From: Desulfocapsa sulfexigens DSM 10523
GTDB lineage: Bacteria; Desulfobacterota; Desulfobulbia; Desulfobulbales; Desulfocapsaceae
Reading direction: 5' to 3'
Assembly: GCF_000341395.1 (NCBI RefSeq)
Contig: NC_020304.1
Location: 2,220,001-2,252,000 of the forward strand
Length of the DNA: 32,000 nucleotides
In this document: positions 1 to 32,000 of the stretch, in pieces
Layout of the letters: the number at the start of each line of letters is the position of its first letter
Numbering within the stretch: the first letter of the stretch is position 1
Translations under genes and position numbers: made by a program
Notes under the pieces: generated by a model
What the model was told of the DNA's origin: nothing
Seen by the model: only the letters and a program-made list of their open reading frames with translations
The model's database searches: none

Positions 1-155
1 CCATCCTCGTTGAAAAGGAGGTGAAGGATGTCAAAGTCGGCAAGCTCTGCCAAGGTATCCATCCAGTGACGAATAACGGGAAAGGTTTTATACAGCTCTT
101 TTCCCATTTGTGGATAATGCGTTCCCTGACCGGAAAAAACAAGGCTAAGGGGCAA
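1..155 (-). other. Start of a malonyl/acyl transferase domain, truncated by the window edge
   Basis: PLSLVFSGQGTHYPQMGKELYKTFPVIRHWMD matches the GQGxQ start of PKS/FabD acyltransferases. The GHSxG serine lies outside the window. Confidence 0.7.
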
Positions 156-3100
156 GCTTCCTGTCTCTTCGGCTACTGTTATGCCAAGCTCTGTCAGTTC
201 TTTTTTCTGTTTGAATGTCAGTTTTGCCAGATTCTGTTTATAGGGCTCCAGTATTTTTTCGAGGGCAGAGTTCTTATTTTTATTATCAATGGCTCCGATC
301 CTGAATGTCTGGTTGTTGGATTCTGTTTTGAAGAAGGCAACGCCTACAGATGGTGAAGGGGCAATTGTGTCTGTCAGAATGTGCGGTGCCTGGCTGTTGT
401 CTCTGGTGCTGTTTTCAACCTGAACTACGTAGTTTGCACCACCAAAGCCGAATGCATTTACCTCAAAACGTCTTGCTCTCTCAAGGGGTTGTGGCCATGG
501 TTCCGCTTCCTTGCAAACATGGAACCCGGCCTCTTCCAGGCCTATGTCAGGATCTGGTGTATGGTAATTGAGCGTGGGAGGAAAGGTTCCGGCATGCATC
601 GCGCAAATACCACGAATAAGGCTACTGACTCCAGAAGCTCCCAGTGTATGACCGATTTGAGATTTGAAGGAGGAGAGTACAACAGAGCTGTTGGGCGGGT
701 AGATTTGTTTGAGAGCATTGACTTCTTCCCGATCTCCCATATGAGTACCTGTTGCGTGGCATTCAACCATGTCGACCTGCTCTGGGCCATAGCCAGCATC
801 TTCAAAGGAAGTGCTGATGGCAATTTTTTGTGTTTCTGCTACAGATTCAACCATCCCAAGGTGATTGTTGCTGGCTCCTACACCGGTAATATAGGCAAGG
901 ATTGGAGCACCCCTTTTCCGGGCAACGGATTCACGCTCCAAAACAATCATTCCGCCTCCCTCACCAAGAACCATACCACTGCGTTCGCTGTCGAAAGGAC
1001 GGGAATAGGCAGATGGGGATTCGTTGCTATAGCCTTTTCCCGCCAAAGCTCCCAGGGCGGAAAATTCAAGAAATGATCCTTGGCTGAGCAATTCTTCACC
1101 ACCGCCAATGATGGCTGCATCCAGAACCCCAGTCCGCATTAAATGAACAGCATTATAAAGTGCCGTGAGGCTTGAGGCGCAGGCAGAGGTGACAGAGAAA
1201 CTCGGACCATTAAATCCGTATTTGTTACAGATAAAGCCCGCTGCCGCGCAATTGAGACGGCCCAGGAGTGTCGTGTCATCTATTTCAAGATGACCAGTCC
1301 TGATAGTCTGTTCCAGCGAATCACTCTGGTCCGGGGAGAGATCGCACGATTGTCGGATAGTATCAGCAATTGTTTTGGCTGCCGTATATATGGTAAGGTC
1401 TGCAGTGGTGGAGCCAAATTCGCCGGCATTTTGTGAGACGAGTACTCCTATACGGTGGCGGGGGATATCAGAATCCAAAAGCGTTGAGTCGTGAATTGCT
1501 TTGTAGGCAAGCCACAGTGTAAGTTTTGTGGAGGCGGTCATGGTCCGGAAATCATGGGGTGGAATACCCAGTTCTTTTCGCGCAATGTTAAGGGATAAAA
1601 AAGCGCCTACCTTACAGTATGTTTTACCTTTGGTGCTGGAATTTTCTTTAAAAATATCCCTGTGATCCCATTTTTCAGCAGGTATTTCGCTGATGCCGCT
1701 TTTTTTTGCCAGACATGCCTGCCAGATTTCTTCTGGACTGTTACCCAGGGAATTTGCAGCGGCCATTCCAGTGATGGCAATACGCTCCCTGACGTTTTTT
1801 CTATTGCTGGACGGTAGTGATGTTTCCTGTGCGGAAGAATTCTGCAATATTGCTTTGAATTGATTTTCTGCCAATAATTGGTGGATTTTTGCAACGGGGA
1901 GGATCTCCTGCAGATCTCCGGCGATTGAGCCACTCATATACTGTCCTTCCTGGTAGCAAACATCTGGGGAAAGAGGGTGGCCGCTTTTTGGGTGCTGGTT
2001 TCGAGCTGCAACAAGCAGGCTTCCGATACTGGTTTCTTCGAGTTGGCGCCTGATGGCAGCCTCATTGCTCGTCTGCTTGTGAATTGCTTTTTCCAGAGAA
2101 CGAATTTTTGTTGTTTTGGGGGAGGAAAGGGAACGGACGCGCAGCCCAACGGACTCTCCTGTGAGTATGGTGTCACCAAAAGAAGATTTGAGCAGTGTCT
2201 GCTGGTAGAGTTTGCTCAATGCGCCAGAGGCGACAATTTCTCGGGAAGAGAGATAAAGTGTGCCCATTTGCACCCCATCTGCCCCTAAAAAGGCTGCCCG
2301 AGCAAGTGAATTGGTATTGTAAATACCGCCGGCCAGAACGAGAAAATTTCCACTGTTTGTGTCTGTGGATTGGTGCCTTAGTTCGAGGGCAGCTTGAGCA
2401 AGGGTCAAGGTCGAGTGTACTCCAACATGGCCTCCAGCCTCCTGACCTTCACATATTACAATGCTGATATTATTGTTCCAGGCCAGTCGCAGCAGTTCGA
2501 TGTCGGAGGTAACATAGATAACCGTAATACCCTTTTGCTGCAAACGTGCTGCGTGGGCTGGATCACCTGCAGAAATAACGACAAAGGGAGGCTTGTTTTT
2601 TTCAAGCCAGGCTAGTTGTTCCGTGCGATAGGGATTTTCGGGAAGGGTGATGACATTGATGGCGTATGGATGTCCCTGGAGAGTCTGTTTCAGGGTGGCG
2701 AGATCCTGTTCAATTTCTTTGATTGATTTAATACCAAGGGCAATGGTTGGCAGTCCGCCTGCCTGGGCAATGGAAAGTGCAAATTCCGGAACATCGCTGA
2801 TGCAGGCCATGGCCCCCTGGATAAAGGGATATTGAACTCCAAGTACCCCGGTCAGTTTACCTTTCAGCATTTCGGGAATGGCTCTATCCACATCGGCATA
2901 GAGTCGGGCAGTTTCTGATGCGAAATTGGAAATGGCAGTGGAGGTTTCCTGACCAAAACGCTTGATAAATGAATCGGCAAAAGCAGCCTCGGGCCCTAAG
3001 GGTACGAGTTGACTTCCATCAAAATCGCTATCAAGGGGGAGGACAGTTTTTGAAGAAATAGCAGTTGTCAATGCACTGGAGGGGGTGGTGTCACCGTCTT

Positions 3101-3863
3101 TGTTGTTTAATAATTGCCTGAGTTCTTTGACTGCTGAGGCATTACCCTTGTCAAACACTCTGAAAAATAGATTTTTTCCGAGTTCTATGGAGGAGGTGTG
3201 GTCTATTCGTAACTGTGAAATTTTTTTTGAAAGAGGGGCGTTTGGGCCAACCATTTTGTCGGTGAGCCAGTGGAGACTTTCAAAAACAATTCGAGAAACT
3301 CCGCTCGCGAGGCAGGCGGCTGCTCCCTCTGGAGTAGCGATACCACCCCAAACATGAATTGCGGGTGTGGAAGAGTGTTTTTTTGAGAGTACTTCCAGAT
3401 GTGAGAGAAGTGTTAAGAGCGTTTCCGAGCTGACAAAACCAGATGATTCTGAGCCTTTAATGGCCAGGCCAGAGACCTGAGAGGGGTTTTCAAAACAGGC
3501 GTGAATGACTGGCAGGTCACCGGTGATTATATTGCAGGTGAGGGAATCATGGATTGCTATCTGTTCAAGAAAAGCGTCAAAGGCACGGGATGATACCTGC
3601 GGAAAGTATTCGACCCAGATGGTTTTCGTTTGAATGGCTTCCAGTAATGCTGTCACTTTCGTTGAAAAAAACTGCTCCAGAGAAAGTTTCAGTTCTACTC
3701 CCTGCAAGTCGGGCGTGTCGTGGGTGAGTTGGTCAACGGAGAGTTCTGATACATCCAGAATGATCTGTAGCCTGTTTTTTTGAACGAGTTGTGAAACAGG
3801 AGGTGTGAAATATTGTGGATGCCAAACATAAGAAAGTGATTTTGTAGTCAGTTCGTTCGACAT
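1..3863 (-). CDS. Multidomain polyketide/fatty-acid-type synthase, N-terminal part (NMO-type enoyl reductase, ketosynthase, start of acyltransferase). The gene continues beyond the left window edge.
   Basis: Absent from the ORF track because it has no stop in the window. My translation from the ATG at 3863..3861 (GGAG 10 nt upstream) stays open to position 1. Motifs seen: GVQYPFIQGAMA and EGQEAGGHVG (FabK/PfaD NMO-type ER); SVTSACASSL, ECHATGT and KSQIGHTLGASG (KS Cys-His-His); LVFSGQGTHYPQMGKELY (N-terminal AT motif). Confidence 0.9.
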   Translation of the reverse strand, partial: MSNELTTKSLSYVWHPQYFTPPVSQLVQKNRLQIILDVSELSVDQLTHDTPDLQGVELKLSLEQFFSTKVTALLEAIQTKTIWVEYFPQVSSRAFDAFLEQIAIHDSLTCNIITGDLPVIHACFENPSQVSGLAIKGSESSGFVSSETLLTLLSHLEVLSKKHSSTPAIHVWGGIATPEGAAACLASGVSRIVFESLHWLTDKMVGPNAPLSKKISQLRIDHTSSIELGKNLFFRVFDKGNASAVKELRQLLNNKDGDTTPSSALTTAISSKTVLPLDSDFDGSQLVPLGPEAAFADSFIKRFGQETSTAISNFASETARLYADVDRAIPEMLKGKLTGVLGVQYPFIQGAMACISDVPEFALSIAQAGGLPTIALGIKSIKEIEQDLATLKQTLQGHPYAINVITLPENPYRTEQLAWLEKNKPPFVVISAGDPAHAARLQQKGITVIYVTSDIELLRLAWNNNISIVICEGQEAGGHVGVHSTLTLAQAALELRHQSTDTNSGNFLVLAGGIYNTNSLARAAFLGADGVQMGTLYLSSREIVASGALSKLYQQTLLKSSFGDTILTGESVGLRVRSLSSPKTTKIRSLEKAIHKQTSNEAAIRRQLEETSIGSLLVAARNQHPKSGHPLSPDVCYQEGQYMSGSIAGDLQEILPVAKIHQLLAENQFKAILQNSSAQETSLPSSNRKNVRERIAITGMAAANSLGNSPEEIWQACLAKKSGISEIPAEKWDHRDIFKENSSTKGKTYCKVGAFLSLNIARKELGIPPHDFRTMTASTKLTLWLAYKAIHDSTLLDSDIPRHRIGVLVSQNAGEFGSTTADLTIYTAAKTIADTIRQSCDLSPDQSDSLEQTIRTGHLEIDDTTLLGRLNCAAAGFICNKYGFNGPSFSVTSACASSLTALYNAVHLMRTGVLDAAIIGGGEELLSQGSFLEFSALGALAGKGYSNESPSAYSRPFDSERSGMVLGEGGGMIVLERESVARKRGAPILAYITGVGASNNHLGMVESVAETQKIAISTSFEDAGYGPEQVDMVECHATGTHMGDREEVNALKQIYPPNSSVVLSSFKSQIGHTLGASGVSSLIRGICAMHAGTFPPTLNYHTPDPDIGLEEAGFHVCKEAEPWPQPLERARRFEVNAFGFGGANYVVQVENSTRDNSQAPHILTDTIAPSPSVGVAFFKTESNNQTFRIGAIDNKNKNSALEKILEPYKQNLAKLTFKQKKELTELGITVAEETGSLPLSLVFSGQGTHYPQMGKELYKTFPVIRHWMDTLAELADFDILHLLFNED
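415..1790 (-). other. Ketosynthase domain of the synthase
   Basis: Runs from RIAITGMAAANSLG to FGFGGANYVVQVE. Active-site Cys in TSACASS; His motifs HATGT and IGHTLGASG. Confidence 0.9.
1880..2850 (-). other. NMO/FabK/PfaD-type enoyl reductase domain of the synthase
   Basis: GVLGVQYPFIQGAMACISDVPEFALSIAQAGGLPTIA, EGQEAGGHVG and LAGGIYNTNSLARAAFLGADGVQMGT. Boundaries are approximate. Confidence 0.8.
2993..3863 (-). other. N-terminal ~290-aa region of the synthase, weakly resembling the C-terminal half of an NMO/TIM-barrel domain
   Basis: The segment IHVWGGIATPEGAAACLASGVSRIVFESLHW resembles the GG-I-x-T...AA-L-x-LGA-x-V strand-loop of NMO/PfaD barrels. No GGH catalytic motif is seen here. 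Boundaries are approximate. Confidence 0.3.
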
Positions 3864-4306
3864 TATGGGTAAACTCCGAAGATGTGTTGGTCTGTTCTTG
3901 ATCCAGATAGTAACATGTAATAAATTTGTTTTTTCCGTCGTAGATTATTTCTTCAAAAAGAACTTCAGTTTGAAGTGGAAATATTTCTAACTATATAAAA
4001 AGAATAAATTAAATTAACATGAAGAAGGAACTGTTTTCAAGCAATAGATATTGTATAATCCAGGTTTGAAAGAAAAAAAATAATATGCCTTCCGGGCAAT
4101 ATTTTGTTACCTGTTGTTTTCTATAGTAAATTTTGAGAATAATCGTTTTCCAAAATAGGAGTATTGTCGTTTCTGAAGTGAAGTGATTTGCATCAGTTTG
4201 TGCGACTGAACGCAGGTAGGAACAGTAATTTTCAGAGAATGCAGGGAGTGGTCGCAGGTGCTTCCCTGACAAAGTGCTTTTTTTTACAGGAACCGTGGAC
4301 GTTTAG
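3864..4306. promoter_or_regulatory. AT-rich divergent intergenic region between the synthase (minus) and the glycosyltransferase operon (plus)
   Basis: 443 bp between two divergently oriented start codons, with A8 and T8 runs and many TATAAT-like hexamers. No specific promoter could be pinned down by eye. Confidence 0.4.
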
Positions 4307-5359
4307 ATGACAAACATATTATATGGTGTTCATGGGATTGGTCATGGGCACGCCATTAGAGCACTTACCATTGCCAGTTCTTTTCCGCAGCACAATTTTC
4401 TCTTTATAAGCGACGGTGACGGATATAATATGCTGCAATCAGAACATAAGGTGTTCAGGTTGTCGGTCAATGGGAGTCCTGCCTTCCATCACAGCATGCC
4501 ATATTCTGGAGCTGTTTCTTCATATTGTAAAAATATTCTTGCCGGTAAGCAGGGAAGAAAAGAAGCATTGCAGGCCGTGGAATTATTTAAGCCTGACGTG
4601 GCCATTACCGATTACGAGTCGAATGTCCCCTGGCTCTGTCGTAAAACAGGCTTACCCTGCCTGTCTCTCGATCATCAGCATATTGCCAGATTCGGTTCCC
4701 TGAGTCTCCCACTGACCAGAACAGTGGATCTTGCTTTACTCCGCATCGCCATATGGATGCAATTTCATGAGCTACGGAACCACATGATTATTTCTTTTTT
4801 TGATCCCCCGTTACGGTCGAAAAGGCGGGTGAAAGTTTTTCCTCCGATTCTCAGGCAAAAAGTCCTCGACCGGGTTTCTACAGAAGGTGAGCATGTCCTT
4901 GCGTATCATGGATATTCAACGACGTCAGATTTCCACCGTTTTCTTTTATCCCTACCCCACCCGGTCCGCTGCTATGGTATGAATGAGGACAGAGTGGTCG
5001 CAAATGTAACGTACAGGAAAAAATCTACAGATCATTTTCTTGATGACCTTGCCTCCTGTCGATATGTCTTGAGTACAGCGGGACACACCTTGCTTTCCGA
5101 GGCTCTTTATTATGGGAAACCAGTGATGGCTTTTCCCATACGTAATGCCTGTGAACAGTATATCAACGGTTATTATCTGGAGAAAAATGGATATGGGATA
5201 ATGAATGATGCTTTCCGGCCATCATCTGATATCCTGGATGGTTTTGAGAAAAACTTGGAGAATTATAAAAAGAATATCCAAAAAACTTGTTTTTGTGGCA
5301 ACGAGAAGGTTACTGCTGTTCTGAAACATTATTTTGATACCAAAGAATATATTGTGTGA
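4307..5359 (+). CDS. Glycosyltransferase, GT1/GT28-like (MJ1255 / Glyco_trans_1_3 type)
   Basis: N-terminal YGVHGIGHGHAIRA glycine-His loop. C-terminal STAGHTLLSEALYYGKPVMAFPIRNACEQYINGYYLEKNGYG has the typical G-x-x-x-x-E...P...P...EQ..NA nucleotide-sugar lobe. Confidence 0.7.
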   Translation: MTNILYGVHGIGHGHAIRALTIASSFPQHNFLFISDGDGYNMLQSEHKVFRLSVNGSPAFHHSMPYSGAVSSYCKNILAGKQGRKEALQAVELFKPDVAITDYESNVPWLCRKTGLPCLSLDHQHIARFGSLSLPLTRTVDLALLRIAIWMQFHELRNHMIISFFDPPLRSKRRVKVFPPILRQKVLDRVSTEGEHVLAYHGYSTTSDFHRFLLSLPHPVRCYGMNEDRVVANVTYRKKSTDHFLDDLASCRYVLSTAGHTLLSEALYYGKPVMAFPIRNACEQYINGYYLEKNGYGIMNDAFRPSSDILDGFEKNLENYKKNIQKTCFCGNEKVTAVLKHYFDTKEYIV

Positions 5360-5411
5360 ACTTGTTGAAAACAATCATCGTCCATCTTTTTTTCTGCGGT
5401 ATGGTTAAAGT

Positions 5412-8400
5412 ATGAGTTATTTAAAAAAAATGTTTCGTACTTTGGAGAATATCGTTTTTGCGTATAATCGGGAAGGAAAAGCTGTACTGGAAATCCCTCT
5501 GTTTGATGCAGCGTACTATCGTAAGCAATTCCCTGGGAAACGTGGATCAGATCTGAACCTTTTGCGTCATTATCTTATCAGAGGATTTATGCAGGGGGAT
5601 AATCCGCATCCTCTGTTCAATACCTCGTTTTATCTAAAAAGCAATCCGGATTTGGCTGAATCAGGAACGAATCCACTTATCCATTATCTCCACCGTGGAT
5701 ATCGAGAAAGAAGATCACCTCATATCCTATTCGATATATCCTATTACCTGGAGCATAATCCAGATGTAGAAAAGGCCGGTGTTGATCCTCTGATTCATTA
5801 TCTCACGCGTGGTTACAAAGAAAGAAGGATGCCCCATTTCTTATTCGATGTGTCCTATTATCTGAAAAATAATCCGGATATAGAGAAGGCAGGCATTGAC
5901 CCTCTGACCCACTACATTCAATACGGCTATAAAGAAAAAAGAGATCCCCACCCTTTATTCAGTACCTCATTTTATCTTGAGAATAATCCTAATGTGGAAG
6001 CGTCAGGAAAGAACCCATTGGTTCATTATCTTCAATATGGCTGTAAAGAACAAAGATCCCCTCATTCTCTTTTTGATACCCCTTATTATATTGAAAGCAA
6101 CCCAGATTTGAAGAATGCTGGTATCGATCCTCTGAAACACTATCTCAGCCTTGGTTATAGGGAAAAGAGGAATCCCCATCCCCTCTTTAACACGTTCTTT
6201 TATTGTTACCGATATAAAGACAAACTTGCCGATGGGCAGAATCCACTTGTGCATTTCTGTGTGTATGGGTTGACGGAAAAAACTGATCCTCATCCACTTT
6301 TCAATACAGCGTATTATTTGCAGTTTAATCCGGAAGCTATTGCCTCTGGAATGAACCCCCTGGTGCATTTTCTTGCGAATGGATACAGACAGGGAGAGGC
6401 TTTTTATACGTATAAAAAGCGTCCCAAAAGAGAAATAAAAACAATCTTCATTGTGTCCTGTTGGATTCCTAAATTTAATCATGATTCAGGATCATTACGG
6501 CTGTATCGTTTGATTCAGATGCTTGCGGAAGATGGATATGAAATAGTTTTATGGGCACGATCAGGGCCCGGGGATGAGCAATACGTCGAAGCTTTGAAAG
6601 AACTCAAAGTAACACTTCCCTATCGGGAAAATGGATTTACGAACTATTTGGATGAAAAAGGCGCCTCTGTTGATTTGGTCATGCTTTGTCGATTACCAGT
6701 GGCCAGTCAATATCTTGATATTGTTCTTACTCTGACAGATGCGAGGATTGTTTTTGATACGGTTGACCTTGCCTATTTACGAGAGGAAAGAATGGCACAG
6801 ACTCTGGGGCAACAGGTTGATCAGACTATCAAGGCCAAAGAACTTCATGTTTGTCGTTGTGTTGATGAGGTTGTTGTTGTCAGCCCGGTAGAGAAAGAAA
6901 TCCTTAAGGTCGAAGGCATTGAGGAGAATGTGTCAATTGTGACCAATATTCACGACTTAAGTTCTCCTGGCAGATCATTTAAAGAAAGAGTGGGGTTGAT
7001 GTTTATCGGCGGTTTTGAGCATCAGCCCAATGTTGATGGTATTCTCTGGTTTGTACAAAAGATATGGCCGATGATACAGGAACAAATTTCAGACATTCAT
7101 CTGGACATTGTCGGCAGCAATCCTCCCGATACAATCCTGGCGCTGGTTTCTCCCGATATTAATGTCACTGGATATGTGTTGGATGTGAAACCATATTTTG
7201 ATAAGGCCAGGGTGTTTGTCAGCCCCTTGCGCTTTGGTGCAGGAGTCAAGGGGAAAATCGGGCAAAGTATGGCCTTCGGGCTTCCCGTGGTCACGACATC
7301 CACAGGGGCGGAAGGGATGTATCTTGAAGACGGTGTCAGTGCAATGATTGGAGATGAAGAAGAGCTGTTTGCACAAAAGGTAATACGCCTCTATCGGGAT
7401 GAAGGGTTGTGGCGGACCCTTTCCCGGAATGCAGGGGGGCTGATCGAACATCATTTTACGACCGAGGTCGTTAAAAAGGCTCTATTGGAAGTGATCGAGA
7501 GTGATAGGGGCAACGAGACGCTGGAACAAAGAGAAAATGAAAAAATCGATACCCTTTTGCAAAATCTTCATTTTACCACTACGGATCTTCCCCTTGTCTC
7601 CATCATCATCCCAACATATGGACAGGTTTATTATACACTGAAGTGCTTGTCTTCAATTATGGAAAATCTCCCTGAGGCTGAGGTGGAGATCATTGTTATC
7701 GATGATGCATCGGGGCATACTCGAATAAAAGATCTGGCGCGAGTGCCTGGGATCCAGCTGCTCGTTCAAGAGGAAAATCTAGGTTTTGTCGGTTCTGTCA
7801 ATAATGGTGCCCGGCAGGCTCGTGGGGATTTCCTGTACTTCCTGAATAATGATACTCAAGTCACTAAGGGGTGGCTGGACAGTATGGTGGCTCTGTTTGA
7901 GGTTCATGTAGATTGTGCAATTGTCGGCTCAAAGCTTGTTTATCCCGATGGTCGCCTCCAGGAGGCTGGAGGCATTATCTGGCAGGATGGGGCAGCATGG
8001 AATTACGGACACTCGGATGATCCTGACAGCCCTCTATATAATTATGTCAAAGAAGTTGATTATGTTTCCGGGGCCTCGTTGTTGATAAAAAAACAACTAT
8101 TTGATTCATTGGGCGGGATGAATCCGGACTATTCACCAGCCTATTATGAGGATGTAGATCTTGCATTCTCGGCTCGGGCAGCCGGTGGAAAAGTCTACTA
8201 TCAACCAGCATCCATGGTGGTACATTATGAAGGAATATCACATGGAACCGATACGAGCCTGGGGATAAAGGCGTATCAGAACAGTAATCAGGCAACTTTC
8301 GTCAAAAACTGGCAGGAGATACTTGCGGCTGAACATTTTGCACATGGTAGCAATGTTTTTCATGCCAGGGATCGGAGCCGTCATCGTCAAACTGTATTGC

Positions 8401-8798
8401 TTGTAGATCAATCAATTTCTTCTCCATATGATGCAATACAGACGAATATAATCTGGTATATTATACAGTTGCTGGTAGAGTTGAGTATGAATGTGAAGTA
8501 TTTCTCCTGTAATAGTAAAAGAGAGCAAACAGATTTCGACGCGTTACAGAGACTTGGTGTTGAAATAATTTGTGATGCTGAGGATAAAGATGGGTTAAGG
8601 AAGTGGATTCGGGATCATGGATCTTTGCTGGATGTGATTGTATGTCCATCTGATTTCGAGAAAAAGGAAATTCACGGATATGATCTTGACCTGAATGTAA
8701 GGATTGTTCCTTTTTGTTTGTTTGGGGAGCAGAGGGTAAACGGCAAAGCTGATCTTCTTCAAATTCTTAATAATTGTTCGGACGCTGGACCTGCATAA
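5412..8798 (+). CDS. 1128-aa multidomain glycosyltransferase: 38-aa tandem repeats, GT4 domain (about 6434-7500), GT2 domain (about 7587-8250) and a C-terminal truncated GT4-like N-lobe (about 8380-8798)
   Basis: GT4: FVSPLRFGAGVKGKIGQSMAFGLPVVTTSTGAEGM. GT2: VSIIIPTYGQ, IIVIDDASGH, YFLNNDTQV and YYEDVDLAFS. The architecture resembles polymerising GTs of ABC-transporter-dependent O-antigen or capsule pathways. Confidence 0.85.
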   Translation: MSYLKKMFRTLENIVFAYNREGKAVLEIPLFDAAYYRKQFPGKRGSDLNLLRHYLIRGFMQGDNPHPLFNTSFYLKSNPDLAESGTNPLIHYLHRGYRERRSPHILFDISYYLEHNPDVEKAGVDPLIHYLTRGYKERRMPHFLFDVSYYLKNNPDIEKAGIDPLTHYIQYGYKEKRDPHPLFSTSFYLENNPNVEASGKNPLVHYLQYGCKEQRSPHSLFDTPYYIESNPDLKNAGIDPLKHYLSLGYREKRNPHPLFNTFFYCYRYKDKLADGQNPLVHFCVYGLTEKTDPHPLFNTAYYLQFNPEAIASGMNPLVHFLANGYRQGEAFYTYKKRPKREIKTIFIVSCWIPKFNHDSGSLRLYRLIQMLAEDGYEIVLWARSGPGDEQYVEALKELKVTLPYRENGFTNYLDEKGASVDLVMLCRLPVASQYLDIVLTLTDARIVFDTVDLAYLREERMAQTLGQQVDQTIKAKELHVCRCVDEVVVVSPVEKEILKVEGIEENVSIVTNIHDLSSPGRSFKERVGLMFIGGFEHQPNVDGILWFVQKIWPMIQEQISDIHLDIVGSNPPDTILALVSPDINVTGYVLDVKPYFDKARVFVSPLRFGAGVKGKIGQSMAFGLPVVTTSTGAEGMYLEDGVSAMIGDEEELFAQKVIRLYRDEGLWRTLSRNAGGLIEHHFTTEVVKKALLEVIESDRGNETLEQRENEKIDTLLQNLHFTTTDLPLVSIIIPTYGQVYYTLKCLSSIMENLPEAEVEIIVIDDASGHTRIKDLARVPGIQLLVQEENLGFVGSVNNGARQARGDFLYFLNNDTQVTKGWLDSMVALFEVHVDCAIVGSKLVYPDGRLQEAGGIIWQDGAAWNYGHSDDPDSPLYNYVKEVDYVSGASLLIKKQLFDSLGGMNPDYSPAYYEDVDLAFSARAAGGKVYYQPASMVVHYEGISHGTDTSLGIKAYQNSNQATFVKNWQEILAAEHFAHGSNVFHARDRSRHRQTVLLVDQSISSPYDAIQTNIIWYIIQLLVELSMNVKYFSCNSKREQTDFDALQRLGVEIICDAEDKDGLRKWIRDHGSLLDVIVCPSDFEKKEIHGYDLDLNVRIVPFCLFGEQRVNGKADLLQILNNCSDAGPA
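5493..6401 (+). repeat. In-frame tandem repeat with a 114-bp / 38-aa period, 7 full copies plus one degenerate leading copy
   Basis: The unit PHPLF-x-TS-FYL-x-x-NPD-x-x-x-AG-x-NPL-x-HYL-x-x-GY-x-E-x-R recurs at residues 65, 103, 141, 179, 217, 255 and 293 of the 5412 ORF. Copies are diverged at the DNA level. Confidence 0.9.
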
Positions 8799-8828
8799 AT
8801 TCAGTCACTGACCGAGGAGTAAACAACT

Positions 8829-9659
8829 ATGAATCCCCATGCCCAATATCCTACCTCATTGGCAGCAATGTGGCGCTCTGTGTATTCTAATCGAAGCTTG
8901 GTCCGGCAATTGATTGGGCGAGAAATAGCAGGACGATATCGTGGATCGGTTCTGGGTATAGCCTGGTCTTTTTTTCAGCCCTTGCTGATGCTGGCTGTGT
9001 ATACCTTTGTTTTTTCCATGGTATTACAAACGACCTGGAGAGGAGAAGTGGGTGATGGAAAGGTAAATTTTGCAATCATTCTTTTTTCAGGATTGATAGT
9101 GTATGGTCTTTTTGCTGAGTGCATCAATCGAGCGCCAACCCTCATTCTTTCCAATGTTAACTTGGTGAAACGAGTTGTTTTTCCGTTGGAAGTTCTTCCG
9201 GTGGTGATGCTTGGAGTAGCAATTTTCAATCTAATAGTTGGGCTTCTTATTCTCTTTGGAGCAATACTGCTTTTCGGTCTGGATTTTCATGGGAGCTCTC
9301 TCTATCTCCCCCTTGTACTTTCGCCTCTTCTTCTGATGACTTTGGGCCTCTCCTTGCTTCTGGCTGCGGCAGGCGTCTACTTGAGGGACTTGGGACACGT
9401 CGTGGTGGTTGTGACAACCATCCTTCTTTTTCTTTCCCCGGTTTTTTATTCAATATCTGCCGTACCTGAGAAAATACGATTTGTGATCTACTTAAACCCC
9501 CTGACGTTTATCATTGAACAGGTTCGAGCTGTGCTCATCTGGGGCAGGACACCCGACTGGCTTTGGTTGACGGTCTATGGCGGATGCAGCCTGCTTGTCG
9601 CCTGGCTGGGGTTCTCGCTGTTTCAGTGGACACGAAAGGGGTTTTCAGATGTCCTCTAG
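8829..9659 (+). CDS. wzm: ABC-2 type polysaccharide export permease (Wzm/KpsM/TagG family)
   Basis: REIAGRYRGSVLGIAWSFFQPLLMLAVYTFVF, RVVFPLEVLP and a YLNPLT motif. About 6 TM segments. GAGGAG RBS upstream of the ATG. Confidence 0.9.
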   Translation: MNPHAQYPTSLAAMWRSVYSNRSLVRQLIGREIAGRYRGSVLGIAWSFFQPLLMLAVYTFVFSMVLQTTWRGEVGDGKVNFAIILFSGLIVYGLFAECINRAPTLILSNVNLVKRVVFPLEVLPVVMLGVAIFNLIVGLLILFGAILLFGLDFHGSSLYLPLVLSPLLLMTLGLSLLLAAAGVYLRDLGHVVVVVTTILLFLSPVFYSISAVPEKIRFVIYLNPLTFIIEQVRAVLIWGRTPDWLWLTVYGGCSLLVAWLGFSLFQWTRKGFSDVL

Positions 9660-11028
9660 TTCTTCATCTCTGATAGTAGCGCTGGTCAGTAAGTCGTATC
9701 ATATTTATAAAAAGCCTGTAGATCGCCTGAAACAGCTACTACTCTCTCCCCTGTACGAAGTTTGTCTTAAAAGACGAGTAAAGCAGTATTTTACAGAGTT
9801 TCATGCGCTGAGTGATGTCTCTTTTAAGGCTGCTCGAGGTGAAACCATCGGTATCATCGGGGCTAACGGAGCCGGGAAATCTACTTTACTCCAAATCATT
9901 TCAGGAACCCTGTCGCCAACCTCTGGAACTGTTGAGGTGAATGGTCGAGTTGCAGCGCTTCTGGAACTCGGTTCGAGTTTTGATCCAGAGTTTACCGGTA
10001 TTGAAAATGTCTATCTTTATGGAGCCATACTGGGGCTGGATAGAAGAGAAATGACAAAGCGTCTGGATAAAATATGCAAATACGCAGATATTGGTGAGTA
10101 TTTTCACCAGCCGGTGAAAATGTATTCCAGCGGTATGGTTATGCGTTTAGCCTTTGCTGTTATTGTCCATGTTGATGCAGATATTCTTATTATTGATGAG
10201 GCTCTGACGGTTGGCGATGCATTCTTTGTCCAGAAGTGCATGCGGTTTTTGCGGGATTTTAGAAAAAACGGAACCGTGCTCTTTGTCAGTCACGATGCGG
10301 CTGCGGTGGTGAGTCTCTGCTCTCATGTCATATGGTTACAGGATGGAAGAATAAAAATGCAGGGCAGTCCAAAACTTGTATCTGAGGCATACCTGGAAAT
10401 GCAGGTGATGAAGTCCCAAAATATTTCCGAAGAGCAAATGAACCGTCAACCATCTCTTGGAGACAGAACTTCGGAAAGTCAAAAACAGCAAGAGCAGGCA
10501 AGGGACATGCGTCTGGACTTTATCAATAGAAGCAATTTAAGAAATGATATAGAATTGTTTCAATTTCAGCCGGATTCTCTTTCTTTTGGTCAACGAATGG
10601 CCAGTATTGTGAATGTTAGCATGACAGATGAAGCAGGCTGTGTGCTACGCTGGGTCGTGGGAGGGGAAAAAGTGAAGCTTTGCATTGGATGTGAGGCGCA
10701 TGAAATACTTAAGAATCCAATTGTCGGTTTTTATGTGAAGGATCGTTTAGGACAGTATCTCTTTGGGGATAATACGTTTTTGACCTATGAAGACAAGGCC
10801 TTGGAAATAGCAGCTGGAGAGTCTTTTTACGCCCGCTTTAGCTTTCGTATGCCTCTGCTGCCAGTCGGAGAGTACAGCATTTCACCTGCAATTGCCGTGG
10901 GGACACAGGATGAACACCTGACTCAGCATTGGCTCCATGATGCACTTGTGTTCAAGTCTCATGCCAGTTCAGTGGTGAACAGCCTGGTTGGTATTCCCAT
11001 GACCTCAATAGAAATCATTGTGCAGTGA
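9649..11028 (+). CDS. wzt: Polysaccharide export ABC ATPase with a C-terminal glycan-binding domain (Wzt with Wzt_C-like domain)
   Basis: Walker A GANGAGKST, signature YSSGMVMRLAFA and Walker B ILIIDEAL. The C-terminal IVGFYVKDRLGQYLFGDNT...PLLPVGEYSISPAIA is typical of Wzt carbohydrate-binding modules. I chose the ATG at 9649, which overlaps the wzm stop by 11 nt, over the track start at 9577. Confidence 0.9.
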   Translation: MSSSSSSLIVALVSKSYHIYKKPVDRLKQLLLSPLYEVCLKRRVKQYFTEFHALSDVSFKAARGETIGIIGANGAGKSTLLQIISGTLSPTSGTVEVNGRVAALLELGSSFDPEFTGIENVYLYGAILGLDRREMTKRLDKICKYADIGEYFHQPVKMYSSGMVMRLAFAVIVHVDADILIIDEALTVGDAFFVQKCMRFLRDFRKNGTVLFVSHDAAAVVSLCSHVIWLQDGRIKMQGSPKLVSEAYLEMQVMKSQNISEEQMNRQPSLGDRTSESQKQQEQARDMRLDFINRSNLRNDIELFQFQPDSLSFGQRMASIVNVSMTDEAGCVLRWVVGGEKVKLCIGCEAHEILKNPIVGFYVKDRLGQYLFGDNTFLTYEDKALEIAAGESFYARFSFRMPLLPVGEYSISPAIAVGTQDEHLTQHWLHDALVFKSHASSVVNSLVGIPMTSIEIIVQ

Positions 11029-12853
11029 TATTTCTTTCCCATATCTCATTACCATCTATATTGACCAGTGGATGATAATTTTCTGAAACATAGTTAAACA
11101 GAAGTGGCAGCCGTTCTTCATTGGTTATTTCGTCTATGTTGTTAGCCCAGTGTCGGTTTCTATAGAGAATAAACCGTATGTTCTGCCGACCTATACTTTC
11201 TATGAAAATTTTCTGGTTTTTTTGTGACAAGGCAAACCACACCAGAGGAAATCGGGTTGGACAGGCCTGGTCAATAAAATAGTACCATGACGCTTCATTG
11301 GTCAGTGTTATGAATTTTTCATCGCCTGTAAGATTTGTTGTGAGAAAGGAGATGGTGCTCTTATATTCGGGAGGGATGAATTCACTGTCTTTCGTATAAA
11401 TAGGAAAGTTATCGGTGATACTTTTGATGGAAGAGATGTTGATCAAGGTACTTATGGAGTAAAGTCCTGCTGTCAATATAATTAATAGTGTGATGCGCTT
11501 ATACCATAGTGCATTGATATGCCGGTCAATATAGTAGTGTATTGCTATATAGAGAAAGGCAAGGATTGGAAAAAGTGAGCTGTATGCAAGGTGTTCGTCA
11601 TCCGATCGGCCAAGAGCATTTCTAAAGCAGAAAACAGCGACAAGAAAAAGGACAATTGCGTTGAAATATTTCCTCCAAAAGACAAGAAAGTGTAGGACGT
11701 ACTGTTTTTTTGTCACAAGAGTGCAGAGAAGGCGGGTGGCCAGCCAGTAACAGATGCTGCTGAGTAAGAGGAGTATGGTCAAATAACGGGGAGTAAATAC
11801 CGGAAAAAGAAGCCCGTCGGCAAACTCTTTTGTCTTTGGAATATGAACAAAAACAAATTGCACAAAATCGCTGACAGCACCCTGGAGTAATATGGTTAGC
11901 GAGAGCATTCCGACCAGCACTCCAAGAAATGAATAGCGGACAAAAAGACTTCTCCAGGGAGTTTTTCTAAAGAAACCCAAAAAGAGGACGGGGCAAAGCA
12001 GGATGTAGAGTGCAGTTATATAAAAGGCTCTATCAATTGTAATACCAAAGCTTACAATAGGCATGTAGGCAAGTAAAAAACTCAGGATGGATATGGTGAG
12101 GTAGGAGTATCTTTTTGGCGGTAAGCCCGGGACAGCAGTGAGAAGTATCAAGTAGGAAAAGCTGATAAGGTCTCTTGGCAGGACTATAAATGTTTCTTTT
12201 GGAATGACCAGGAACATGATAAAAAACGTCAGAAGTGCCCATGTCCCATTGTTGTTGAAGAGGCGGAGAATGAGTAAGCCTAAACATACAAAAGAGAGCA
12301 CTTTGATAAGAGAGGTCAGTGCCCTGGTAGCACCTATGGATTTCCCGAAAAGTTCCATGGCAATGATAGAGCGAAGGGGATCATGAAACACACCATGGGA
12401 AAAGAGCACATCTCTATAGGGAACCTTGCCCTCTTGTAGAGACATGGCGGCTCCCAGAGTCTCTCCTTCGTGGAAGGTGTCAAAGGTTCCACTTGCGTGG
12501 TAAGTTGGAGTGGCCAGGGAAAGCAGGAGGCTCGTAATGACTATAAACCAGGGGAGGTGTTTTGTTTGCTGTCGTTTGGTCAGGCTACTTCTTGTCCGGA
12601 AGGTATTTTCTTTTCTGATCAGGAATGAGCTGATGAATACTAGCACTGGTGGGAAGGCCATAAAGAGGGCAAAACGCAAGATGTCATTGTTAGGATTCAA
12701 GCCTGCCAGACTGAGAGGGCCAATGATATTGTCGGGGTTGTGGAAGGGGAGAAGAATTTTATTCCATAGATAGAGTCCAAATCCTGTACTCAAAACAAAG
12801 AGAGTGAAGAAGTAGAGAACTCTAAAACAACAGTTGTTTTTATTTGGCATCAT
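11015..12853 (-). CDS. 612-aa polytopic membrane protein with a ~150-aa C-terminal soluble domain. Possibly a GT-C-type glycosyltransferase or polymerase; function unknown.
   Basis: More than 12 hydrophobic segments. An acidic motif FDTFHEGETLG sits in an early loop. I recognise no family signature. Confidence 0.55.
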   Translation of the reverse strand: MMPNKNNCCFRVLYFFTLFVLSTGFGLYLWNKILLPFHNPDNIIGPLSLAGLNPNNDILRFALFMAFPPVLVFISSFLIRKENTFRTRSSLTKRQQTKHLPWFIVITSLLLSLATPTYHASGTFDTFHEGETLGAAMSLQEGKVPYRDVLFSHGVFHDPLRSIIAMELFGKSIGATRALTSLIKVLSFVCLGLLILRLFNNNGTWALLTFFIMFLVIPKETFIVLPRDLISFSYLILLTAVPGLPPKRYSYLTISILSFLLAYMPIVSFGITIDRAFYITALYILLCPVLFLGFFRKTPWRSLFVRYSFLGVLVGMLSLTILLQGAVSDFVQFVFVHIPKTKEFADGLLFPVFTPRYLTILLLLSSICYWLATRLLCTLVTKKQYVLHFLVFWRKYFNAIVLFLVAVFCFRNALGRSDDEHLAYSSLFPILAFLYIAIHYYIDRHINALWYKRITLLIILTAGLYSISTLINISSIKSITDNFPIYTKDSEFIPPEYKSTISFLTTNLTGDEKFITLTNEASWYYFIDQACPTRFPLVWFALSQKNQKIFIESIGRQNIRFILYRNRHWANNIDEITNEERLPLLFNYVSENYHPLVNIDGNEIWERNITAQ

Positions 12854-12925
12854 ATCGTAGGGCTATGGTTCTTCCTGTGAAGGTGGCTTTGACTAATAAT
12901 AAACGATTTTCCTGTAGATACCACC

Positions 12926-14053
12926 ATGAAACGTATTCTTTTTATTTCATCTAATATCCATACTCCATGGGGAGGAAGTGAACTTCTCTGGTACAAGACC
13001 GCAGTTTTTCTTGCATCACAGGAACCAGATGTTGAGGTTGTTGTGGTTGCAAGGAAATGGCCTCATATTCCACCCCATATCCAGGAAATTGCAGACGCCG
13101 GTGGCCGTATTTGTGATTTGCCTCTTCCTCCAACGACATCCATGGAATATTTGAAGGGGAAATTCCGACCATCGATTGAGATGCAAAAGAAAATGCTGTT
13201 ACAAAAGATTTCACCGGATCTTCTCTTGCACTCCATGGGAAAGAGTTTTGAGGGGGGGGACTGGATGCAGAGCGCCCATGAACTGTCCGTTCCCTATGTC
13301 AACCTTGTTCATCTTGCTTCTGATCTACAGTGGCCTGATGATGGTGAAGTGGATCTGTATCGAAAGGGGTATGACCAAGCTCGTGTGAATTTTTTTGTTT
13401 CGGAAGGAAACAGAGGGATTGTTTGCAAGCAGCTAGGGATGAATATTGTAAATTCTGCCATCGTCAGAAATCCGATTTCCGTAGCAAGAGAGATCCTCTC
13501 CTATCCAGAAACGAAACAGGGATACAATCTGGCGTTACCGGCGACGCTGGTCCCAATCCATAAGGGGCATGATATCTTGTTTGAGGTTCTTGCGCAGTCA
13601 AAATGGAAGCAGCGTCCACTTCATCTGAATCTCTATGGAACTGGGAATTATAGCAAGTCATTACAGTACTATAGTCAGTATCTGGGCTTGAAGAATATCC
13701 ACTTCAGGGGCTATTCAAAAAATATTGCAGAAGTATGGGCGAAAAATCATCTCCTGGTGATGAGTTCGAGGATGGAAGGCTTACCGTTAACACTTATAGA
13801 GGCAATGTCCTGTGGTCGATTGGCTGTTGTGACAGGGGTGGCAGGGAAGGAGTGTGTTCAGGATGGTGAAACTGGCTTTGTTGCAAAGGCTGCTCATCCC
13901 GAGTTTATAGATGAAGCTCTGGAGAGGGCCTGGCAGAAGAGGGCGCAGTGGCAGGAAATGGGAAGCCTTGCTGCCGAGCGAGTGCGAGAGCTTATACCCT
14001 TTGATCCCGTCGAGGCATTTGCTCATACCTTGTTGCAACTTGTGCAGGACTGA
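12926..14053 (+). CDS. Glycosyltransferase family 4 (GT-B, retaining type)
   Basis: SSRMEGLPLTLIEAMSCGRLAVVTGVAGKECVQDGETGFV (E-x7-E region). Confidence 0.85.
   Translation: MKRILFISSNIHTPWGGSELLWYKTAVFLASQEPDVEVVVVARKWPHIPPHIQEIADAGGRICDLPLPPTTSMEYLKGKFRPSIEMQKKMLLQKISPDLLLHSMGKSFEGGDWMQSAHELSVPYVNLVHLASDLQWPDDGEVDLYRKGYDQARVNFFVSEGNRGIVCKQLGMNIVNSAIVRNPISVAREILSYPETKQGYNLALPATLVPIHKGHDILFEVLAQSKWKQRPLHLNLYGTGNYSKSLQYYSQYLGLKNIHFRGYSKNIAEVWAKNHLLVMSSRMEGLPLTLIEAMSCGRLAVVTGVAGKECVQDGETGFVAKAAHPEFIDEALERAWQKRAQWQEMGSLAAERVRELIPFDPVEAFAHTLLQLVQD
13252..13259 (+). repeat. G8 homopolymer inside the GT4 coding sequence
   Basis: Read directly: gaG GGG GGG Gac encoding E-G-G-D. It is the longest G/C run I found in the window; the others are 6 or shorter. 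Confidence 0.95.
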
Positions 14054-14099
14054 CTTTAGTCCTCCTTTTTCTTATGGTTTATTTGGCAACAGTGGACTG

Positions 14100-15695
14100 T
14101 TATTTTCTCTTATCCTGTTCAGCCAGTAGACAGTGAATATCGTGTCGAATTGTTTTGCTCATCTGTAGATACGAATCACCGCTGATGCAATGAACAATAT
14201 ATTTTTTTAGACGGCTTGGGTTCTGTTTTTGCATGCCTTTTAATTGCTTCCAAAATTGTACCCTGTGGGGCGCTATGACACCATGTAACCATGCATGATG
14301 AAAAAATGTGACAAGCTCACAGAGCTGTCTTTTCAGAGGAGGGCTTGTTGTCTTTGCAGGATTGTCTTCATGAGGGGTACCGTTCTTTGCAGCTATGGCT
14401 TTACGAGTTGGACGTATACCAAGACAGAATTTGTAGGTCCTCTCCAAAAAACGGGAAGGGTTGTAGAGGTATTCCCACATTTCAATAAATTCCTCCATTA
14501 TCTCCTCTAATGGTCTGCTTGGGATAAAGTTGGGTAGATTAAAATATGTTTCACTTGTATTTAATGCGATGAGTTTGTCGAATAAACGATCTTCTTTTTG
14601 CAATCGCTCCTCGAGTCTAGTACCTGGGGGAGCGCTGAGAATGTTGGGCATAATGATCGGGATGCTGGTTTGATCAACAAAATCACAGATCCGTTTCCCC
14701 GCTCCTTTTTTTTCGTTGTCAAATCCAATGATAAAGCTACCAATGATTGAAAGTCCGTTTCGTTTAATATTTTCGATGGATTCCACAAGTGGATTGATGA
14801 CATTTTGATGCTTTTCATTTGCCGTCAGTATATCCTCGTCTGGAGATTCAATTCCGATAAATATATCCCCAAAGTTTGCAGCGGTCAGCAGGTCTATCAT
14901 CTCCATGTCTTGTCCCAGGTTTACAGATGCCTGGGTTGTGAAACCAAAGGGCTGGTGGCGTTTTCTGTTCCATTTGATCAGTTCCTGGCAGATGGCCTTT
15001 GCATTCTTTTTGTTGGCGATAAAATTATCATCTGCAATTGTAATATGACCCCTGGCTCCAAGTTGATACAGGTATTCCAGTTCTGCGATAACTTGATCAG
15101 GACTTTTAAAACGGGGCTGCTTGCCGTATAAACCTGCAATGTCACAGAATTCACAACTGAATGGACACCCTCTGGTTGTCTGTATTAAGAAATGGTAGTA
15201 GTCGTCAAGATTGATGAGGTCATAACGAGGCAGGGGGGTGTTGTTTAAGTCAGGCTTTTCGTTGTTGCGAATGACTTGACCACTTTTTCTGGATTGGATG
15301 GCATCAACCAGGGAAGTGATGTTGTTTTCTGCTTCTCCACAGACCACGATATCACAACCAATTGTAATGAGTTCATCAGCCATGAGTGTCGGGTAGGGGC
15401 CTCCCGCGACGGTGACTTTTGCTCTTTTTTTTGCTTCTTCAATTAGGGGCTGGAAACTTTTTCTCTGCACTATCATGCCTGATATCATGATTATGTCAGC
15501 CCATTGCCACTCTTTTTCAGTTACTTCTCTGACATTTAAATCAACAAACTTGATATCCCATTCTTTTGGTAAAAGTGCGGCAACTGTGATTGGTCCGAGA
15601 GGAGCATATAAGGCCTTTGCTGTAGAAAATCGTATTGCTTGAGGAAAACTCCAGAAAGAAAATGGTAATTCTGGGTATATGAGTAAGATATTCAT
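14100..15695 (-). CDS. B12-binding-domain radical SAM enzyme (class B type) with a long C-terminal extension
   Basis: N-terminal Rossmann-like MNILLIYPE...ADIIMISGM...VTVAGGPYPT. Radical SAM cluster motif TTRGCPFSCEFCDI (CxxxCxxC). The ~150-aa helical C-terminal tail looks like the type often labelled DUF4070; this is from memory and unverified. Confidence 0.9.
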   Translation of the reverse strand: MNILLIYPELPFSFWSFPQAIRFSTAKALYAPLGPITVAALLPKEWDIKFVDLNVREVTEKEWQWADIIMISGMIVQRKSFQPLIEEAKKRAKVTVAGGPYPTLMADELITIGCDIVVCGEAENNITSLVDAIQSRKSGQVIRNNEKPDLNNTPLPRYDLINLDDYYHFLIQTTRGCPFSCEFCDIAGLYGKQPRFKSPDQVIAELEYLYQLGARGHITIADDNFIANKKNAKAICQELIKWNRKRHQPFGFTTQASVNLGQDMEMIDLLTAANFGDIFIGIESPDEDILTANEKHQNVINPLVESIENIKRNGLSIIGSFIIGFDNEKKGAGKRICDFVDQTSIPIIMPNILSAPPGTRLEERLQKEDRLFDKLIALNTSETYFNLPNFIPSRPLEEIMEEFIEMWEYLYNPSRFLERTYKFCLGIRPTRKAIAAKNGTPHEDNPAKTTSPPLKRQLCELVTFFHHAWLHGVIAPHRVQFWKQLKGMQKQNPSRLKKYIVHCISGDSYLQMSKTIRHDIHCLLAEQDKRK

Positions 15696-15916
15696 GGGGA
15701 AACTCCTGATTGAATCACTAGAGATTGGCTTATTAGCTCCCTGGGCAAGTTGAGTCTTTACAGATTACAAACATACTATATACTATATATTATGACATTT
15801 TTTTGGATCAATGAATTTTTCAAAGGTGTAGTAAGCTGATATAAATAATATTCAATACTGTGTGAACATACACCTGACTGTGAAGTAGTTGTTATATGTA
15901 ATGTATCATACATTCT
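15696..15916. promoter_or_regulatory. AT-rich divergent intergenic region between the radical SAM gene (minus) and the GT4 genes (plus)
   Basis: 221 bp between divergent starts. It contains a tandem ACTATAT ACTATAT followed by ATTATGAC (several -10-like hexamers) near 15775-15795. Confidence 0.35.
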
Positions 15917-17164
15917 TTGGAGTTTCTGTTTTTGTCTGATAAAAAGTTGCCAAATACCGCTTATATTCTACTCTGGTTTCCTAAGCCATCTGAAACATTT
16001 GTTTTCAGTGAGGTGGAAAATTTATTAAAACTTGGGTTGCCAGTGTCTGTCTACACTTTGTATGGGAGATTAGAAAAAGACCTGTCTTCTGATATGCAAT
16101 CGTATCAAGGAAAAATCCTCAGGTTGGGTGTATGGTGGGGAATTGCTCTGCCGATATTCATTTTTTATTGGTTTTTGAGATCTCCCGTTAAGACGACCAT
16201 GCTTATTGTTCGGATTGTATTAAGAAGATGGAAAGGAGTAGAGAAAACAGCAGAGAATGTATGGGCATGTTTCTGTGCCTTCTATCTGGCATATCGTTTT
16301 GAAAAAGATCAGATCAAACATATTCATGCTCCCTGGGCCTGTGGCTGTGCGACGGCTGCCTGGCTTGCTTCCCGATTAACGGGTATTCCCTTCAGTTTTG
16401 CCATGCATGCCTGGGATATCTATCCCCCTGACAGCCTGATCCAAGAAAAAACAAGGGATGCTTTGTTTGTTAGGAGTGTGACGCAATATAATATTGAATA
16501 TTTACGAAAACTTACTGCTTGCTCTGAAGATAAGTTTCACCTTATTTACATTGGTGTTCCCATGAGTCAGGTAAAAGCAAGACATGTTTCCATGGAACCG
16601 CCATATCAATTGTTAGCCGTTGGACGTTTGGTTGGTAAAAAAGGCTATGAATTTCTTTTACGTGCCTGCGGAGTATTGAAGGCCAATGCGATAGATTTCC
16701 ACTTGAATATTGTCGGTGATGGTTTGTATCTTAACCAATTGCAACGACTCTGTGCATCGCTCGAACTAGAATCTGTTGTGACGTTTCATGGGTTTCAACC
16801 CTATGAAAAAATGCCAACTTTTTTTCAGGAAGCGGACATTTTCATAATGCCGTGTGTTGTCCATTCTTCCGGGGACCGTGATGGTATCCCAACTGTTTTG
16901 ATGGAGGCTCTTCTTCATTATGTTCCGGTTATCACTACTTCGGTTTCCGGGATCCCTGAACTCATTGAAGACGGTGTCTCAGGTGTGCTTGTGCCGGAAA
17001 AAGATCCCAATGCAATAGTCGACGCCGTAACCCTGCTTATAACAGAAAAACAAAAAGCGTGGGATATGGCGGACAGGGGAAACCGGAAAGTGTTGGAATT
17101 GTTCAATGCAGAGAAAAACCATAAAAAAATACTTGATCTTTACAATTCCTACCTGTTGAACTAA
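15917..17164 (+). CDS. Glycosyltransferase family 4, WcaL-like
   Basis: The N-terminal FPKPSETFVFSEVENLLKLG matches the F-P-x-x-SETF-x-x-x-E signature of WcaL-type GT4 enzymes. C-terminal GDRDGIPTVLMEALLHYVPVITTSVSGIPELIEDGVSGVLV. The start is a TTG, so it is uncertain. Confidence 0.8.
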   Translation: MEFLFLSDKKLPNTAYILLWFPKPSETFVFSEVENLLKLGLPVSVYTLYGRLEKDLSSDMQSYQGKILRLGVWWGIALPIFIFYWFLRSPVKTTMLIVRIVLRRWKGVEKTAENVWACFCAFYLAYRFEKDQIKHIHAPWACGCATAAWLASRLTGIPFSFAMHAWDIYPPDSLIQEKTRDALFVRSVTQYNIEYLRKLTACSEDKFHLIYIGVPMSQVKARHVSMEPPYQLLAVGRLVGKKGYEFLLRACGVLKANAIDFHLNIVGDGLYLNQLQRLCASLELESVVTFHGFQPYEKMPTFFQEADIFIMPCVVHSSGDRDGIPTVLMEALLHYVPVITTSVSGIPELIEDGVSGVLVPEKDPNAIVDAVTLLITEKQKAWDMADRGNRKVLELFNAEKNHKKILDLYNSYLLN

Positions 17165-17193
17165 CAGATTGTTAAGGATGTTTGTCTTTTCAC

Positions 17194-18279
17194 ATGAATG
17201 ATATTTCCCCTCCATATAAACTCGTTATTGTTCTTCAGGATCTGGAATTCGGTGGTACCCAGCGGTATGCTATAAACCTTTTGCAATATATAGACAGAAG
17301 TTTGTTTGACCCGGAACTCTGGGTGCTTCGGGGTGGTATGGATATGGCCCCACTTGCCAAACAGACAGGAGTTCAGATACGATGGTTCTCAAAAGGCAGC
17401 AGAGTTACCCCATTAGCTCTGTATCATTTTTTTCGATGTCTTGCTCGTAACAGACCTACTATTCTCTATCCTTTGACAGTTGTTCCTAATATCTGGGCAA
17501 GAATTTTTGGGACCCTTTTGAGGGTGCCGGTACTTATTTCGAGTTATCGGAATTTATATGCAAACCAGTATGAACGTCTGCTTTGGCCTTTGTCCACTCA
17601 TATTATCTGCAACGCAGAGGCAATACGAGAAAAACTGGTAAAAAAGCACAGAGTGAAAAGGAGTAGGATTTCAGTCGTTTCCAATGGCGTGGATACAGAG
17701 TTCTTTGTTCCCGACTCTGCAAAACAATCAATTCCTTTGACAATTCTGTACGCCGGACGGCTGGTTTATCAGAAAGATCCTCTGACTTTGCTTAAGGCCT
17801 TTGTGCGTATTAAAGAGGCAAGACCCGAGGTAAGGTTGCTGGTAGTGGGTAATGGAGATTTGCGTTGTGAACTTCTGCAATTTATCAAACATCATTCCCT
17901 TGAAGAACATGTTTCTTTGATCGGGGGGACAGTGGATATCAAAAAGTATATGCAGAAAGCCAGGATCTTTCTTCTTTCCTCTCTTTATGAAGGATCGCCA
18001 AATATACTTATTGAAGCTATGGCTTGTGGTTTGCCGGTAGTTGCCACTCGAACAAGTGGAATCCCAGAGCTCATTGAGCACGGGAGGAATGGTTATCTGG
18101 TTTTACCTGGTGATTCAAAAACTATGGCTAAACAGGCAATTCATCTCCTTTCTGATAGTCATTTATGGGAAACTATGTCAACACAGGCACGAATCAAGGT
18201 GCTTACAAACCATAAACTGAAAGAATGTGTTCGACTGACGGAAAAGATCTTGCTGGCTCATCTCCCTGAACAGAAATGA
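17194..18279 (+). CDS. Glycosyltransferase family 4
   Basis: LEFGGTQRY N-lobe and SSLYEGSPNILIEAMACGLPVVATRTSGIPELIEHGRNGYLV. I prefer the ATG at 17194 over the TTG at 17182. Confidence 0.85.
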   Translation: MNDISPPYKLVIVLQDLEFGGTQRYAINLLQYIDRSLFDPELWVLRGGMDMAPLAKQTGVQIRWFSKGSRVTPLALYHFFRCLARNRPTILYPLTVVPNIWARIFGTLLRVPVLISSYRNLYANQYERLLWPLSTHIICNAEAIREKLVKKHRVKRSRISVVSNGVDTEFFVPDSAKQSIPLTILYAGRLVYQKDPLTLLKAFVRIKEARPEVRLLVVGNGDLRCELLQFIKHHSLEEHVSLIGGTVDIKKYMQKARIFLLSSLYEGSPNILIEAMACGLPVVATRTSGIPELIEHGRNGYLVLPGDSKTMAKQAIHLLSDSHLWETMSTQARIKVLTNHKLKECVRLTEKILLAHLPEQK

Positions 18280-18306
18280 CAATAAATTCTGCTGAAAAAC
18301 TGAGGT

Positions 18307-19770
18307 TTATGGCTCATTTGTTTGGGCGTCAGACCTTTGTTCACGCCAGACCAATAGAAAGTAAACGGATAATGCCAATGTACCTGAGACATAATAATTA
18401 ACTGGTAGGAAAAGTATAAAAAGAACTATCGTTCCCAGCCAGTAAAGAGATGTGTTTTTATAGTCTGCCACATCAAAAAAGCGGATTCTTTTCTGTAAAG
18501 TGGCGATAAGGATGATTGACAATATGATCCTGCTGCCCAGAAGAGAGAGGACACCTCCCAGCGGACCTGTATCGGCTATAAGGAGAGGGCCAAGTACGAT
18601 ACTGCATAAAACTGGTATCGTAAGGAATATAAGCAATTGTTTTTCTAGCCTCATTGCTAACAGGCTATAAATAATAAAATTATTTATAAAAGAGAAAAAT
18701 GCGGCAGCACCAAAAAATGGAACGAGAGCTTCAGAAACAGAGTAGTTTTCCCCATATATGATGAAGGCAATCTTACCTCCAAAAACAGCGAGGAGAACGG
18801 CGAGACCACTCCCTAACAGTACGATTTTTTTGAAGAAAGACCGGATTACTTCTCGAAAATGCTCTTTGTTTTTGTCGGAAAATGCGCTGACGAGTTGCGG
18901 AAAGAGCACCGCACCGATGACAAGATGAGCTATGGCTCCACAGATTGATCCCGTTATGTCGGAGGCAACTTTATAAATCGCAACATCGTTGAAGGTGTGA
19001 TATTGCCGAATCCAAAAAATCTGGATTTCATTATAGAATGTTCCAAGGAAACTCACGCCGGAGATAAGTGCCAATGAAATCAGTTCGTTTTTCTTGAATG
19101 GGAATTCAGTATTTTTTTTCAGGGAAAAGTAACATAGCCTTCGGGCACCAAATATTGCTGTGCTTAATTTTAGACCACCACTTAGTAGGAAGAGTAGGGA
19201 AAAGAAAAGAATATCCAAATGGAGAAAAAGGCATACTGCTCCATAGGAAAATGCAATAATATTGGGGACTGTCCGACAGATGCCTTCATTAATGTTTTTT
19301 CCTTCTGCTCGGAAAAGATTGAAAAATGTATCGGCCATCCCTTCAAAACATTGGCTAAGTAAGAGGATAGAGATAATGGTAATCTGCTGAAGAGGCCACT
19401 GCTTGATAAAGAGTGCGAAAGTGAGAAAAATAAATATGGATCCTCCAGAAATGAGGACCTTCATTAGGGCCATTTGTCTCAGTAAGGGGCCCGTGCCACT
19501 CTTGGATGCGGATAGTTCCCGAAGGGTGTATTGATCCAGGCCCATGCTTTGCAGTGAACGGAGTAGCGTAACAATACTTAACCCAAGAACGATTAGGCCG
19601 TAACCGGACTGGTCGATACGGGCAAGCCAGATAAAGAGAAGGGAAAGTAAGGCATCCTGTACAGACTTACTACCGATAAGTGCCAAGGAACGAAAGATGA
19701 TGGTGCGGAAGGATAAAACCTGCTGAGGCGATTTATTGTCAGCAGGTGACATGCTATCTCTTTGTCTCAT
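18307..19770 (-). CDS. MOP-superfamily polysaccharide/oligosaccharide flippase (Wzx-like)
   Basis: About 12-14 TM segments. The N-terminal pattern ...ALIGSKSVQDALLSLLFIWLAR...GYGLIVLGLSIVTLL is typical of polysaccharide biosynthesis (Wzx/RfbX) proteins. The start is ambiguous: TTG 19785, ATG 19770 or ATG 19752. Confidence 0.75.
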   Translation of the reverse strand: MRQRDSMSPADNKSPQQVLSFRTIIFRSLALIGSKSVQDALLSLLFIWLARIDQSGYGLIVLGLSIVTLLRSLQSMGLDQYTLRELSASKSGTGPLLRQMALMKVLISGGSIFIFLTFALFIKQWPLQQITIISILLLSQCFEGMADTFFNLFRAEGKNINEGICRTVPNIIAFSYGAVCLFLHLDILFFSLLFLLSGGLKLSTAIFGARRLCYFSLKKNTEFPFKKNELISLALISGVSFLGTFYNEIQIFWIRQYHTFNDVAIYKVASDITGSICGAIAHLVIGAVLFPQLVSAFSDKNKEHFREVIRSFFKKIVLLGSGLAVLLAVFGGKIAFIIYGENYSVSEALVPFFGAAAFFSFINNFIIYSLLAMRLEKQLLIFLTIPVLCSIVLGPLLIADTGPLGGVLSLLGSRIILSIILIATLQKRIRFFDVADYKNTSLYWLGTIVLFILFLPVNYYVSGTLALSVYFLLVWREQRSDAQTNEP

Positions 19771-19880
19771 TGCAGATGATTCCAATTGCTAACGATTTTT
19801 GTCAGTAGCTAAATCGTACACGAAATTTTTTGACGAATGGGTCTTTGAGTAGCAAAGGAACACATCACTCTGATATAGGG

Positions 19881-20816
19881 TTATCTCGTCAGCTGTTTAT
19901 ATTCTATTCGACCTTTAAATCCTGGACGTAATTCGAATTTATTGTTTTTTATAGTCATCTCTATCTGGTAGTAAGACGGAAGGTCTGGATCAGGGATGGC
20001 TGGGGCCCAGCTAATGGACGTAATTGTTGCAGGAAATTGTCTTTTTGGGAGAGAATCTGGAAAAAAAGTTACTTTGTCGCCAATATTGAGGTGAATAACA
20101 TCTCTTTCATAGACGAGGGAGTGTATCAGCATGGTATCCATGGTTCCAATTTGGGCGATGATTGTTCCCTCGGGGAGTAAACTGTTTTCTCTGAGAAGTG
20201 GATGGAGTGAAAGGACCATTCCAGAGATAGGAGATTTTAATTTTACAATCTCAGGGATTTGGCCAGATATGATGGTGTCGTCTCCAAGCACTTTTCTCAC
20301 ACTCTTGAGTGCCTTGTCTGCGAAATTATCGGCGTAGGTGAATCGTTTCGTGAGAATTGATACGTAAGCACGGGTCAAGCGCAGCTCTGTTTGTAATGCC
20401 TCCAATGTATATTGGGGGGAGAGTTTCTCGGCTGTTAAACGTTTGAGTTCTTTTTCCGTTCGTTCAAGTCGGATGATGTTTTGTTTTTCCAGCTCGAGAT
20501 GGCGTCTTATGTCATCAAGTTCGTTGAAGAGAAGTTCTCTTCCAAGTTGGATCGCCCGGCTTTCTTCCAAAGTATATTGAGCAATTGTTTCACCTTCTTC
20601 AACCGACTGCCCGGGGATGATCCTGATATCTGTGAAGGTCCCGGTAAAAGGCATGGGGACTGCTCTGCTCAGTGAACAGGAAACTTTTCCCTCAAAAACG
20701 AGGATGGAATTATTCGGGATTTCTTTTGCCTGCTTTTCGTCAACTTCGTTGGCAAAAGAAGAGCTAAAGAACAAACAAGTGACAAGTAAGCAAGTGAAAC
20801 GGATTAGATTATTCAT
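19881..20816 (-). CDS. HlyD/MacA/DevB-type periplasmic adaptor (membrane fusion protein)
   Basis: N-terminal signal-like segment, a lipoyl-like GQSVEEGETIAQY, a coiled-coil stretch (ELEKQNIIRLERTEKELKRL) and beta-barrel-like GDKVTFFPDSLP. It overlaps the upstream gene by 8 nt. Confidence 0.8.
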   Translation of the reverse strand: MNNLIRFTCLLVTCLFFSSSFANEVDEKQAKEIPNNSILVFEGKVSCSLSRAVPMPFTGTFTDIRIIPGQSVEEGETIAQYTLEESRAIQLGRELLFNELDDIRRHLELEKQNIIRLERTEKELKRLTAEKLSPQYTLEALQTELRLTRAYVSILTKRFTYADNFADKALKSVRKVLGDDTIISGQIPEIVKLKSPISGMVLSLHPLLRENSLLPEGTIIAQIGTMDTMLIHSLVYERDVIHLNIGDKVTFFPDSLPKRQFPATITSISWAPAIPDPDLPSYYQIEMTIKNNKFELRPGFKGRIEYKQLTR

Positions 20817-22134
20817 AGGGAATATCTGCTAAAGAAATGTTGAAAGTATCTTTTAGAAGCTGTCCAGAGAGGTGCCGAAGTTTAAGGGTTGCCTTATTTA
20901 AAGAGAATTGCTTTTGGATCGTATCTAATGATTTCCTGTGTAATGCAATTTGGTGATCGATAAGTTCAGGAAGTTCAATTGTCCCTCTTGCATAGTCAAT
21001 TTCCCTTTTTTTCATCTGTATATTATTGAGTTTCTCAATTGATTGAGACAAAGCATATGCGGATTTAGCAGATGAATATTGCTGTGTGGCCTTCAGCCAT
21101 TCCAGGGAATCGTTGTTTTCGATTTCTTTCTTTTCAAAATCCATTTGTCGAAGAACCATTTTCTGCCTGGTAATATCCCGGGATCGTTTATTCCCATCCC
21201 AGAGGGTAAGGCTCATGCCGGCATATAAAAAGTATTCCTGGTCATCATTGACACTTACATTCAAAACATCGGGGCTACGAAAACCTATTGAGAAATCAGG
21301 TAGAAATTTGGAATAGGCAAGTGTTATATTTTTTTGTTGTAGAATCCCTTTTATTTGCATGATTTGTTGTTCAATTGAATCCTTTGGTTGGGGGGAACTT
21401 TGTGGGGTGGAGAGGGGGGAATTGCCAAGAATTTGTTTGAGTACCTGCGGGGCGTCAAGATCAAATACTGTAGGATCCGGTAAATTCATTGAAATACACA
21501 GGCCATTGAGTAGTGCATCACGTTTTATCGCATTACCTTCGTATTCCGCAGCAATAAAGGCATTTCTTTGTTCCTCAAATTCTATTTCAAGATCTGTAGT
21601 CAGGCCACTCTCGTACCGTTGTTTAGCATAATGCAGCCTTTTTTGAGAAAGGTCCACTATCTGTTTGTAATGGCTTTCATTTTGGTCGGTCACAAAAAGC
21701 TGTAAAAACGTGTCCGCTAATTTATACAAGGCTTGAGCAGTCGCCTGTACATGTTTGAGCATGACGATATGGGTAATTAGTTTTCTTGCCTGCAGAGTGT
21801 AATAGGGTTCCCAAGGCCTGTAATTTGCGGCGTTAAATGAAATTGTGGCTTCATCTTCTGAAAAATAATAATAACTGGAGAGCGATAGAGTGGGAACATA
21901 GGACCAGCGACTGTCATCCTCGTCAAGATGTCTGATATCTATTTCTATTTTACTTCTTTGTAGTTGTGGTATCCTTTTCACGCCGGTTACTGCACATGTC
22001 TGGAAATCAGTTATTTTTTCAGGGATGGTAGTATCTGGTCCATCCGTTTCTGCTGCTTGAACAGTTGGTGTGTGAAGGAGCAGGTAGGGATAAATTATGA
22101 GTAACAGTATGTATGATAGATGTTGTCGGGTCAT
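20809..22134 (-). CDS. TolC-family outer membrane efflux channel
   Basis: Signal peptide ...LLLHTPTVQA. Two repeated helix-rich halves with Y/L-rich OEP-like segments. The size (441 aa) and operon position with the MFP and ABC genes also fit. Confidence 0.75.
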   Translation of the reverse strand: MTRQHLSYILLLIIYPYLLLHTPTVQAAETDGPDTTIPEKITDFQTCAVTGVKRIPQLQRSKIEIDIRHLDEDDSRWSYVPTLSLSSYYYFSEDEATISFNAANYRPWEPYYTLQARKLITHIVMLKHVQATAQALYKLADTFLQLFVTDQNESHYKQIVDLSQKRLHYAKQRYESGLTTDLEIEFEEQRNAFIAAEYEGNAIKRDALLNGLCISMNLPDPTVFDLDAPQVLKQILGNSPLSTPQSSPQPKDSIEQQIMQIKGILQQKNITLAYSKFLPDFSIGFRSPDVLNVSVNDDQEYFLYAGMSLTLWDGNKRSRDITRQKMVLRQMDFEKKEIENNDSLEWLKATQQYSSAKSAYALSQSIEKLNNIQMKKREIDYARGTIELPELIDHQIALHRKSLDTIQKQFSLNKATLKLRHLSGQLLKDTFNISLADIPYE

Positions 22135-22186
22135 CTGACTTTCCCAAAAAAAAGTAAATATTTAAACATGGTGAGCATGCTTCCAG

Positions 22187-22885
22187 TTACTTTTCTGAAA
22201 GCAGTTCTCCATTTTCTATGTGTAAGACCTGGTCGCACTTTTCAGCAACGTTTTGATCGTGAGTAACTAAAATCATGGCTGTATCGGTAGATGATGCAAT
22301 GGATCTGAAACATTCCATAATTTGCTGTGAATTATCAGAATCGAGTTGGCCAGTTGGTTCATCGGCGAGAATAACTGCAGGTTTGTTGACTATTGCTCTG
22401 GCAATGGCAACTCGTTGTCTTTCTCCACCGGAAAGTTTGTTGGATGAATGATGCATGCGATGAGTCAGGTTGACCTGCTCAAGAACCTGATGAATTCTTT
22501 CTGGTCGGAGTGATGGCTTGCTTTTAGCGTAAATAAGAGGGTATTCAATGTTTTCATATACAGTTGAGTGTTCAAACATATCGGCGCCCTGGAGCACAAA
22601 CCCAATATGCTCTCTGCGGAATTGTGCCTGATGCCCCCGACTAAGCTCAAGGATGTTTGTATCGTTAACGAGATATTTTCCGGTGGTGGGTGAAAGGAAC
22701 AGTCCGAGAATAAAAAGAAGTGTTGACTTCCCTGAACCGGATGGCCCCATTATGGCTACCATCTCATTTCTTAACACAGTCATGTCTATTTTGCGAAGGA
22801 CAGAGACGTCCTTTCCTTGAGTCTGGTAAGATTTGGTTATTCCCTGAAGGTCGATAAGATTACTTGTTTTTTGTTGTTTACTCAT
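22187..22885 (-). CDS. ABC transporter ATPase, MacB/LolD/DevA type
   Basis: Walker [10 protein letters not shown], signature [14 protein letters not shown], Walker [12 protein letters not shown] and an H-loop VTHD. Confidence 0.9.
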
Positions 22886-24071
22886 ATCTAAGAGCAGTAA
22901 CCACTTCCATTCTACTGGCTTTTATGGCTGGCGCAAGACCGGCTACTATGCCAAGAATAAGAGAAAATGAAAAGCCAATGCCAGTACTCAGCCAGAAGAG
23001 ATTTTTTGGAGGAGAATTATGGAGGATTGAAGCTGTGAATGTTACCCCTGTCCATCCTAACATAAATCCGATAAAAGTTGCACCAATGCTCAGCATAAGA
23101 GACTCTGCAAGAAACTGAAAGAGAATATCGTGGTCTTCAGCACCGATTGCCTTTTTCAAGCCGATTTCCCGGGTTCTTGAGCGGACGGCCATCATCATGA
23201 TATTCCATATCCCTATTCCACCAAGCACAAAAGTGGCAATCAGGGCAAGCTGGACAAAAATTTTGACTCCAAAAGAAATGGCTTTAATTCTGGCCAAAAG
23301 TTCTTCAGGGAGAAAAATTTCTATTTCATCGTTCGGTTGATATTTTTTTACTACGAGAGGTATTTTATTTATCGTATCCTCTATATCATCCCAGGAGTAG
23401 CAACGGATGTAGAGTTTATTTACTGGACTTATTGAATTGATCCTGTCTTGGGCTGTAGTTATCGGCAAAAAGATAGTGCGGGCTTTATCAGGCATGCTCA
23501 TGGCGTCAAGAACGCCAATAACTTTAAACGGGGTGTTGTTAATAGTGATAAATTGGTCTATGGGATCCAGGTGGTTGAAAATTTCATGGGCAGTTCTCTG
23601 CCCCAAAATGCATACAGGCCTACGTTGCTGCAGATCTTTTTCAGAAAATAAGATACCAGCTTGAGTGGATGAACCATGTACTTTCCAGAATGATTCATCA
23701 ACACCGAGCATTTGAAAATAACCAATGGTATCCAGGTGTGAGATTTTGACAAAGTCATTCCTGGTGACAATACTGCTGACTTGATCGACCCCTGGAATGG
23801 CTTTTATCCCGTCGATGCTGTTCTGCTTGAATTCTCTTTTGTCTGTGCGAGGATCGAGAGTGGGGATATGTTTGAAGAGAATTCTGATACGGGTGGCGTT
23901 CCCTATAATTTCAAGGTCGTGGCTGATGTTTTCCTCTATTGACCTTCCCATGGTAATCATAATAATAAATCCAGCAGTTCCAAGGATGATTGTAACGATC
24001 ACGCCAATATTTTTGCGGTATTGTCGCAACACTTGCCGACTACTTATTCGGATGAGGTCGGTGGTTCTCAT
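22878..24071 (-). CDS. ABC transporter permease, MacB/FtsX/DevC type with a periplasmic domain
   Basis: One N-terminal TM, a ~230-aa extracytoplasmic domain, then a 3-TM FtsX-like C-terminus (REIGLKKAIGAEDHDILFQFLAESL...[17 protein letters not shown]). It overlaps the ATPase start by 8 nt. Confidence 0.85.
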   Translation of the reverse strand: MRTTDLIRISSRQVLRQYRKNIGVIVTIILGTAGFIIMITMGRSIEENISHDLEIIGNATRIRILFKHIPTLDPRTDKREFKQNSIDGIKAIPGVDQVSSIVTRNDFVKISHLDTIGYFQMLGVDESFWKVHGSSTQAGILFSEKDLQQRRPVCILGQRTAHEIFNHLDPIDQFITINNTPFKVIGVLDAMSMPDKARTIFLPITTAQDRINSISPVNKLYIRCYSWDDIEDTINKIPLVVKKYQPNDEIEIFLPEELLARIKAISFGVKIFVQLALIATFVLGGIGIWNIMMMAVRSRTREIGLKKAIGAEDHDILFQFLAESLMLSIGATFIGFMLGWTGVTFTASILHNSPPKNLFWLSTGIGFSFSLILGIVAGLAPAIKASRMEVVTALRYE

Positions 24072-24836
24072 TGTTTGCAGAACAACATATCGTTATTTGT
24101 CTTCAATTTGAGTGCCTTAGCGCTGTTCCTGAAATACTGTATTAACTAAAAAGAGCCTCTCCAAAAGCTACTTCTGGAGAAGAGTGCTGATTCGATTTAA
24201 TTCTGCTGTCATAAAAAATGTGCTGTGAATTGAAATAGTAGTACAAAATGGGTTGAATAAACAGTAGGTTATTCTATTATTTATGTTGTCAAACAGCAAG
24301 AGAAAAAATGTTTAGATACGGACGAAAACAGGAGACATGGTAATGGTGGGGAAAAAAGAGTCTTTTTACCAGCTCTGCCAGGAATGAATGTGAGAACACT
24401 GTTTGAAATCTTAGCAAGAGATGGAAATAGAATTGGTATGCAACATTTTTACAGAACCTTTTGAGTCATGATGATAATTTTGTCTCCCAAAGTTATTACT
24501 TATGTACGTTTCCGAATCATTTTCATTGGTTAATGTGCATACAGCGATCACATGTTCCCAGGAGTACGTGATGGTGAGATCAATAACGGATTAGCTGAAA
24601 CCATATAAAATAATTGACTTTTGTGTCAAAATCATTGTAGTGGTTGTTATGGATTGCCAGTGTGTGGATCTGTGTGAGCTACTTGAAGATACAAAGGGGA
24701 GACTTTCCTTTTTTCTATGCTGGAAATTTGGTTGCCGAGGGGCGATAGTCGGTAACAAATTGATCTCTCTCAAAAAAAATATACATTTAGAATGCCAAGC
24801 AATCACCTATCGCTGTATCCGTAATCAGGGCAGACA
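24072..24836. promoter_or_regulatory. 765-bp noncoding divergent control region between the exporter operon (minus) and the GT2 operon (plus)
   Basis: This is the longest noncoding stretch in the window. It holds only short overlapping track ORFs without coding features. Confidence 0.4.
24721..24736 (+). promoter_or_regulatory. Candidate sigma-54 (-24/-12) promoter-like element
   Basis: TGGAAATTTGGTTGCC has TGG-N8-TTGC, the spacing of the TGGCAC-N5-TTGC consensus, about 100 nt upstream of the ATG at 24837. This is a core-only match and no enhancer-binding protein gene is in the window. Confidence 0.2.
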
Positions 24837-25850
24837 ATGACACGTGAACACCTCGCTGAATCTATACCTAAACTCTCAGTTGTCATACCGGCCTACAATG
24901 AAGATGCTAATATAGCTCAGCTTTATGTAGAGCTTAAGCAGGTCCTGACTGAGATGGACATGTCCTGGGAAATCATCTTTGCCGACGATGGGAGCACAGA
25001 TAGCAGTTGGGATACAATAACATCTCTCCATGAAAAGGATAAGCGGGTAAAAGGTGTTCGGTTATCCCGTAATTTTGGACATCAGTATGCACTCTTTGCC
25101 GGCTTGTCACAAGCGCGTGGGAAAGCTGTTGTTTCAATGGATGCCGACTTACAACATCCTCCTCAGTTGATCCCTGAGCTTGTCAAGAAATGGAGAGAAG
25201 GACATCAGATTGTTCACACAGTCCGCATAGATCCCGACGGTATCTCTCTTTTTAAAAAAACAACTTCCAGGCTGTATTACAGAATTTTTTCATTTTGCAG
25301 CGGTGTTAGAATCGAGCCGGGAATGGCTGATTTTCGGTTATTAGACCGTGAGGTTTTAGACCGTATACTGCAATTTCGGGAAGCAGGCCTTTTTTTACGT
25401 GGCATTGTTCAATGGGTGGGGTATTCAAGTTCCACCGTTACATTTCAATCAGCGACTCGGTTCAGTGGATCCAGTCACTATTCTATAAAAAAAATGCTGA
25501 GTTTTGGGTGGGATGGTATCAGTTCTTTTTCCATTATTCCTTTACGGTTTGCAACGCTAATTGGTTTTCTGACGAGTGGCCTCGCATTTTCTGGAATTGT
25601 TTATGCATTTTATTCCAAGTTCATCTCTGGCACGGCCATTCCTGGATGGGCTTCTTCAATGGCCATTCTTTCTTTTCTATTGGGCGTTCTCTTTATTCTT
25701 ATCGGTTTAATAGGAGAATATATCGGGCGCATACTTATTGAGGTCATGCAGAGGCCTCGGTATCTTATCTGGGAGAAAATCGGAACAGACTCTCATTCAA
25801 CGATTGGCTTGAAGTGTACTGAGCAGTCTGAATTTACGGTTGAACAATGA
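24837..25850 (+). CDS. GT2 polyprenyl-phosphate sugar transferase (ArnC/GtrB/DPM1-like)
   Basis: LSVVIPAYNEDANI, IIFADDGSTDSS and LSRNFGHQYALFAGLSQARGKAVVSMDADLQHPPQLIPELV, plus two C-terminal TM helices. Confidence 0.85.
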   Translation: MTREHLAESIPKLSVVIPAYNEDANIAQLYVELKQVLTEMDMSWEIIFADDGSTDSSWDTITSLHEKDKRVKGVRLSRNFGHQYALFAGLSQARGKAVVSMDADLQHPPQLIPELVKKWREGHQIVHTVRIDPDGISLFKKTTSRLYYRIFSFCSGVRIEPGMADFRLLDREVLDRILQFREAGLFLRGIVQWVGYSSSTVTFQSATRFSGSSHYSIKKMLSFGWDGISSFSIIPLRFATLIGFLTSGLAFSGIVYAFYSKFISGTAIPGWASSMAILSFLLGVLFILIGLIGEYIGRILIEVMQRPRYLIWEKIGTDSHSTIGLKCTEQSEFTVEQ

Positions 25851-25863
25851 TAGCATTCTTGCC

Positions 25864-26730
25864 ATGGGCCGCCTGATTATTCATGCTGACGATTTTGGAT
25901 TAACTGAGAAAGTAAACGCAGGAATCCTAAAAGCCCATCTGGAAGGGATTCTTACGTCGACATCAATAATGGCTACCGCTTCAGCGTTTTCAGAGGCTAT
26001 TAAGATATGCCAGAGAGTGCCGACACTGGATACTGGGGTTCATTTGACCCTTGTGGGGGAGAAGTCGATCCTCAGTCAGGATGTGATAAGAAGTTTAGTC
26101 AACAAAGAGGGCAGATTTCATGCTCATGCTATGCAATTTGTTCAAAGATATTATTGCGGGCGGATATCGTTGGATGAGGTGTACCGCGAGCTTGACGCGC
26201 AAATTCTAAAAGTTTTGAATACCGGGATCGAGATCAGTCACCTGGACAGTCACCAACATTTGCATATACTACCCCACATCCTAAGTATCACGGTCGAACT
26301 GGCAAAAAAATACAAGATTACAGCAATACGATTTCCCTTTGAAAAATTCAGTTTTACAATGCTCAAGGAGCTACCACTGTTGCCAAGGATCATACAGTTG
26401 TTGGTTCTTAATACTTTCTGCTATTTAGGACGTAATATGGAAGTTTTGCGAACGGACCGTTTTTTTGGGTTTCTGCATGGTGGCAACTTGACTAAGGATA
26501 CCTTGTCAAAAATTATTGAAACATTCCCTCAAAATGGAACTTGGGAGTTGATGTGCCATCCTGGAATGGAAGATCCAGAATCATCTTATGGCATATGGGG
26601 ATACCACTGGCAGGAAGAGCTGGATGCATTGCTCGATTCAGATATTACAAATATTTTGAATCGAAAGGGAATCTCTCTTATATCTTACCGTGACTTGGCT
26701 CAGGGGCAGCCAACACCGCAGATTGGATAG
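25864..26730 (+). CDS. YdjC/ChbG-family carbohydrate deacetylase
   Basis: LIIHADDFGLTEKVNAGILKAHLEGILTSTSIMA and HLDSHQHLH metal-binding motifs. I prefer the ATG at 25864. The TTG at 25840, overlapping the upstream gene, is an alternative. Confidence 0.85.
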   Translation: MGRLIIHADDFGLTEKVNAGILKAHLEGILTSTSIMATASAFSEAIKICQRVPTLDTGVHLTLVGEKSILSQDVIRSLVNKEGRFHAHAMQFVQRYYCGRISLDEVYRELDAQILKVLNTGIEISHLDSHQHLHILPHILSITVELAKKYKITAIRFPFEKFSFTMLKELPLLPRIIQLLVLNTFCYLGRNMEVLRTDRFFGFLHGGNLTKDTLSKIIETFPQNGTWELMCHPGMEDPESSYGIWGYHWQEELDALLDSDITNILNRKGISLISYRDLAQGQPTPQIG

Positions 26731-26801
26731 TTTGTTGGTACAATAGTACTCAAGCCAACCCAAAACAAGAGTTTGAAAAATGTAAATCTTATAAGGACGA
26801 T

Positions 26802-28583
26802 ATGAACGCGAATGGAGAACTAAAGAAAATATTTTTCATATCTATGGCTACTGTCCGGCTTGAGCTAATCGTTACCACAGCGGTCTTCGCTGTCTTGTTG
26901 TACTTTATTTTTGATTTTATCTCTCAAGAGCGTTTTGTTTATTTTTGGGATTTTGCAAATTATTGGTCTAGGTATAGGGATTTCAACGAGTTGTTTTTTG
27001 AATCGCCTTTGAGGGCCTTGGGAAAAGTAATACCTTCGGTAAGGCATGATGAATATAATTTGTTTCCAGTCGCTTTGCTGTTACCCGCTGGGATTACCCT
27101 CGGTAATTCTCGAATAAGTTTTGTTGTCGCAAATGCTCTTCTGTTTAATTTCCCCACCATTGTTTTGTTTGCCTACTTTTTTAAATCAAGAATTAGTAAG
27201 GAACGTGAATTCAGTACTACCGGCTTGGAATATATTGTAGCCCTATTCTGTATGGCTTTGGCACCACAGCTATGGGTACCTGTTCTTTGTGGTTACTTGG
27301 GCACAGGAGGATTGTTTCTGGCTATTGCAGTGTTAATACTTTATAGCAGGAAATCGTTCAGCGATCAAAACTATTGGTCTATCCTCTACATGGCTTTTTT
27401 GCTTAGCTTGATGGTGGTTTTCAGGCGGTGGTATGCATACTGGGTTGTCGGATTTCTTGTCAGTATTACAATTGTTAATATACTTTTTCTTGTAAATACG
27501 TATCGTATAAATTTTAAAGAGTATATGCCAACCATGGTTAAACTTTTTCTGTTTGGCGGCGCTTCTGCTGGTTTTTTTATATGCTTAGCGACTCCCCAGG
27601 CTATAAGAATGCTCACAACTGATTATGGTGATATCTATTCAGGGTATAAATATGCCACATCATTTACGGATACTCTACAAGACCTGAATGCCCATTTTGG
27701 CCTTCTCACCCTTGCAAGCGCAGCTTTAGGGTTTCTTTTTTCCTTAAAGAATATCAAACGTAGTCAAACGGCGATTATTCTTTTCCTCCAGTTCTGGCTC
27801 AGTTTTATCCTGTTTACCAGAACCCAGGATATGGGATACCATCACTACTATATTTTACTGCCATCACTTCTCTATTTTTCATGCTACTTCTGGATGGTCT
27901 TGTTGACGATTGTCAGTGGGAAATTAGCAAGCTCACTGGCCTTCGTCATATTGTTTTGTCTTCTCCTATTGAATTTTACCATTGTTTTTGTTCCCCCTGT
28001 TGCCGATGTTCTGCCAAAGTTTGATTCTGCGTTTTCTCAGTTGAGACACTATCCGATGAAACGTCATGATATTGGAGAAATACATAACATATTAGAATAC
28101 TTCGATGAGCAGGAATTAAGTGAAGTCGACAAGGTGTATGTTCTTGCAAGTGGTCTCATTCTCAACGACGATATTCTGAGAAAGGGATGTGAAGCTGAAA
28201 ATGGGAAGTATGCAATCTGTGATTGTTTTGCAACGACTGCCCACGTGGATAAAAGAGACGGGTTGCCTGTGGAGCTTTTTCAATCAAAGTATATTGTTAC
28301 AACTGAGCCAGCTCAATTTCACCTGGACCCAAAAGACCAACAGGTAATAGGCATAGTAAGGGATATGGTCGTTCATCAGGAGGGGTTCGGAAAAAATTAT
28401 CGAAAACTGAAGATCGAATTCACTCTTGATGAAAATGTTGATGTTTTAATATATCAAAAGATTGGTGAGAAATTTTCTGAAGATGATTTGCAAGATATTT
28501 CGGATAGATTTGTGAGATTATATCCTGCTCACAGTGGAAAATTTTTATTTCCTTCAGATATATTTGACCAACTTACTGATTAA
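26802..28583 (+). CDS. 593-aa polytopic membrane protein, probably a GT-C fold (ArnT/PMT-like) glycosyltransferase with a C-terminal periplasmic domain
   Basis: About 11-13 TM segments and an aromatic/acidic first-loop motif FVYFWDFANYW. The ~190-aa soluble C-terminus and the position downstream of the ArnC-like and YdjC-like genes also fit. AAGGA RBS present. Confidence 0.55.
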   Translation: MNANGELKKIFFISMATVRLELIVTTAVFAVLLYFIFDFISQERFVYFWDFANYWSRYRDFNELFFESPLRALGKVIPSVRHDEYNLFPVALLLPAGITLGNSRISFVVANALLFNFPTIVLFAYFFKSRISKEREFSTTGLEYIVALFCMALAPQLWVPVLCGYLGTGGLFLAIAVLILYSRKSFSDQNYWSILYMAFLLSLMVVFRRWYAYWVVGFLVSITIVNILFLVNTYRINFKEYMPTMVKLFLFGGASAGFFICLATPQAIRMLTTDYGDIYSGYKYATSFTDTLQDLNAHFGLLTLASAALGFLFSLKNIKRSQTAIILFLQFWLSFILFTRTQDMGYHHYYILLPSLLYFSCYFWMVLLTIVSGKLASSLAFVILFCLLLLNFTIVFVPPVADVLPKFDSAFSQLRHYPMKRHDIGEIHNILEYFDEQELSEVDKVYVLASGLILNDDILRKGCEAENGKYAICDCFATTAHVDKRDGLPVELFQSKYIVTTEPAQFHLDPKDQQVIGIVRDMVVHQEGFGKNYRKLKIEFTLDENVDVLIYQKIGEKFSEDDLQDISDRFVRLYPAHSGKFLFPSDIFDQLTD

Positions 28584-28700
28584 AGGATGTTGGTATTCAA
28601 AATCAAGTTGATTGGTAATGGTGTTTTGAGGAGCCACTAAAAAAATGAAATGGCCGTCTCTACTTGAGCATGTCATTGGTTCGAGTGAGAAAAAAAGTAT

Positions 28701-29744
28701 ATGAGAATACAGCATCTTGAGTATTTCAGGGCTATTTCAATATTATTTATCGTCGCTGGCCATTCTTTTCATCCCTGGCCTATTGATACGATACCAGAAA
28801 AAATTCTAGCTAATGTGGTTTCCGGGGGATCGGCTTTATTCGTCTTTCTTTCTGGATTCTTTTTTCACCATGTTTTCTATCCAGATTTTCACTATAGAAA
28901 CTTTTTAATAAAAAAAATTAAAAACGTATTACTCCCCTACATAGTATTGACTGTTGTCGCTTTTGTTTTATTTGTTGTTTACCTGGATGTGCCAAGGAGG
29001 TTTCTTGCTCAAGATTTTGTTACGGTATCTGATGGCTTTGAGCTACTGTTTCAATATCTCATTACCGGCAGAATACTGACGGCTTATTGGTATGTTCCAT
29101 TTATAATGCTAGTTTTTGCACTGTCACCAATATTTGTTCTGTATATAAATCTATCGAAACAAAAACAAATTTGCATTTTTTCCGTACTGCTCTTACTCTC
29201 AATGGTTGTCCATAGACCTTCATATGGACTGTCCCCGACCCACTCAGTTGTCTATTTTTTACCCATATACCTTTTAGGCATAACGTCTTCAGTTAATTAT
29301 AAATATATTTTGCAATTCATCCACAATAAATGTTTGTTTTTTGGTTCTTTGACAATTGCATTATCAGTAATTCAAGTTGTTTTTTATGGTACATATGGGG
29401 ATTTCTCTAAGGGAACAATGCTCTCGTACAATGGCCTGGACGTAGTGATACTTCAAAAGATATGTATGATCTTTTTTATGCTTTCAGTGCTGCAAAAAAT
29501 TGATAGTAAGGAAATAGCAGTTTTGAGCTATATCGCATCCATCAGTTTTTCTATATATTTTATCCATCCTTTTATTCTTCATCTTCTGTCTTATTTTTTG
29601 GTGGAAGAGTATGTCAGAACCTTTATTCCTGGTGGTGTTGTCTGTTTTGTTAAAATACTATTTGTTATCTCTGTGAGTATTCTTTTTTCTTTTTTGTTCA
29701 AAGCCATATTAGGTAATAAGAGCAGGTATATTGTAGGCAGTTAG
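28701..29744 (+). CDS. Membrane acyltransferase family 3 (OafA/WecH-like O-acyltransferase)
   Basis: The N-terminal LEYFRAISILFIVAGHSF matches the R-x-x-x-x-L-x-V-x-x-x-H signature. About 10 TM segments. Confidence 0.8.
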   Translation: MRIQHLEYFRAISILFIVAGHSFHPWPIDTIPEKILANVVSGGSALFVFLSGFFFHHVFYPDFHYRNFLIKKIKNVLLPYIVLTVVAFVLFVVYLDVPRRFLAQDFVTVSDGFELLFQYLITGRILTAYWYVPFIMLVFALSPIFVLYINLSKQKQICIFSVLLLLSMVVHRPSYGLSPTHSVVYFLPIYLLGITSSVNYKYILQFIHNKCLFFGSLTIALSVIQVVFYGTYGDFSKGTMLSYNGLDVVILQKICMIFFMLSVLQKIDSKEIAVLSYIASISFSIYFIHPFILHLLSYFLVEEYVRTFIPGGVVCFVKILFVISVSILFSFLFKAILGNKSRYIVGS

Positions 29745-29831
29745 GTTGGGACTTTCTGAATTTATGTGTGAAAATATGGCTTTATTGATATGTCAATCAG
29801 TACGGTTCCCCTATGAATCGTTCACCATGTC

Positions 29832-31556
29832 ATGTCAGTAGGAATTCATAAAAAAATGAAAATGTATCCCACAAACACATCCCTGGTAGCAGGTTTTCAT
29901 CTTTCTCTTATTATTGTTTTATATGGTCTTGCATTTGTGGTTGTTTTTGAGCGGCCCTTAGATGTTCAACAGTGGCAATGGGCTGATGATGCGTTGTTTT
30001 ATGATAATGCCAGGGCTATTATTAGTAATTTCGGTGAAGATTTCTGGTTAGGACCTTTCACTGAAGTGCTGCTTGCGAAAGCTCCATTTTTTTCTATATT
30101 TGTCGCATTATCAATAAGTAGCGGAATCCCACTTCGAGTATTGGAATTTTTGTTGTACGTGCCGTTACCATTCTTGTTTTTGTTTGCTCTTCGTCCTCTT
30201 CAACTGCCTAAGTTTTTCCTCCTGTCTATCAGTATCGTGTGTTTACTGTTTATTCCTGCTGCTGGTTTGCAACTGAGGCTTGTCCGTACTACTGTATTTG
30301 GTGCGATAGTGCTGTATACGCTAATTTTTATGACAGCCCTTATAGTTTATGTGGCGATGCGACAAAAAAGAATCTGGATTTGGGCTTTTTTGACGGGGGC
30401 AGGTATAGGTTGTGCTGCAATGACCCGTGAAGAAGGAATCTGGCTTTTTTTTCCTGCATTAATTGCAATGACAGCAGTTTTTCTTTTCTCCAGGAAACAA
30501 AAAAGAGTTATTGAAGTGATTGTACTTACACTTCTTTTAGTGGTTGGGTATCAGGTACCATTGGCTACTTTTTCTTTATTAAATTACCATTCATATGGTG
30601 TGTTTTCCCCTTCTTTAAGGCAGAATCAGTCATATAAAAAATTGTACTCCACTTTAACGTCGATTGAGCCGGCTGAAAGGTCTAAGTATGTACCCTTTGC
30701 TGCAAAGGCAAGACAAAGTACATATGAAATATCACCGTATTTCAGACAATTAAAACCATTTGTCGAGGGGGCGGCTGTGGACGATCTGGCAACTAATGCT
30801 GAGCATCACAGGATAAGTGGCTGGGGGGAAAAACTGAATACGCGAGAGTTTTTTGTTTCGACGTTTGATTGGGCCTTGGCAAGAGCAATTTTTCTCAGTG
30901 GGAGAACAACCGCCCGTGACTTTTTAGATTTCTGCGACAAGGCTACAGAGGAGATTCAATCTGCTATCCACTCGGGTGAACTCGTGGCTGGTAGTACAGG
31001 CCTGGGACTGTTACCTTCTTTGTCTGAAGGTGAAGTTTCTCAGGTCTTGTATGCTACCTACAGGTCAATACAGCTGCTGTTCTGGCCACAAGGAATTGTC
31101 CGAAAAAATAATCTCAGCACCAATCCAAATCCTGGAGTTGCTTCAAATTGGCATTCGTCACTCGGCACTTGGGCAGCTGATTCTCATGTCCTCGGCGAGC
31201 GTTTTTCAGATATTGTGTTTAATCGTTTTGTGGTCAATCTTTTTAAAGTGAGCTATGGAATAACCTTTGTACTCGGAATAATTGCTCTTGTATTTTTACT
31301 TCGCAAAGAGAAACGGCAAGGGGTGATACTTTTAGCAGTAATGACAGCTTCTGCAGGAGGAGTGATTGCTTTTAGTGTTGTTATGGGAGTTATGGATACT
31401 ATTGCCTGGTCTATATTAGAACAGGTTGGGAGTTACAATATTATAGGACAATTCCCACTACATTTTTTATTCTTGATTTCAGTTGTTGCCATCCTGCATT
31501 GTTTTGAGGTTTTTCGATCAGAAAAGCTTGTTACAGAGAAGGAAATATCTGTTTAG
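29832..31556 (+). CDS. 574-aa polytopic membrane protein, a second possible GT-C-type glycosyltransferase
   Basis: Multiple TM segments. The first extracytoplasmic loop carries WADDALFYDNARAI, resembling the acidic D/E-x-x-x-Y loop of ArnT/PMT-type enzymes. A ~200-aa soluble insert lies before the final TM bundle. The start is ambiguous, with several early Met codons. Confidence 0.5.
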   Translation: MSVGIHKKMKMYPTNTSLVAGFHLSLIIVLYGLAFVVVFERPLDVQQWQWADDALFYDNARAIISNFGEDFWLGPFTEVLLAKAPFFSIFVALSISSGIPLRVLEFLLYVPLPFLFLFALRPLQLPKFFLLSISIVCLLFIPAAGLQLRLVRTTVFGAIVLYTLIFMTALIVYVAMRQKRIWIWAFLTGAGIGCAAMTREEGIWLFFPALIAMTAVFLFSRKQKRVIEVIVLTLLLVVGYQVPLATFSLLNYHSYGVFSPSLRQNQSYKKLYSTLTSIEPAERSKYVPFAAKARQSTYEISPYFRQLKPFVEGAAVDDLATNAEHHRISGWGEKLNTREFFVSTFDWALARAIFLSGRTTARDFLDFCDKATEEIQSAIHSGELVAGSTGLGLLPSLSEGEVSQVLYATYRSIQLLFWPQGIVRKNNLSTNPNPGVASNWHSSLGTWAADSHVLGERFSDIVFNRFVVNLFKVSYGITFVLGIIALVFLLRKEKRQGVILLAVMTASAGGVIAFSVVMGVMDTIAWSILEQVGSYNIIGQFPLHFLFLISVVAILHCFEVFRSEKLVTEKEISV

Positions 31557-31728
31557 AAAGAGTTATTGTTTCTGCATACACCCACTGCCACTTTTGGCAG
31601 TCTGGGCGTTCCCCAGTGAGTTGTTTTATGATTCTTCGGATCAGAATATGAGATGAAAAACATTGGCAATATTCACGATTAAAAAAATCACCTTCCAGGG
31701 TGAAAGTGGATAATATAAAGGATTTTTG

Positions 31729-32000
31729 ATGTCTTTAAGTGATCTAGCAGTGATTGTAAATGATGTATCCAAGTGCTATCAAATTTATGAGCAGCCGGCT
31801 GATCGTCTGAAACAGATGCTGTTTCCCCCCTTGTATCAACACGTATTAAGAAAAGTATCTAAACAATATTTTTCAGAGTATTGGGCTTTGAAAAATGTCT
31901 CGTTTACTGTGGAGAAGGGTCAATCTGTAGGTATTGTGGGGAAGAATGGTGCGGGCAAGTCCACATTGTTACAGATTATATGCGGGGTTTTGTTTCCTAC
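31729..32000 (+). CDS. wzt: Second Wzt-type polysaccharide export ABC ATPase, 5' part only (truncated by the right window edge)
   Basis: My translation is MSLSDLAVIVNDVSKCYQIYEQPADRLKQMLFPPLYQHVLRKVSKQYFSEYWALKNVSFTVEKGQSVGIVGKNGAGKSTLLQIICG. It is colinear with the N-terminus of the 9649 Wzt and about half the residues look identical by eye. Confidence 0.85.
   Translation, partial: MSLSDLAVIVNDVSKCYQIYEQPADRLKQMLFPPLYQHVLRKVSKQYFSEYWALKNVSFTVEKGQSVGIVGKNGAGKSTLLQIICGVLFP

Follow-up and report, generated by a model that had tools for sequence, protein, structure and literature searches.

The window, a stretch of 32,000 nucleotides from Desulfocapsa sulfexigens DSM 10523, encodes a cobalamin-type (class B) radical SAM protein with an HpnP-like domain architecture in a Wzm/Wzt glycan assembly locus, and five further loci have the gene in the same place between two glycosyltransferase genes. 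This fixed place hints at an undescribed radical modification of a surface glycan, most likely C-methylation. The gene and the parts of its product were located as follows:

14100..15695, minus strand: class B (cobalamin-type) radical SAM gene, 531 aa, HpnP-like three-domain architecture
15315..15623, minus strand: N-terminal B12-binding domain, Rossmann-type, residues 25–127 (Pfam PF02310)
14703..15185, minus strand: radical SAM core, residues 171–331 (Pfam PF04055)
15144..15167, minus strand: CPFSCEFC, CxxxCxxC motif for the [4Fe-4S] cluster, residues 177–184 (direct translation)
14136..14621, minus strand: DUF4070 domain, residues 359–520 (Pfam PF13282)

The open reading frame was uninterrupted and started with ATG, 7 nt downstream of an AGGAG ribosome-binding site (15703–15707, minus strand). 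Pfam scores were 48.7 bits for the B12-binding domain (cut-off 32.1, E 8e-13), 62.3 bits for the radical SAM core (E 8.1e-17), and 121 bits for DUF4070 (E 5e-35). In the AlphaFold2 model of the protein (pLDDT 90.7), the B12-binding domain consisted of strands alternating with helices. The cysteines of the motif—C177, C181, and C184—were invariant in the alignment of 35 homologues with identities down to 49%. The domains, the motif, and the fold all confirmed the preliminary description of a class-B-type radical SAM protein with a cobalamin-binding-like N-domain and a CPFSCEFC cluster. No membrane-spanning segment was predicted in the protein, and the enzyme is predicted to be soluble and cytoplasmic. 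The gene is under purifying selection, as its dN/dS value against the 80%-identical allele of locus L001 was 0.11. The enzyme probably needs cobalamin, since the B12 dependence of its homologue HpnP is reported as experimentally confirmed (PMC10697835).

The closest characterised relative of the window protein was the hopanoid C-2 methylase HpnP, with 35% identity over the full length and the same three domains; the alignment with an annotated Hopanoid C-2 methylase (P0240) was full-length and colinear (35% identity, E 3e-108). In the tree, where the HpnP references were alphaproteobacterial HpnP only, the protein was placed outside the HpnP clade, with bootstrap values of 100 for the HpnP clade and 100 for its own clade. 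Judged by its sequence, it belongs among the large uncharacterised group of ‘HpnP-like’ proteins, which includes a second cyanobacterial paralogue (Hoshino et al. 2023, PMC10697835). Its identity was 41–44% with a cyanobacterial clade of this group and about 50% with proteins of Desulfobacterota-type MAGs; the whole group comprised 1027 clusters at 50% identity (E ≤ 1e-30).

The window protein could be filed under no curated class B family because all scores were far below the NCBIfam cut-offs: HpnR (51.5 bits, cut-off 650), BchE (78.6 bits, cut-off 481), PhpK-type P-methylase (85.4 bits, cut-off 600), MgmA (75.4 bits, cut-off 360), ladderane-type lipid radical SAM protein (69.2 bits, cut-off 360), KedN5 (39.4 bits, cut-off 700), and AprD4 (27.3 bits, cut-off 500), as well as ArsL, ApyD, and BzaD, were all rejected as family assignments. 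Among HpnJ, HpnP, HpnR, and BchE, against which the preliminary description had proposed to place the protein, HpnP was the nearest, the models of the other three being far under their cut-offs. GenK and Fom3, the sugar or phosphonate C-methylases also named there, did not occur among the PDB or NCBIfam matches, which came from libraries holding neither a model nor a reference sequence for them.

Foldseek matched the model to solved cobalamin-type radical SAM enzymes with E-values from 1e-15 to 1e-18, and the range was 1e-13 to 5e-18 for the class B structures MgmA/QCMT (9CCB), OxsB, CysS, TsrM, and TokK together with AprD4. By sequence, MgmA (E 9.5e-14) was the best match with a solved structure, and the highest TM-scores in the PDB search were those of AprD4 (TMq 0.63–0.64). 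AprD4 is a radical SAM 1,2-diol dehydratase, the substrate of which is an aminoglycoside sugar. It shares the fold but is not known to use cobalamin or to methylate, which makes cobalamin use by the window protein less certain. The enzyme, while tied to the glycan locus, might instead act on a sugar residue or a nucleotide sugar by non-methylating radical chemistry: AprD4-type dehydration or deoxygenation, epimerisation, or an OxsB/HpnJ-type rearrangement of the carbon skeleton or ring contraction. OxsB and HpnJ carry out non-methylating chemistry on the same fold (PMC12931638), and such chemistry on a sugar would fit the conserved position in the locus equally. However, the sequence similarity to AprD4 was marginal, with E 1.9e-6 in the sequence search beside the low NCBIfam score, the scores for HpnJ (72.1 bits, cut-off 577.6) and BchE were likewise poor, and a methylase is the sole characterised protein that aligns full-length and has all three domains. 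We consider non-methylating chemistry unlikely.

The locus around the gene contained the following features:

4307..5359, plus strand: Glyco_trans_1_3 (MJ1255/VC2487-type) glycosyltransferase
5412..8798, plus strand: multidomain glycosyltransferase, GT4 and GT2, 1128 aa, candidate polymerising enzyme
8829..9659, plus strand: Wzm, ABC-2 permease (Pfam ABC2_membrane, 91 bits)
9577..11028, plus strand: Wzt, ABC ATPase with C-terminal carbohydrate-binding Wzt_C (Pfam ABC_tran and Wzt_C, the latter 119.6 bits)
11015..12853, minus strand: orphan membrane protein, polytopic, 612 aa, GT-C glycosyltransferase fold in the model
12926..14053, plus strand: GT4a glycosyltransferase (Pfam Glycos_transf_1, Glyco_trans_1_4)
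15696..15916, no strand: 221-bp intergenic region from which the radical SAM gene and GT4b diverge
15917..17164, plus strand: GT4b glycosyltransferase (Pfam Glycos_transf_1), divergent from the radical SAM gene
17182..18279, plus strand: GT4c glycosyltransferase (Pfam)
18307..19785, minus strand: polytopic membrane protein, 8 hydrophobic segments, possibly a MOP-type flippase
19881..24071, minus strand: tripartite exporter operon of MacB/FtsX permease, ABC ATPase, outer-membrane factor, and HlyD adaptor (Pfam)
24837..26730, plus strand: GT2 (ArnC/PgfS-type) and YdjC deacetylase (Pfam, NCBIfam)

The Wzm/Wzt locus and the GT2 and YdjC pair named in the preliminary description are thus both real. 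The radical SAM gene was also correctly described as a minus-strand gene wedged between plus-strand GT4 genes, as both neighbours matched Glycos_transf_1. It is convergent with GT4a across a 46-bp gap; on its other side, the intergenic region carried promoter-like hexamers on both strands, which are consensus matches only. The view that the gene is transcribed alone appears reasonable: the nearest other minus-strand gene (11015–12853) lies beyond the whole of GT4a. The first 4.3 kb of the window were poor in open reading frames and gave no match to Rfam, tRNA, Pfam, or plasmid DNA.

Wzm together with a Wzt carrying Wzt_C points to an ABC-transporter-dependent glycan pathway, possibly with cap recognition. 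The actual start of wzt is probably downstream of 9577 because of the 83-nt overlap with wzm and the L001 gene call of 459 aa. The 612-aa protein encoded next to wzt had 11 hydrophobic segments and no Pfam or NCBIfam match; the top Foldseek matches of its AlphaFold2 model (pLDDT 90.3) were ArnT, AglB, and DPY19, and only 32 homologues were found. The L003 homologue of the 18307..19785 protein had a weak Polysacc_synt_3 match. No methyltransferase or kinase domain was detected with Pfam and NCBIfam in the scanned ORFs of the locus (at least 100 aa); the candidates for a capping enzyme in the locus are five glycosyltransferases and the radical SAM enzyme.

The order of GT4a, radical SAM gene, and GT4b recurred in five further loci (L001/L002, L003, L004, L090/L091, and L092/L093), which likewise contained Wzm, Wzt, the GT-C protein, and the large glycosyltransferase. 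GT4a occupied the same position in L001, L003, L004, L090, and L092 and GT4b in all in-locus relatives; the GT-C-fold gene was kept beside wzt in these relatives, and the tripartite exporter operon lay beside glycan genes in L001, L003, L005, L090, and L092. The radical SAM proteins of the in-locus relatives were 65–80% identical and formed one clade in the tree (bootstrap 86). The place between glycosyltransferase genes, on which the preliminary description had made its reading depend, is thus conserved within the clade of at least 65% identity. The in-locus relatives are labelled ‘Pseudomonadota bacterium’ and are all fairly close kin; therefore, shared ancestry explains part of the synteny. 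A metagenome scan for further close relatives yielded one partial locus only.

Among homologues more distant than about 60% identity, no association with glycosyltransferases was found, so the glycan link is a property of one small lineage and not of the family. Sister paralogues at 59–64% identity adjoined redox or B12-salvage genes, not glycosyltransferase genes. The neighbourhoods of distant homologues were surveyed at 80 loci in species-representative genomes, and the neighbours were clustered: tandem paralogues of the radical SAM gene were the only recurring neighbours, and glycosyltransferase families were absent from the 25 commonest Pfam families of the 118 immediate neighbours. A family-wide glycan role was rejected on the basis of this survey. 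The GT-C protein as an obligate partner was rejected as well: homologues of this protein in Bacteroidales and Hydrogenedentota and in a 52%-identical relative had no radical SAM gene nearby.

Compared with a near-identical strain, the radical SAM gene was a discrete, separately diverged cassette. The 3′ part of GT4c lay in a second variable block; GT4c was 61% identical to its L001 counterpart, and the flanks were 96–100% identical. The divergence of the cassette and its own strand and promoter region would also be expected of a passenger gene only loosely coupled to the locus.

The substrate might instead be a membrane lipid, as for HpnP, in which case the place in the glycan locus would reflect a shared envelope function or a chance insertion. 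Candidates are terpenoids such as hopanoids, the polyprenyl carrier, and an acyl chain of lipid A or a glycolipid. We regard a lipid substrate as rather unlikely, although the nearest characterised relative methylates a hopanoid and the gene is apparently monocistronic and replaced as a cassette. The MacB/HlyD/outer-membrane-factor exporter of the locus is also consistent with a lipid, since similar exporters of the DevBCA type move glycolipids in cyanobacteria. Plasmid-borne homologues adjoined genes annotated as acyl-CoA desaturase, fatty acyl-AMP ligase, and lipid A lauroyl acyltransferase; these, however, are three anecdotes that form no pattern, and the neighbourhoods of homologues were otherwise random. 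Further points against a lipid are the position of the window protein outside the HpnP clade with only 35% identity, the lack of detected squalene-hopene cyclase (shc) or other hpn genes within the 32-kb window (Pfam, NCBIfam), and the exact slot between two GT4 genes, which was kept across six loci.

We tentatively favour the reading that the enzyme is a cytoplasmic C-methyltransferase of the class B radical SAM type and tailors a lipid-linked glycan, possibly forming a cap read by Wzt_C; this reading is the most plausible one to us, although we hold it with limited confidence. C-methylation of a sugar or lipid was one of the possibilities raised in the preliminary description, and we favour this chemistry since HpnP, the closest characterised relative, is a C-methylase. 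The glycan as substrate is suggested by the genomic context; HpnP itself, by analogy with which the enzyme is read, acts on a lipid and not on a sugar. An HpnP-like enzyme would have become a fixed part of a Wzm/Wzt glycan assembly locus in a small lineage within the Pseudomonadota. Its target would be an unactivated carbon, either in the lipid-linked glycan itself or in a sugar or acyl substituent that the glycan bears, and the methylation would take place on the cytoplasmic side of the membrane, prior to export. If the enzyme works like characterised class B methylases, the reduced [4Fe-4S] cluster on C177, C181, and C184 would cleave SAM to a 5′-deoxyadenosyl radical, which would take a hydrogen atom from the substrate carbon; the substrate radical would receive a methyl group from methylcobalamin in the N-terminal domain, and a second SAM would re-methylate cob(I)alamin.

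The methyl group may serve as a non-reducing-end cap that licenses export, since Wzt has the carbohydrate-binding Wzt_C and conventional methyltransferase or kinase domains were absent from the scanned ORFs. It nevertheless seems quite improbable to us that Wzt reads a C-methyl group, or another mark made by radical chemistry, at the non-reducing end of an undecaprenyl-linked polysaccharide as the cap that terminates the chain and licenses its export; the cap could instead be a sugar added by one of the five glycosyltransferases.

The preliminary description had also drawn a parallel with HpnI, HpnJ, and HpnK, according to which an HpnJ-like enzyme, the GT2, and YdjC (24837–26730) would convert the headgroup of a GlcN lipid to a cyclitol ether. 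In the same window, GT2 and YdjC do lie 9 kb from the radical SAM gene, and HpnK was the top NCBIfam match of the YdjC protein (204.9 bits). However, this score is under the cut-off of 232.6, and the HpnJ model (TIGR03471), with its 72.1 bits, covered residues 169–415 only and scored no better than BchE, PhpK, or MgmA. The GT2 at 24837 has two C-terminal hydrophobic segments and matched PgfS (240.8 bits) and ArnC (175.3 bits), both below cut-off, and HpnI was absent among its listed NCBIfam matches. Moreover, an exporter operon of opposite orientation lies between the radical SAM gene and the pair, and in L003, L090, and L092, the three relatives in which the retrieved DNA extended past macB, the pair did not occur there. 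The parallel was therefore abandoned as highly improbable. The GT2, YdjC (domain score 246 bits), and the polytopic membrane proteins encoded downstream of them (593 aa and 574 aa, without family match) may correspond to a NaxD-type route, in which Und-P-HexNAc is deacetylated to Und-P-HexN (PMC11279074). The pair appears to fit better, and more simply, a NaxD-type polyprenyl-P-HexNAc deacetylation module than HpnI/HpnK (PMC11279074).

Our literature search found no report of a B12 radical SAM enzyme in an O-antigen, Wzt, exopolysaccharide, or ABC-transporter-dependent surface-polysaccharide pathway. The Xanthomonas matches in this search concerned radical SAM genes with no relation to the question. 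The known pathways with class B radical SAM enzymes are those of antibiotics, cofactors, peptides, and lipids. If a glycan is modified, radical C–H functionalisation would join the known chemistry of bacterial surface polymers, and the very large HpnP-like family would gain its first functional lead; because of this family, hpnP is harder to use as a marker gene for 2-methylhopane biomarkers (PMC10697835). If the methyl group were indeed the cap, the enzyme would be the first of class B shown to work in the assembly of cell-surface glycans and would represent a new kind of O-antigen chain terminator, and its cassette-like allelic replacement would offer a route to antigenic variation. The system is clean for a test, with a conserved locus, a single gene, and a predicted readout of +14 Da. 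If the substrate is a lipid instead, the lesson would be one of annotation, namely that genomic context alone can mislead.

Among known systems, WbdD-type chain terminators (E. coli O8/O9a) provide a methyl or phospho-methyl cap read by the C-terminal domain of Wzt. WbdD is a conventional SAM methyltransferase/kinase making O-methyl caps. As in WbdD systems, Wzt_C is present in the window, where glycosyltransferases and the radical SAM enzyme are the only capping candidates; WbdD and the window enzyme, in contrast, have no sequence or fold relationship, and a cap role for the latter would be purely by analogy. The window protein shares a Rossmann-type domain and a partial TIM barrel with MgmA, TokK, CysS, TsrM, OxsB, and AprD4, whereas identities to these solved enzymes were 12–17% and the C-terminal domains are unlike; as far as the structure search shows, none of the matched solved structures contains DUF4070. 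The substrates of these enzymes are peptides, carbapenems, polyketide-type intermediates, or nucleosides. HpnJ belongs to the same superfamily and has a comparable core, but its context differs, as the GT2 and YdjC of the window do not belong to the HpnI/HpnK type and were not found beside the locus in the three relatives with DNA past macB. HpnP of the Rhodopseudomonas/Bradyrhizobium type is of comparable length to the window protein and has the same architecture of B12-binding, Radical_SAM, and DUF4070 domains (PMC10697835). Alphaproteobacterial HpnP proteins, however, are 78–88% identical among themselves and only 35% identical to the window protein, and in contrast to the hopanoid context of hpnP, the window gene lies in a Wzm/Wzt glycosyltransferase locus. 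Among HpnP-like proteins, the subclade of the window alone is embedded in a glycan locus.

An intact radical SAM gene of 531 codons with an ATG start was encoded on the minus strand at 14100-15695, and an AGGAG box (15703-15707) was located 7 nt upstream of the start codon. As the preliminary description had stated, the gene lies between two GT4 genes, GT4a (12926-14053) and GT4b (15917-17164), both on the plus strand. Its domains all scored above the curated Pfam cut-offs, and the cluster-binding motif was present:

Residues 25-127: B12-binding, 48.7 bits
Residues 171-331: Radical_SAM, 62.3 bits
Residues 359-520: DUF4070, 121 bits
15144-15167, minus strand: CPFSCEFC motif

The cysteines of the motif were invariant across 35 homologues, and the AlphaFold2 model based on the same 35 sequences was confident (pLDDT 90.7). 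Its best PDB matches were the cobalamin-type radical SAM enzymes MgmA, OxsB, CysS, TsrM, and TokK, together with AprD4 and MiaB (12–17% identity); no membrane segment was predicted. These data confirm a class-B-type radical SAM protein with a cobalamin-binding-like N-domain. The structural match to AprD4 would suit non-methylating radical chemistry on a sugar, which we consider less likely than methylation.

None of the curated NCBIfam models came near its cut-off with this protein, and it is therefore no nearer to HpnJ than to other class B enzymes:

NCBIfam scores of the radical SAM protein (model cut-off in brackets)
TIGR04013: 96.7 bits (251)
PhpK: 85.4 bits (600)
BchE: 78.6 bits (481)
MgmA: 75.4 bits (360)
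HpnJ: 72.1 bits (577.6)
HpnR: 51.5 bits (650)
AprD4: 27.3 bits (500)

The hopanoid C-2 methylase HpnP matched far better than any other characterized enzyme (35% identity, full-length alignment, E 3e-108). The reference protein (P0240), named 'Hopanoid C-2 methylase' by NCBI and UniRef, was reached via a Bradyrhizobium plasmid homologue 80% identical to it. In a bootstrapped neighbour-joining tree, however, the protein was placed outside the HpnP clade: its own group (P0001-P0018) and the alphaproteobacterial HpnP group each had a bootstrap of 100, and a cyanobacterial HpnP-like group had 90. The HpnP-like family is large (1027 clusters at 50% identity and E <= 1e-30; >7900 matches at 90% clustering), with many members from Desulfobacterota-type MAGs and cyanobacteria.

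Paralogues were frequent among the homologues. MAG GCA_043798185.1 has two copies, one next to cobT and one adjoining the exporter and GT genes; in the relatives' contigs L008/L009 (6613-9822), two tandem homologues adjoin a radical SAM/SPASM gene, a GT2 gene, and a Wzy_C gene (L008). For four listed homologues, the longest contig had an identical length (99,242 bp). On plasmid pCB82_1 of Bradyrhizobium sp. CB82 (L097, 8983-11487), the 3' end of an HpnP-clade gene (80% identity to an annotated hopanoid C-2 methylase) overlaps that of a convergent gene whose annotation is lipid A lauroyl acyltransferase, which is notable because Bradyrhizobium attaches hopanoids covalently to lipid A.

The following genes were also present in the wider window:

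Glyco_trans_1_3 glycosyltransferase (GT1_3)
GT4+GT2 protein of 1128 aa
Wzm, and Wzt with a Wzt_C domain
11015-12853, minus strand: polytopic protein of 612 aa
17182-18279, plus strand: third GT4 (GT4c)
18307-24071, minus strand: tripartite MacB/ABC/outer-membrane-factor/HlyD exporter with a flippase-like membrane protein
Acyltransferase and several polytopic membrane proteins

The MacB/FtsX permease, ABC ATPase, outer-membrane factor, HlyD adaptor, and flippase-like protein adjoin Wzm/Wzt in relatives too; thus, two different export systems stand side by side. The longest ORF of Wzt overlaps wzm by 83 nt (9577-9659), and the gene call in L001, a contig from a near-identical strain, is shorter (459 vs. 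483 aa); translation therefore probably begins at a later start codon. The 1128-aa GT gene contains a tandem repeat with a 114-nt unit (5671-5911, plus strand; 2.1 copies, 76% matches), through which a stretch of ~38 aa is duplicated in the N-terminal region, a region without domain assignment.

The 612-aa protein had no Pfam or NCBIfam match and only 32 homologues among 5.8 billion sequence clusters. Its model (pLDDT 90.3) had a GT-C fold with ArnT, the archaeal oligosaccharyltransferase AglB, and DPY19 as top matches, and a conserved FDTFHEGE(T)LG stretch was found at residues ~125-134 (D125, H128, E129, G130, E131, and G134 invariant). The protein is thus predicted to represent an undescribed GT-C family; its distant homologues had no link to radical SAM genes. 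Upstream of the first glycosyltransferase (1-4300), no ORF exceeded 231 aa over ~4.3 kb, the short ORFs lacked Pfam domains, and no tRNA, Rfam match (even at E 0.1), or plasmid DNA match was found. The G+C fraction was 0.48–0.50 over the first 3 kb vs. ~0.34–0.48 (mostly near 0.42) in the locus. A decayed gene and a long non-coding stretch are both conceivable here.

The order GT1_3, GT4+GT2, Wzm, Wzt, 612-aa protein, GT4a, radical SAM, GT4b was kept in five further distinct loci, with radical SAM identities of 80% (L001/L002), 70% (L003), 76% (L004), 65% (L090/L091), and 66% (L092/L093). The tripartite exporter came next wherever the retrieved DNA extended that far, and GT4c and the flippase-like protein were usually present. 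The in-locus radical SAM proteins formed a subclade (86% bootstrap). Outside it, P0012 (66%) was encoded at a contig end, where the exporter and other GTs also lie beside it but are arranged differently; its paralogue in the same assembly, P0017, adjoined cobT and unrelated genes, and P0018 (59%) had redox genes as neighbours. At 80 more distant homologue loci, no neighbour family recurred except tandem paralogues, and glycosyltransferases were absent from the 25 most frequent Pfam families among 118 immediate neighbours of distant homologues. The expected conservation beside GT genes therefore holds for the five further loci and not outside the subclade: the association is genuine but limited to one lineage, in which a glycan locus acquired an HpnP-like enzyme.

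DNA identity to L001 varied along the window:

4103-13850: 91–99.6%
~13850-15850, radical SAM gene and upstream spacer: 75–85%
15853-17350: 92–99%
17350-~19900, 3' part of GT4c and the 492-aa membrane protein: 55–76% (~63% over the membrane-protein gene)
19900-24755: 98%

In this comparison, dS of the radical SAM gene was 1.06 vs. 0.02–0.23 in its neighbours, with dN/dS of 0.11; in a third contig, L098, the gene was 81% identical and its neighbours 93–98%. High dS with low dN/dS, together with the L098 pattern, indicates a functional allele replaced by recombination. The divergent blocks look like allelic cassette replacement, a pattern typical of surface-antigen loci that fits a loosely coupled passenger gene equally well. 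L001 also carried an extra 316-aa ORF within the second block (17350-19900).

The preliminary description had also drawn a parallel between a GT2+YdjC pair and HpnI/HpnK. The GT2 (24837-25850), with two C-terminal hydrophobic segments, matched the polyprenyl-phosphate glycosyltransferases PgfS (240.8 bits) and ArnC (175.3 bits), and HpnI was not among its listed matches. HpnK was the best match of the YdjC protein, below cut-off (204.9 vs. 232.6 bits). The exporter operon lies between the pair and the radical SAM gene, which are 9 kb apart, and no such pair was found past macB in L003, L090, and L092, the three relatives with retrieved DNA extending that far. In the NaxD route, an ArnC-like GT2 makes Und-P-HexNAc, followed by a YdjC-family deacetylase and an ArnT-like transferase (PMC11279074), which accounts for the pair without involving the radical SAM enzyme. 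On these grounds the HpnIJK parallel is not supported, and an HpnJ-like role is very improbable. The plus-strand row at 24837-31556 (ArnC/PgfS-like GT2, YdjC deacetylase, 593-aa polytopic protein, Acyl_transf_3 protein, 574-aa polytopic protein) resembles a NaxD-type module for modifying polyprenyl-phosphate hexosamines, which may serve to decorate lipid A or a glycan; the relatives examined did not show it at the equivalent position.

We tentatively propose that the enzyme is a cytoplasmic radical SAM C-methyltransferase that depends on cobalamin and modifies the lipid-linked glycan or one of its substituents, since a C-methylase is its nearest characterized homologue and all six loci keep the gene in the same slot between GTs. 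It might conceivably add an export cap: in E. coli O8/O9a, Wzt_C recognizes a terminal methyl or phospho-methyl cap, and here Wzt_C was present with no methyltransferase or kinase domain in scanned locus ORFs of at least 100 aa. Against the proposal stand the lack of a family-wide glycan link and the precedent of HpnP, which acts on a lipid. A lipid substrate, consistent with that precedent, with three lipid-enzyme neighbours of plasmid homologues, and with the glycolipid-type exporter in the locus, seems a lesser possibility.

No combination of a class B radical SAM enzyme with a Wzm/Wzt glycan locus was found in the literature searched, and the radical SAM clade has no characterized member. 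Superfamily and type of locus are each already known; what the gene offers is a clean lead that can be tested, not proof of a new system.

Follow-up and report, generated by a model that had tools for sequence, protein, structure and literature searches.

A MacB-type tripartite pump and an adjoining Wzx/MOP-like gene in a glycan locus of Desulfocapsa sulfexigens

Gene content and junctions of the locus

The window (the whole stretch of 32,000 nucleotides of the sulfur bacterium D. sulfexigens DSM 10523 analyzed here) carries five codirectional minus-strand genes for a permease, an ATPase, a TolC-family outer-membrane factor (OMF), a HlyD-type adaptor and a MOP-superfamily flippase-like protein (table 1), with the identities and order that an earlier note on this DNA had given them. 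The two 8-nt overlaps on which that note had remarked are likewise read in the sequence. Both of these junctions are translationally coupled, and the permease/ATPase overlap is conserved in 45 of 47 family members and is therefore not a product of chance; the ATPase and OMF genes are separated by 52 nt. At the adaptor–flippase junction, translational coupling is absent. A consensus scan of this spacer found no terminator-like site and only a weak promoter-like one with 9 of 12 matches; the flippase gene, 95–128 nt away, could have a promoter of its own. The shorter reading frame from ATG 19752 (481 aa), which is that of the public annotation (P0001), is the probable true form of this gene. An Rfam search of the intergenic region 5′ of the permease returned no family at E ≤ 1.

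Table 1. Features of the window and the evidence on which each is placed
Feature	Positions	Strand	Evidence or content
Type I PKS, N-terminal 1287 aa (NMO/enoyl-reductase-like, KS, AT start)	3–3863	−	Own ORF call
Glycan-assembly genes between PKS and pump	4307–18279		Pfam, NCBIfam, TM estimates: GT (Glyco_trans_1_3); 1128-aa GT4+GT2 fusion; Wzm/Wzt (with Wzt_C); 612-aa 10-TM protein; GT4; B12-radical SAM/DUF4070; two more GT4
Divergent MOP-superfamily (PST/Wzx-type) flippase-like protein, 492 aa	18307–19785	−	Polytopic membrane protein
Weak promoter-like site	19805–19776		Consensus scan
Adaptor–flippase spacer	19786–19880	−	95 nt to TTG, 128 nt to annotated ATG
HlyD/MFP-type periplasmic adaptor, 311 aa	19881–20816	−	Pfam HlyD_3 41.8 bits, HlyD_D23 37.9 bits
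OMF stop/adaptor start overlap, 8 nt	20809–20816		ATGAATAA
TolC-family OMF, 441 aa	20809–22134	−	Pfam OEP 83.5 bits, two stretches (cut-off 22)
ABC ATPase, 232 aa	22187–22885	−	Pfam ABC_tran 114.7 bits
Permease stop/ATPase start overlap, 8 nt	22878–22885		ATGAGTAA
MacB-type (type VII) ABC permease, 397 aa	22878–24071	−	Pfam MacB_PCD 98 bits, FtsX 65.9 bits
Divergent intergenic region 5′ of permease, 765 nt	24072–24836		No Rfam family at E ≤ 1
Terminator-like hairpin	24156–24182	−	Within presumed permease leader
Genes divergent from pump	24837–31556	+	Pfam, NCBIfam: ArnC/PgfS-like GT2 (PgfS 240.8 bits); YdjC/HpnK-like deacetylase (HpnK 204.9 bits); 593-aa 9-TM protein; Acyltransferase_3; 574-aa polytopic protein

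The PKS that had been placed 14 kb from the pump genes is present, with its start 14.4 kb from position 18307, and is missing from the program-made list of reading frames because its frame leaves the left edge of the window. It matches the Pfam models ketoacyl-synt (165 bits), Ketoacyl-synt_C (99.9 bits) and NMO (84.9 bits); its homologues are built as NMO-KS-AT-ACP, the longer ones adding KR-DH, which in others forms a separate adjoining gene together with a PPTase. The gene set between PKS and pump is syntenic in related loci (L001–L003), the GT2-YdjC-591 aa trio from the divergent side is found again in L004/L005, and in L003 a 590-aa homologue of the 574-aa polytopic protein overlaps the start of the permease gene. 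Among the Pfam-scanned reading frames of the window there are no OPX or PCP genes, and the pump is therefore the sole outer-membrane route encoded there; Pfam and NCBIfam searches likewise detected no GtrA- or ArnE/F-type flippase in the window.

Family assignment of the pump and the flippase-like protein

The permease has four TM helices, the interval between TM1 and TM2 forming a large periplasmic domain, and the nucleotide-binding domain is encoded by a separate, unfused gene. NCBIfam models score it at 133.9 bits for MacB and 34 bits for LolCE, with no match to DevC, and a sequence search of the PDB returns MacB (5nik, 121 bits), with LolC/E absent among the matches. The AlphaFold (AF2) model (pLDDT 85) retrieves MacB in Foldseek searches at E values of 1e-23 to 1e-19 (TMq 0.70–0.73) and LolE at 1e-15 (TMq ∼0.6). 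Judged by sequence and predicted fold, MacB is thus the nearest characterized relative. The ATPase carries recognizable Walker A, signature, Walker B and H-loop motifs (VTHD is present) and ranks with LolD (224), DarD (204), MacB (204) and DevA (169) in NCBIfam, every score lying under its cut-off. Membership of the DevBCA family, to which the earlier note had likened the exporter, was rejected on the NCBIfam models (DevC, no match; DevA, 169 against a cut-off of 295.8; DevB, 25.6 against 129).

The OMF begins with a signal peptide that lacks a lipobox cysteine and is highly divergent, its top PDB sequence match being VceC at E 0.75. The adaptor has a hydrophobic N-terminal anchor or signal and scores 36 bits for RND_mfp, 25.6 for DevB and 21 for MacA in NCBIfam; Beta-barrel_YknX is present in its homologues. 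The genes from permease to adaptor constitute a complete, self-contained type VII (MacB-type) ABC tripartite pump.

The fifth gene product is 100% identical to a D. sulfexigens entry annotated "lipopolysaccharide biosynthesis protein". Searched alone, it has no Pfam match even at E ≤ 10, all MOP models failing, and PDB sequence searches with the protein or its profile matched nothing. The family profile matches 13,619 representatives at E ≤ 1e-3, however, and 7 of 10 sampled matches are Polysacc_synt members (PF01943/PF13440). The AF2 model (pLDDT 81, pTM 0.81) contains 14 helices and aligns with MurJ, WzxE and MATE structures at TM 0.6–0.77 (MurJ 6nc8, TMq 0.72; WzxE 9g9n, TMt 0.75). Profile and model together identify it as a putative, divergent flippase-like member of the Wzx/MOP family.

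The pump clade is conserved in glycan/lipid loci

We compared 61 loci of the pump family, mostly from Desulfobacterota, with an outgroup of 25 generic MacB loci; the counts are approximate, because reading frames were clustered from a crude caller and antisense frames displaced some genes in GC-rich loci. Permease identity is 59–78% within the closest clade and 32–46% to a sister clade, generic MacB-like proteins reach at most 33% in partial-length matches only, and an NJ tree sets the 61-locus family apart from the outgroup. The permease falls in a separate clade with MacB as nearest characterized relative, and with no match to DevC. The OMF homologue cluster occurs in 52/61 family loci and the adaptor cluster in 46/61, both being absent from all 25 outgroup loci. 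Glycosyltransferase (GT) clusters or a serine-palmitoyltransferase-like (Spt-like) alpha-oxoamine synthase accompany the pump in 48/61 family loci versus 1/25 outgroup loci, and this synteny with glycan/lipid biosynthesis genes spans several orders. An occurrence of the pump independent of such genes, which would have spoken against the earlier note, is not borne out in relatives, and the earlier view of a dedicated exporter for a glycan/lipid locus, as opposed to drug efflux, gains support from its own clade, its private OMF and adaptor and these 48 loci.

The Spt-like gene, which lies immediately upstream of the permease in 33 family loci, marks the sister clade; the top PDB match of its product is the Sphingobacterium serine palmitoyltransferase (350 bits, with BioF/KBL at 268 bits). 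There is no Spt-like gene within the 32-kb window. Wzy_C/O-antigen-ligase-like genes are found in 11 sister-clade loci, and no PKS lies within 10 kb of the pump in the fetched pump-family loci. For a possible connection between PKS and pump, indirect support comes only from L091 and L092, where homologous PKS operons lie next to another MacB-type pump.

The flippase-like gene is more narrowly distributed. It lies directly 3′ of the adaptor in five distinct closest-clade loci (the window included), with the full permease-ATPase-OMF-adaptor-flippase order in L001/2, L003 and L004/5 at flippase identities down to 45%; L006 (40%) keeps the order from ATPase to flippase, its permease being displaced. 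More distantly, L008 (Kiritimatiellae) has a family member three called genes 3′ of the pump (after a 62-aa frame, a B12-rSAM gene and PMT_2) together with Spt-like and GT21 genes, and in L036 a member lies near the pump. Altogether only seven of the 61 loci have the gene, and in L011, a closest-clade locus (permease identity 63%), the adaptor is followed by a B12-radical-SAM gene instead. Since the flippase is missing in 54 loci and replaced in L011, the pump does not generally depend on it. The claim of one operon with the flippase was overstated, and is unproven for that gene because of the 95–128 nt separation. A non-exhaustive full-text literature search found no described system joining a MOP flippase to a MacB-type pump, in agreement with the earlier note.

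Proposed export function and comparison with known systems

Because relatives keep the pump in similar gene clusters, it probably exports a predicted surface glycolipid or glycan and not drugs, a glycolipid or other lipid-anchored glycoconjugate being the most likely predicted product. MacB-type transporters do not move their substrates across the inner membrane but expel material from its periplasmic side, and other pumps of this type depend on a separate inner-membrane translocase (PMC5985334); the adjoining Wzx/MOP protein is therefore proposed for the missing step. In the mechanism that we infer, cytoplasmic glycosyltransferases would make a lipid-linked intermediate, the Wzx/MOP-family protein would flip it across the inner membrane, nearby polytopic proteins and Acyltransferase_3 might decorate it in the periplasm, and the ATP-driven pump would take it over and expel it via adaptor and exit duct, the flippase gene possibly being cotranscribed with the pump genes. 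We give an even chance to this reading, in which a dedicated exporter of a locus-made glycolipid or glycoconjugate has its inner-membrane step supplied by the flippase.

A doubtful but serious alternative is that the two are neighbors without hand-over. The flippase would then translocate polyprenyl-linked sugars or oligosaccharides that the polytopic enzymes of the locus use in periplasmic glycosylation, in ligation or in an assembly of O-antigen type, and the pump would independently export another product made nearby, such as a small molecule or a nonglycosylated lipid of PKS or aminolipid origin. The uncoupled 95–128 nt gap and the 54 loci without flippase fit this reading, as do the position of the L008 flippase directly after the PMT_2 (GT-C) gene and not the adaptor, and the homologous PKS operons of L091 and L092, which adjoin a different MacB-type pump without flippase or GT genes. 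Besides polytopic proteins, the window encodes a YdjC deacetylase and an ArnC/PgfS-like GT2, with no GtrA- or ArnE/F-type flippase detected; the flippase-like protein might serve the Wzm/Wzt exporter, or the ArnC-like GT2 with the polytopic proteins, without involvement of the pump. However, adjacency and co-orientation of flippase and pump persist down to 40–45% identity in the closest clade, the association arises again in the two distant lineages of L008 and L036, and a cytoplasmically made substrate of a MacB-type pump requires an inner-membrane translocase (PMC5985334), for which the block holds no candidate besides the flippase-like protein.

It is improbable that the pump stands in for a Wza/Wzc-type (OPX/PCP) system and threads a Wzx-flipped, periplasmically polymerized polysaccharide through its TolC-like duct: although the many glycosyltransferases, the absence of OPX, PCP and Wzy Pfam domains from the window and the Wzy_C/O-antigen-ligase-like genes of the sister clade accord with such a role, our literature search found no TolC-family duct that exports polysaccharide, the window has no recognizable polymerase, and the Spt-like, PKS and GT21 setting favors lipid aglycones over free polymers. 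Least credible is an ordinary pump for MacAB-TolC-like efflux or for resistance to antimicrobial peptides that lies in a glycan locus by chance. The MacB relationship and the public annotation ("ABC-type antimicrobial peptide transport system") would suggest such a pump, but against it stand the distinct clade, its private OMF and adaptor families and the glycan/lipid synteny across orders.

The preferred reading, export with flippase supply, can be set against known systems. The flippase-like protein has in common with Wzx/PST proteins and MurJ the predicted 14-helix MOP fold, the Polysacc_synt profile link and a GT-rich locus; unlike in Wzx systems, its gene has no Wzy, Wzz or Wza partners and its conserved neighbor is a tripartite pump. 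With MacAB-TolC (Escherichia coli, A. baumannii, A. actinomycetemcomitans) the pump shares a duct of the TolC family, an adaptor of HlyD type and the permease fold (MacB_PCD periplasmic domain and 4-TM FtsX). Differences lie in its separate ATPase gene (fused in MacB), its permease-ATPase-OMF-adaptor order, a permease only ∼21–23% identical to solved MacB, an OMF and adaptor scarcely recognizable by sequence, and a glycan/lipid biosynthesis setting in place of a stand-alone one. Its OMF gene also lies inside the operon, whereas E. coli tolC is unlinked. By analogy, the same mechanotransmission acting on periplasmic substrates would be expected (PMC5985334). The sphingolipid-specific LptF/G/C paralogues of Caulobacter, proposed to transport a non-LPS outer-membrane lipid outward (preprint 10.64898/2026.04.12.717747), are likewise a dedicated ABC-driven system in a lipid-synthesis locus, although of another ABC fold (LptFG, type VI) and with a bridge instead of a duct; the parallel bears on the sister clade, where the Spt-like gene abuts the permease; the window has no such gene.

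DevBCA-HgdD of Anabaena, which carries a PKS-derived heterocyst glycolipid across the envelope, is the precedent for glycolipid export (PMC5985334; PMC6161253). It has the same split MacB-type permease and ATPase, MFP and TolC homologue, and the window for its part contains numerous glycosyltransferase genes and a PKS at a distance of 14.4 kb from the pump genes. The name devBCA implies an adaptor-permease-ATPase order, from which the window differs, and hgdD is unlinked to devBCA. Neither PMC5985334 nor PMC6161253 names a MOP flippase among the components of the Dev system. PvdRT-OpmQ and AatPABCD differ from the window in their substrates, a siderophore and a lipoprotein-like protein, respectively. 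For the first step, across the inner membrane, these systems use an ABC exporter or Sec and not a MOP flippase. Both are nonetheless MacB-type pumps (for pyoverdine and dispersin) with an OMF gene of their own, and the D. sulfexigens system would by analogy follow the same two-step logic, an inner-membrane translocase and then a pump with a private OMF (PMC5985334).

Gene order and family assignment of the exporter

Five genes run in one direction on the minus strand from 24071 to 18307 (see the table), and the gene identities, the two 8-nt overlaps and the PKS distance reported in the earlier note were all confirmed. The permease and the 481-aa form of the fifth protein each match a D. sulfexigens protein at 100% identity. 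The ATPase is a polypeptide separate from the permease and translationally coupled to it through an 8-nt overlap (ATGAGTAA, 22878-22885); across several orders, 45 of 47 permeases of the family retain this junction of permease stop and ATPase start (ATGAnTAA/TGA). The second 8-nt overlap, between the outer-membrane factor (OMF) and the adaptor (ATGAATAA), occurs mainly in the Desulfocapsa clade (5/52 OMF genes of the family). Gaps of 52 nt (ATPase-OMF) and 95 nt (adaptor-flippase; 128 nt if counted to the annotated ATG) separate the remaining genes. The divergent intergenic region upstream (24072-24836) is unusually long at 765 nt and carries, some 85 nt before the permease ATG, a terminator-like hairpin (12-bp stem and T-run; 24156-24182, minus strand). 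Conservation of the region does not extend to L001 or L003, two relatives' loci in which the upstream gene is close, and neither the whole window nor this 765-nt leader has a match in Rfam. A search for tandem and dispersed repeats in window positions 1-4400 returned nothing meaningful.

Coordinates of the features discussed, in the window unless another locus is named (TM, transmembrane; GT, glycosyltransferase)
Feature	Position	Strand	Description
Type I PKS, N-terminal part	3-3863	-	At least 1287 aa; runs off the left edge of the window
GT fusion, Wzm and Wzt	5412-11028	+	1128-aa GT4 plus GT2 fusion; Wzt with C-terminal Wzt_C
Polytopic protein	11015-12853	-	612 aa; 9-10 predicted TM helices
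B12-binding radical SAM (B12-rSAM) with DUF4070	14100-15695	-	Also in 12 family loci
Polytopic fifth protein	18307-19785	-	492 aa, probably 481 aa
HlyD-type adaptor	19881-20816	-	311 aa; HlyD_3 41.8 bits, cut-off 22.2 (Pfam)
TolC-family OMF	20809-22134	-	441 aa; OEP 83.5 bits, cut-off 22 (Pfam)
ABC ATPase	22187-22885	-	232 aa; ABC_tran 114.7 bits (Pfam); Walker A, signature, Walker B and H-loop all present
Permease	22878-24071	-	397 aa; MacB_PCD 98 bits and FtsX 65.9 bits (Pfam)
GT2, deacetylase and 9-TM protein	24837-28583	+	PgfS 240.8 bits; HpnK 204.9 bits; no family match
Polytopic protein (third of the preceding trio)	26802-28583	+	593 aa; 9-10 predicted TM helices
Polytopic protein	29832-31556	+	574 aa; 9-10 predicted TM helices
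Second ABC ATPase, start only	31726-32000	+	Walker A GKNGAGKST; cut at the right edge of the window
Desulfobacterota cluster of loci L007-L064	L056 1544-17151; L061 2192-17143 (examples)		Widely conserved

In the permease, TM1 and TM2 enclose a MacB periplasmic core domain, and the C-terminal part has a four-TM FtsX fold. Its AF2 model (pLDDT 85) has MacB as the best Foldseek match (E 1e-23 to 1e-19, TMq 0.70-0.73), with LolE/C ranking behind, a PDB sequence search returned MacB-type proteins only, and among NCBIfam models MacB (133.9 bits) leads LolCE (34.2 bits). The ATPase matches, in order, LolD, DarD, MacB (204.2 bits) and DevA (169 bits). Both subunits fall short of the MacB equivalog NF007826, the cut-off of which (966 bits) is set for the fused protein, and the adaptor and OMF are very divergent in sequence from solved structures. 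Taken together, the NCBIfam ranks, the PDB search and the modeled permease fold argue that the pump is a split-subunit MacB-type (type VII) system. The kinship with DevBCA suggested in the earlier note does not hold at the family level and was rejected: no DevC model is found among the permease matches at E<=0.01, the ATPase scores 169 bits against a DevA cut-off (TIGR02982) of 295.8, the adaptor scores 25.6 bits against a DevB cut-off (TIGR02971) of 129, and MacB is nearest. A LolCDE-like role was likewise rejected, given the LolC/E score (TIGR02212, 34.2 bits against a cut-off of 362), the absence of LolC/E from the PDB sequence search results and the rank of LolE below MacB by fold; a Lol-type role is also hard to square with a pump that has both an adaptor and an OMF.

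The fifth protein itself matches no Pfam or NCBIfam family, and a PDB sequence search, also when run with the flippase-family profile, gave no match. Three of its 19 close homologues match Pfam MOP models (Polysacc_synt, Polysacc_synt_3 or MurJ), PF01943 or PF13440 occurs in a subset of the homologues with 35-58% identity, and an exhaustive search with the family profile (13,619 representatives at E<=1e-3) found these Polysacc_synt domains in seven of 10 sampled relatives. Its AlphaFold model (pLDDT 81, pTM 0.81, 14 helices) adopts the MOP fold of two TM-helix bundles (12-14 TM), with MurJ, WzxE and MATE proteins as Foldseek matches (probability 1.00, TM 0.6-0.77). On the combined weight of homologue domains, profile search and modeled fold, the protein is assigned to the Wzx/PST side of the MOP superfamily, as a putative flippase.

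Relatives of the pump and the flippase association

Homologues of the permease fall into three groups: an orthologous clade (59-78% identity) from Desulfocapsaceae and Desulfobulbaceae MAGs; a large sister clade (about 32-46%) from Desulfovibrionaceae, Desulfobaccales, Syntrophobacterales, one Kiritimatiellae and one Acidobacteriota; and generic MacB-like proteins of Firmicutes and CPR bacteria, with partial-length matches at 33% identity or less. A neighbor-joining permease tree (distance-based, no bootstrap) sets the family apart from the generic outgroup and splits it into the closest and sister clades. The family spans about 60 species-level genomes, mainly Desulfobacterota together with a Kiritimatiellae and an Acidobacteriota genome. 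ORFs were called in all fetched loci, clustered by BLASTP and the clusters mapped; by these counts, which rest on a crude ORF caller, 52 of the 61 distinct family loci have the OMF cluster and 46 have the adaptor cluster, and none of the 25 outgroup loci has either.

The order permease-ATPase-OMF-adaptor-flippase is seen again in three sets of relatives (L001/L002, L003 and L004/L005), with an inserted 133-aa ORF in L003; in L006 the permease is displaced and the order ATPase-OMF-adaptor-flippase remains. Group 1 glycosyltransferase genes (Glycos_transf_1) flank each of these flippase loci (L001-L006). Across the family, the flippase HMM has a match in only seven of 61 loci, L008 and L036 included. 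The Kiritimatiellae locus L008 runs from a serine-palmitoyltransferase-like (Spt-like) gene through the pump, a 62-aa ORF, a B12-rSAM gene and PMT_2 to the flippase, with a second B12-rSAM gene and a GT21 gene just downstream on the opposite strand. In the closest-clade locus L011, the position after the adaptor is taken by a B12-rSAM gene and not by the flippase. The association of pump and flippase is recurrent, not obligatory. We compared the family-less polytopic proteins of the window with sister-clade clusters 6, 15, 16, 20, 26 and 43 by hhalign; all probabilities were below 5%, and therefore no hidden flippase is demonstrable in the Spt-linked loci. The earlier note knew of no described system coupling a MOP flippase to such a pump, and our literature search on a MacB and Wzx system, on Desulfovibrio sphingolipids and on D. 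sulfexigens envelope genes likewise found nothing specific.

An alternative reading is that the flippase acts independently of the pump, a view to be set against the repeated five-gene order and alongside the small number of family loci that hold both. Its client might then be the neighboring module of an ArnC/PgfS-like GT2, a YdjC deacetylase near the HpnK model (cut-off 232.6) and a 593-aa polytopic protein, the arrangement of which resembles Arn-type periplasmic aminosugar transfer, or else an O-antigen-type assembly. This trio recurs in L004 and L005. Another reading would have the pump act in polysaccharide secretion, standing in for missing OPX and PCP proteins: a Pfam scan of the window proteins found no Wzy_C, Wzz or Poly_export, the partners in question. 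The locus also encodes, in the predicted Wzm/Wzt pair, another glycan exporter, of the ABC-2 type; a GT fusion of which the N-terminal 470 aa have no Pfam match precedes it. Generic efflux is the least favored reading of the pump, since glycosyltransferase clusters or an alpha-oxoamine synthase accompany it in 48 of 61 family loci vs one of 25 outgroup loci, so that relatives do not show the independence from glycan or lipid genes that would have refuted the reading in the earlier note.

Lipid biosynthesis genes linked to the pump family

Directly upstream of the permease, 33 of the 61 family loci encode an alpha-oxoamine synthase. The sister-clade synthase has serine palmitoyltransferase as its best NCBIfam match (432 bits, under the cut-off of 640; BioF 361, Kbl 338) and Sphingobacterium Spt as its best PDB match (350 bits vs 268 for the next class), and in one sister-clade locus it is replaced by an AMP-ligase-ACP-AOS fusion adjoining an epimerase-family reductase. 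The widely conserved Desulfobacterota cluster comprises, in this order, a GT4, a radical SAM/SPASM protein, a Zn-dehydrogenase, a 326-aa protein, a Dpm1-like GT2, a Wzy_C-like protein, a weakly PMT_2-like 452-aa protein, the Spt-like synthase, the pump, and proteins of 389 and 605 aa with no assigned function; polytopic proteins of the sister clade are Wzy_C-like, or weakly PMT_2- or Dpy19-like. Sphingolipid production has been proposed for Desulfobacterota (PMC11334938), and the route of bacterial sphingolipids to the outer membrane has been called "a mystery" outside the Caulobacter LptFG-paralogue model (preprint 10.64898/2026.04.12.717747). With an Spt-like gene against the permease in 33 genomes, the cluster is a candidate export system for a sphingolipid-like lipid. 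The lead concerns the family and is not a finding on the window, in which no Spt-like gene is present.

The window holds a PKS, the start of which lies 14.4 kb from 18307, as the earlier note had it; the related loci fetched have no PKS closer than 10 kb to the pump. The window PKS opens with about 340 aa that Pfam does not match, followed by an NMO/enoyl-reductase-like region, a KS and the start of an AT. Desulfobacterota commonly have homologues at 44-50% identity, of the architecture NMO-KS-AT-ACP, with KR-DH on longer ones or in a separate adjacent gene alongside a PPTase; a homology search aimed at the full-length D. sulfexigens PKS yielded no protein above 73% identity. No PKS homologue recovered carries an aminotransferase domain, so a PKS-AOS fusion is unsupported. 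In L091 (2626-17577) and L092 (3573-18474), which come from the same study and are probably related genomes, homologous PKS operons (47-50% identity) lie divergent from another, fused-type MacB pump (adaptor, ABC_tran plus MacB_PCD, FtsX and OEP); a MarR regulator is also present in L091. The B12-rSAM/DUF4070 gene, found beside the pump in both clades, has weak best NCBIfam matches (TIGR04013, PhpK-type methyltransferase, BchE, HpnJ). The 612-, 593- and 574-aa polytopic proteins match no Pfam or NCBIfam family, and in L003 the 574-aa protein has a homologue whose coding region directly overlaps the start of the permease.

A possible flip-and-expel route and its relation to known pumps

The window system is, by its predicted components, a dedicated MacB-type exporter with its own exit duct and a recurrent MOP-flippase partner, the substrate being putative. 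[quoted passage not shown] The most economical reading is one in which cytoplasmic enzymes would assemble a lipid-linked glycoconjugate, the MOP protein would flip it, periplasmic enzymes possibly modifying it, and the pump would then extract and expel it. Of the interpretation in the earlier note, the dedicated exporter tied to glycan and lipid loci is supported (48/61 loci), and the DevBCA kinship falls. We suggest, as a tentative and on balance doubtful proposal, that the window pump is a branch of an undescribed MacB-type family delivering non-LPS envelope glycolipids to the outer membrane, the lipid being sphingolipid-like in most members, because an Spt-like gene abuts the permease, and possibly PKS-derived in the Desulfocapsa branch, with the divergent MOP flippase providing the inner-membrane flip.

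The interest of the system lies mainly in the family-level link to lipid biosynthesis. If the proposal is true, bacterial sphingolipid-type lipids would have a second way to the surface, based on a duct and not on an Lpt-type bridge, and a conserved MOP-flippase pairing would give a testable two-step route (flipping, then ATP-driven expulsion via a private TolC-like duct) for surface glycolipids of anaerobic sulfur bacteria. The system is also a warning that a gene annotated "antimicrobial peptide ABC transporter" need not be a resistance gene. A functional precedent is DevBCA-TolC, which exports glycolipids (PMC5985334; PMC6161253) and for which the literature consulted describes no first step of export; the window pump is like DevBCA at the level of superfamily and functional analogy only.
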